DNA of 64,000 nucleotides from Marsupella aquatica (lineage: Eukaryota; Plantae; Marchantiophyta): positions 24,929,538 to 24,993,537 of the forward strand of contig OZ316895.1 in assembly GCA_973895155.1 (NCBI GenBank), given 5' to 3'. A program made the translations under genes and the position numbers. The notes under the pieces were generated by a model that saw nothing but the letters and a program-made list of their open reading frames with translations, had not been told where the DNA came from and ran no database searches. Shown one piece after another: positions 1 through 64,000 of the stretch. Each line of letters opens with the position of its first letter. The stretch's first letter is position 1.

Positions 1-1253
1 CAATTCCAATTGGACTTGTATCTACCGTAACAATCACTGGTCGCCCACAATCATAATCAATTCTCTTCAAAGCTATCATATCAGAAAGTGACTCTTTCAA
101 CTTCCTTACTGACATGGTATGCTCTTCCTCCCAAGTAAACTTCTTCCCTTTTCTTAGAAGCCGATATAATGGATCCGCTATATGTGCAAAATGTGGGATC
201 CAATGAACATAGAAGACACATGCCCCTAGGAATCTACGAACCTCGGTAGTTGTTTCACATACCTCCTTCATTTGCTTGATCGCATCCACCTTCGTTGGAC
301 ACGGCTTCCTCCCATATGGCCCACACAAATGTCCCACAATGAGGACCTCCTTTACCCCAAAGCTTGATTTCGCCCCAGACAGTGTCAAATGGACTTCTTC
401 CAACTTTGTCAAGATCTTATCACAATCTGCAATGTGGTCAGCAACAAACTTTCTACACCCCTTTGAGTTTTTTGCCTCATCCTTCTCCTCCTCACTACAA
501 CCCTTAATTGGTACATCGTCAATGAATGGCATTGTTATTTCTGGAATGAAGTCTCTTAGTACTTTGTTCATCCCGCTCATCATATGTGCAACAAAATTTG
601 TTGCTCCCATCGGCAAGGTACACATTCGAAGCAATCCTAGCGGCGTTCGCATTGCAGTTAAATCCCTGCTTTCAATAGCAAGTTGGAACTGGTCATATCC
701 CGAGTATAAATCCCCCATAGAGTATATCGATCTCCCTGCAAATGCATCTGTGAACTCATCCACAAGAGGACCAATTCCTACATTTCGTATGGTCACCTTG
801 TTGACAGGCTGCATATCTTGAATGAATCGTAATGCTCCAGACTTCTTTGGCACTGTAAACCACCTATTTGAGTACGGCGAACATGAAGGTTCCAAGATCC
901 CCATCCTAATTCTCTCCTTCAAAAGTTCTAACAGTTTAGGCAATAGAGCTTTAGGTACAGGAATAGGCCTCAAATTCCAAGGTATATGCGGAACTGTGAA
1001 AATAATCATAGGAGCCACTACCCTTGGATCTACACACCCTATCTCATCTGGTTTGAAGGCAAATCCTTTACCATGTTTTGATAGCATCTCCCGAAAGCAC
1101 TCCTCCTTTGCAGGTGTGAGAAATCCTTGATCGCCAATTTTCAACTCCTTCAACGATGCCTCATCAAAGGTGTGCCCTATCTTTTTAGGGTCCCTTAAAG
1201 TTGGTTGCTGCCCAGCAGAATCTAGCTTTTCCCTGAAATCAGTAGGTAACGAC
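1..1253 (-). mobile_element. Ty3/gypsy LTR retrotransposon pol, reverse transcriptase and start of RNase H region (runs off the left edge)
   Basis: Minus-strand translation reads GILEPSCSPYSNRWFTVPKKSGALRFIQDMQPVN...DLYSGYDQF...LPMGATN...MPFIDDVPIKG (catalytic FIDD at ~516-527) and DYDCGRPVIVTVDTSPIGIG at the edge. The frame continues from 5575 once the 1254-5569 insertion and one TSD copy are removed (KVKPVALSL|PTDFREK). Confidence 0.93.
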
Positions 1254-1983
1254 TGTGACGCCGCCGGTACGGCGGTTAATGAGTGATTCAGTCTAACTGC
1301 GCTCGGCACGCGCGTTAGGTGGGTCTTAGGCCACTATTATTAGCATAACGACAGTATTTAGGTAATCATTAGGGGTAGGACATCATTAGGCAATAAGGGG
1401 GACTTCAGGTTCGGGCTGACGGCGGGTCGCTATTCGCACACCCGGGTTATGAGCATGGAGGGGCCCCTCCCTCGGGTCCGTATAACGAACTTAAGGAAGC
1501 GGCCACTGACGCACGCTGACTCAGACCGGCGGAGTGGCCGGTACACCACAAGCGTGAGCGGTTCAACCTATGGGCGTCGAGGAGACGTCGGGGATCGACA
1601 AGCCCTCAAAGTATAAAAAGGGAGCCAACCCTTTGTAGTGCACCAGTCCATCAGTCCGCGCGCCAGCTTCGACCCCAGCTCTCTCGTTCTCTCTAGGTCG
1701 CCACTACTATCTCCTCTGAATGTCGCACACGATCCTCTCCAGCTCGGCCATTCGATTCTGGACGCAGTTCCTATCTACCGGAAGGCACTTGGCCGATTCA
1801 TTGAAACACGCCAACCCGCGCAGATACGAGATCGAACGCGAATACGAGAGAGCCATCCGCCTAGCAGGATGACACCACTACGTCCTTAACTTTGACTACC
1901 CATCTCAGAGCGAGCTTTACCGACCAGCTGAGGTATCTGGGTACTTCTTTGACGGAGACAAATATATCGGGTTCTGGGAAGCA

Positions 1984-4667
1984 TTGCTTCGGCTTCCGGA
2001 CGAGGTCTTCAATATCCCGGGTACAATCGACCTGCAGCGACATCACTTCGACCACATCCCTGCCCAGGTTCGGGCAGTCATTAACGGCGAGTCCAGTACC
2101 AACCGTTCGACAAGGGCGTCCGCACTCGCTTCGGAGAACTTCTACCAGCACCTACAGAGCTTCATGGGAACTCGGCCATCAACCAACATGACCAACTCAG
2201 CCGGACCCGTACCCGTACCCGTACCCGTGCCCATGCAACCTCAGCTTCAGCTTCAGCCTCAGCCGCAGCCTAGCCAAACCCCACCACCTATCACCCAGCC
2301 AGCACAGGTACGCTCCGTCATCAACGCTGTAGATCTTAGCGATGACGACGAGGCTACCCCACCCTTGACCAGGCGGCCCAGAGGAACAAGCGCTCGGGGG
2401 GCCGACACTATACCGTCCCCACCCCCTGCTCTGACCCCAGGAGCGGCCCCAGCAGACAACATGGTGACCGTGGCCGCCCCGGGCCCGTTACCAACCGTAG
2501 TGGCACTCCCCAGGCCCGATCGGGAGGATGGGGAAGTATCACCTTCCCCGAGTCAGTCACGGGGAAAGAAGAGAAAGGAATCCGCCAGTGCATCCGGGTT
2601 ACCGTTGGCCACGGTAGCCGTAGCCAAGGTAACGATGCATCGCATGGGGGAAAACGTTCACAGCAACATCCTCCATCCCAAGCCTCGGGGGTCTCACTAC
2701 ATGGGGACCTCCCCATCACCTGCGACGTTTTTAGGCCTTGGACCCCCTAAAATGTAAGAAAAAAATATTATTTTTTAACCCCTATAAAGTTGGAATATTC
2801 TTGGAATATTCCAAAAATTGGATTAAAAAGGCCCTAATATTCTTATAAGTCTCAAAATTGAATTTAAAAGACCCTATTGTTCTTCTACAAAAATTCTTAA
2901 GTCTTCCCTTATAACCAATAAAATGACCCTATCCTTCGTCGCACGTGATATGCCATTTTTGTGGAAGTGAAACCCCCGAGTCCCAAGCATGCGGTGTACC
3001 TGAAGACTTAGGGATTTGAGCACCTCGCCTCTCTCCCCTGGAACACTTGCAGGTACTACGGGGAGGACATGACAGAATTCGTCAAGAATTATGACGACGT
3101 ACGTCAACATACTCGGCTGCGGGGAAGGAATATGTCCCTCACAGAAGAACGGCTCAAGATGATCTTCGGGTTACCCGAAGGTGACCATCGAGTCGAATCA
3201 CGGGCTCCCGGGGGCAAGGGGGCCAAGTACCAATCTTCAAGTTTCCCCTCAGAGGGATCAGTAGACAACGGGTTCGTGATGAGGACCTGCCTCATGCCCG
3301 AGATAGCTGAGCGGCTGGAGTTCCAGAGGTATGCTCTCCACTTGATGGAACCCCGGGGGGAGATCTCCGCCGCCCAAGTCATCCAGGTCGAGAACTATCG
3401 ACCTAGGAAGTGGGCGTTGTACTTCGCTAAGAAATTCCATGAAGAGATGGAGCGGCGAAGGAAGACGCTGTACATTGGCGGGAAGGCGTATTTCGCTAGC
3501 CACATCGAAATCATTCTTGAGTGGTATGCCCGGTTTGATCGACGAACCCTTCCCCGCCTCAACGTTACAAAGCTGGTCCCAGCTAGGTGGGTTTTTCTGG
3601 CATTGGAGAGACGGCCCCAACCCGAGGCCCGAAGTCCAGTGGACACGCCAGCTTCACCCACCCCACCTCCACAAATAGCTGTAATCGTAACCGAGGAGGC
3701 GCCGGAGGGGTCGGACGTCGCAACCGTTGATGCGACCCAACTAGCCGGGCTAAGTACAGAAGTTGGTACGGCAGAGGTCTTACCCGAACCCGGGTCTCCC
3801 AAGGACCCGCCGGTGGCAATTCCGGAGAACCGGACATCGCTGCAGGAGGATACTCCGGCCCCTTCCAACGTTATGTCCCCAGGGCTGGACGTCACTGCCC
3901 CGGCCCCTGCGCGTGTTGATGTCTGCCCGTGCCCAAATCCGGACAGGCACAACTTGGACCACCCGGAACTCTTCGTACAGGGTACGTTTCTGAACGGGCT
4001 TCTGGGAGATTTCTCTCATCAAATTGCCCGGGATACCGGGGAGTTCATGGCTCGGAAGGTAGCCTGTTTCTTCAATCAGGAGTTGGTTGCCGCCGTAAAG
4101 GCAGGGCGGGCCCAGTCGGAGGCCCTTCAGAGGATAGAGCGGTACCGGGTGGAGTCCGTGTACCTAAAGAACGAAGTGGCGGCTCAAGAGGCTGAGCTTC
4201 TGCAACTACGACCCAAGGTTGCAGCCGCCGATGAGTTGTTATCAAAGGCGCACGCTCTTACCGCCCTAGCCGAACAGGCCAAAGCTGGGAACGAGGCCGA
4301 GATTACACGACTCCGGAACCAGATTGACAGTTTGAAGAAACAAGCTGTCACCTGGCAGAAAGACCTGGAGGAGGCCGAGGAGCGAGCCCAGCGGGACGCG
4401 ACGGAGATAGCCACGCTGCAGGCCGAGATGGCGCGGCTCCAAACCGAGGCCGAGAAGCAGGACCAGCTGGCGAGTAAACTGGCGAGCGACGCCCAGCAGC
4501 TGGAGGAGGCATGTCAGGAGGCAGCAGAGGAGACGGACGCGGCGAGGCGAGAGAACGAATCTCTGCTGGACCAGGTCCAGCTCCTCAAAGCGGACAATGA
4601 CAGGCTTCGAAGGCAGCGGGATGGCCGTTCCCATTCGGGCGGCTTTGGCAAGCGTGCCAGGCATTAG
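1984..4667 (+). pseudogene. Disrupted accessory ORF of the 4.3-kb element: P/Q-rich N-terminus, plant retrotransposon accessory domain (Athila/Tat extra-ORF-like), C-terminal coiled coil
   Basis: ORFs 1984..2757 and 3069..4667 are in frame once the MITE and one TSD are removed (ILHPKHAVYLKT*GFEHLASLPWNTCRYYGEDMTEFVKNY...RLRGRNMSLTEERLKMIFGLPEG), leaving one TAG near 3009. The EF..NY...RG..I.L....I...FGLP pattern resembles LTR-element accessory ORFs. The true start may lie further upstream (~1720). Confidence 0.65.
2684..2980. mobile_element. 297-bp MITE with 15-bp TIRs and 8-bp TSD
   Basis: Left end CTCGGGGGTCTCACT, right end AGTGAAACCCCCGAG (14/15 inverted match). TSD TCCCAAGC at 2676-2683 and 2981-2988. 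AT-rich non-coding interior. Confidence 0.92.
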
Positions 4668-5574
4668 CGGCGGAGTAGGAATAGATTAGGATTAGGATTG
4701 GCTCGGTCAGGCTCTTGGGACAGGCACCTGCCTTAGGTACGGCAGCGCTGCCCTGCTGTCCAGCCTGCGTAGATTAGGATCTTCTAATAAAACACAGTCG
4801 TTTTCCGGCCTGACTGTCAGCTTAGTTAGGACCTTGGTCAGCGAATCTTCGGCGGGAGGATACCCCGTTCCTCGGCTCTTAGTATTTAGTGCACCCCTCG
4901 GTAGAGGCAGGGGGGGGGGTTTTTAGTTTCAGAGTCGGACATCCGCGGGACACGCGGGGAGTCCCGACCTCTAGGAATGACAGAGTACCAAGGGGAGGGG
5001 GTAGGACTAAGCTTGCCGGGCGAGTGCGGAGCCGGGCTCCGTTGTAGTGTGCACCCTTGGCCTTGAACCTGTGCATTCCAGGGCTGTCGTGTCAACTAAG
5101 TGTACGCATATGTTCCCTTTGTAGTAAAAATCCTTTCCCATCATTTTTCCTTCGTGTAAATCGAGATTGTATGCATGTGTGCGCATATGTGTGTGGGTTT
5201 CTCGTATATGGGTGGCAGCGCCGGGCCGAACGCACTACCCGAGACGTGCACAGGGTGCAGCCTGCGGGTAAGTGGTTGCGAGCACGGGTTGAGGACCTGT
5301 ATCATCGAATCCGGATCGAAGGCGGACAGCACGAAGGCTTAGAAGCCCTTAAGCCGGGGTCGATCCTGCTATCGACTAAGGTACGTTCCGGCGGCGGAAC
5401 ACAAACCATACCTAGGAGGTGTCCGTATTTAGTAGTATGCGCACTTAGCGCTAGTTTACGAGAATAAGGTGCATTACGTGCTTCCCTTCCTGCCCGAACC
5501 CTCAGATTTACGATGGATGTGCCCGTCTAAGCTGAAGTCTGAGTTAAGGCCGAAGCCTACGACGTGACAACGAC

Positions 5575-6922
5575 AATGCTACTGGTTTTACCTTCTTTGC
5601 TACTGATTTGTACTTTGTCTCCACAAGCACTTCAGGTCTCTCTCTTCCAACAAACGATCTGATTACCTCATATACTCTATGAGAGCATATTTTCACCATA
5701 CTTTGGTCACTCTGTAATATAGACTCTAGTCCTTCTATGGTGTCATCAAAACAAACTTCCTCAAACACTCATGAAATGTACTCATCCCCAATCAATTCTC
5801 CTCTCCTTCTCAATTCTTTCTCTATAATCTTCACTCTATTTTTCTCAAATTTTTTAAAGGTTTCCACCTTCATGTACGAAATCAATCCCTCTTCTATAAA
5901 ACCTAAGAACCCATGAGAAAAACCCTCCCCATCTTCTACTTCAAGCGAGAGGTGTTCTACCTTTGTACCATTGTATTCTCGCTCTACCATGGTACTTCCC
6001 CAAAATCCTTAAATTCTGGAGTCACCCTTGGCAATGGTCTCTCCCTCAAGCTGTCTCCATTCCTTGCATGATCTGGACACACGGTCAAGAATTGTACTGT
6101 TTGCTTTCCATCTTTGCTCCTGATCCTGGCATATGATGATCCATCATCCATTGTCTTTGTCTCCATCCGCAATCCCGTTATGTATGGCATTCCAAGTATA
6201 ATCGGATAGGTAGCTGACTCTTGGACAAAAAAGTTTTGCCCCTCCTTGATATCTCCTATCGTGATATTAACATTGGGGCAGGCTCCCCATAAACTACCTT
6301 TAGAATTGTTTGATGCTCTCATCAACCATCCATGCTCCTTGTCGACAGGCCAATCCCCTCTGTCAAACAATTCCTTGGACATGAGGTTAATTTCTGACCC
6401 TGAATCCACCAATGCCACAACAGGTTCTTCCAAGTGTCCGATGTGCACCAAGGTTTCCGTAGTGGCTCTAGCCCAATGATTGCGCAAATAGTGACTCTTT
6501 CAAGCCACTTGCTCCTCTTCATCAGCAAATCGCACTATAGATGTTTGATAACATAGAGCCACATTCTTGTCTCCTTCTCCCATGATTCCTTGTACGCTTG
6601 TAGCTTCTGGTTCAACCAAACTCTGACGCTTTCTTTTGATGATATCAATGATGACTTCATGAAACTCTCATTTTGCAATACCCAACACTTCGCCCAATGT
6701 GAACTCCACTTTGCCATTGAGAATCCTCTCCTCCAGCACTTTCTTCAGATCTGTAGCTAGCTCAATGTCGGATTGCAATTTGTATGCTGGCCCTTTCCCC
6801 TTCTCTTTTGACTGATTTCTCCTCCCCTTCATGGAATACGCTTCATCCATCATTTCCTCTCGAGGTGGAGCTGAATCAGCATGCACTCTTTCCTCCCTTG
6901 CCGGTGTCCTAAGGATAAGCAA
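5575..6922 (-). mobile_element. Upstream part of the same Ty3/gypsy element (end of gag and aspartic protease), with stops and frameshifts
   Basis: ORF 5984..6487 contains the retropepsin motif ALVDSGSEINLM and YPIILGMPY. Adjacent ORFs (KGKGPAYKLQSDIE...; KYKSVAKKVKPVA) are collinear pieces of gag-pol. Confidence 0.88.
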
Positions 6923-9900
6923 AGAGGTGGGAAAAGAGGCTCAAGGGACACGCAGGGTGTATGGCTGCTTGAGATATAGGAAACGGTTGCAAACAAGATA
7001 AAGTAGACCCTAAGCACTTCCTTTCATCCCCATCATCACAAGCAAGCAAGCAAGCAAGCAAGCATGCATGCTTTCGAAACTCAAGCCATTTACATACTCA
7101 TATCCAATCACAATCAAAATAACTAGTTCAAGCTTCCCAATGTAATCCTCACAAGTCTAAGCCCAACATTCAATTGGTCACCATTCCTTTTCCAACACTT
7201 GATTGCACACAATCCCTTGCAACCCTCTAAGGTACACAAGTTCAAGCTTACATCAATGTGGTCAAGTTAAGGGTCACTCTTGGTTGTGGCTAAGACAAGT
7301 GGGACATCCAAAGGTATGCAAGGCATCTCTATGCACCATTCAAACATCCAACTTTTGAAACATGGAAAACTACTTTCGAAAAGTGACCTAGGGTTGGTCA
7401 ACAAACTCCTTAACAAACATGGAATTGACCTTAGTCCCTTCCTCTAGTAGAACCACCAAGTACAATCCACAAACAACCCATTCCATCAATAGAAAATGCC
7501 TTTACTCTTTACTCTTGTAACTTCCCTCATGCATAATAACTACTTTCGAAAGTACCTTCATTCAACCCATCTACTTTCAAAAACACCTTCAAGCTCACAA
7601 CAACATTCAAAAATGGCATGAAGACATTCATTCTAACCATTCCATCACTCATAGCCAAAGCAAGGCATCAACACACATCTCAAAAACGAGGATACCTCTC
7701 CTCTAAATGCATAGCAAGAAGGCACATGTAGCATCATGGCCTCCAAGTAAAAACATGGGTCACAAGCAAGACCCTCCTAGCAAAAATGAATCATCACCAA
7801 GTCTAGTCATCAACCAAGCATTCAAAATCCCTCCATAGCCTATCCAAGCTTCAAAACCCTAGTCTCCTTCTCTCATACTTCCTTCTATCAACCAAATCTA
7901 CTTTCGAAGCTTCAAGTCAAGGAGTTTACAAGAGAGTAGGCCTTCTTAGTGAGCCATCTCTAATGCAAGACTCCCAAGCTTCAACAAGATTAGGTCTCAT
8001 CTCCTCTAAGCTTTCAAAAATCTCCTACAAGTCCATTCTCCTCAAAACTTGAAGCAACAAACCTACATTCGAGTATGCCTTCTTGTGGGCAATCTCTCAT
8101 GTAAGCTCCTTATACTTCCTACTCACATCCTACCTCCTTCCTAAGGCTTTGAGTCAGCCTCTCCTACATTCGAAACCTCTCTCCAAATCCCTAGAAAAAC
8201 CGTCACAAAACTCAATCTCTTCACATTCAAAGCTTCTACTCCATCTATCTCTTCACAAAATTGCCTCTACATCTCCTACCCTCAAAATCCAAAGGCCATG
8301 GCCAAGGAGGAGGGCTCCCCCTTCACTCATGCCTCATGCTCGAGCTCCCCTCAAGAGGTTCGCTCCTACCTATTCGAAACTTACTCAAAGACTCAAAAAC
8401 TGCCAAAAGCGACAGCACTTTAGCAGCATCACAGTGTGAGAGAGGGCCCTTGCCCTTCGAACTCTCCTCTTTAGTACTCTCGTGGGAAGGCCTGGGGCAA
8501 GGCACGAGCCCTCCACTTATGGTTTAAGTCCTCGACAATTTTCAGCCCTTGATCATCCATCAAAAAGATCTAAGGGTCAAAAATGAGCCAAAATACCATC
8601 CTTTGTAACTTTGTAACCAAATGAGGCTTCGCACTTTCGAAAAAACCTCGAACTCCTCCAAACCCTAAGGCACGTCCTCATCCTCAATCCTATCCATTCA
8701 TCCATTGACTCAACCAAGATCCACCGTTGACGTAGGTTCAATGAATCTAGTCCTTATTTCACAAAACTAGGAATCTGGCCCATATCTCACAAAACTGATG
8801 CACTTGGACCAAACCCTCTTACATGCCTTGAACCTGGTCACCTCCTCCATGTATTCAATGAACCTGGTCACCATGTTGCCAAAACCCTAAATACCTTGCT
8901 TGTTGAGCAAGCAACCTCCATTCCGCCAATCCGCCAAATGATAACTTAATCGCTGGTCACAAATGAAAAACATACCCCACAATAGTAACAAGGGTGGGTA
9001 GGCTCGACCTCATCCCTACCTTGACCCTCATAACTCTACTTCCTCCTTCACCTTGGTCAAGTTAGCTCAAGTCAAGTCAACTTGCCCAAGTTAGAAGCAA
9101 AAATTGGTTTCAACTTCCTTCACAAAACATGAGGATTCCTCCTTCAGGATGGAAACCTCATGACACCGGTCGCTTGGATGGTCCTTCATTGGCTTCGGTT
9201 CTCCTCCGCTTGTCTTCTACTGTCAAACACTTGTCAAGGAGCTTAAGCGGCTTTTCTCCCCAAAAGACTACCTAATACCTGCTCCATATCATACCAGGGT
9301 CACAAAGGATTGACAAAACTTCTGAAATGTGCCTACAATGACTTATCACTCCATACATAAGTAGTTTCAACTCTCCACTTCTAGAGAGGTAGTCCCCTTG
9401 ACTACTTTTGTACTCACACCCTTCCCCTCTCCTCTACTCCAAGGATCAGCAAGGGGGATCTTCGCTCCAAGCTGTCACCTTAGAGAAGAGTCTCACACAA
9501 ACACCCAAGAACCAAAGTACTTTCCTCTTCAAGCTTAAGTCTCCTCAAGACCCTCAAAGTAGTGTTACCCCTCAACCTTGCCCCCTGGGCCTTGGTTTGG
9601 GTCCACACATCCCCTTTGAGCTCTAGAGAAGGCTCCTCTATCTAAGGACTCTTCCTCTTGTTCTTACTTCTTGTTAACACCACACACAAGGCAAAATACT
9701 TTCCACCCTCAAGCTATAATCCTCTCTAAGTCTCAAAGTAGTGCTCTACCTTAACCTTGCCTCCTTGGCCTTGGTTTTGTACTAGCACATCCCCTTCAAG
9801 CTTAGACCAAGATTACATCATAGCATGGACTCTTCTCTTGCTCTCATATGCTTCAAATGCACTCACACTTAATGGTCACAATGAAGATTGGCAAGTCTCA

Positions 9901-10548
9901 TTTTATTGCATCACCTTTAAAACAAAATTTCACTACACATTCTCCACACTAAGCATGGACCACCTCTCCCTTCTCAAGCTTAGCCCTACCTTGGCAAGGT
10001 AGAGATTCCACTTAAGAGATGAGACTCCCGGTCCCTAACAAAGGAAAACTTTCTCCTTATATACTATTCTCCTTCCACACCACACCAAGCTTGACCTGGG
10101 GTCCAACTACTCCTCCCCCAAGTCCTCCTAACACACAAAGTCCAACTCTATAGTTTGTAGCTCACTCTACAACCTATTGCTTGACTCCTTCCAAGCCCTG
10201 GAATATGTCACACATGAGTTGCATGCTTTGATCTCCAAACCTGCTCTCACTTATGGTCCTCCTCACCAGCTTTCCAACCCACTTGAAAGCTCGCAAAAAG
10301 AGTGAGTGAGTCTCAAGTTGTGTCATGTCAAAGTTGGCTCATTATTTACTAGTCCTTACTTACTACCCCGACCTATCAACTTACTTTCCTTACCCTAACG
10401 GCCTTGCACCTTTACCCTGAGGTACTCTCTTCTCCATGTATCCTAACTTGGGTGACACGGGTGCAAGAAGTGTCGGCCTAAAAACCTGGTCTTACTTCCC
10501 CCATGCCGACTCCCGTTTGCAAGCTATGGGGACCCCCTCGTGACCTCT
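6923..10548 (-). mobile_element. Degenerate LTR-retroelement-like sequence that truncates the gypsy 5' region
   Basis: Abrupt change of composition at ~6920 with a strong C/A strand skew and recurrent (ACT)ACTTTCGAA motifs. Decayed gag-like frames on the minus strand (~7600-8500). A PBS-like TGGTATGATATGGAGC on the minus strand near 9281-9296. No intact domain. Confidence 0.35.
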
Positions 10549-11684
10549 TGTATATATCTTCTCTGCACAGCGCGTGCAATGAGGCCGGTCTTCAGGCCAT
10601 TTCAGGGTATTTAGGGAGCGCGGTGCATGGTCTCCTACATGCAGTGCACGGTCTCAACGTTTCATTATTTGGACTCCCACAACATTATTATTAAAACCTT
10701 TAAACTCCACTAGTATTGATTAGGGTGACTTACGGGTGGTTGCCGTAGGCTCCCATAACATTATTTTTTAAGTGTTCATACACCACTAGCATTCATTGTG
10801 ACTCACTTGTAGTCCCGCACTCCCATAACATTTCCAATAAAAGTCTTTTGCAGCTATAACATTCATGTTGAAACCATTGGACTCCGTTAGCATCAAAAGT
10901 GTCACCATTCAATTTGGGTTCGTGAGAAATACAAAGGAAACAAAGCTTGGTCAATGCTTCTAGAATTCTTGTACCAGCCTTCAATCTGGTTCTTTAATGT
11001 GCTCGTCACCTTCAAATTCCCTTCTGCATTATTGTTGGGTCGGTATTTTGGTCGGGAAGCATTGGCCTTCAAGAATTCCTGTTGCTGGCCTTCAATCTGG
11101 TCCTTGACTGTGCTCGCCACCTCCAAATTCCCTTCAATCTGCATCTTGAATCTTGCATCGCTTGGATGGCGTACTGACATCGTCAATAATTGCAGCAAGT
11201 GATGGATTAGAGTCATTCACTGTCAGATGCAGTCTTCGAGCGAAGGCATTTCCGAATGGTTGCGTTTTTTATGCTTACTGGTGGCAGTGGCGTGGCGTGG
11301 TTTCAGGCTGAGTGTGCAGTGATGGAGCTTCTCTTCTGTACAACATCCATGGTTGCGGTATCCATGCCTTGCTACTCACCTCCATCTGTGTTGCAACTCC
11401 ATTCAGACACTCCTAGGACCCAAATCGCCTTCACTGTCCAACCCACCATACAACACTCTTATGTAAAGGCTGTGTCTCACATGCGATACATGGTATGTCT
11501 CCAAGTTTCAGCATATGGACTCCCACAACATTTCCGGTTAAAGTGGAGGCTCCCATAACATTTCCGGTTAAACCGTAGACTCCCATAGCTTTCATGTTGA
11601 AACCTTTAAACTCCGTTAGCATCAAATGTGTCACCATTCAATTTTGGACGTGGGAAATGAGATACAAAATTTTGGACGTGGGAA

Positions 11685-11945
11685 ATGCCCATGTGCTCAG
11701 ATGGGTATGTATGTTTCAAATTACAGTATTTTGAAGGTTGGGGGTTACGAGGGATGGGGTATTCCAAAACGCACAGCCACCATGTGTTGGGGTAATGCAA
11801 GTGCCAATGTGCTCCGAAGGGTATGTATGTATCAAATTACAGTATTTTGAAGGTTGGGGGGTATGAGGGATGGGGTATTCTAAAATGCACAGCCACCATG
11901 GGCTGGGGTAATGCAAATTAATGCCCATGTGCTCTGAAGGGTATT
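11685..11945. repeat. ~120-bp tandem duplication inside the long repeat
   Basis: GGGTATGTATGT..CAAATTACAGTATTTTGAAGGTTGGGGG...GCACAGCCACCATG occurs twice, with a third partial copy at ~12280-12350. Confidence 0.8.
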
Positions 11946-13039
11946 AATAGGATAATGTCCTGGTTAGAGGGCATTGTGGGATATAATGCTCGTAACTAGG
12001 ACATTTAATGTACGTAAAAACTTGAGTGACTTTTTGGTAACAAACAAGAAAAAGTGAATCCCTGAAATAGAAAATTCAAATTAAAGGGTCATCCAAGAAG
12101 TGGTTGCTATGGAATTGGCCAAAAATATACCTTCTTTAGTTATATTAGATTCTATTCATAGATATTGTGTTAGTATCAGGTAGGTGTTTTGTATAATCCC
12201 CTCCTAAAAAAAAGGGGTGCATTATGGAGAATTAATGCACTCAAATATACAAAGAGAAAAGCCACGAAAGTCTTTACGTATCAAAATTACAGTATTGAAG
12301 GTGAAGGGGGGTACGTGGGATGGGGGTATTCTATAACGCACAGCCACAGTTGAAGCCACTTTGATAAGTGATTACTCAGTTGAACAATAGGAGAGCAATG
12401 CTGCTCTAAGTGGAATGTCTTATTTTGTTTACGAGTGGAATGTTTTGTGGACTACCGTAAACAGACATGTTCATTAATGAAGAAATGCGGTGCTGGTCAG
12501 ACTGTCCTCACTGTTGTTTTTATAAAGTGGGATGAGAAGCTATTGACAAACCACATCATCACTGACCACACACACTCTTACTGTATAATAATCAGAAGTA
12601 CTCACTGTACTGTCCAGTAGTCTGCGTTTTTGGATTAGTTGTGATGATTTCTGTTCAGTCTGCTACTATAAGGAGGTTGAATGGGCAACCTTCCAGTATG
12701 GGTGAAGGTTTTTTCGGGAACAAACAGGCACAGCAGGGTAGTATGGTTGAATTGCCTAATCTATCTTGTTGTGGGCATTGTATTGCACCTCGCGCTAACC
12801 CTTGGTACACTCTTAATCTTAAAAGGTGTTCATCTGTAAAGGCCAAGTATTCTGATAAACCCACACAACACTATTGAAAGAAAAGGAACAAGGTTTAGAG
12901 TTTAGAGTATTCTGAGAAAACCACACACTGTTGACACTGTTTACATGATAAATGGCCATTGTCAGTAAGAGATACAAAAGTTGAGGTCATGTAATGCGGT
13001 ATTATGGTTCATATTATTTAGGAAATTGGGCCATATACG

Positions 13040-13435
13040 TGGATATCATGCACAAGCTAGGGTAATCTAATAATCGAGTAATGTACAACTAAGGTTAATG
13101 TTAGGAATACATCTGAACCTCGGGGTAATCCAATCACAAAGCAATGTACTAGACAAGTTAATCTTAGGATATTGTGCCATACACACGGATACGAAAGTTG
13201 GGGTAATCTTATCCATCAATAAATATACATTAATTAATGTTTAGGATTTGTGCCATACACATGAATACAAAAGCCGGGGTAATCCTACACAAGGATACGA
13301 AACGCAAGCCGGGGTAATCTTATAATCAATAAAGTACTAGTAAGGTTAATGTTTGGAAATTGGCCACACCCATGGATACAAAGCTGGGGTAATCCTACAC
13401 ATAGATACGAAGCAAATGCCGGGGTAATCTAATAA
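13040..13435. repeat. Degenerate tandem repeats with core GGGTAATC
   Basis: About seven recurrences of (G)GGGTAATC(T/C) at irregular 35-110 bp spacing. Copy 2 (60700-61045) has one fewer unit. Confidence 0.7.
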
Positions 13436-14634
13436 TCATAATTAAAGTACAAATGAATGTATTAAGGAATGTACTAAGCTGGGCTGTAAAAATGTGGGGT
13501 TTTACATACATGGACACAAGACTATAAACGTGACGAAATGATGTAATCATGCAGGTCAGGTAAAGTAGGAAGATTGTTTGTTACACCAACAGTCTTCGGC
13601 CACAAATGAGTTTTCGGCCACAAATGAGGTGTTGTACAACACATTTGTTATGTCATACAGCCATCCATTTGAGTAGTGTTTTTTTATCTAGATGTAAGTG
13701 TCCAGTGTGAGGGAAAATTGGCAGGTCATGTGGGACTGGGGAAAATAAATTTTGATTTGTGTGAAGTGCGCCTCACACGTCGCTTCTAGGTTCTGAAAAT
13801 CTAGGGTTGATGGTAAAAATGAAAATGTATAATCTGAGTATGAAATAGATACGGAGGTGTCGAGGAGTAAAACTAGACCAGACCAGAATGGGGCAGGGGG
13901 AGTTTAGGGTCCATTTATATTGAATGTAATGAGAGAATTGTTTACTAGAATAAATGGTACCCCATATTTAAATAACGTGTCTATTGATCGATACCCAGGA
14001 AAGAAAATACCGTCCTATCTTCTTTGCACTTCAACCGATGCACAATGCTTGCCTTTCTAGAGAACAAGGTAGCCAAAACAAATTCACCGAAGAGAATAGA
14101 TAGTTCAAAACTCCTGACTCTAATTTACAAATACTACAAAAAAACATTTGACTCTTACCTGAAGTTTTCCTATCGTCTAAAATCTTAAAGTTTCCCTTTC
14201 CTGAAGCTCAAATTGTTTTTCCTTCCCTGCCCTTCCTCAAGTTTTTTTCCCTAGCGCCTGAAGCTGGAGTTTTTTTTTCCTTCCCCCCTGACGGTGAAGT
14301 TTTTTTTTCTTCCTGGAAAAAGCTGAATTTTTTTTTGCTTGCTTTGGTTTTTGCTGTTTTTCTTCTCCCCCACTTTCACATTATGTAGGTTTGTACATCA
14401 TGTGCGAAAAAAACTAGGATACAATGTATGGATTTGATGAAAAAAATCACCTCTGGTTTAGGGAACCAATATAGAGCAGGTAAATTCAGGCATGTACTTT
14501 GGCTGGTATTTGTCCCTGCAATACCCAAAATGCTGGTCCGGTGAGGTTTAGGGTCTTTTCAGTACGTTTGGAGTCCTTCTACCGGCGCAGGGCGCCTTCA
14601 TGGGGTCCCTGCCCGCTTTGTTGCTTGCTATGAC

Positions 14635-15121
14635 TAATAAAAGTACCCTCATTAATAAGAGTACCCTCATGGACAAGGCCCAACACAAGGATACCCTTAG
14701 GAGATAAGAGTACCCTCACTGATAAGGGTACCCTCATTATCAAAGTACCATTGTTGATAAGTGTACCCTCATTGATACTTAAGAGTACCCTCATACGCAA
14801 GGGTACCCTCAGGAGATAAGAGTACCCTCATTGATAAGGGTACCCTCACTGATCAAAGTACCATTGTTGATAAGCGTACCCATTGATAAGAGTACCCTCG
14901 CTGATAAGAGTCCCTCGCTGATAAGAGTACCCTCGTTGATAAGAGTATCCTCAAGCACAAGGGTACCCTCAGGAGATAAGAGTACCCTCATTGATAAGGG
15001 TACCCTCATTGATCTAATTAAGTACCATCGTTGATAAATGTACCACATTGATAAGAGTACCCTCACTGATAAGAGTACCCTCATGCACAAGGGTACCCTC
15101 AGGAGATAAAAGTACCCTCAT
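14635..15121. repeat. 18-bp minisatellite (GATAAGAGTACCCTCAYT), copy 1
   Basis: More than 20 tandem variants of GATAAG(A/G)GTACCCTCA(C/T)T with a higher-order structure punctuated by CAAGGGTACCCTCAGGA. Confidence 0.95.
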
Positions 15122-15762
15122 TCACATGGGGAGCAATGAAAATAGGGATAATTGTAACCACGTCCAAAAGGTGAGATCTGTGATCATAGCCATTCAAAAA
15201 TACTGTCCTTCAAAACCTTGAGGACTTTAGTTTAAGAACTTTTCTAACAAACAGTTCAAGAATGTTTTTATAACAAAGAATCCAATAAAGTGTAAACTTT
15301 AATTTTATGGTGTTCAATTTTTTTAGATTTTCCCACACTATAGCAAACAAATCCACTGAATTTTTTTATTCTAATTCCAATTCAGTAAAATTTACAATTC
15401 CGGTCAAATAGTACACGAACCATTTCAGATCTGAGTACCGAAATGCCGTAAGTTGTAATTTTTATCATTAGATTTATGAATAATTCAACATGTAGGTGGG
15501 AGAAAGGGGGAATTTTGATGTTGAGGTACTCACCTTCATAAATCTACTATTGATTTGTCCCAAGGAGTGTACAGTTCTTTCCTTGGTCTCGCCTCAATAT
15601 TTGTACAATGTTGGCATGAATGACACTGCACAGAACACTAAAAGGATTTAGTGTCTTGAGGATGACCAAAAACAATGACAAGAAACCTGAAACTGAAACT
15701 CATTTGTCCAAGTGCATGTAGAGCTTCATATCATTGGCAACAATAGTGCTTGAAGCCAACTT

Positions 15763-16265
15763 ACTTTTGAATGACGTGTAAGGCAATATCTTGTGAAAGA
15801 GGGCCGATAGCTTCCCAACTACTAAAGAAGTAGATTTTGCACTCACAAAGTCATCCCAACAACCAGATCCCCTTGTGCAATCTGAGAAACGTGGAGTATT
15901 CAATAAAAAGTTCAAAGCAAAATGTAATAAAACCATCATAAACTCAATATAATGAAATGTAACCATGTCCTTTGTGATAAATTCTGCAAACCCTTCTGCT
16001 TTTTAAATATCTACTAATTAAAAGGAAAAGGATAATACACCAGAATTTACTTCAAAACTCACTGTCAATCATGTTCTCCGAACAATAAGAATGATAGGGA
16101 GGGAAAATGTCAACCTGGGCATACGCCCAAGTCAGGGTGTGAAGCTTAATTTTCAGGATCCTGGAATTGTGGCCGGAGAGAGGCAGCTTGCAGCAACAAG
16201 TGCTTCAGGCTTCTTCCTCATCAGCATAGCCAACACCACTAGGAGACCAACCTAGAGCAAGTACA
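15763..16265 (-). pseudogene. Two-exon fragment of a TMEM214 (DUF2359)-like plant gene
   Basis: Minus strand reads VGLLVVLAMLMRKKPEAL...KLHTLTWAYAQ, then a GT..AG intron (16114-15882), then IAQGDLVVGMTL*VQNLLPLVVGK. This matches the remembered plant DUF2359 motif VLAMVLRRKP...WMIAQASQGDLAVGLYSWAHNLLP. Has a stop and frameshifts. Confidence 0.7.
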
Positions 16266-17477
16266 GGTCGAGCTCCCTCCTTGTTTGTGTAGTTCAATGT
16301 TCTGACCATGTTCAATGTGCTGCATTCCCTTGGGTTTGGATGATCTTCCCTTGGCAGAAATGAGTCACATTCCAGAGTTACTCCATGCATAATGATTATT
16401 CACCTGCCCCTGGGGTTGGATGATCTTTGTGTGGGATAAATGCCCGGTTTGAGTTAACGGGCAAGTTTACGTGTTGCCCTACGGGGTGTGGTTGGGACCG
16501 GGTGGGGTTGGGATAGGGTTGGGATGAGGTTGGGACGGTGTCAGGATAGGGGCGGGATGACCAGGTGTGACGGATGACAAATCAAGGCCAAACCAGGCAT
16601 AAATGAATCACACTTCAGAGTTACTCAAGGCAAAATGATTATTCTTCTGCCGCCAATCTGAATTGACTACTTGTAGCCTGGTGGAATCAGTGGATACTCA
16701 TTACTTGGCGAGAGGTTGCACCATAAAGATTGTTATGGTTAGGAATCAAATAATAGTTGAGTGTTCATTAAGTGTTTATAATACCTTGAAAGGGTTTAAC
16801 AGTTTAATGATTAGATGCATGGGACCCGGATGGGATCCCATATGAGCTTACACTTTGAATCGTTCAACAATTTGAACAATAAAATGTACAAGGGTAAATT
16901 TATAAGAAGGTAATGGCATTGTGACTTTTTTCATCAAAGCAAGCTGGAGTGCCAGTTCCTTGTTATTAGGATATATCTAGATCCAGACTAGCTCCAGAGT
17001 ACCAAAATCTCTGCACTTTTGGGGCACTCTGTTGTGCTATGCATTTGAGGGAGTATTCATATCTATAACTAGACCAATGCCCGTGCGTTGAACAAAAGAT
17101 GTTGACATGAGAAAACATACCAAGGAGAGAGAAAGAGTAAAAGTGAGGAAAAGATATCAAAGTGAGAAAACTAAGTGAATAGTTTAGCTACTCATTTGCT
17201 AAACTAACAACAATAAGTTCAGCAGTTAATTGGCAAGGGAGTCCACCCTACAATTTAGCTGGTTGCAGTCAAACTGGAGTTTGGACTTTGAATGCCATAA
17301 ACTTACATTCCACCATGGGTGAGTGCAATGTGTGTATTTAGGCAAAGCTCAGATAATTGAAGGGAATGGGCTTACTCCCCTCTTTTATAGGGGGAGTGAC
17401 ACTTATTTCACTGACAGTTTACATAAGACTGCAAGATGAGCATCACTAGAAATGGAAAATTAGTAAGAAATCATTAG

Positions 17478-17496
17478 TAAACCCTAAACCCTAAAC
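17478..17496. repeat. Short interstitial plant telomere repeat (CCCTAAA)n / telo-box
   Basis: TAAACCCTAAACCCTAAAC. Confidence 0.7.
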
Positions 17497-17866
17497 TTTC
17501 TACAGTAGTTGATTCTAAGTGTGTTAATTTATATATATAGTGCACGTTGCACATATTGGTGAGAGGCAGCCAGGGGTGAAGTCTCAATGTGTGATCACAT
17601 GTAGGGTCTGTTGAGGGGAATCTAACATTTAGGATACTTAGACCAGTACTGTCAAAGAACTCACACTCCCCTGCTGTAAATTAAGCCGACATTGCTCCAA
17701 AGCAGAGACAAACTTTCTAAGTTCATTGATCTACAAAACTCTCCCCACATTGAGACCTTACTAAAATAGAAAACGAGGAAGAAGTACATTTAAGAAAACT
17801 AAGGACCAATTTCCTGAAAAAGGCCAAACAAAGTACAATGGAGTAAAGCAAATTATAGAGATAAAC

Positions 17867-17885
17867 TAAACCCTAAACCCTAAAC
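17867..17885. repeat. Short interstitial plant telomere repeat (CCCTAAA)n / telo-box
   Basis: TAAACCCTAAACCCTAAAC. Confidence 0.7.
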
Positions 17886-18099
17886 TTTACCCTCAGCTTA
17901 AGTGATTTAGAAAGGAAATGCAAACACTATATATATTATCGGCGCATTACGGCCGTAGTGCAGCGGCTGTGTGGCTGTTTTGGAGGCCTGTAACAAGTGT
18001 AGTGGCGGTCGTGAAGAAGATGGTGTGGTCGTGTGTATACAAGCATCTGGCCCGTTCATTTAAAATCCACGGCCAACATTCATTGTTGACTTTCCATGC

Positions 18100-18310
18100 T
18101 AATATTTATTGTTACGATGGCTGATATTTATTGTTGACTTGTCGTGTCAAGGAGGTACTTTCCACGGCTAACATTTATTTTTGACTTTTCACGGTTGATA
18201 TTTATTGTTGGCTTGTCCTATCGAGGAGATACTTGTGGCGGATAAGCAGGTTGATATTTATTGTTGACTTGTCTTGTCGAGGAGATACTTGTGACATATA
18301 AGCAGGAATG
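18100..18310. repeat. Short tandem repeats GATATTTATTGTTGACTTGTC
   Basis: Five recurrences of ATATTTATTGTT(G/A) or close variants with shared downstream GAGGAG(A/G)TACTT. Confidence 0.7.
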
Positions 18311-18659
18311 ATGATTTGTATACATAATTATGTTAACCATATATTGTAAGAACTGGGATTTTCCATTGAAGATTGGATTGAATTGAAGTCCTTGCACATG
18401 ATCTTGCCCATCTATCTCTTCTTATTGACAGTCCAGATTTTCTCTGAATTTCCCCTCTTTCTAGACTAAGTGTTGGCTTTTCTTTATCATCTTCCTTGTC
18501 CATCTTTTACAACTGACTGCCCAATGTGTCAGTCTGCCCTTGTTGTGGCTGTCTATACTCAGGGATCAAAGGTTCAAAGGTTTAGTGTTGATTTTCCCTT
18601 TTGTGTTGGATTTTCTTTATCATCTTTCTTGTCCATCTTTTACAACATGGTTGTCTCTA

Positions 18660-20118
18660 TCCCAACAAACAACTTCCCCGGCAACTCCCAACCCACAATG
18701 TCAACCCCCACCCACAACCAAACTCCAAACTCCTTCAACCTCCAACACATAACTCCCCAACTCCCTCAACCCCCAACATACAACTGTCTACCTACCCAAC
18801 CCAAGACACAACTTCCAATCCTTGAACCCCCAACACCCAACTCTACAACAAATTAAATCCCCAACTCACTCAACCCCCAACACACAACTCTCAACCTACC
18901 CAACCCAAGACACAACTTCCCCTTGAACCCACAACCCCTTAATCCCCAACACACAACTCCCAACCCCCTCAGCCCCCCAACACTACACCAAATTTTGTAA
19001 CTCCAAACTTTCTCAACTCCCAACATAAATCTCTCAACCTACCCAACCCAAGACACAACTCCCCAAATGAATCCCTCAACCCCCAACACCCAACTCTACA
19101 ACAAATTAAATCCCTAACTCCAGACTTTCTCAACCCCCAACACATCTCCCCCAACCCATGCCACAACCCACAACCAAACTCCCCAACTCACTCAACTCCC
19201 AACACACAACTCTCAACCTACCCAACCCAAGACACAACTTCCCCTTGAACCCACAACCCCTCAATCCCCAACCCACGACTCCCCCAACCCACAATGTCAA
19301 CCCCCACCCACAACCAAACTCCAAACTCCTTCAACCGGTAAACACATAACTCCCCAACTCCCTTAACCCCCAACATACAACTATCTATCTACCCAACCCA
19401 AGACACAACTTCCAATCCCTCAACCCCCAACACCCAACAATCCCCAACACCCCTCAATCCCCAACACACAACTCCCAACCCCCTCACACCCCAACACAAC
19501 ACCAAATTTTGTAACTCCAAACTGTGTTAACTCCCAACACAAATCTCTCAACCTACCCAACCCAAGACACAACTCCCCAAATGAATCCCTCAACCCCCAA
19601 CACCCAACTCTACAACAAATTAACTCCCTAACTCCAAACTTTCTCAACCCCCAACACATCTCCCCCAACCCATGCCACAACCCACATTTCCTAACCTAAC
19701 CTACAACCAAACTCCCCAACTTACTCAACTCCCAACACAGAATTCTCAACCTACCCAACCCAAGACACAACTCCCCAAATGAATCCCTTAACCCCCAACA
19801 CCCAACTCTACAACAAATTAACTCCCTAACTCCAGACTTTCTCAACCCCCAACACATCTCCCCCAACCCATGCCACAACCCAAATTTCCTAACCCAATCT
19901 GCAACCAAGCTCCCCAACATACAACTCTCAACCTACCCAACCCAAGACACAACTTCCCCTTGAACCCACAACCCCTCAATCCCCAACACACAACTCCCAA
20001 CCCCCTCAGCCCCAACACCACACCAAATTTTGTAACTCCAGTCTTTCTCAACTCCCAACATAAGACCCTAAACCCATGCCACAACCCACATTTCCTAACC
20101 CAATCTACAACCAAACAT
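18660..20118. repeat. ~1.45-kb C/A-rich strand-asymmetric complex satellite upstream of the YR-helicase gene
   Basis: Almost G-free on the + strand. Recurrent modules TCTCAACCTACCCAACCCAAGACACAACT, CAACCCCCAACAC and CCCCCAACCCATGCCACAACCC. Confidence 0.95.
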
Positions 20119-20839
20119 TGATGTCCTTAGTTCAAGCATTTTGTCTTCATTAGATGGTAGAGTTGCCACATCACATTATACAGTGGTTGCCCACATGTAT
20201 CGCATTACACAGTGGTTGCAGCTAGTCACTTTGCAAATGTCGGCGGCAAGTTGAACTGCGATAATCTACCTTTGGGAATTGAACAGAATCATTCTACAAG
20301 CTTCCAAGCCCCATAATATTTTGTCAGGTAAATTAAATAAAAGTAATCTATTGGGACAAGCTTTAATTCATGAAGGACATAATTCCTTAAATTCTCTTAA
20401 CAAATGCGAATATATGCATGGGATTATGATTTTGAATCTATATATGTATGCAAAATGCATTGGGCATGTAGCTGTCAGTTGTGCTCTGGGGGTTGACTGC
20501 ATAGCTGGCCATGCAATGATTATCTATTTTTGTGCACACATTTATTAGCTTTACATTGATGTCTTCAGACTCCAAATCTTTACGGTTTTAGTTTATTACA
20601 TTGCTCTGAATTTTTTACAGAGAACTGAACTCCAATAGACTACCTTGTAACATCATGATCAGAACTCAAGCGCAAGCTCAATTATAACTATGCTTGAGAG
20701 TTCAGTAGCTTGGTAGATACTAGAGACAAAGAACACTTGCATGAGCTTCCTGTAATCTATTCCTGCGCTTCTTGTAATCTATTCCCGATAGTACATGGCG
20801 ATTTATGGCACGAGCTTGTGACATTGATGTGTAGGATCG

Positions 20840-23800
20840 ATGGAGACAACCATTTTTCCATGTAGTGCGTGTGAGCAGATTTTTCAATCAGCAAGAGCAA
20901 GAGATGCTCACAAACGTTTTGAGCACAGGATGACGTTCAAATTCAAGCATTGCGATGGCACTGTGGAGATCCTCCACAAGTCTGAAAATGGGATGTTCGC
21001 ATGCCCCGATAATATGTGTTCTCAGTATTACACACGCGGCGATAGTCTTCGCCGACACTATGACACAATCCATGTTAATCAAGTCGAAAGATTTGTTGAT
21101 CCACACGACTTGGCGGTTAATGAAGGATTGTGCATTACACCAGATCATTCTGGTACACCAGAGATCTTGAGAAGTGTTAATCTCTGCGTTGTTCGTCATG
21201 AGGAATTGGTTTTCCTTGTATGTATAGAGTGTCATTCGGTACTCATATACAATGAAAATATCAATATCATTCATCATGTTCAAAAGCATCAACGGGAGAA
21301 ATCAAGGTGTCATCGAATAGCATCAGACTACGACAGTCATCAACTATTGAGGAGCTTACAACAGTTCTCTTTTACAAGCATGGATGATACATCCATATTA
21401 CCATATACAAGAGATCCACCAGCTGCATTGCTTTCTCCAGTACCAGGTGTTGTCATTCGACACGGCTTTTCTTGCAAACAATGCATCTACTATTGTGGGG
21501 AGAAAAGGTCAATGTCCAATCATCGTTTGAGAAAACATCCTGAGTTGTCCTATGTCAATGTGAAGAGTGAATGCCAAGTTCAAATCCTCTCAGATCGTGT
21601 TATAGGCCTCAAATACTTCGGTGTTCAACATCACAATCTCAATCTCGATGGGGATGACTGTCACTTGCAATCTAAAAGTTTGAGGGCTATAATCACAAAG
21701 GAGTTTGATGACCATTTTCAGTCTTTGCGGTTAGAACTTCTACCTCCAATTGCTGAGCTAACTCCATGGCTAGCACAGTCTAAATGGCATGAGCTTGCGG
21801 CCCAATTCATGCCAAAAGGGGTACCATTTTTGCAGGTGAAAGCACAGATGCTCCCACCACCAAAGCAGGGCAAATCTCCACTCTCATATGTCAGTCAAGT
21901 GGTGACTATCTACATGAACAATGTACAAGATTTGGTTCTTAAAGAGGTGGATTACAGATTGAGAAGACTAGTGGAGAAGACAAATATCAATGATGATGTT
22001 GCAGTGGGATTCAATCAATTGAACTCAAAATCATCAAGGAGTAGGTACTGTGATATAATCACAGAATTCATTCTCTGCTTGCTTCGATCATCTTCTAATG
22101 AGCTTAGTTCGGACATTCATGTTTTTCAAACAAACAGAGAAGAAATGGAAATTGCTCTTCAAAAATTCATGAGTCAACTCAATGAATTAGATGACAATTC
22201 TATTGACAATGTTGATTTAGCTGTTCTACATAATGTGTTGATTCATCTTTGGACTCCAAAGATGCCTGCAACACTTGAAGCAGGAAGAGCAGCGAACTGT
22301 ATTTTCACTCGGTTTCTTATTTTACATTCACTCATAAAAGTTGGCCACAGTCCAGAAGCAGAAGAGTATTCATTTCGGCATGTTCGTCATCTTACACAAC
22401 CAATGGCGATACTCAAATATTGGGCTAGGGTGACCATTTTGATGCACCTTGCACAATGTTTTTGGCATAAAAACCCAAGCACCATTCTTAATGAAGAAGC
22501 TGATCGACTTCTTCAATATTTAAGTGACATAGCACTACCTACTCCATTTACTATTGTATCGCAATCTCTGCGCTTGGCAAATAGGATTACTGCAGGGACT
22601 CCAGTATGGCCAAGACTAGTACCATTGAATGCCAATAATACAGCATGTCTAGTTGATGGTGAATCTATTACAATCGACAATTTTCGAGATATGGTGCATG
22701 CTATTATTCAAGAAGCCCACTCAATTTTAAATTGTGATGTGCTTCTTGGTCTCCGAACAGATTGGGTTGACAAATTACTTAAGGAGAGTCGTGCTATTTA
22801 CGACGATGTCAACAACACAGAAGTTGGGTACAACTTTGTCATAGATCCTCGCAACCGGATTCTTCAGCAACATGGCCTCGATCTACTAACACACTTGTTT
22901 GTTGATCCTAAGATTAGAGGACACTTTATTCTCGGGCGGACAGATCGAAATGATGTCATTTGGAATGATATCACACTTTATAAGTGGATGACTGCTTGCT
23001 CTGATTTACAAGAAAAATTGAATCTGCTTATACATTTCACTGCCGGTCTACCAGCAAGGGGCGAAGAGTACAACAGTTTCTTGATTCGCAACACAGCCAC
23101 AAGCGAGAGGTCATTTTATTGGGCAACAGCAGGCCCAGATGATGATCCAACAACAAAATTGTTAGAGCATCATACAATAGCGCTCTTTCAAACCTATCAT
23201 AAAGGTGCAAATACAGGTGCTCCAATGAAACCACTTATACGGTTTCTTCCAAGTTCTTTAAGAACTCTGTTTCTGGTATACTTTTGTTTGGTGAGGCCTA
23301 CACAATCTTATGTTGCACAGAAAATATGGGGAAAGGAGGTTGCCCGTAATTATGATGATTGTTGGTTCGTTGATATGGATAAAAAGCAAGATGCACATGA
23401 TCTTTCCAAGAGCATACACAACAATTTCTTTAAGCGTTGTGGAGTCACATTCGGGCTTTCAGAATACCGACACCTAGCAGCATTTTTTTCAGAAAAGATT
23501 CGAGACCAACGCACTCAAGATCTTGATGATATTGTAGATGTGGCAGGTGGACATACAACAGCTACAATGGGACATCATTATGCTCAAAGTGTAAAAGATT
23601 TAAGAGCTATTGATGGACATCTCTTGAGAGCATTCCGAATATTTACAGATAAGTGGCATGCATTGCTTAATCTTTCGGATAAGTCCCCAAGATTGATTCA
23701 TCTGGATAGCTCAACAACAGGTTGCAGGGAAGTCACACTAGATCCTTTTCCAAGAACCACTACTGTTCTACGTCCACGTCATGACATTGAGCTTGAAATT

Positions 23801-25801
23801 GATCATGTTCCAAGCAAGACAAGGGTTGTTTATTGCCCTGCCTATGGAGAACCATCAACATCAGTTGTGGGAGATGTTGATTCGGCACTGCACATCTGTC
23901 ACGACACAAGTATAAGAGCTTCCATAGCTCTACACAAGTTGGGTCACAAAAGGTGGAGGTCAACTGAACAAGCAATCTCTGTTGCTTTGGCTATTGAAAA
24001 CACTGTGGATTTTGTAACTGTACTTCCCACTGGAACAGGAAAGTCATTGATTTTCATGGCCCCTTCCACATTGATGGACAAAACAGTGATTGTGGTAGTC
24101 CCATTCAAATCTCTCATATCGGGTCACTTATCTGAATGCAGAAAAGCAGGAATTGGTCACACTGTGTTCACAAGTGGATTTGCACTCGGGATAGGAGTAA
24201 CACCTGCAATTGTTTTTGTATCTATCGAGACTGCAGCTGATTCAGATACATTTGGTGTCTTTGCAAACCACTTGCAAGCTACACAAAGATTGCATTCGAT
24301 TGTTTTTGATGAGATTCATACACTACAGTGTCATTTCCGTCCAAAAATGAGAAATCTGATTTCTCTAATGAAAGTTCCTTGTCAAATTATAGGATTAACA
24401 GCGACATTACCACCCACACAACAATCTGATATCGAACTGACTTTGGGTTCAAGATTACATTGGGTTCGTTCTTCTACTGTTAGGCCAAACATCCGATACA
24501 TGGTTGTGGAAGTGCCTGACATGGATGGAGAAATAGTTAGACAGCTTCAAGATTGGAAGAGATCTAGCCTGGTTCATGACCGGGCCATTGTCTATTGCCT
24601 AACAAGAGATGAAGTCCAAGAGATGGCAAAGCTACTCGAAGCCAGGAACTTGTGCTGTACATTTTTGCATGCAGGATGTAGCACAGCAGACACCGTGAAA
24701 ACCTTGAAGAAGTGGGAGTCGAAGGGTTGTGAAATCATGGTGGCAACTGGGGTCATTGGTTCTGGCTATAATTACAAGTCAATCAGACTTGTAATTCACA
24801 GAGGTAATTTCAGGTCCTTTGAGCAATTTCATTAGGAATCTGGCCGAGCTGGGCGTGATGGTTTATTAGCAATAAGCACTGTTGTTTCTAACTCCAGCTA
24901 CCGCAATGAGGCCTTGAGGATGGACTCCAACTTCAAGATTCCAAACAAATGGATTGAGGAGACAAAAATGTGTCGTCGCTTTGCACTACATGCTAGCGTT
25001 GATGGTAAGCCACAGATGTGTTACCTCATCCCGGATGCAATTCCTTGTGACATATGCTCCCAAGCAGCAGACAATCAGGAACTACCAATGGAATATGAGG
25101 CCGAAGAATTATCACAAGCTAGGTCAGAAGTGGTTGAAATTGTATCTCAGGGGAGCATCTCCCAAAACATACAAGGAGGACAGAGTGTTAGGGTTACAGC
25201 ACCAGGTGAAAGAACAACACCAGCATCATCACTCGGATCATCCCAAGGCAAAGGAACCACAACCACGGTTGTGGCAAGAGCTCGACCAACACTCATCAAA
25301 CAAAGAATTGACGAAGCCATGAATAAGATTTGTATCATCCGTAAATTTGCTGGGGATAGGAAAAAGTGCTTGATGTGTTGGAGTCCCCTCTCAAAGAGTG
25401 TTCCTCATGGTATTTTGCAATGTCCTTATGTACGGGGACGATGTGTGAAGTGTCTAGGAACACACAACCGTGCAAATTGCGATAACAAGTTTCCTTCTCG
25501 ACCAGACACTTGTTTCAAGTGTCACTTCCCACACCAGCCTAGTGGGATGAGATTTCATGAAGGGCTGTATGGAGATCAGTGTGAAGATGAATCAGGAGAG
25601 AGATTGCGGCTTTTTGTGTGGAAGGCATGGCGATTTGATAACATACAGAGCGATTTATTCCGAGCAATTCCTGAAATCAAAGGGAAAAGTGACCAGGAGC
25701 TGTGTGAATGGGTTGTGTCTACAAGTCCTGAGGCTCTGGGCAACAATTTTATGCGTCTTGTAGCAACCATTGTGAGGATCAAGTATCCTGAATTTCGGTG
25801 A
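20840..25801 (+). pseudogene. Zinc finger + tyrosine-recombinase-like domain + RecQ-type SF2 helicase + Cys/His-rich tail (telomere-linked-helicase-like), ~1653 codons, one internal stop
   Basis: N-terminal C2H2 fingers (CSAC...HKRFEH; CPDNMC...HYDTIH; CIEC...HVQKH; CKQC...HRLRKH). YR-like motifs GLPARGEE, TYHKG, SEYRHLA, GGHT, HHYA. Helicase motifs LPTGTGKS, DEIH, LTATLPP, IVYC, HAG, VAT, [Q>*]ESGRAGRDG, then RQC-like CRR...CDIC. ORFs 20840..24835 and 24914..25801 are in one frame, separated only by TAG at 24833-24835. Confidence 0.9.
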
Positions 25802-26995
25802 TCAATCAGAGAATTGAGAAGAATTCTTATAGAGGCCGGACAGTGTGGTAAATTACTTGGAAGATTTCAAAAGTGAAGTTCAGGAGATGAAGGGTGAAAT
25901 GAATATCAGACTACTTAGATGGAAGTATGGTGTTCGGTGGGAAAGTTTCAGGGGAGAGATCCATACTTTAGCTTCGGTTTCTTAATGTAGATCACATTGG
26001 CATGCAGGTCAGCTCTCTCTAGCTGTTTGAAGTTTAAATAGGATATGCTTTGTTAGACCCAGATTATTTCCTACTCCTATTTTGTGACTTAGGAGTCAGT
26101 TTGGGGCAAAGCTATTTCTTGTTAACTTTACGTGGGATGATCAAGTTGAGTAAAGTATTCAAAATTCATCATGGTATTAGAGAGCTTGTTTCATGCATCT
26201 TGCCTTGGCAGGCCTGTGAAAACTAAATCACTGAGTTTATTTCTCTGCTCCGTTCCCCCCCCCCCCCCCCTCTCGGTGCTTTGATGTGCAGTATTCATTC
26301 TCCACCCTAAACTTTGTCTTGTCCTTCTTCTCACTGGTCGAGGAGAGAGGCCCCAAGGGGGGCAGAAGTAGTCTTCAATCTTTGTTCCCACTTTTCAAAA
26401 AGGGTCCCAAATGGAGCTAGAGAGTGCAAGGGCTGACAGAGGTTGGGAATATAGAAGGGTTGTGAAATCATGGTGGCAACTGGGGTCTACATGCTAAGTT
26501 TTATGGTCTCAGACAGAGGGAGGGACCGACTAGAAGTCACAAATGTGGAAGTGGTGATTGTGATACTTGCTGCCTAGCTAGACCTGTCAGCACAATCGAA
26601 TGTTACAAGGGGCGAAGTGTGCTAGTGTGAGAGATATCAGGATTGAGAATGACTGGTTGTCTCATTAGAGAATAGGTTTGTGTGGTGATCGATTTGTGGG
26701 ATTCCGCAATCAATGAAGCTTCAGCTTTCTTCATCGTTGCTCTCTTACAATTGTGCACGCATGTGCATGACCTATATTGCAGTCCTGTTCTGACATCCCA
26801 AGTTGAACGAGCCAGAATTACTTCTTCACGGGTTAACGAGTTCACAGTAGTGGGGTTGCTGCACTGTCTGGCTCCTTCCAATTAAGGATGTCAATGTATG
26901 TAACGGTAGAGGATCATCGTTAGGTGCCGGTACGTACGTGCTGCAGGTGCCAGAACTACTTGTAAGCAGACGACAATCTGTTTGCAGCCAGAAAA

Positions 26996-28295
26996 ATGGC
27001 AGATCATTCGAACGACCAGATGGCAGGAAGAGCAAAACTGCAAGCCAAGGACCATTATGTGTTGGGGAACGATACCCGTGTTCCAACTGACGTTCCTCCT
27101 GCTGCAGCAAAACATCCGTCATTGAGCCAGCGATTTGAGAATTCTCCCCTTGACCAGACCGTCGATATGCCTCTCGCAGACGAACAACCAGGGTGTGGAT
27201 ATTTGGGATCCTTGAAATTGCCATATACATGTCTTATGCGAAAGGTAAGTTCCTACTACCGGTTGCACACTGATAAATTTCATCTCTGTACTATGCTAGC
27301 TTGTTTTTGTAGTAGCATAGTTTCTCAAGATCTCTCATCTTTTTGGCAATTACCACATCTTGGAACCTCTTCCTCGCACATTAATCTTTTTTGGCTTGCA
27401 TGCTGCATTGAAAGCACTCGCTCCGAACTTCTCGGTGAGGACTACTACAGGCTTTTTTAAAAGTTTCAAATGAATGTCATGGACCCCTCTACCCAGTCCT
27501 CACATAAGTCCTTGTAATTAATCCCGATTAATACTTGGGAGCTTGTGATACTGTCCGCAGTATTGCTGTTGGGAAGCTAAATAACATTCCTTTGAAGCTT
27601 ATACGAACGAAATGAATCTGAACGTAGACATCCTCAATGGGGTCAATGCAATAAGTGAGTGAAGACCACATCCCTTGAGGAGAACAATGCCAACGGCCAA
27701 TCTCACCAGCTAACCAGGAGAAATCCTTGTATTGAAGCAGGTTGGAGCAGAAATCATTGCTACTTTCATCCTGGTGTTCACTGATTGTGGATCTGCGGTA
27801 GTGGATGCGAAGCTCGATCAATGGAGCCGTGACGCATGTGGGCATGTCTTTATCTTTTGGGATTGTTGTCATGAACATGATATATGCAGTGGGTCACATT
27901 TCAGGTGCACACTTGAATCCTTCGGTCACCGTTGCCTTTGCAACTGTGCGGCATTTTCCCTGGAAAGATGTGAGTGCTTTTGCCAGAATGCTTGCCTAGA
28001 TAAGCAATCTTTCCATCAAGCATATTCTTTAGTGGAAGTTGGGTACGGGGTCGTAGAGGATCGAGATCAAGTCAAATCAACAACAGATGATGGATTGCAC
28101 TAAACCCAGGGGTCAATTGCAATGCTGTACACCACAGGTGCCATTCTGCATTGGCGGTCAAATAGCGGTTGGAATCTGTGCAGGGTATTGTCTCAGGCTA
28201 TCTTCAGGGATCATGGGCATCTCGGGGCCATTCTACCCGCTGGTAAAGACAGGCAATCCTTCATTCTGGAGATCATCACCGACTTCATCCTTAAG
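26996..28295 (+). pseudogene. NIP-type (nodulin-26-like) aquaporin, 5' three exons, frameshifted and truncated
   Basis: Exon 1 ~26996-27244 ends at GTAAGT. Exon 2 27741-27969 reads VGAEIIATFILVF...SFGIVVMNMIYAVGHISGAHLNPSVTVAFATVRHFPWKD (NPA-type box NPS). Exon 3 from 28138 reads VPFCIGGQI. The second NPA half is missing. Confidence 0.9.
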
Positions 28296-30603
28296 CCTGC
28301 TTTGTCTCAGCCGCAGTGCCCAGAGCAAGGGTCTATGATCTAGAGTCTCAAACTACGTACCCTTTGTTTCTGTTTCATTTGAACATGTAGGCTATCCAAA
28401 AAGGAGACTTTTGCGTTCAAGATCAACTAATCTAGGAATATATATATTGCGCTTCAGTTGCTGTGTCAGGAGAGCAAATTCAATTGTAATCTCCTTGAAA
28501 CAGACATTCACAACAGTACCAAAATAAATGATGACCCTAAACTTGTGACTTGTCAGGTTTTGACGGCATGAATGGTTTCTTCAGCAGAATACCAGATCTG
28601 TAGAGCAATTGGGGTTGCCACATTCACCTCAATACATAAACTTTCAATCGTCTTCGTGAAACAACCGTCAAAGGTGAATCAAACCATTGATGATCACGCA
28701 TTGAGAGAGAACAAAACCAAACCTCAGAATAAAATATATGATAGTCAAAATTGACTCTGTTTTTGTCAAAGAATTAAGCGAGAGACCATTTGCAACGCTC
28801 TCTTTGTGCTTGTCTAATGCAAATAAGCTCGTAACAATTGAAGCATATGATAACCGTCTAAATCCTCTATTAACTAATAACATTACTCTACTTTGCCCCC
28901 ACGGAACCAAGCGATTTTCCAGCTCACATTGGACCAGGCTCAAAATACTCTTGAGGACTCTGTGTTGTATCTTGCTTCACCTATAATTCACCAAAGAGTG
29001 AAACAATTTTGAGAGCATTAAGAGACGACAGCCCCCGGCCCCTGTCCGACAGTCCAACCTCTCGGGGCTATTTTCATCTGGTTTACAATCTGTGCTGACC
29101 AAATCAGGTACATTCACAGTAAACTTCTTTTCTTCAGACTTTGCAGAGCGTATTCACCATCAAAGCTCGGTTCGAGTTCAATGCCATAGTGGTTCCACAC
29201 ATCATTGATTTTTGGGGGGTCTTGTGTCGGTCCAGATATCGAATGAGATTATAGTGAAGGGCCCAATGGGCCTGCTCACTAGGGAGAGTTGTCTAGAGAA
29301 TGGAACAAATGCAGCGAGGGAGCCAACCAGAGCTCCGTAGACATCGACGAGGAACCGTGGATGTCTCTGCCAAAATTTACTACCACTCTGCCCACGCTAC
29401 AGTCGTGGAGACGGCAAGACCCTTGAGGTGAGCATTCACTTGTTTTTCACAAGAAGAGATTGACACTTGGCTTCTGGTTGGTAGTTATGGAGCCTGTTAT
29501 CAAATTGAAGAGTTAACCCTGATCAAATGAAATTGGTGCAATCGAAATGATATGACGGACTTTTGGTTTGTGATGTTCCTGCGGCTTATGCCAAATGTGC
29601 GCCCCGTTCAGGAGATCAACACACAGCACATCTACTACCCGGGAGGCATGGATGACACTAACAAACAGTGACCCTAAGGAGAGCTCTTGTGCTGCAAAAC
29701 ATGTAGCATCAAATATGGATTGACAGTAGTCGACCGGTAATAAAGAAGCAGTAATCATAGTACAGAGTATGTCTCCTTTTTCTCTAAACATCTGGGTTGA
29801 TCGTCTCGATGCTTCTTCAACTGAGAACGGCCATGGATGGAGAGCAGTAAAGCACAGGATAGGGCAGCGCAGAGTTGATGCTTATTTTGTTCCTAAAAAC
29901 AACGTTGATTTACAACCATGACGTTGGACATTGTCTTTGATTTGCAATTCTGACAATTTCTAATGTGTTTTCTATGGTCATAGCCCATTCATAGCCTGCT
30001 GCATCACAGGCTTTTAATTGAGAAGGAGAGTTTTAATGTCCCTGCTTGGACTGAGGATGGTCTAATTATGAGCATCAGACACCTGAAATACAAACACATC
30101 CCGAAACTTGCCCTACTTCTCCTTGGTTTAAATCTCCCTAAACCCCTTCAAGCCCTCCACCAAAGGTCTTCAAACCCTCCACCCAAGGTCATGGAAAGTT
30201 TGTAGCATTAACTAGCCAATTAACCTATTTGGACTGTAGAGTTGGCATTTGGGCTGCATATATAGTTGGTGCCTGAGTAGGCTGACCCAATAAAGGCCTC
30301 TGGCTACGCAAATTATCTACATAAGGTGGGATAATTTTGATTTATTTGGGTGTGTTAGTTTTGCCTTATAGATTTTACCTACTCTACCCTAGGCCTATTA
30401 ACTTCTAGAGCTATAAGAGTTGTAAATTATTTTCTAAAGTAAGTCAATATACATAAAGATTTTGTCAAACATAAGTATTTATATTACAATTACAATCCTA
30501 AACTAAATTGGTCCAAATATTAAATACATATTTAATAAATTTCATAATTGTTTCTAAAAAGATACATTAAAGTTTGTTTCATGATACCTGAAACATATCT
30601 AAT

Positions 30604-32045
30604 TTACTCTATTCTATTTAATAATTGTCCTAAGCCACTATTCATAACTAAAGCTGCAATATATGCAGGATTTTCTGTTGGTTTTCTAAAAGCCATACCA
30701 TGGAGATGTTTGCCTTTGAATGCAAATAAATCACCATTATGCAAAGGTAATATAAATCCATGTTTGGCAAATACAAAATCAACTGGTGAAATATGTTCAT
30801 CAGGGTGACTAGTATATGCTAGTGTCCACTCTGTGCTATCATTGTCCACATGAAAACGTGAACAATAATCTCTAGTAATGAATAGTTGATAAGCAGGAGG
30901 TCCCTTCTTCATGTGCTTATCAAAAAATGGTATCTCAACACCTTCCTTAATATATTGGGAAGTTTCTAAGTAAGGGTTACAACATCTAAGAAAAGTATGT
31001 AATAACGTAGGATAATATCTAAACCACATAGACATTAAAATTTCTACCACAGCCCCATGTGCAAATCGATCAATAAATCTACCAAAATCTTTTAAAGGTT
31101 TTGAAGCTTTTACTAACTTATTACTATGAGTGTAGAAAGATGTAACATTTTTTCCAGGTGTCCATGTATGGTGAAATGGACCGAACCCCACCATTTCACT
31201 CATATAGGATGCTCTAGTTTTAGATCTTTTTGAACTTGGATGAGCACAAAAAAGATCTTTAAGATAAGTTCGCATCAATATAGTAAAAGATTTATGAACA
31301 TCTTTAGGGCGAATATGGATACCCACTAGCTCACTTGAGATTTTATCATAGATCTCCGTAACCTGTTTTGTTTTTTGGATTTCAACGTAAGAAATTGGAA
31401 GCTCCCTATATATAGGTGCCTCTTCAATTTCAATTTCTTTCCCTTTGTTTTTCTTCTAGAAAGTATTTGTAATGTTTTTTCTAATTCTAAGCGATAAAAA
31501 CATTCACCTTCATCATCAACTCTTCCCCAAAATCCTTGCACTAATTCCATTGGATTCACATTTCCCCACCAAAATTGGGAAATAATTTTTTCAAACACCA
31601 TTTCTTTTTTCTCTAGCATATTTTTTTCTCTTTTTACACACTCTTCAATATAGGTAGATGACCTAAGAAAATGGATGTATTTTCTTATACTATAGGGTAC
31701 TGAATCTAAAGAATAATGATGATCAAGAATATCACAGATATTCTCCCATGCGCAAGAAGTAAAGGTTTTTGGTGGTCCAATTTCTTTAAATCTATAGTAA
31801 GCATTATATATCATTGCTTTCGATACAGTATGTTTAATATTCAATACATTTTGTACAAATGCTTGAAAAATATTATCTTCTTGAAGAAGAAATAACATGG
31901 CAAACTTTTGTGAACGTGGATGCAATATCATGATCGCTGAAAAAATTTGAATGAAAACGTCCATTGCAAATTTCATTTTCTCATACTCATATTTGCCATC
32001 TTCCTTCATTTGTTTGTTCACTTTCCAAAACTTTCGTTTTGCCAT
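30604..32045 (-). pseudogene. 2OG-Fe(II) dioxygenase, TET/JBP-like, paralog 1 (frameshift near 31440-31460)
   Basis: ORF 30604..31326 has RFHVDND (HxD)...DFVFAKHGFILPLHNGDLFAFKGKHLHG (distal His). ORF 31326..32045 aligns with the N-terminus of 43014..44405. A polypyrimidine-AG acceptor directly precedes 32045, so upstream exon(s) are probable. Confidence 0.75.
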
Positions 32046-32083
32046 CTGAAAAATTCCAAAAACATACTTTAATTTATACAGAT

Positions 32084-32252
32084 ATTTATTTCAAAATACA
32101 TATCTCCAGTCAAACTATCTGGAACTATTAAATAACAATAACCAGAAAAGTATGCCAGATACATATTTCAAAATACATATCTCCGGCCAAACTATCTGGA
32201 ACTATTAAATAACAATAATCAGAAAAGCATGCCAGATATATATTTCAAAATA
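32084..32252. repeat. ~77-bp tandem duplication (2 copies plus a partial)
   Basis: TTTCAAAATACATATCTCC...ACTATCTGGAACTATTAAATAACAATAA...GCCAGATA repeated. Confidence 0.85.
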
Positions 32253-33277
32253 AAGTCAATTGTTTAGTTTTATAATACATATGTTAGGCAAATTCATAAG
32301 ATAATAAGTAGAAAAATATACTCAATATTTGTTTTAAAATACTTATATTTTCTTTGCTTTATTTTATTTTTCCATGTCCTTCATGAATTATACTTAAAAC
32401 AAATAAATGATAGTAGGAACTCACCTTAGAGAAAATAAACGAAATTCAAGTATGATTTCCCAACTTCTAGGTTAGTATTTGGGGCTCCACGTAGCAACTT
32501 GAGCTGATTGCAAACAAACATCAAATTAATGCCAAAATGAGCTTGTACTTAACTAACAAGTTTCACTTGCTTGCAGTAAGTCCTTGAAGAACAAAAGCCC
32601 TTAAGAATATACTCTGGCTCCCTTCTGACTGTACACATTTAACATAGGAAACTGGAACCTATTGTTGCCAAAGTGTTAGCATTTAGACTTCCAACCTAGC
32701 AAAGTACAAATGACATGCAAGACAAATGTTTACCTAAAAGCAAATAACTACTTTGTAGATTGTAACAGGGTATCCAAAAGAGACTAAAGTAAACTCTGTG
32801 AGGTTAGGAACGTGAAAGAAACAATCATTGTATCACTAATTCTATATGAGCTGCACCCTACCAAAAATCAATCTAAGGACTGAATCAATGGGTGTGAACT
32901 TCCAATTAAAAGACATTTCAAAAATACCAACTAAGAAGCATACCATGTAAAGGTTGTGCTCAAAATCAACTAGCTTGTTGATGGGTGGTAGCAAGTGTTG
33001 TGGCAAAGTTGGTGTGCAACCCCGCTTGTTGAGAAGGAGAAGTAAAGCTCCAGAATGCCATATAACTCAACAATTGAATCAAGCGCCACAATTTACGGGT
33101 ACGTACTACTACGACGAGACTCATGCAAAGTGCCTGAAGTGTTGGGAGCTAGAAGATCAATGAAGGACCTTCTACTTATGCTGCGGCCCCACTGAGTTGA
33201 GCTGAGCTCACCAGGGTCCTTTGCGTTGGAACAGATTGCAAAGTCCCTGAAGTGTGGGGAGAAGATTTGATTTATAA

Positions 33278-33601
<324 letters not shown>

Positions 33602-35102
33602 TGAGATTGTCTAGAGAGCTGCCAAGATTTCACGCTTATCTACATTGTTTTCATTGTGGTGAAGTGGGTTTGGACAAGTTTGGACAATTATTGCAAACTC
33701 CCAGAAGCATCTAATCAACTACAGTACTTCATCCACAGCACTTTCTCAGTTTCTCGTGCAGGTGCTCGTTGGTTGAATACTACTACAAAAGGCTGCCCGA
33801 GAAAGGCTGTTACGGAAGAAGATTAGAAGTAGACTGGGATTGAAGCACCACGATTTCAATGCAAGTCAATTTACAAGGGGAAAATCAAGAAATTGCTATT
33901 GCAAATGACCTCAGTTCAATCAGCATGTCGGGCTTAAACATCGTCAATTCCACAGACAGACCGAAGACACGGAAGAAGGAAGACAAGAGCGTCACAGACT
34001 GCCAAAGACCACATAGATGACACACAGACCTCTCAGTTTGTCGTTTGATTACACTCCAATTCCTGTACATTGACCTAGAGGCAATGAAATTTCCAGCACC
34101 AGACATATACCCACCAAAGATTCTGCTGCAGCATTCCGCGAGCAAAATACTGTTCGTTTTACACAATTCCCTCAAGGAAGAAATCGAAAGACTGGCCGGG
34201 GAAGATCAGTATCACTTGCGTCGGACTTAGTCCAACAAACAAAGAACTGGGAGCTCGACTGGTAGGCATACTCGCACAAGAAAGCCTAAAATCTAATGCA
34301 GCCCAAAACGAGTATGCGATCTTTGAAAGGATCTGGATGCAGCTATTGCAACTGGAGAGAATAAATTGCTGTTGAATAAAATTACAAAGTCCAGGGAAGT
34401 AGGGGAATTCGATAGAAAGCTCAACCAGGTAAGAGTCAGACAGAGCAAGACCACAATCGAGAAACAGAAACACGACCGTAGGGCATGAGTGACTCAAGGA
34501 CAGGATATCTACAAATTGTCCCGTGTCTCTCCCTTTCTCTTTTGTTATTCCACCAACGAACCCAGCAACGCACGCTTGGTCCTCATTTACAGGGAAATCC
34601 TCCACAGGATTAGGAAAAGGGACAAAAAGGCAGCAGACGAAGCCGCAATTCAAATGATGCATGATGTGCTTGCCACAAGTAAACGTCATCTTCGTCTTCA
34701 ACCAAACCAAGATTGCACCCCGAGAAACAAGCATTGTTTGTCAAAGCAAGATTTAGGGGATCGAGAGAGCACAGACGGATTACCGTTTATCAATTCAAAA
34801 GCTTCAGGTAGAAATGACCCCCCTATATATTTCCCGGTCTTTAGCTGAGCAAGAGTGAGGGAAGATAGCAGTGTCATTTTTATCAATGCACAAGGTTCAC
34901 GGAGAAATTGAATTACCTCTCTCAGTTGACGACGGCGTGGCTGGCTGGCTTGCTGGCCCGCTGATGAACGAGCTAGAAGTGCCTGTGAGTTCCAAAGGAA
35001 CGTTGTCTACAACTCCCACTATCAACTGGTACGAGTATCTTAAAATTCTGCAAATGTCGGGAGCAACAGAAATATATGCCTGCCAACATACTACAACGAC
35101 GA

Positions 35103-35300
35103 CGAGCACCTCTTGCTGATGGTACAAACTCTATCGATCATAGGCTACAGAAGCACATAGTAGGCGAGCACCTCCGCGAGCACCTCTTGCTGATGGTACA
35201 AACTCTATCGATCATAAGCTACAGAAGCACATAGTAGGCGAGCACCTCTCGCCGATGGTACAAACTCTATCGATCATATTAAGCTACCGAAGCACATAGT
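35103..35300. repeat. Three tandem copies of a ~60-75-bp unit
   Basis: CGAGCACCTCT...GATGGTACAAACTCTATCGATCATA..GCTAC.GAAGCACATAGTA x3. Confidence 0.9.
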
Positions 35301-35635
35301 ATTGTACCGCTATTATGCCACCCAAGTCTGATTCCAAGTGAGATACTAATGAAGCCTGTACAATTGATCCCCGCTAACTAGTAGTATATATATGATTAAT
35401 CTTGTGCTACACATGCAGAAATTGTAGTGACTTCGTGCTACCTAAACCTGATCTGAGAAAGAAGGTCATGCTTGCCTCGTGGAGTTTTGTTAGTTTAATT
35501 AAGATTATGCTAGTGAGTATCAAGTGCCTTGTCCTAACCAATCTATGTCCCCGGTTATCCCCAGCACAACACCGCTAATTAAAGTAGCCAGAAAGACAAA
35601 CCGCCCCCCAAAATAACAAGGTAATGTCCCTGCTG

Positions 35636-35886
35636 GGAGCATATACCTAACAAAGGCTAGCGCTGATTAAGGGTTGCTGTTTTTGTCCCCTCTCAAGTTT
35701 GTTTTGGCTGGTTCTATTCTAGGCTTGAGCATATACGTAACAGAGGTTGCTGTTTTTGTCTCTCTCAAGTTTGTTTTGGCTGGTTCTATTCTAGGCTTGA
35801 GCATATACCCTAACAGAGGTTAGCGCTGATTAAGGGTTGCTGTTTTTGTCCCCTCTCAAGTTTGTTTTGGCTGGTTCTATTCTAGG
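35636..35886. repeat. Three tandem copies of a ~70-90-bp unit
   Basis: GGTTGCTGTTTTTGTC.C.CTCAAGTTTGTTTTGGCTGGTTCTATTCTAGGC x3. Confidence 0.9.
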
Positions 35887-37423
35887 CCTTGAGAGCTGGC
35901 AGAATACCTGTGGGACTGGGAGCCGGAGCAGCGATGGCTGCAGTTGCTGCCTTCATTGATGCCGGTGGTCAAATGACTCAAGTACCGACAAGAAGAGAAA
36001 TATCTAACACACCCAAGAGAGGCGGAGACCCGGGCGGTCCGGGCGGAGAAGTACAACATCCTAGCCGCAGCTGACAAAAGTGAAATCTAGTCCTTCAGAA
36101 GACTTATTAGCTCTCAGTAATGTTCATTGCAGTTGCCCGAGTTACATGCACAGCTGTGTCAATTGATGTTGTTACTCATTTATTTCCAGAGCTGTATTTG
36201 AATTTTCAGCTCATTCTGACGATGCTTGAACCACGAGAATTCCTTGAAGTTCAATAATAGAGCTTTAGTACTCTGTTTGATCTAGTTCAAAGCAAATGCT
36301 CTCTCCACAAGCAATGTCTCAGTGGATGCACATACTGATAAGGACTAGTCAAGCGAGAGCAAGAAGATAGTTCCTTAGACGGACCAAGAATGGTCTCAGT
36401 GCGCTGAAATGCAGATAGGGGTTAGTCAACCGAGAACGAAAGGATAGTTGCTTAGACGAACCAAGATGTACTTCTGCCGGATTGGTACGGCCCGTGTACC
36501 TTGCATTACAATAATGATGAAATTGTGGATCTATGAATCAGTTGTTGGTGTACAAACAAAAGAACCAAAAATAAAGATTGTCGTCAATTGAGTGGCATTA
36601 TTTGTCTTTATATGTTTGTAGTCTCTAATCATTTTAGCGAGCACTGTACTGACGTGGGGTCAATATACTGAAGGCGGCCTCTATAGTAGAGTGATCAATC
36701 AACAAGACGCAGTTTAGCAATTGCAGCTCATACGCATTTTGGCAATTGCAGCTCATACATCCCAATTTCTACTTTTGAAGCTCCAAGGTCGATCTTAAGT
36801 GCCCAGCACATTGAAGCCAACTAAATCTCAAGTCCGCGGTTTCAAAAAACAATTGTCAGCCAATGTGGCCCACCGAATGAAGCTGCCGCGAATTTGATTA
36901 CATCCCCCCCTTCCCTTTCTACTGCCTTCTATTTAAAGAAGCAAATCTGGCCGCTGCTCTAGCACAACGCTGCTTGTGTTTACATTTCCTTTGCCGATTC
37001 CCGATTTTCAGGGTCCTTCTCCCCGGCCTCCTGTGTCCGAATCTCCACTCTTTAACCCATTGTGCATGCACGGAGCTTCTCCTAGAAATATCATCTTCTT
37101 GTTCTGTCGTTTACCTTCATTGGATTATCTTAGTCCAAAACAACATAACAACCCGAAAGGGAATCCCAGGCTTCCCAAGCATAGCAGCAGAAGGCTGGAG
37201 AGGAAAGATGATGAGCATACTGATAACATAATGACAGGCTCTGTGCAGCCACCTTGTCCCACCCCCTTAGCCTCAAAAATAATATGTATAGAATTGCATT
37301 CCACCATTACACATGCGTCTTACAGGCACCCTAGCTAGGCGCAATGCACACCTTTGACCCACCTTCATAGGGCCAACATAAATCCTATATACTAACAATA
37401 TTTCTCTCTCTTACAGCTGACAA

Positions 37424-37662
37424 GCTGACCTGCTTTACGGACTCTCCTGATGTGTGAATTTTTCTTTCGTTCGGGAAGGGTGGGTGGCAGGGGGAGGTTG
37501 AGAGGCAATCAAAGGCCAAAACTTTTGCTAAGCTTTTTCTCTTTCTTACAACTGACCTGCTTTACGGACTCTCCTGATGTGTGAATTTTTTTTCCTTTCA
37601 GGAAGGGGTGGGTGAGAGGGGGAGGTTGAGCTGAGGAGGCAAGAAAAGGCCAAAACTTTTGC
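37424..37662. repeat. ~128-bp tandem duplication
   Basis: CTGACCTGCTTTACGGACTCTCCTGATGTGTGAATTTTT...GGGGAGGTTGAG...GGCCAAAACTTTTGCT x2. Confidence 0.85.
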
Positions 37663-38181
37663 TTCAGTGCCAAAGGCCGAGAGTCAGGGGAGAAAGGCCC
37701 AGATCAATCCATATGGGGAAACCACGGTACCTAGACGCCAAAGAAACAACATATAACAATAGGATGTAGGATCGGGCATCCCGACCAAGCTAAGCAGACC
37801 CAAAGTCTTGGGGGGATTGAACCGAAGAGTGTGCTGACCAAGTTGCAAGATCATGCACCTTGTGGAGAGTGAATTAAACCTTGATGATCCATTGCCTAGA
37901 AGTCCCGCTTTTGAGAGAGTTAGATTGTTCAAAAGTAATTAGATTTGTCGTGCCTCTTATTGTGCGCCAGTGGAGCTGAATGCTTCAAAGTGTGGACCTC
38001 GGACGCTCACCGAAGCGGCTACATTGAAGTGCAGATTCAGCACTCGTAGTACGTCTAGCCACAGAGATTTGACTGCTGTAACTGAGTGCATTCTATGCTC
38101 AAGCTGAGCGATCCGGGCTGAAACCCGAAGTGCCCGCTTTTGACTTCATTGATATCCTGTAAATTGACTTCAAATACGTAC

Positions 38182-38824
38182 CTCGTACAGTATTTGAAGA
38201 TGGGGCCATGCCGGTTCTAAGGTTGGATCCTCCTCTTTGGGATCAAAGTTATCAACTCCGGTATTTTCATGAGAGGAGGGGGGTAGCGTACGAAACAGGC
38301 TTGTTACATGCATTTTGGTGATATCTTCGAACACAGCCTCCGTGAACTTCCCTGTTCCCGATGTTGCATCTTCCATCAGCTCCACTAAGGTTTGCTTCTT
38401 AATCTCTTTGTCATTGACATTCTTTGTCGGGTCAGTGAAGTCAAAAGTGTAACAGCAAAGATGGAGCTGTTAATGAACAAGTTCTGCCTGTCAGAATTTG
38501 GAAGGTCTTTGAAAGCAGGCAGAGGATAGAAAAAGGGACCTCAACCATTGTGAGTCAAGTTTGGTAACAACTTCTCCTTTCCTGGTCCAAATCTTGGGGT
38601 ACCGATGCCGTTGATCAAAGCGTTATTCCTGCTACTGGGGCCTACAGCAGCCCTAGCTCCCGCAGCAGATTAACTAAATATGCAGCAGCCGGGGCTGGGG
38701 CCAGAGCTGCAGGTCCAACCCCTCCAGTTGTTGAGGCGCCTACAGATCCTGGTTCATTGGGGTCATTCGGCCCATTACTCCCTTTGTTGCAAATCGGCAG
38801 GCGCTTCGATATTTTGTTAATCAT
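38182..38824 (-). pseudogene. 5' fragment of PP2A B' (B56) regulatory subunit
   Basis: Reads PLPAFKDLPNSDRQNLFI...LCCYTFDFTDPTKNVNDKEIKKQTLVELME...LFRTLPPSSHEN...FDPKEEDPTLEPAWPHLQILYE. Has frameshifts and a stop, and is truncated after this motif. Confidence 0.9.
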
Positions 38825-41458
38825 ACCTCAGCGCCTACCCTTGCCCCATCGCCTCTATCTTAGAGCAAGATGAGCACCCGCATACGACTAATGTCTACCC
38901 AACACTCCCCCTTTCTATTTGGCCGCGCCAGCAGCCAGCCATGCATTTGCAGCAAGGTGCAAATTGGCATGACCAACATGACACAATAGTGTGAAGTATT
39001 TCGAGATCAAAATTCTTCTCGAATCTCCAATGTGTAAATGCGCACTCTGTACGGGGCGAAATACTTCTCCTTCAATGTCTGTCTAGGTTGTTTCGAGCTG
39101 CTGCAGTTGTACTCTTCCCTATAAGCTGTGCTCTTGTCATTGGAAATGGAATGTGATTTCGTGAATGCCTTCTGCATATGAGGGCTAGGGACATCTACGA
39201 TATTTTCTGTAGATGGCAATTTAGGAAAACATAAGAAATGATGGTGGATATGTGCTCCTGTGTCGTAATTGTTTTTGTTTAGCTACAAAATAATGTTCTG
39301 GACCTAATTCCGACTTTCTATCCAGTTGACTTGGTTTAGAAGATGCTATTGGCTTGGTGGTGCATAAAGATCAACGCAATAAACTATCTTCTGCTACAGT
39401 TTAGTTCCTGGCCATATCATGATCGTTTATTAAGATTAATGGAGTCCCTTACCATGTGAGAAATCAGTCGGTGCTTTCATCTCCACAAGATTTAGAGGTC
39501 TGTGTTTCTGAGGTGTTGTCAACACTATACTGCCATAGCAGCCCACTTATTATCCAAGGTTTCAGATTTCAAGCTGCCTGATTTTGGGGATTACTCCTCA
39601 TTGTGAATAAGAGCCTCGACGTTTCAGATTAGGTCGGTCGTGGTCTGCAGAATGCGGTGAAAACTACTTCTCTCCTCGTCTATAACGTTTGTAATCTAAG
39701 TTGAATCATTATTACTGGAACTCGGTCACTAGCCAATTTCAGAACAACCTTTCGTACGTGGGCGACTTCTTGCAGTATTATTGCAGAGTCTCAATCTGCT
39801 CTTCATTGAAATTAAGATGTGGGTACGATTCTTGCCTCAGCTCAAAACAAGGCAAATCAAACAAAACTTCTTGTCTGGAGACTCCAGACAGTACGATTAT
39901 GTAAGTGACAGCTCAAAACAAGGCAAATAATTACAGAGGCACTCATGAGATCGATAGGCATGGGGCCGGGTCCCATCTGGTGCCGCGAACGCTTCCCAAA
40001 AAAGGTTATTTTCCTAAATCATGGATCTGAACCTATTGGTGTAAGTATGGTTCGCGCTTGTCTTGCTGGTAGACGAGCTAGACTGCAGCGGCCGATGAGG
40101 ACGCAAAATTCCTTCATTTATGCCATCACAAATTGGCAAGCTGGTGTAGGGCTCTGAATCAATTGAGTAGCTAGACAAAGTGCCGTCAACCTGATCAAAA
40201 CTGGGGTCTCCAGTAAAATTACAAGGTGGGATTTGGAGTATGCCTAAGGTGCCGTGTTGTATTAATCCGAATGGCTACTAACTCCAGCCGTAAACTTATG
40301 TCTATTGATATGGACCTACTCTAAATGATCTGTACAAAGCTTTAGTCAAAATGCCCCTCATGTCCTTTAGTTCAAGGACGTTCTTAAGATATTCATAGGA
40401 CTATCTCTTTTCCGCATACACTTAACATAGAGTTTCGGATATCATCACAAGTCTACCTCAGTCACTGAGCTAGGACAAAATGTCAACAGAAGTGGTAGAG
40501 GCAAGACGTGTAAAATCCGTAAACATGCACCTTCAGTGAGGCAGACTTAGTTCAATTTTTCCTTCCGATCTGCTATGAAAGCTGGTTGGCAACCTGTCGC
40601 TTTAAGAGGACCAAGGCACTTTAGATCTTGATTTCACAAATTCTGATACAATTGACGCTGGTTTCTGATCATGGGGCACCGGCGAATGAAGGTGCAATGG
40701 TCCAGTAAAACAGACTGACCAACGACTCGATTTCTCCATTGGTGATAGCTTGAGAAGGAAACCCGCAGATAGTACTGCCAAATGTTACTAATTGACACAG
40801 AGGTCAGAATCGAGTTACAAATCTCAAAGTCTGATTTGTATCGCTCCTTGCTTTCCTGCCCAGCTGATCGTCCGTCAACAGAACGAGTACTGTAGTAGTA
40901 GCGATCTCTCAACAACACAACCCACCAGGCTTGGGAGAAGGTTACAGCTACTGTGAAGGAATAGCTCCCAAAACATGGTAAACACGTCACTCGTGATGTC
41001 GTGCAATCCAACTTTATAGCGGACAGCTAATGTGTCAATTGACTAAATTGAGCTTTTGTTTTAACGTCTTTTAGCAAAAAGGGAGTCATTCAGCGGGCGT
41101 TGGCTTTTGCTTTTTAAACCACGGCGAAAGACCAAAAAGAGTCATAAGCTCGGATGGGATGTTGAAAGAATCATGCATTCGTAGAGGATATCCATGTAAA
41201 CTTTTAAACTCCCATGTCATTCCAAAATGCACTTTGTGTGAAAATAAAGAATTCTTTACTCTAAATCTTTGTCATCCTAGTCAAAATGTATATTTTCATA
41301 AATCCCTGTAATCTTGGGAATTCTCGGACCATGTGAATTCATATAACACCGCTGTGTTGTATAGATTCATAAGACAAATGGTCAGTGGAACTTTAGGGTT
41401 CATAAAAGTTTAGAGACATAAAAGTGTGCTTTTGGTTCTCTCTGGCAAACTACAACTA

Positions 41459-42125
41459 TAATAGAAACAAGTAAGAAAGTGAAAATAGTAGGAGGAAATG
41501 TAGAATGTGAATTTGGTTTTTCTTTTCTACTTTTATATGTAATTCTTGTATGATTGAGTCCGGGTCAAACAGCCCCCTGCCTTGCAACATGAGTGCCGGA
41601 ATGCCCTCATCTCAATCATTAAAATGTAAGTGTCAAGATATATTAACTTTTTTGAGCTGCCCCCCTCCTTCTTTAGAAATAATATGATACCATAATAGAA
41701 ACAAGCAGGAGAGGGAAAACAGTAGGAGGAAATGTAGGATGTGAATTTGGTTTTTTTTCTTTCTACTTTTATATATAATTTTTGTATGATTGACTCCGGG
41801 TCAAACAGCCCCCTGCCTTGCAACATGAGTGCCGGAATGCCCTTATCTCAATTGTTAAATGCAAGTGTCAAAATGTGCCAACCTTTTCCAACCACCACCG
41901 CCCCCAGAAATATTGTGATACCCTAAGACGAAACAAGTACATGGGAAGGTGAAAATAATAGGAGGCAATAAAGGATGTGAATTTAATTCTTCCTTTAGAA
42001 CTACTTTTATATGTAATTCTTATCATAATTGAATCCAGGTGAAACAGCCCCCTGCCTTGCAACATGAGTGCTGGAATGCCCTCATGTCAATCATAAAATG
42101 CAAGTGTTAAGATGTACTAACCTTG
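41459..42125. repeat. Three diverged tandem copies of a ~235-bp unit
   Basis: GAAACAAG...TAGGAGG...GTGAATTT...CTACTTTTATAT...AAACAGCCCC(C)TGCCTTGCAACATGAGTGC.GGAATGCCCT x3. Confidence 0.9.
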
Positions 42126-43013
42126 TCAAGCCTTCCAGACCCGTTAGAAACAATGGCCAATTCTGCAATTCACTCTCCTTGTAATGGACCTACAAGCGGG
42201 CCTACAAGAATCAGACAGGGTATTCAAAAAAATCAGTTTCACATGTGCTTATTTCAATGGTCTGCATGGGTTGTGTCATGGCAAACCAAAATGGCTTAGA
42301 AGATTAGTTTGGACAACATTCAATAATTTGATGACTGGAGGTGTTCACGCAAATCAAGTGTAACTATGCCCTTGATGAGTTTGGATGCCCACCTATATAG
42401 AATCTCTACAGTTGTATCTTCAGCCCATGGGAAGCAAGTAACAAGCCCAATAAGGGTGATTTACTAAACAAGGTGAAGTTGCCTGTATGTTTCTTCTACA
42501 AAGTCATACAATGAATGCATACCACTAACCCCACAAGAATAAGACCATTTTCCGGACATCCACACCCACCCTTGTCCTTTGGGGTTTGCAACTTGTGGTT
42601 GGTGCCTCATCATCAAAGTGTTTGTTACTCTCAAGGGTACGTGTGCTGATCATGTCAATTCCACCTTTGAGTTGATTTGTTTGAGTTCTTCTATCTTGCA
42701 AAACCTCCCCATTTCAATATATCACCCCCATAACAAGTAACATGCCTTACCTTTCACACCTCAACATGCCCAATATTGCAAAGTCATGATGACAACATTC
42801 CATTTTTCAACGAGATTATGCCAAACCCTTACTCTTCTTGAAAGAATCGCTAAAATGACGTCAGAATCTGAATTTCAATACCAAATATAATGATGACCAG
42901 GCTAAATCCAAAATGACCATGGTGTCATCTCCACCCTACGAGCACTCACCACTTTGAGTAGCCCCTCCAAGCGCTCTCAGCTTGCCCCGGGAGAGCACAT
43001 CTACACAATAATT

Positions 43014-44405
43014 TTAATGTAATTTTTGCATCAGTCTGCTGAGGTTTTTATTCACGGTAATAGCTCCAACATATGCAGGATTCGATGTTTTCATTCTAAA
43101 GCCTGTACCATGAACAACATCGCTCCGAAATGCAAATAGATTTCCATCTCTAATTGGCAATCGAATTCCATACTCTGGAATTACAAAATCGATTGCTGAA
43201 AGGAAATGGTCAGGATGACTAGCATACGCTAAGGTGAAGTCAGTTGCATCATCATCAGCATGTGTTTGCACACAATAATCCTCACTTATATATAATTGGT
43301 AAGTACTAGGTCTAACATTCTCCCCTATCTGCTCTTCACTTCCATGATATTTGTCACCATCAGATGATAGTAAGTACGGATGAGAGTATTCCAAAAAACA
43401 CTCTATCATCTCTGGGCACCACCACATATAAAGCCCCAATATAATATCCATAAGTTCAATATGTGAATATTTATCGATCCACTTCTCAAAATCTTTGACA
43501 TCAAGGCAATCATCGAAAATGGTATTCATCTTCTTCTGGTGTGTGTAATAAGTCAAACGGCCACCCATGTAACTGCTATTCCAAGGACCATATCCTGTCA
43601 TGAAGCTGTCAAAAGCTTTTTTCCCCTCGCCTCTTTGAAATGGAGAATGAGCAACAAACAATGCACTCAAAAGTTTTCGAATGAATTGTAATGTTGTCAC
43701 TCCCAATATTTGTTGGTGCATAAGCATTGCTACAAGCCAAGGCTTTTTCCCTGACTTGTCGTAAAAGTAAACAATATTTTCAGATTTCTCTATCACTAGA
43801 AAATTTGATGGATAACGCTCAAATGTGAATGTAAGATTACTATGATTGGTTTTAGTCATGTCTTCATTCCAATTTCCCATTATCACTCCAGTCAATTTTT
43901 TCAGTTGTGATTTTGATATTTGTTGCACTTCTACTTGTGTTGAAGAGAATGTATTGTCAACTTTACAAGAAGCTACCCTCTCTACTTGTAAGGTACGGAG
44001 TTGGGATAGGTTAAGGATGTGAAATTTTCCCATGAATTTTTTCAATAGTGGAGGCAATTTTTGTCTCTGTTGATGATGATGAAAGATTTTCTCGGTTTGT
44101 TGAAGTGTTTGAAGAGGGAGAATTGGTGAAATTGCACTTCTGCAGTTGTTATACCCATTCAAAAATTTAGCTCTTGAAAAATTGGACACATTTATTTGTA
44201 AAATGTGTGTAACAAAATATACAAAAATATTTTCATTTTTTAAAATCCAATATAAAATAAATTGTTGTTTAGATTCACATAATTTGCTTAGATAATCCCA
44301 TATTGAACAAAATGTTATGATAGAAAATTCGGCGCCATATTCATGAAATTTATTTTCATTTTTTCTCCTCTCCCTTCGTTTATGGAGCATCTGCAAAATT
44401 GTCAA
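43014..44405 (-). CDS. 2OG-Fe(II) dioxygenase, TET/JBP-like, paralog 2 (open main exon of ~460 aa)
   Basis: C-terminal domain YQLYISEDYCVQTHADDD (HxD)...DFVIPEYGIRLPIRDGNLFAFRSDVVHGT (distal His). Collinear with 30604-32045. A TTTGCAG acceptor lies just before ATG ~44390 and a GTAAGT donor near 44630, so the 5' end is probably spliced. Confidence 0.78.
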   Translation of the reverse strand: MTILQMLHKRRERRKNENKFHEYGAEFSIITFCSIWDYLSKLCESKQQFILYWILKNENIFVYFVTHILQINVSNFSRAKFLNGYNNCRSAISPILPLQTLQQTEKIFHHHQQRQKLPPLLKKFMGKFHILNLSQLRTLQVERVASCKVDNTFSSTQVEVQQISKSQLKKLTGVIMGNWNEDMTKTNHSNLTFTFERYPSNFLVIEKSENIVYFYDKSGKKPWLVAMLMHQQILGVTTLQFIRKLLSALFVAHSPFQRGEGKKAFDSFMTGYGPWNSSYMGGRLTYYTHQKKMNTIFDDCLDVKDFEKWIDKYSHIELMDIILGLYMWWCPEMIECFLEYSHPYLLSSDGDKYHGSEEQIGENVRPSTYQLYISEDYCVQTHADDDATDFTLAYASHPDHFLSAIDFVIPEYGIRLPIRDGNLFAFRSDVVHGTGFRMKTSNPAYVGAITVNKNLSRLMQKLH

Positions 44406-45396
44406 ATTGCATTTTTGTGTCAGTACTAATCAAATTGTTTTCCAAACTTTTTAAATAAAACTGTTACACTATTAAATATAGTAAATATTTATTACCAATC
44501 AGAATTTTGATTAAAAAATTAATATAAACTTGTAATAATATAATATTTTTTAGTTACTTAAATCCATAATGTCTATTATATTAATAATTTTTTTAAAAAT
44601 GATTGAAAAAAATAGATATTATGTTACTTACTTGAGTGGGTTGTGGAAATGTCATTTTTTGGATTTTTGAAGAATAAAACTTGTAGAAAAATACACGGTC
44701 AATGTGTCTGCACAGATCTCATTGAAATATGAATTGCAAAGATTAGATAGAAACTCCAACTCCCCGGCTCACCTCAACCTTGCTCTAGTAGAAGCACCAA
44801 TTGAGGTTTTTCAATGTAACGTTGCACCACACATATAAATTGGACCTATTGCACCCACCAGAATGTAATTTCAAAATGTGGGGAGAAGTCCATGCCTCTT
44901 GAAGTCCAGGTCATCAAACTCAATGACGAGATATAATTATTTCTCACTATAGATGCACAACATCCTGCAATGTAGAAGAAGGACAAAACCTCAGATCAAT
45001 GATCAATAAAAATTGAACTATAGCCCTCAAGACTAGTCATTTTTTCTTGAAGCCTTAATTTACACACAATGAGAACCTAGTTTCCCCTGAATATGGCAAG
45101 CATTTCTCAGCCTTATCTCGGGACAGATTGAAGGCAGCTTCCGACCACGAAAGTCAACAAAACTGCCTATGAGCCATCCGTACCTATAAAGATCCGCCAT
45201 ATATAGACCCTCTTCACAGCTTTATAGAATCACTCATTGTCGGAACACACAAGTCAATCTGCACCGATCTGCCTACTACCGCAGCCACAATAGTGTGCTA
45301 GAATTCACCGTGAAGTACTGGATTGGCTCCACTCTAATTCGTGCCTTACTCGAGACATGAGAAACGGAAAAATTGACGCGTCTAGTTTCGTCTCAC

Positions 45397-45625
45397 CTTG
45401 TTTAAGTAAGCAATGTTGACAACCGGGTCGAGAAGGTACCGGAGGAATGCATCCAATGTGAAGGAGTGCTTCGCTTTCATCAATATCGTATTCTCGTGAG
45501 CCATCTGCTCATTGATGATCTTCTCGGCATCACCCAATGTAACCTCGGTTTCACCTTGCTCTGCGTTCAGAAACTCTTTTAACTTCGCCGGGACAATGAC
45601 ATCATTCTCTGCATACTTACGCATG
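45397..45625 (-). pseudogene. Exon fragment of phosphoinositide-specific phospholipase C (EF-hand-like N-terminal domain)
   Basis: Reads KYAENDVIVPAKLKEFLNAEQGETEVTLGDAEKII...FTLDAFLRYLLDPVVN and ends at a GTGAG donor. No X/Y catalytic exons nearby. Confidence 0.8.
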
Positions 45626-46524
45626 CGATCAAATTGCCTCTTTGCTAATTGAACCATTGTCCATCAATCTCTCCTCCTATACAAGCTCGGAGGATCCATC
45701 TCTATCCTGCCCACAGGACTCTAGGGGGAGGCACAACAGAATGGAGGGAAGATATTACATTCGAACTAGAGAAGGGAGAACTCACCACAAGGATCTGTTG
45801 GCAGCAGCAGTCGATACAAAGCAGCAGTCGATACAAAGTCGATCTAACCAGACGAGCGACAAGTACACATGTTAGAGACTCCTCGATGAAGCTCAAGACG
45901 ACAAGACTGGTAACAAGCCCAATTGAAAAACTCAAGCTGCGATAGTCCAACGAGAAGCAAAACGATGAAGAAATGAAGGCGGGACCCCACGAGCCAGAGA
46001 ATGGTGATGCCAGGCGGGGCTGTTCAGTGGTGATTGAGCTCCCGCGTCGGCATGCATCCCTTCTATCTCTCAAGTGCTGCCGGTGGTTTGTTGCCCCCCA
46101 ATGATCTGCGAAGGCGATGAGACTCTGAGCATCGGTTGCTTGAGTCTACAGGAATGAATGGTTTGCTTAAGAGGTCACGTGTAAAGTCAATACTGTGCTG
46201 AGCTTTGGAAAATTTGGCGGAGTAGTTAGGGATCGCGATGCTGTTGGGTCACTGAGACTTGTCGGAGTAATGTTGTAGCAAGCCAATGTGATTAGAACTT
46301 GATACCGATGATAGACGGATGCTATGGTACAGAACCTTAGCCGATTTGAGCAGGGGAAAGACATGATACTTCGGTAGGAGGTGCGCCACTAAAGTATACA
46401 GGACAGTACAACAACTCGCAGTGACCCCATGCCTACCTACTATCAAACAAGCCCGAGGTAGTCAGCAGCTTTGGATGCTGAGCCAAAGGGAGCAACAGCA
46501 GGCAAAGACTGACATAATACTAAA

Positions 46525-46812
46525 GCTGATTTGATCCACCTGGCTGCTCAGTCGGTGCACATTCATTCGAGCTGCAATTCGAAAGTGCGGGGGCAAGGAG
46601 GAAAAGGGGCTACAGCTGTACAGTGCCGGATCAAATGGGCAATGGGGACAGTTCGATAAACAGCTGGGACAAGCAGGTGCTACGGGGCCGGACCCAGAGG
46701 GCAGAGTTCCCATCTGGGACAAAGCATGCTCACATAAGTGCAAGATTTGCATAGCTTGGAATCAAGCCTCAGTATGTAGCCGCTCTGTCAGCTTTCTTGG
46801 GGCCTGATCAAG
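46525..46812 (+). pseudogene. TL29: Fragment of thylakoid lumenal 29-kDa protein (TL29/APX4-like)
   Basis: Across frameshifts reads ADLIHLAAQS...FIRAAIRKCGGKEEKGLQLYSA-GSNGQWGQFDKQLG...GPDPEGRVPIWDKA...LGIKPQYVAALSAFLGPDQ, matching remembered TL29/APX4 motifs. Confidence 0.8.
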
Positions 46813-47609
46813 GTTGGTTCACACTAGGACTGCCACGACGTAAGTTTGCACTCTGGACAGTAGCTCTGGGAACAAGGAGCTGTGCTTGGCTGGAGCACCA
46901 GAGCGATTGTGATGCCATCGGCTATCTCTAGGTGAGAGAAACAATCACGTCCTGTCATAAATGTCCCCCCGGGAAAGAAAGGGCAACTTTCAGCACTATG
47001 GTTCTGTACTAGGACCTGCTACAAATTTACAAAAATAGTTAACCTCCGCTGATCATTATTCCGCTTTTGATGGGCTGATACAAACCACTGTCGTTGAATT
47101 GGCCTCCAAACAGGACCTACAACGTTGTTTTGTCATCACTGCTACATCGCGATCGGCCTTCACTAGATATCCCTTCCAATTTGTTCTAGATGCTAATTAA
47201 TCATCGACGCTGAGTTTTGCGAGGCTGAGCTTTGCCAACGATTAGGAGTAGATAATGTACGGCAGATGCTCAAACTTGCTCGGAAGTTTGCAGCAACTAA
47301 ATTTGAAGAGGAAACCGAGAAGCTCTTCAGGGAACACTTTGACATCCTGAAGACTAATGTGTTTGATGTTTTGGAAGGACTTCATTATGATTCGGAAGGC
47401 TCACATGATGGTGAAGTCGTTTCAGGTCAAAAATCATTTGTGGATCTTTGTCAACTCACTCATTCACAATCCGTCATTCGACTCTCAAACCAGAGAGATC
47501 TTGACATCTCGTCAGGGCAGCTTCGGGTCAAAATGTGAACTATCGCCAGAGTTCTCGAAGAAAGATGAAGCGCTTCCGATTGCAGCTCAAAAGGCAGCAG
47601 CAGAGACAA

Positions 47610-47645
47610 GGAGAGGAGAGGAGAGGAGAGGAGAGGAGAGGAGAG
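47610..47645. repeat. (GGAGA)n microsatellite
   Basis: About 7 tandem GGAGA units. Confidence 0.9.
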
Positions 47646-48259
47646 AGGCATTCAATCCATTCCAATCGTCGTTGGGTATCAAACGCCTGTTGCTGCCCAA
47701 TTGTTTATTCTAAGCTCAGCTTTGCTGGGTCCAACATTATTCGGAGTGACAGATTAGGGTCTATGGCATCACCACTGCAATCACCTTGGTAGACATTGAC
47801 ATCCAAGTAGGAGCAGCCTGGTGGAAACGAGGCCGACAGAAAGTGCCTTAGGGCCCCTGTCCATATGTCGGGTAGTGGTAGCTTCACATCAAAAAGCAAT
47901 ATGTAGGGACTTTGAAGGAAGAAGAATCGCAGCAACTCACTCATTGCTCTGATTCATTTGAGAGATTTCGTTCATTCCTTGAAAGATGCTTGTTTAATTG
48001 GGTCGATACTCACTGAAAAGCACAAGCGTTATGATCAGTCTTCTTCCATTCTAGCACAATTTAGACTTGACCAATTAGCGGTAGGTTAGTTATAATAGAA
48101 AAGGGCCTTACTGACATCAGATTCCATGTGTGCTCTGTGAAGCTCGTGTCCAGTGGTCATGTGGGCCCGTCTAAGTAGAAACATACAATTTCTCAGGCTA
48201 TTATACTATATAACCCTAACCCACTCAGATCGGTGATTTACTAAATGTTTGCAATGTTT

Positions 48260-48486
48260 GATGTGTATCCCCCACCACAAATTCATGGATCTTGTTATGA
48301 ACTTCGATCCAGCTACGTCCAGGCTCCTTCCGAACACCTCTCTGTTGCATCATAGTGCGCACAGATGACACCTTCTTCCACTTCCCAGCTGCAGCATAGA
48401 TATTGGAGAGCAGCACATATGTATAGGGCTTACCGGGTTCCAACTTGAAAAGCTTGTTAGCGGCCAGTTCACCCAGCTCCACGTTT
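48260..48486 (-). pseudogene. E/E+ domain fragment of a PLS-class (DYW-type) PPR RNA-editing factor
   Basis: Reads NVELGELAANKLFKLEPGKPYTYVLLSNIYAAAGKWKKVSSVRTMMQQRGVRKEPGRSWIEVHNKIHEFVVGDTH. No PPR array or DYW domain adjacent. Confidence 0.9.
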
Positions 48487-48824
48487 GAAACTGCAGAGTT
48501 CAGCAGCAAAACCGTGGGCGTGACAGGAGACAGTTAATTCGTGAGCAAAGGATGCGAGTTGCTCATAACGGCTGCACAATACATGGTTTGAAAATGTCGC
48601 TAGATTTCGGTCTTCCCACGCGCAGTACAAAGGAGAGCAGCGCCACAGCAGCTTGTTGCCAATTCTGCAGCTGATGAGGGATCATTTGATCCAATCATGA
48701 GAGAGTCATCAACAAACGCAGAAATGGCGCTCTTGAGGAAATCACGTCCTATTGCTCGGAGGTCTCCGTATTCACCTATTTCACAGCATTGTAAAAACGT
48801 CCGGGCAGCGACTGGAGGCTAGCT

Positions 48825-51606
48825 ATGGGTTTCATGTCTGGTGCATTTACTTCTTGGCGGAGTGGCAAGCACAGGGGCAGTGCCGCTCATCAGCGACGAT
48901 GTAATGGCTCTGCTTGTTTTCAAGCGATCCCAACTCGGTGCTTAGTTCTTGGAATGACAACGACTCCAACCCATGCAAGTGGAACGGAGTTATCTGCAGA
49001 CCGAGCAGTGGCAGAGTCACACAGTTGAATCTGGTAGGACTCTCTCTTTTGGGGTCAATCGGGAGAGCTCTGCTGAAGCTAGACTAGCTGGAGAGTGTCA
49101 ACTTGGCTTATAACAACTTCTCCGGCATCATCAACCCAGAGCTTGCCCAGATTCCAAAGCTGGGATCGATGAACTTTAGTCACAACGCCCTCAGCGGTAC
49201 CATACCGTCTGAATTTGGCAATGCTGGAAGCCTCTACTCCCTTGATCTGTCCAATAATGGTCTCTCGGGACCACTCCCTCCGCAGATCTTTTCAAACGAT
49301 TGCCAGAGCTTGCGGTACATCTCTGTGGCTAATAACCGGCTTAAGGGCCCGATACCTCTCTCTGTTGGCTCTTGCTTGGAACTGCAGGAACTGAACTTCT
49401 CTTCTAATTCTTTCTCTGGCAGGTTTGCAAACTATGGACCTTTCCTACAATTCTCTCTCAAGCCAAATTCCAGTGGGTGTTGGTTTCTTGACCAATCTGA
49501 CTTCCCTGAGTCTCCAGGGAAATGGCTTTTCAGGGCAAGTCCCCTCAGAGCTTGGCAACTGTGGGCTCCTGCAGGAACTCGTTCTGAACTCGAACCACTT
49601 CTCTGGCGAGCTGCCACTCCAGCTGGGCAACTTGAGGTTTCTCTCCGTACTTTGACTTGGGTTGGAACTATTTATCCGGTAGCATCCCGTCTTGGCTCTT
49701 CAACATGATATGTTTGACATCGCTCAATTTGGCTGGGAACCAATTTGGAGGCCAGATCCCTTCGTCTTTCCGGTCCCTGCAGACGCTGGAGACCATCGAC
49801 CTCAGTTGGAATAACCTCACTGGGAACATTCCCCTCAAGCTGACTACTCTTCCGCGGGTGATCCGTCTGTCCAACAATTTCTTCACTGGAGGTGTTCCCG
49901 ATTACTCTTCAAATGGCGGCTGTCAAAATCTACAGTGGCTGGACCTATCTCACAATGGCCTTTCCGGTGCTGTTCCCCCCAATCTTTCGTCCTGCTCCAG
50001 CCTCCACTATTTGAGCTTATCCGGAAACATGCTAGCGTCGTATGTTCCAATTGACTTCGATTCTCTGTCTTTTCTGGCTGTCCTTGACCTCAGCGACAAC
50101 TATGTGATCGGCACCATTCCCGCCAGCTTAGGAAACGCTCCTTCAACTCGAATATTGCGGCTTAATGGCAATTTTCTCAATGGCTCCTTGCCAGGCGAGC
50201 TTGGCAATGCGACTTCTCTTGTAGACTTGAATATTGCTCAAAACAATTTGACAGGACCGATTCCGAACGAATTAGGCCGGCTCGTAAACCTGGAGTTTCT
50301 GGACCTCTCGATCAATTTCTTTACGGGACAGATACCAGACGATCTGGGCCAACTGCAAAATCTTCAAGCGATAAATGTCTCTCATAATCAATTGCAGGGT
50401 CCTATACCCACTGGTGGTGTCTTTAATCATACGAACACCTCTGTGTTTGACCAGGATACGGGGCTCTGTGGATCAGCTATCAACCTCTCGTGTTCAACAT
50501 TTCCCAACCCACTCATCATAAATCCAAACGACCCGAATTCACAGCCAGGAGGCCTCTCTCCCCTGTTCAAGAGCAAGAGAAGTCAGACTATATTGAGCGT
50601 CTCGGCTATTACGTCTATTTCGGCTGCAGCGGCTATTGCTTTGGGAGTGATTATGGTCACTCTATTAAACATGTACACCCAGACGAGGCGCAGGTTGAAT
50701 GTCTGCACCGTCGACAGCGATCCTCAATCTCCAAATACCGCTGAGATGGCAATGGGGAAATTGGTGATGTTCACTCGGAAAAGTGACCCCAAGTCGGATT
50801 ACTGGATGACAAGCACACACGCAATATTCAACAAAGACTGTGAGATTGGCAGGGGCGGTTTTGGAACCGTGTTCAAAGCCGTTTTGGCGCATGGCGAGAC
50901 TGTTGCTATGAAGAAGCTGATGGTGGGGAGGCTTGTTAAGACCCGCGACGATTTTGAAAAGGTCGTTCATATGCTCGGAAATGTTAGGCACCCACATCTT
51001 GTAAGCTTGCAAGGCTATTACTGGACAGAGAAACTACAGCTTCTGGTCTATGACTACCTCCAGAATGGTAACTTGTACAGCCAACTGCACGAAAGGCGAG
51101 AAGATGAGCCCCCATTGAGCTGGCGCGTGAGATTTAAAGATTGCCCTAGGTACAGCTAACGGGCTTGCTCACCTTCACCATGGATGTACCCCACAACTCA
51201 TACATTACGACATTACGATGTGAAATCCCAATATTCTACTCGATGAAGAGTACGAGGCACGTCTATCAGATTACTCTCTCGCCAAGCTTCTACCAAAGCT
51301 GGACTCCTACGTGATGAGCAGTAAAATGCAGAGTGCCTTGGGCTATATGGCACCAGAGTTTGCATGTCAAAGCCTGAAAATTACAGAGAAGTGCGATGTG
51401 TATGGGTTTGGAGTTTTGCTACTGGAGCTTGTTACAGGAAGACGGCCCGTAGAGTATATGGAAGATGATGTTGTAATATTGTGTGATTTTGTTTGTGCTC
51501 TGCTGGACGAAGGTCGGGTCCTTTTCTGTGTTGACCCGAAGCTTCGCCTTTTCCCTGAAGACGAAGTTCTTCCCATCATCAAACTTGGTCTTATTTGCAC
51601 ATCACA
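48825..51606 (+). pseudogene. LRR receptor-like kinase, LRR-VII (IRK/PXC2-like), multiply frameshifted and 3'-truncated
   Basis: Plant LRR repeats (LDLSxNxLxGxIP), TM LSVSAITSISAAAAIALGVIMVTLLN, kinase KDCEIGRGGFGTV...SSKMQSALGYMAPEFACQSLKITEKCDVYGFGVLLLELVTGRRPVEYMEDDVVILCD. Frameshifts near 48920-49000, 49420, 49655 and 51140-51230. Confidence 0.93.
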
Positions 51607-52142
51607 AAGCCCTAAACGGTTTAAGGTGATGTGCAAATAAGCGGCGTAAGGTGCCTGCAATGTTTTTCTCTAATAGGATAGGTAAACCAATTGTGAATTC
51701 ATCCCCGCCAAGCAATGGATTGGGTCTCCTGAATGGAAATATTGCTGGACCTACAAATAGATGGACCCCGAGTAGTCCAGGCATTCCAAGGGCGGACGTC
51801 CTAGAGGCTCGTAAGCGACCACAACAAGCAGATGTTTCTTTCGGTCATGTAAATGGAATCTCTGATAAACCAACCGTGAAGAAGAATGGCAGCAGTAGAC
51901 TAGGATCTGTGAATGGGAATGCTGAACTAGTAGATAGGAATGAAGAGCAATTGCATGAAACAGAGAGCAAGAGCTTAGAGAAAGTAGCAGTTGAGGATAA
52001 TGCATCATTTTACAGAGCTCCTGATAATAGTACGTCAGAGGAAGTTGACAAACCAGTCAGAGTGGAAGGTGACATGTGTGCATCTACCACCGGAGTGGTC
52101 CGCCTTCAATCGAGAAAGAAGGCAGAGATGTTCCTGGTACGA
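51607..52142 (+). pseudogene. NADK2: Internal fragment of chloroplast NAD kinase 2-like gene fused to the RLK pseudogene
   Basis: Ends in VEGDMCASTTGVVRLQSRKKAEMFLVR, the conserved segment that precedes the kinase domain of plant NADK2. Confidence 0.75.
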
Positions 52143-52299
52143 AAGTATAGACTACTTGAAAACCATCCTGAAAGTGAAGAATTCACAAAAAAATTGCTGT
52201 AATATAACATACTCGACACCCCCTAACACTTGACGTGCATTTTCTGAAATGACAGAGATAAGACTTGTCTTGTCAGCATGGGTTCTCTACGAGGGACCA

Positions 52300-53540
52300 G
52301 AGAATGTACGCTAAGGTGAAAGTGTTGGCAGTTCGCCTCTTTGCCAGGCTTGGTAACTCATCTGTGCTTTCTCTGCAAGCTTTTGAGGTCAGTACTGTGC
52401 CCAGACTAAACTTCTCGGGGACATGGCAGGGCTACGTTTCTTGTTTTGGTTACCATACTTCAGCTTTGGTGAGATTGGAACCGGTTCAGCTGGGTTAGGT
52501 CTTTGTGTAGTTTGGATTGTTGTGATGTGCGACCTCACGGATGTTAAAAGAATTTGCCTTCTTTGCTTTGCAAGGTGTACTTTAGAGTGGCTCACGTGGA
52601 AAATTGTAATATGTAAGTGATGGAAAGAAAGGTGCTAAGTTCGACGTTCCGACCTGCAGATGGGAAGGTGCATATTGCTAAGATACCCTCTTGATGAGAT
52701 TGTAACACTATGCTCGTATCTCTCACAATGCTTGCCGCTGGGTCCAGTGTTATTATGGGGAACCAGGTACAACTCGCCTCTCCCATATAGCACGATTTTC
52801 CGTTATACTCTTCCAATTGAGCCACATTGACAATTTGTAAGGCTAAGCTTCACTAAAATACGTCCTGGTACTTTCAGGTGGATGTCCTACCTACTTATAT
52901 TGCCGGTGACCCTTGAATGAATGTCCGTGCTGTAGCTCTGAAATGTTTAAGCAAGTTGGTCCCACAAGTATTCTGCGGTATAGAAGCTAGCGACAATATC
53001 TTCGAGGGAGTTTTTGCAGTTGTGCAAGATATGACTGTACCATCAACTTTGCATACACTTGCACTTCGAGTTATTCAGAAGGTATTTGTAGTTGTGACGC
53101 ATAGTTGTCGATCAAGAAATTCAGGAACTCATACAAAATGTTTTGTGCAGCCCCTTGTCAAGATTGTATCCTGTTCATAACTGCAATTTGCAGAATTATG
53201 TTATGATCCAATGTCTCCAGAAATGTGTCCTTTGGCGCAACTTTCCAAATTGGCTCCTTAAGTTACTTAACTACGTTTTGTCCTGACATCATTTCAGCTG
53301 TTTCATCAACACTGGAGTTCGCACATCTACTTCGAATCATCTCATGGATAGAATTGGCTGCCTTCTGTGATGTTTGGCCGGTTATCGCACAGGCACTGTC
53401 ACTTTTAGTCGATGAGTCCGCGATATCAAGAAACTTAAATTGCAGAGTGGGCCTTCAGATCACTGGGCAGAATTTGATGGAGTTAAGCACGCGAGTATGC
53501 TTTCTTTTGTGTGATCAAGCGTCTGTAACTGGTTAAGTTG
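52300..53540 (+). pseudogene. Multi-exon fragment of an ARM/HEAT-repeat gene, possibly Integrator subunit 7-like
   Basis: Exon-like pieces YAKVKVLAVRLFARLGNSSVLSLQAFE, VDVLPTYIAGDP*MNVRAVALKCLSKL...LHTLALRVIQK and LFHQ/VSSTLEFAHLLRII... with GT/AG borders. Resembles plant INTS7 from memory only. Confidence 0.5.
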
Positions 53541-55039
53541 CAAGGAGATCCTGAGAAATGTAGATTTTAATTACGCAGACATTAATTGACGAGCTACACG
53601 TACTGGATGAATCAGTGGACACTTTTGACAGACTTGCTTACGCTGCGCCATTGAACTTAGCCATAAGGACGTTCGATCTAGCCTCTCTATGACTATTTTA
53701 TGCCGGTGAAGCCAATTATCACAGATTTCTTTAGATCACCTCGGAATGAAATCGGAATGAAATCTTCAACTGAAATCGGACTCCGCAGCCATGTGGATCG
53801 GGGTTGCGAGCTTGTAGGTTTCGTCATGCGAGGTAACAAGGTCGGTGGCTGGATCGGATGGCACCCTAAACGCTCCCAAGAGAATAATTGAAGTCTTGTT
53901 TACTGGTAGCCTTACATGATTGGATAGACTGCCTAAGAGTCAGAGTTAGATTTTTGGGATACCTTGAAGGTAGGTAGTTCGCTACTCATGGGAGGAGCCA
54001 CTTACGAATTGAACAACTATCAGAGGAAACGCAAGCAATTGTCTTCTAACTTAATGATGGAGTTGCAAAACGTCGGATTGCTCACATCTTGTTGTCGATG
54101 GTCACCAAACCAACAAAGTAAAGCAGCTAGAGAAGCTTACCGGGGGAGTGGAACATACCGTTTTAAAGTCTGGAAACTTCAGCCATGACAATCTTAAGGC
54201 TCTACGTACAATAACTGCATTGTAACTTCGCGGTCTTCACTAGCCAGCAAGAAGCTGCGGAGGTCTAATGGAAATCCAAATTGGTTCTCAAAGAGCATCG
54301 ACGTCGGGAGTCGAGTTGTACATGGTATCTCACGGAGCACCGAACAAGAAGCAATGATATATATCCCACAGGTTTGATGGCAAGAGCAGTGCGAATACTA
54401 GCCTGTAATCATTCGTGGGAATATTTTCACTATATTTATTGGACTGAGCATCAATTCCGCTTCTCTCTCATTGGTACATATTTCTGTACAAACTTCTTTA
54501 GGAAGACTTCCCATCGCCGAAAAGTCAAGAACGCATTCTTGATTGGCTTCAGATCAATTGCAGGTGCGAAAACTTACAAAGAGAAATCAATGTGGACCAT
54601 CATTTTCTCGATGTTTTTCAACTTGAGTTGTATTTTCCTTAGATGGGGAAGGTGGCGACTCAAAGTTCACACCCACCACGGCCAATTATTTCTCAAATAC
54701 CAGGAATTCATAAGTTAGAGAGGAGAAGTCTTATAACCCTGTCCCAGTGTATGCTTTTCCTAGGCTTAGTTGGTAGGACAATTATTTGGGCCTTTAGTCT
54801 AACCAAACATAGATCAACCACAATAATTTCCAATGCTGCCAAAACAGAGACAGTTACTCCTTTGTTTACAGTCTAGCTTTTGGAGGGAGTCCATCATAGG
54901 TTTCCAAATTTATTCTCTCAGATTCTTAATCTTATCTTAACCTCTATAATATTCAATCCAGCCAAAAAGAGTACTATGTGGTCCATATACAAACTAGCTT
55001 TTTGGAGTGAATCCATGATATCCTTCTCATTTGTTCTCT

Positions 55040-55332
55040 ACAATTCATATGAGTCCATTTCTAAGTATGCGGAGGCCTCTCAAGTGTAATGAGTACAATT
55101 CATATGAGTCCATTTGATAGAGTGAATTATCTGAAAATGGGGCAGGCTATAAACTAAAGCAAATGTATAAGAGTATGTGGCTCAAGTGTAGCTAGTAGAT
55201 TTCATATGAGTCCATTTGATAGAGTGAATTATCTGAAAATGGGGGCAAGCTATAAACCAAAGCAAATGTTTATTAAGAGTACTTGTCTCAAGAGTAGACA
55301 GTTAGTACAATTCATATGAGTACATTTGATAG
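55040..55332. repeat. Tandem repeats with core TTCATATGAGTCCATTT
   Basis: Four recurrences. Two extend into GATAGAGTGAATTATCTGAAAATGGGG... Confidence 0.8.
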
Positions 55333-55957
55333 TGGTACAGGATGTGCAAGTTATATAGGTACAGCCTACACTTAATCAGATAGGTATAGCATGATGGCTA
55401 GGGATGGAGAAAGGCGGATGACCAAAGTGAGTTATTTTTTTTCATTTTTGGAAAGGTTTTCCCTCTTTCCATATTAATGTTTTTTAGGAGGTGGGGAGAC
55501 AGTTTTTGGAACGTTTGTTGCCATTTTGTGTTTTTTAAGAGGTCATATTTGTTTTTTGGTTGGTGATTGTGTGGTGGGGCTTTTCTTCCTTTGGGGAAGG
55601 AAGCTTGGTTGGTTGTTGCATGTATGGAGGCCAATGGTGGTTATTTATCAGTCTTGGCCCCTCTTGACTCTCTTCAATCCCTCTTAAATACCTGTCCTAC
55701 CCTTTCTCCCTCTCCCCTTCCTTTCCCAGGCCTCTCCACACTGGCCAGACCGTGGCAGCGCCTAACTGCCCGATGAACTGCCCACACCTCCACCCATGAC
55801 CGACTCCATGGCCATCAGACCCCACCCTGTGTGTCTTCTTCCCTTATTTCACCCTTTTGCTCTCCTTTGCTCTCCTTTTGCCCACCTTCACTTCGCAACT
55901 CCTCCATGGGCGTGTCTAACATCACAAGTCCTCTTAATTTAAATTGTTGAGGCAATC

Positions 55958-57178
55958 TGTACATATCTTCTCCGCACAGCCTCGGGGGTCTCACTATATG
56001 GGGACCTCCCCATCACCTGCGATGTTTTTAGGCCTTGGACCCCCTAAAATGAAAGTTTAAAAAAATAAAATTAACCCCTATAAAGATGGAATATTCCAAA
56101 AATTGGATTCAAAAGACCCTACTGTTCTTCTACAATTTTTTTTTAAGTGTTCATACACCACTAGCATTCATGGCGACTCACTTGTAATGCCGCACTCCCA
56201 TAACATTTCCAATTAAAGTCTTTTGCAGCTATAACATTCATGTTGAAACCATTGGACTCCGTTACCATCAAAAGTGTCACCATTCAATTAGGTTCGTGAG
56301 AAATACAAAGGAAACAAAGCTTGGTCAATGCTTCTAGAATTCCCGTACCAGCCTTCAATCTGGTTCCTTAATGTGCTTGTCACCTTCAAATTCCCTTCTG
56401 CATTATTGTTGGGTTGGTATTTTTGTCGGGAAGCATTCATTTGGCCTTTGAGAATTCCCGTCGCTGGCCTTCAATGTGGTCCTTTACAGTGCTCGCCATC
56501 TCCAAATTCCCTTCTACGTCTTGAATCTTGCGTTGCTTGGATGGTGTACTGACGTCGTCAATAATTGCAGCAAGTGATGGATTAGAGTCATTGTCGGATG
56601 CAGTCTTTGAGCGAAGGCGTTTCCGAATGGTTACGTTTTTTATGCTTACTGGTGGTTTAGGGTCCTGAATCTTGCGTCGCTTGGATGGCGTACTGACGTC
56701 GTCAATAATTGCAGCAAGTGATGGATTCGAGTCATTGTCGGATGCAGTCTTTGAGCGAAGGCGTTTTCGAATGGTTGCATTTTTTATGCTTACTGGTGGC
56801 AGTGGCATGGTTTCAGGCCGAGTTTGTAGTGATGGAGCTTGTCTTCTGTACAACATCCATGGTTGCGGTATTCATGCCTTGCTACTCACCTCCATCTGTG
56901 TTGCAACTCCATTCAGACACTCCTAGGACCCAAATCACCTTCAGTGTCCAACCCACCATACAAGACTCTTATGTAAAGGCTGTGTCTCACATGCGATGCA
57001 TGGTATGTCTCCAAGTTTCAGCATATGGACTCCCACAACATTTCCGGTTAAAGTGGAGGCTCCCATAACATTTCCGGTTAAACCGTAGACTCCCATAGCT
57101 TTCATGTTGAAACCTTTAAACTCCGTTAGCATCAAATGTGTCACCATTCAATTTTGGACGTGGGAAATGAGATACAAA
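55958..57178 (+). repeat. Diverged partial copy of the start of the long repeat (equivalent to 10549-11667), interrupted by a MITE half
   Basis: Starts TGTACATATCTTCTCCGCACAGC and resumes at ~56140 with sequence homologous to ~10765 onward. Has an internal ~125-bp duplication at 56525-56790. Confidence 0.88.
55981..56135 (+). mobile_element. Left half of the same MITE family as 2684-2980
   Basis: CTCGGGGGTCTCACTATATGGGGACCTCCCCATCACCTGCGATGTTTTTAGGCCTTGGACCCCCTAAAATG matches 2684-2754. Right TIR absent. Confidence 0.88.
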
Positions 57179-57366
57179 TTAAAGAAGACCAGGCTTCCTG
57201 ATTAGAACTAATTCACTCTGTACAGTTGTGATATATTATTTACTTTCTAGACTCAATGCTAATCCACACTCGGGTCTATACCCGATCCGCCTCAAACTCT
57301 TGGGCCCGTAATGCCAGGTGTTGTAATTCAGCTTCCTCCCGTTGTTGCTGCTCCTCAGCCTACGCC

Positions 57367-57730
57367 TGTATATATCTTCTCTGCACAGCGCGTGCAATGA
57401 GGCCTGTACATATATATACATTTTCGTGCAGCCTGTACATATCTTCTCCTCACTGCGCGTGCAATGAGGCCGGTCTTCTGGCCATTTCAGGGAGCCTAGT
57501 GCACGGTCTCCTACATGCACTGCACGGTCTTGACGTTTCAACATTTGGACTCCCACAACATTATTATTAAAGCCTTTAAACTCCGCTAGTATTGATTAGG
57601 GTTACTTACGGCTGGTTACCGTAGGCTCCCATAACATTATTTTTGAAGTATTCATACACCACTAGCATTCATGGTGGCTCACTTGTAATCCCGCACTCCC
57701 ATAACATTTCCAATTAAAGTCTTTTGCAGC
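57367..57730 (+). repeat. Another partial copy of the repeat start (equivalent to 10549-10855)
   Basis: Starts TGTATATATCTTCTCTGCACAGCGCGTGCAATGAGGCC and ends AAAGTCTTTTGCAGC directly before telomeric repeats. Confidence 0.88.
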
Positions 57731-58189
57731 TTTAGGGTTTAGGGAGTTCTGTGTTGAGTTGGGATTAGGAGGTTGAGAGTGTGGGGGGTTGAGGGAGTTG
57801 TGTGTTGGGGTTGGGATGGGGAGGTTGAGAGGAGTGTTTTGGGGGAGGTGTGTGTTGAGTTGGGATTAGGAGGTTGAGAGTGTGGGGGGGTTAGGGAGTT
57901 GTGTGTTGGGGTTGAGATAGAGAGGTTGAGAGGAGTGTTTTGGTGGAGGTGTGTGGGGTGGGGGGTTGAGGGAGTTGTGGGGTTGGGATGGGGAGGTTGA
58001 GAGGAGTGTTTTTGGGGGAGGTGTGTGTTGAGTTGGGTTTAGGAGGTTGAGAGTGTGGGGGGTTGAGGGAGTTGTGTGTTGGGGTTGGGATGGGGAGGTT
58101 GAGAGGAGTGTTTTGGGGGGTGGGGGGTTGAGGGAGTTGTGTGTTGGAGATGGGTTGGGGAAGTTGAGGGAGTTGTGGGGCTGGGATGC
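57731..58189. repeat. (TTTAGGG)2 followed by a G/T-rich satellite
   Basis: TTTAGGGTTTAGGG at 57731-57744, then modules such as GGGGTTGAGGGAGTTGTGTGTTGGGGTTGGGATGGGGAGGTTGAGAGGAGTG. Related to the reverse complement of 18660-20118. Confidence 0.9.
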
Positions 58190-61100
58190 TGTATATATCT
58201 TCTCTGCACAGCGCGTGCAATGAGGCCGGTCTTCAGGCCATTTCAGGGTATTTAGGGACCGCGGTGCATGGTCTCCTACATGCAGTGCACGGTCTCAACA
58301 TTTCATTATTTGGACTCCCACAACATTATTATCAAAACCTTTAAACTCCACTAGTATTGATTAGGGTGACTTACGGGTGGTTGCCGTAGGCTCCCATAAC
58401 ATTATTTTTTAAGTGTTCATACACCACTAGCATTCATTGTGACTCACTTGTAGTCCCGCACTCCCATAACATTTCCAATAAATGTCTTTTGCAGCTATAA
58501 CATTCATGTTGAAACCATTGGACTCCGTTAGCATCAAAAGTGTCACCATTCAATTTGGGTTCGTGAGAAATACAAAGGAAACAAAGCTTGGTCAATGCTT
58601 CTAGAATTCTTGTACCAGCCTTCAATCTGGTTCCTTAATGTGCTCGTCACCTTCAAATTCCCTTCTGCATTATTGTTGGGTCGGTATTTTGGTCGGGAAG
58701 CATTGGCCTTCGAGAATTCCTGTCGCTGGCCTTCAATCTGGTCCTGACTGTGCTCGCCACCTCCAAATTCCCTTCAATCTGCATCTTGAATCTTGCATCG
58801 CTTGGATGGCGTACTGACATCGTCAATAATTGCAGCAAGTGATGGATTAGAGTCATTCACTGTCGGATGCAGTCTTCGAGCGAAGGCATTTCCGAATGGT
58901 TGCATTTTTTATGCTTACTGGTGGCAGTGGCGTGGCATGGTTTCAGGCTGAGTGTGCAGTGATGGAGCTTCTCTTCTGTACAACATCCATGGTTGCGGTA
59001 TCCATGCCTTGCTACTCACCTCCATCTGTGTTGCAACTCCATTCAGACACTCCTAGGACCCAAATCGCCTTCACTGTCCAACCCACCATACAACACTCTT
59101 ATGTAAAGGCTGTGTCTCACATGCGATACATGGTATGTCTCCAAGTTTCAGCATATGGACTCCCACAACATTTCCGGTTAAAGTGGAGGCTCCCATAACA
59201 TTTCCGGTTAAACCGTAGACTCCCATAGCTTTCATGTTGAAACCTTTAAACTCCGTTAGCATCAAATGTGTCACCATTCAATTTTGGACGTGGGAAATGA
59301 GATACAAAATTTTGGACGTGGGAAATGCCCATGTGCTCAGATGGGTATGTATGTTTCAAATTACAGTATTTTGAAGGTTGGGGGTTACGAGGGATGGGGT
59401 ATTCCAAAACGCACAGCCACCATGTGTTGGGGTAATGCAAGTGCCAATGTGCTCCGAAGGGTATGTATGTATCAAATTACAGTATTTTGAAGGTTGGGGG
59501 TATGAGGGATGGGGTATTCTAAAATGCACAGCCACCATGGGCTGGGGTAATGCAAATTAATGCCCATGTGCTCTGAAGGGTATTAATAGGATAATGTCCT
59601 GGTTAGAGGGCATTGTGGGATATAATGCCCGTAACTAGGACATTTAATGTACGTAAAAACTTGAGTGACTTTTTGGTAACAAACAAGAAAAAGTGAATCC
59701 CTGAAATAGAAAATTCAAATTAAAGGGTCATCCAAGAAGTGGTTGCTATGGAATTGGCCAAAAATATACCTTCTTTAGTTATATTAGATTCTATTCATAG
59801 ATATTGTGTTAGTATCAGGTAGGTGTTTTGTATAATCCCCTCCTCAAAAAAAGGGGTGCATTATGGAGAATTAATGCACTCAAATATACAAAGAGAAAAG
59901 CCACGAAAGTCTTTACGTATCAAAATTACAGTATTGAAGGTGAAGGGGGGTACGTGGGATGGGGGTATTCTATAACGCACAGCCACAGTTGAAGCCACTT
60001 TGATAAGTGATTACTCAGTTGAACAATAGGAGAGCAATGCTGCTCTAAGTGGAATGTCTTATTTTGTTTACGAGTGGAATGTCTTGTTTTGTGGACTACC
60101 GTAAACAGACATGTTCATTAATGAAGAAATGCGGTGCTGGTCAGACTGTCCTCACTGTTGTTTTTATAAAGTGGGATGAGAAGCTATTGACAAACCACAT
60201 CATCACTGACCACACACACTCTTACTGTATAATAATCAGAAGTACTCACTGTACTGTCCAGTAGTCTGCGTTTTTGGATTAGTTGTGATGATTTCTGTTC
60301 AGTCTGCTACTATAAGGAGGTTGAATGGGCAACCTTCCAGTATGGGTGAAGGTTTTTTCGGGAACAAACAGGCACAGCAGGGTAGTATGGTTGAATTGCC
60401 TAATCTATCTTGTTGTGGGCATTGTATTGCACCTCGCGCTAACCCTTGGTACACTCTTAATCTTAAAAGGTGTTCATCTGTAAAGGCCAAGTATTCTGAT
60501 AAACCCACACAACACTATTGAAAGAAAAGGAACAAGGTTTAGGGTTTAGAGTATTCTGAGAAAACCACACACTGTTGACACTGTTTACATGATAAATGGC
60601 CATTGTCAGTAAGAGATACAAAAGTTGAGGTCATGTAATGCGGTATTATGGTTCATATTATTTAGGAAATTGGGCCATATACGTGGATATCATGCACAAG
60701 CTAGGGTAATCTAATAATCGAGTAATGTACAACTAAGGTTAATGTTAGGAATACATCCGAACCTCGGGGTAATCCAATCACAAAGCAATGTACTAGACAA
60801 GTTAATCTTAGGATATTGTGCCATACACACGGATACGAAAGTTGGGGTAATCTTATCCATCAATAAATATACATTAATTAATGTTTAGGATTTGTGCCAT
60901 ACACATGAATACAAAAGCCGGGGTAATCTTATAATCAATAAAGTACTAGTAAGGTTAATGTTTGGAAATTGGCCACACCCATGGATACAAAGCTGGGGTA
61001 ATCCTACACATAGATACGAAGCAAATGCCGGGGTAATCTAATAATCATAATTAAAGTACAAATGAATGTATTAAGGAATGTACTAAGCTGGGCTGTAAAA

Positions 61101-62243
61101 ATGTGGGGTTTTACATACATGGACACAAGACTATAAACGTGACGAAATGATGTAATCATGCAGGTCAGGTAAAGTAGGAAGATTGTTTGTTACACCAACA
61201 GTCTTCGGCCACAAATGAGTTTTCGGCCACAAATGAGGTGTTGTACAACACATTTGTTATGTCATACAGCCATCCATTTGAGTAGTGTTTTTTTATCTAG
61301 ATGTAAGTGTCCAGTGTGAGGGAAAATTGGCAGGTCATGTGGGACTGGGGAAAATAAATTTTGATTTGTGTGAAGTGCGGCTCACACGTCGCTTCTAGGT
61401 TCTGAAAATCTAGGGTTGATGGTAAAAATGAAAATGTATAATCTGAGTATGAAATAGATACGGAGGTGTCGAGGAGTAAAACTAGACCAGACCAGAATGG
61501 GGCAGGGGGAGTTTAGGGTCCATTTATATTGAATGTAATGAGAGAATTGTTTACTAGAATAAATGGTACCCCATATTTAAATAACGTGTCTATTGATCGA
61601 TACCCAGGAAAGAAAATACCGTCCTATCTTCTTTGCACTTCAACCGATGCACAATGCTTGCCTTTCTAGAGAACAAGGTAGCCAAAACAAATTCACCGAA
61701 GAGAATAGATAGTTCAAAACTCCTGACTCTAATTTACAAATACTACAAAAAAACATTTGACTCTTACCTGAAGTTTTCCTATCGTCTAAAATCTTAAAGT
61801 TTCCCTTTCCTGAAGCTCAAATTGTTTTTCCTTCCCTGCCCTTCCTCAAGTTTTTTTCCCTAGCGCCTGAAGCTGGAGTTTTTTTTTCCTTCCCCCCTGA
61901 CGGTGAAGTTTTTTTTTCTTCCTGGAAAAAGCTGAATTTTTTTTTGCTTGCTTTGGTTTTTGCTGTTTTTCTTCTCCCCCACTTTCACATTATGTAGGTT
62001 TGTACATCATGTGCGAAAAAAACTAGGATACAATGTATGGATTTGATGAAAAAAATCACCTCTGGTTTAGGGAACCAATATAGAGCAGGTAAATTCAGGC
62101 ATGTACTTTGGCTGGTATTTGTCCCTGCAATACCCAAAATGCTGGTCCGGTGAGGTTTAGGGTCTTTTCAGTACGTTTGGAGTCCTTCTACCGGCGCAGG
62201 GCGCCTTCATGGGGTCCCTGCCCGCTTTGTTGCTTGCTATGAC

Positions 62244-62730
62244 TAATAAAAGTACCCTCATTAATAAGAGTACCCTCATGGACAAGGCCCAACACAAGGA
62301 TACCCTTAGGAGATAAGAGTACCCTCACTGATAAGGGTACCCTCATTATCAAAGTACCATTGTTGATAAGTGTACCCTCATTGATACTTAAGAGTACCCT
62401 CATACGCAAGGGTACCCTCAGGAGATAAGAGTACCCTCATTGATAAGGGTACCCTCACTGATCAAAGTACCATTGTTGATAAGCGTACCCATTGATAAGA
62501 GTACCCTCGCTGATAAGAGTCCCTCGCTGATAAGAGTACCCTCGTTGATAAGAGTACCCTCAAGCACAAGGGTACCCTCAGGAGATAAGAGTACCCTCAT
62601 TGATAAGGGTACCCTCATTGATCTAATTAAGTACCATCGTTGATAAATGTACCACATTGATAAGAGTACCCTCACTGATAAGAGTACCCTCATGCACAAG
62701 GGTACCCTCAGGAGATAAAAGTACCCTCAT
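62244..62730. repeat. 18-bp minisatellite, copy 2
   Basis: Same array as 14635-15121 with essentially the same order of variants. Confidence 0.95.
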
Positions 62731-63372
62731 TCACATGGGGAGCAATGAAAATAGGGATAATTGTAACCACGTCCAAAAGGTGAGATCTGTGATCATAGCC
62801 ATTCAAAAATACTGTCCTTCAAAACCTTGAGGACTTTAGTTTAAGAACTTTTCTAACAAACAGTTCAAGAATGTTTTTATAACAAAGAATCCAATAAAGT
62901 GTAAACTTTAATTTTATGGTGTTCAATTTTTTTAGATTTTCCCACACTATAGCAAACAAATCCACTGAATTTGTTTATTCTAATTCCAATTCAGTAAATA
63001 TTACAATTCCGGTCAAATAGTACACGAACCATTTCAGATCTGAGTACCGAAATGCCGTAAGTTGTAATTTTTATCATTAGATTTATGAATAATTCAACAT
63101 GTAGGTGGGGAGAAAGGGGGAATTTTGATGTTGAGGTACTCACCTTCATAAATCTACTATTGATTTGTCCCAAGGAGTGTACAGTTCTTTCCTTGGTCTC
63201 GCCTCAATATTTGTACAATGTTGGCATGAATGACACTGCACAGAACACTAAAAGGATTTAGTGTCTTGAGGATGACCAAAAACAATGACAAGAAACCTGA
63301 AACTGAAACTCATTTGTCCAAGTGCATGTAGAGCTTCATATCATTGGCAACAATAGTGCTTGAAGCCAACTT

Positions 63373-63876
63373 ACTTTTGAATGACGTGTAAGGCAATATC
63401 TTGTGAAAGAGGGCCGATAGCTTCCCAACTACTAAAGGAAGTAGATTTTGCACTCACAAAGTCATCCCAACAACCAGATCCCCTTGTGCAATCTGAGAAA
63501 CGTGGAGTATTCAATAAAAAGTTCAAAGCAAAATGTAATAAAACCATCATAAACTCAATATAATGAAATGTAACCATGTCCTTTGTGATAAATTCTGCAA
63601 ACCCTTCTGCTTTTTAAATATCTACTAATTAAAAGGAAAAGGATAATACACCAGAATTTACTTCAAAACTCACTGTCAATCATGTTCTCCGAACAATAAG
63701 AATGATAGGGAGGGAAAATGTCAACCTGGGCATACGCCCAAGTCAGGGTGTGAAGCTTAATTTTCAGGATCCTGGAATTGTGGCCGGAGAGAGGCAGCTT
63801 GCAGCAACAAGTGCTTCAGGCTTCTTCCTCATCAGCATAGCCAACACCACTAGGAGACCAACCTAGAGCAAGTACA
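63373..63876 (-). pseudogene. TMEM214 (DUF2359)-like fragment, copy 2
   Basis: Duplicate of 15763-16265. This copy keeps the base (ACTAAAGGAAG) that holds QNLLPLVVGK in frame. Confidence 0.7.
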
Positions 63877-64000
63877 GGTCGAGCTCCCTCCTTGTTTGTG
63901 TAGTTCAATGTTCTGACCATGTTCAATGTGCTGCATTCCCTTGGGTTTGGATGATCTTCCCTTGGCAGAAATGAGTCACATTCCAGAGTTACTCCATGCA

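Follow-up and report, generated by a model that had tools for sequence, protein, structure and literature searches.

Among described systems, the telomere-linked helicase (TLH) genes are the closest to the gene analyzed here, and we compare it with Magnaporthe TLH1, Fusarium TLHcr, Botrytis BcTLH, S. pombe tlh, and the Monosiga system. In the part of the Magnaporthe report available to us, one boundary of the TLH regions is sharp, falling on the first or second C of CCTAACC, and the other side is variably truncated (PMC1635262). The available part of another report describes TLH genes as induced in telomere crisis and TLH regions as arrays with telomere repeats between them (10.1101/2024.02.27.582403). 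TLH regions have so far been explained by telomere maintenance; the predicted recombinase fold described below offers another reading. Neither a function for the TLH domain nor a recombinase label is found in the excerpts of the TLH literature searched, and the literature searched contains no published description of a recombinase–RecQ fusion.

The window, a 64-kb stretch of liverwort DNA, contains a TLH-type gene with the following parts.

20840..25801, + strand: TLH-type gene, intronless, 1,653 codons, ATG at 20840 and terminal stop codon at 25801 (sequence, Pfam)
20861..21538, + strand: N-terminal C2H2 zinc fingers (read from sequence) and OrsD domain (PF12013, residues 120–233, Pfam E 2.3e-7)
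22340..23719, + strand: predicted tyrosine recombinase/topoisomerase IB-fold domain (residues, model)
23969..25060 (end approximate), + strand: RecQ-type SF2 helicase core (LPTGTGKS, DEIH, motif VI with a stop) and RQC-like cysteines

The encoded protein is composed of C2H2 fingers, OrsD, the recombinase-like domain, the RecQ core, and a Zn/Cys-rich tail, in that order. The first-pass annotation recognized a fungal TLH architecture, and its elements are all present: two N-terminal C2H2 motifs, a conserved domain of ~250 aa before the helicase, and a RecQ core, in a protein of similar length. The helicase is present in 44 of the 45 homologs of at least 1,100 aa. As in TLH regions, there is a C-rich telomere-like array upstream of the gene (18700..20120, placed like HAR-CDEF in the portion of the Magnaporthe description consulted), a sharp upstream boundary, an arrayed arrangement with interstitial telomere repeats, and presence/absence between strains. 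The liverwort unit differs in its size (47.6 kb versus 6–13 kb), its plant host, and its cargo of TET-like genes and host fragments; a chromosome-end position, as reported for TLH genes, is not seen in the 64-kb window. A single in-frame TAG at 24833–24835 replaces the Q of helicase motif VI found in relatives, and a run X1 contig over this stop has one difference from the window sequence. The window copy is broken in motif VI.

The proposed catalytic residues of the middle domain lie where the first-pass annotation placed them: R740 (nt 23057), K788 (23201), R877 (23468), H905 (23552), and Y914 (23579). In an alignment of 150 homologs, with each column counted over its ungapped rows only, 146 of 146 retain R740, 145 of 145 K788, 123 of 127 R877, 121 of 123 H905, and 120 of 125 Y914; 114 of the 120 rows that span all five retain the full set, confirming the conservation of these residues among homologs. 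Only 8 of 369 well-filled columns reach at least 95% conservation, and these five residues account for five of the 8. Judged by conservation, the motifs are more than chance. The R, K, R, H, and Y of the proposed R...K...(H)xxR...H/W...Y set are conserved in order, with the H-to-Y spacing of 9, but the HxxR histidine is not kept: column 874 is Ser in the window protein and A28/S26/R23/N21/Q11 in homologs. Because this position is variable, the catalytic set is R-K-R-H-Y. R-K-R-H-Y is also the catalytic set of topoisomerase IB.

The tyrosine-recombinase fold suggested for this domain is borne out by a predicted model (pLDDT 87.5, pTM 0.85), which matches XerA, XerH, and Cre with Z of 10.6–12.2; a single-sequence fold was unusable (pLDDT 38.6). 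In a structure search of 48,161 chains, independent of Foldseek, recombinases and topoisomerases IB fill the top 11 rows (XerA Z 11.8 with rmsd 3.9 over 180; XerH 11.5; Cre 10.6; bacterial topoisomerase IB 10.6, level with Cre), and the first unrelated row has Z 8.6. A second structure comparison gives XerH 12.2, XerA 12.0, and Cre 11.1. The protelomerases TelK and TelA score 6.4–7.0 against the model. Sequence identity to the structural matches is 8–22%. Foldseek against the PDB returns nothing at E<=0.001, with recombinases in ranks 1–4 (Cre E 0.31); against a viral library its one match, at E 1.1e-4, is to an uncharacterised protein of a Feldmannia species virus (TM 0.44), and integrases follow with weaker scores. 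Pfam gives the window domain no match at E<=1 and no recombinase family, and DUF3435, DUF3504, and Phage_integrase are absent from it and from 21 homologs. In a sequence-profile search against the PDB, the best 60 of 450 rows are all helicases. On the strength of the model, the middle domain is predicted to have a tyrosine recombinase/topoisomerase IB fold.

The gene sits in a repeated unit, the end copies of which are spaced 47.6 kb apart.

10549..16389, + strand: outer end segment, sharp start at TGTATATATCTTCTC (window self-comparison)
14617..15140, no strand: 18-bp tandem array, with GGGTACC-type palindromes, within the end segment (repeat analysis)
17482..17884, + strand: two (CCCTAAA)2 plant-telomere-type motifs, at 17482 and 17871 (motif search)
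17927..18007, + strand: candidate inner terminus, CTATATATATTATC, then an inverted-repeat arm (profile match, E 0.0037)
18700..20120, + strand: C-rich degenerate telomere-like compound array upstream of the gene, 46% C, 3% G (composition)
55958..57731, + strand: four stacked end-segment remnants, each with the same terminus (window self-comparison)
57731..58189, + strand: (TTTAGGG)2 and a G-rich tract, 55% G, 1% C (composition)
58190..64000, + strand: second copy of the outer end segment, 99.2–99.8% match to 10549..16389, running off the window

The sharp end motif, (C)CTGTAYATAT, occurs in six copies in the window, all in the same orientation and with unrelated left flanks; C precedes five of them. 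The left flank at 10549 is a high-depth host repeat, and the other half of this target is not found within the window. The remnants start at 55958, 57367, 57405, and 57434 and are about 1.2 kb, 38, 29, and 300 bp long. They begin with TG, like LTRs. Hairpins of six ends are no more stable than those of shuffles (z -0.2 to -2.1), and the motif occurs in 0 viral contigs. The second end copy is cut off by the edge of the window, and the far end of the unit lies outside the window; of the two ends of a Starship or Crypton, one is seen, with a 2–4 nt overlap. Searching 25.8–58 kb with the end profile yields no credible inverted end (best E 7.2). Motif-like matches at 37291 and 48426 were set aside, having E 7.2 or no profile match; the latter lies within a high-depth repeat. 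The G-rich tract at 57731..58189 is 65–70% reverse-complementary to the C-rich array. The 64-kb window holds no true telomere array, only (TTTAGGG)2/(CCCTAAA)2 and degenerate tracts. Targeting to telomere repeats at the 58189 junction was rejected because the G-rich strand there supplies no CC overlap. ORFs of at least 200 aa between 10549 and 58190 include no reverse transcriptase.

A related family, with a protein about 35% identical to the window protein, comprises a mass of copies, 62–99% identical and mostly broken. Its ends are conserved up to ATCATATGTATAG and divergent beyond in six of six aligned ends, and they are joined to many flanks, the family's own gene included (L025 and L028 have the end inside that gene, L046 upstream of it); stacked remnants occur in L007. 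A profile of these ends matches the window best at 17927–18007, which resembles the related family's end read inward and beside which the alignment of a run X5 contig starts (17923). The profile also finds the ends at 57433 and 58190, the latter with E 4. The similarity is modest (E 0.0037, equalled by one of 20 shuffled windows). From these alignments, a short end sequence seems to be common to two distant families.

In run X1, contigs of the TLH-type gene and of the kinase cargo have equal depth (182 and 181). Of the gene's words, 92–98% occur in four runs under two species labels. No RNA run is among those listed, which has no bearing on expression. Run X6, of the same species label, leaves the gene almost uncovered and has a kinase copy 97–99% identical at a depth of about 4. 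Runs X1 and X4 add further flanks that join the end at 57365, and a run X2 contig follows the flank to 57368 and then departs, as an empty site would, with an overlap of CC or CCTG. End-segment contigs have 2–3 times the depth of the interior, a ratio that long terminal repeats would give. Depth drops from the end inward with no high-depth far end at 52–55 kb, a hint, as depth is not copy number. Remnant joints have interior-like depth (133–180 in run X1).

Downstream of the TLH-type gene, the unit carries the following cargo.

27717..28300, + strand: aquaporin (MIP/NIP-like) host gene fragment (MIP E 0.0076, below the family cut-off)
30604..32045, - strand: TET/JBP-like 2-oxoglutarate dioxygenase gene 1, AT-rich, two overlapping frames (PF20515 E 0.11, weak)
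33377..33562, + strand: zinc-knuckle host gene fragment (PF13917 E 7.7e-8)
43014..44390, - strand: TET/JBP-like dioxygenase gene 2, open frame of 458 aa, HxD...H...R (sequence)
48700..51630 (start approximate), + strand: frameshifted LRR receptor-kinase copy (domain search)

The aquaporin fragment appears to retain an intron, with a GTGAGT donor read from sequence. TET/JBP-like gene 2 is 31% identical to gene 1, and the nearest Atlas clusters of this cargo are fungal. The LRR receptor-kinase copy was likely captured from the host.

The first-pass annotation regarded the TLH-type protein as the mobilisation enzyme of an element. The termini, the cargo, and the presence/absence pattern lend this circumstantial support, and catalysis is predicted from the model. 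We consider it likely that this liverwort-type plant carries a large DNA element with cargo and that the gene encodes the enzyme by which the element mobilises itself. The best overall explanation, which we hold to be somewhat more probable than the alternatives combined, is a recombinase–helicase mobile element, preferably with one-ended strand transfer; the one-ended mechanism itself is tentative and falls short of an even chance. In this mechanism, the middle domain would nick the conserved end of the element, and the fused RecQ would peel the strand off for joining at a new site. The domain would recognize the end motif (C)CTRTAYATAT and form a 3'-phosphotyrosine, the linkage common to every recombinase and topoisomerase IB with this fold. 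RecQ, moving 3'-to-5', could load on the nicked end and unwind inward; the target of joining would be a CC/GG site, frequently close to an older end from the same family, and copying would stop at variable distances. Joining of this kind would leave one precise end and short stacked remnants and would pick up neighbouring host DNA. One-ended invasion would be tolerated mainly near chromosome ends, because whatever lies distal gets replaced, which would explain the subtelomeric TLH genes. Helitrons combine a 5'-linked HUH nuclease with a 5'-to-3' helicase, and the proposed mechanism would be their mirror image. A broader reading, to which we give slightly less credence still, is that TLH genes are transposases of an unrecognised, pan-eukaryotic, mirror-image-Helitron class rather than telomere housekeeping genes, the window copy (~47 kb) being recently amplified.

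An unlikely alternative is a two-ended element of Crypton/Starship type, which would be excised as a circle and reintegrated with RecQ as an accessory, its right end lying beyond the 64 kb and the stacked remnants being nested self-insertions. The best fold matches, Xer and Cre, are consistent with it, as are the few bases (CC or CCTG) shared with the empty site and the position of the gene as the first long ORF after the end, like Starship captains in the part of that report consulted (PMC10104507). The end motif lies upstream (left) of the gene in the window unit and downstream (right) in the related family, opposite sides that fit two inverted ends as well as one. However, all six window end copies face one way without a credible inverted counterpart in 25.8–58 kb, the interior-like depth of the remnant joints would imply joint amplification of several complete nested elements, and the domain and 21 homologs match none of DUF3435, DUF3504, and Phage_integrase.

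Less probable than a two-ended element is a domesticated telomere-maintenance enzyme, a helicase with a topoisomerase IB-like swivel that a subtelomeric segmental duplication carries as a passenger, with the sharp end part of an unrelated repeat. The R-K-R-H-Y set with the topoisomerase IB match (Z 10.6), the telomere-like tracts flanking the 47.6 kb unit, and the reported TLH induction in telomere crisis and telomere-repeat-separated arrays, as given in the accessible text (10.1101/2024.02.27.582403), would suit such an enzyme. Against it, the gene is near-absent from a run of the same species label, the related family consists of many mostly broken copies with ends inserted in its own genes, and the gene is found with a similar end motif in both families, although their proteins are about 35% identical.

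The protein is not a canonical RecQ, as the first-pass annotation held: it is intronless, has OrsD and the recombinase-like domain, and in a comparison with nine family members and solved BLM/RecQ structures its helicase core scores 344–132 bits against the former and at best 80 bits against the latter. In a tree of 152 homolog rows, only 4 with a eukaryote name, the clade closest to the window protein (SH 0.997) consists of two proteins from Calypogeia, one partial protein from an oomycete, and a burst of metagenome copies; the sole named fungus, a chytrid, falls in a sister group. The closest named relatives are these liverwort proteins, the closest of all from Calypogeia fissa (59% identical over the stretch searched); the same species supplies the second clade member, and one of the two is encoded on a 46.8 Mb sequence. 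The proposed horizontal exchange with fungi is not upheld by this placement. The rows returned include no named Magnaporthe, S. pombe, or Fusarium TLH. A word-index protein search gives one homolog only, a search with the homolog alignment among proteins of 1,921–5,000 aa gives no further ones, and a metagenome scan with the single protein gives 19 pattern matches, none confirmed. The TLH-type recombinase–helicase family is pan-eukaryotic. DNA of a fungal contaminant or endophyte, or a very recent fungal insertion, would fit the fungal nearest Atlas clusters (0.97–0.98 for the TLH-type protein; TET-like cargo likewise) and the intronless gene, but is largely refuted by the plant retroelement and LRR-kinase sequence around the gene at matching depth, the two Calypogeia fissa proteins, and the recurrence of the gene's words in four runs under two labels.

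Given the recombinase fold and the apparently shared end, the question can be put directly to the test with a candidate substrate and an enzyme whose nucleophile is predicted. If the preferred reading is true, giant cargo-carrying recombinase elements, a plant counterpart of Starships, are added to land plants, possibly with a new transposition chemistry, 3'-linked peel-and-paste. One-ended joining by TLH would build cargo-laden arrays, mostly at chromosome ends, and the giant liverwort member would carry TET-like DNA-demethylation genes and captured host genes.

Xer/Cre, topoisomerase IB, and protelomerases resemble the modelled domain in fold and catalytic order; the liverwort domain differs in its long helical insertions, zinc fingers, and helicase. 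RecQ is also part of the DDE transposons KolobokH and Academ, according to the parts of the reports consulted (PMC9587614, PMC3627910), but no DDE transposase is seen in the liverwort unit. Cryptons (including CryptonA/DUF3504 and Glomhoppers) are likewise eukaryotic tyrosine-recombinase DNA elements with a short target overlap and no reverse transcriptase; the liverwort element lacks DUF3504 and has a helicase fusion and large cargo. Starships are giant cargo-carrying elements headed by a tyrosine recombinase gene that lies close to one end, as here, but the liverwort domain lacks DUF3435, has RKRHY rather than RKHRY, and is fused to RecQ in a plant host, and no second end or direct repeat is seen within the window. 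Helitrons capture host gene fragments and have one precise end and a subterminal inverted repeat. The liverwort element would work like them (RepHel), with a transesterase–helicase fusion, DNA-level capture of host fragments, and one precise end with a subterminal inverted repeat. In contrast, its protein has neither HUH nor PIF1, Pfam giving DEAD/Helicase_C and RecQ relatives only, and the enzyme is predicted to be 3'-linked with a 3'-to-5' motor, the opposite polarity.

The intronless gene runs from ATG 20840 to 25801 on the forward strand (1,653 codons) and has a single internal TAG (24833–24835), which replaces the glutamine of the QESGRAGRDG motif found in relatives. The window differs from four of the sequencing runs compared with it (X1–X6) at 50068, 50376, 51031, and 51494, three of which are T in the window and C in the runs. 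Therefore, the unit copy in the window has private mutations, and the helicase stop may also be one. Pfam matches OrsD (aa 120–233), DEAD, and Helicase_C in the gene product, and no Pfam family matches the middle domain. The helicase core is RecQ-like, with BLM as the best solved relative (80 bits). This architecture agrees with that of the telomere-linked helicases (TLHs), described as two C2H2 motifs, a ~250 aa domain, and RecQ (available part of 10.1101/2024.02.27.582403). Fusarium is reported to have subtelomeric OrsD/DUF3505 helicases (available part of 10.1101/2023.02.05.527183).

The first-pass annotation proposed that the middle domain is recombinase-like, with an ordered set of R, K, R, H, and Y. 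Read directly in frame, all five residues are where it placed them. A full HMMER search with aa 501–960 yielded 1,177 proteins (E ≤ 0.001), and the alignment comprises the best 150 of them. Counting rows with a residue at the position, R740 is found in 146/146, K788 in 145/145, R877 in 123/127, H905 in 121/123, and Y914 in 120/125; 114 of the 120 rows that span all five retain them all. Only 8 of 369 well-filled columns in the same alignment reach at least 95% conservation, and the position of the HxxR histidine is variable. Of the 45 homologs that reach 1,100 aa, 44 have the helicase, and a scan of 30 long homologs matched DEAD or Helicase_C in 27 and OrsD in 17. None of the best 150 of the 1,177 homologs is a named TLH protein, so TLH membership rests on architecture.

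A structure model of the middle domain has a pLDDT of 87.5; its input alignment of 95 rows drew on 94 of the 150 homologs, mostly shorter ones, picked for the size limit. Foldseek ranks Cre and XerA first, yet at E ≥ 0.3. VIA-align of the Foldseek matches gives Z scores of 12.2 for XerH, 12.0 for XerA (rmsd 3.8 over 178), and 11.1 for Cre, with human TopIB (7.8) and TelA (7.0) lower. In a wide independent structure search, the top 11 are all recombinases or topoisomerases IB (XerA, 11.8; XerH, 11.5; bacterial TopIB, 10.6; Cre, 10.6), and the first unrelated row scores 8.6. The model, VIA-align, and the wide search support the proposal at the level of the superfamily: as modelled, the domain belongs securely to the recombinase/topoisomerase IB superfamily, and the predicted fold fits either enzyme without deciding between them. 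In the Atlas, fungal clusters score 0.97–0.98 and a Phage_integrase cluster 0.85, a lead only. In BFVD, the viral structure that matches the model best is B5LWN9 of Feldmannia species virus (E 1.1e-4, TM 0.44), a hint that the domain may be related to the recombinases of brown-algal viruses that integrate.

The closest homolog, 59% identical, is a protein of Calypogeia fissa, a liverwort. In a domain tree built with FastTree from 153 rows (the window protein, 124 of the 150 homologs of sufficient length, and 28 metagenome loci, the remainder of 37 without near-duplicates), the two pair (0.998) within a 44-row clade (0.997), which also includes the metagenome loci and an Aphanomyces protein that aligns only in part. 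A second member of this clade sits on a 46.8 Mb Calypogeia sequence, and a chytrid protein falls in the sister group. The tree does not decide for or against the suggested horizontal exchange with fungi, because only four rows bear eukaryote names and it is midpoint-rooted without a topology test.

The unit carries two genes for TET/JBP-like dioxygenases, which lie in AT-rich islands and are 31% identical to each other.

TET/JBP-like dioxygenase genes within the unit
30604–32045, first gene
43014–44390, second gene

Their Atlas scores to clusters are 0.93–0.97, with TET families in 15–16% of members, where any, and the second has one database homolog only (41%). They might protect the element against methylation silencing. 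Further cargo comprises fragments of aquaporin, zinc-knuckle, and LRR-kinase genes. Four runs with two species labels contain 92–98% of the gene's words, and X6 contains 0.00 despite sharing the label of X1. In X1, the gene contig has a depth of 182 and the kinase-cargo contig 181. X6 has one diverged 319-nt gene piece and a kinase 97–99% identical at a depth of about 4, probably the native gene.

The segment 10549–16389 is repeated 47.6 kb away at 58190–64000 (99.2–99.8% identity), and both copies begin with TGTATATATCTTCTC. Four remnants share this start.

Remnants starting with TGTATATATCTTCTC, left neighbours unrelated
55958, ~1.2 kb
57367, 38 bp
57405, 29 bp
57434, 300 bp

C precedes five of the six copies of the end. 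Contigs of X1 and X4 have further joints at 57365, CC included, and an X2 contig departs at 57368, as expected of an empty site. The gene is preceded by a pair of (CCCTAAA)2 motifs and by a C-rich array; (TTTAGGG)2 and a G-rich tract, 65–70% complementary to that array, immediately precede the second end copy. End-segment contigs have 2–3 times the depth of the interior, and summed depth declines from the end inward, a trend used as a hint since contig depth is not copy number. In X5 (third species label), a contig alignment starts at 17923. In addition, 17981–18457, just inside a candidate inner terminus (17927–18007), is absent from a variant in X1 and X6, and an X3 variant joins 17886 to the C-rich array via extra CCCTAAA-like repeats. 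A small, very high-depth repeat occurs in the first remnant (55981–56130) and in a retroelement ORF (2683–2890), with many flanks at a sharp start in X6; positions 1–5570 are a Gypsy-type retroelement (reverse transcriptase on the minus strand, 2–1333; opposite-strand long ORFs, 1873–2757 and 3012–4667). An iteron-like 18-bp tandem array with many GGGTACC-type palindromes (14617–15140 and 62226–62749) holds possible zinc-finger binding sites.

A second family has a similar end. Relatives 30–50% identical are encoded by 58 metagenome loci, many broken, with DNA 62–99% alike; 3 of the 58 have plant-type telomere motifs, and 9 have a conserved end. Six aligned ends agree as far as ATCATATGTATAG and diverge beyond. 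The end follows the gene in L007 (with stacked remnants), L023, L036, and L037; in L047 and L051 it is also downstream but inverted, and in L025, L028, and L046 it is joined into either the gene itself or the DNA upstream of it. Its subterminal inverted repeat has nine pairs, four with two-sided changes, and is 79.6% paired versus 72.1% shuffled (10/500), a comparison biased by deriving the structure from the same sequences; folding energies of these ends are not unusual. The best window match to the end profile is 17927–18007 (E 0.0037, 12.9 bits; equalled by 1 of 20 shuffled windows), followed by weak matches at 57433 (E 0.12) and 58190 (E 4), and all three stop at the end of the profile. 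The GGTCAAACAGCC core of a 236-bp tandem repeat (41458–42124) matches the middle of the profile (E 0.02). In L012 (1849), L016 (6693), L018 (3207), and L025 (2249), three unrelated upstream sequences, one common to L016 and L018, join the gene near one codon, about aa 530. The DNA there, TGYACAATCYTC, resembles the window's end motif and may mark a hot spot or a cryptic recognition site.

Enzymes of the recombinase/topoisomerase IB fold form a 3′-phosphotyrosine. RecQ unwinds 3′-to-5′ (available part of 10.1101/2024.02.27.582403). If the linked strand is the one ending ...ATRTAYAG(G)-3′, the motor would enter the element at its precise end and travel inward. Such inward movement would leave only one sharp end and remnants of any size, and would also explain a depth gradient and cargo gain on the far side; one-ended joining would displace distal DNA and thus favour chromosome ends. 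We infer this one-ended mechanism as a whole only tentatively. Because the far end lies beyond the window, there is room for a two-ended Starship/Crypton-like route, which would account for the opposite gene-to-end orientation in the two families and which we consider unlikely. A passive telomere enzyme would account for the topoisomerase-like residue set, leaves the self-insertion of ends unexplained, and is improbable.

In the literature searched, which included few subscription papers, the TLH domain is nowhere called a recombinase and TLHs are nowhere reported in land plants. In the available parts of the sources, a 2026 survey of eukaryotic recombinase elements mentions neither helicase nor RecQ (PMC13465315), and RecQ is already known in DDE elements (PMC9587614, PMC3627910). 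Likewise in available parts, TLH in Magnaporthe is preceded by a telomere-like array, with the boundary falling on either of the first two Cs of CCTAACC and the distal side truncated to a variable extent (PMC1635262); Fusarium TLHs have arrays containing interstitial telomere repeats (10.1101/2024.02.27.582403); and Botrytis TLH genes vary among strains and are flanked by 'Helitron-like' repeats (10.1101/2022.03.07.483234). To these the window adds a nearly intact plant copy with a defined end, cargo, and presence/absence, and there is a real chance that the TLH-type element is a new class of element.
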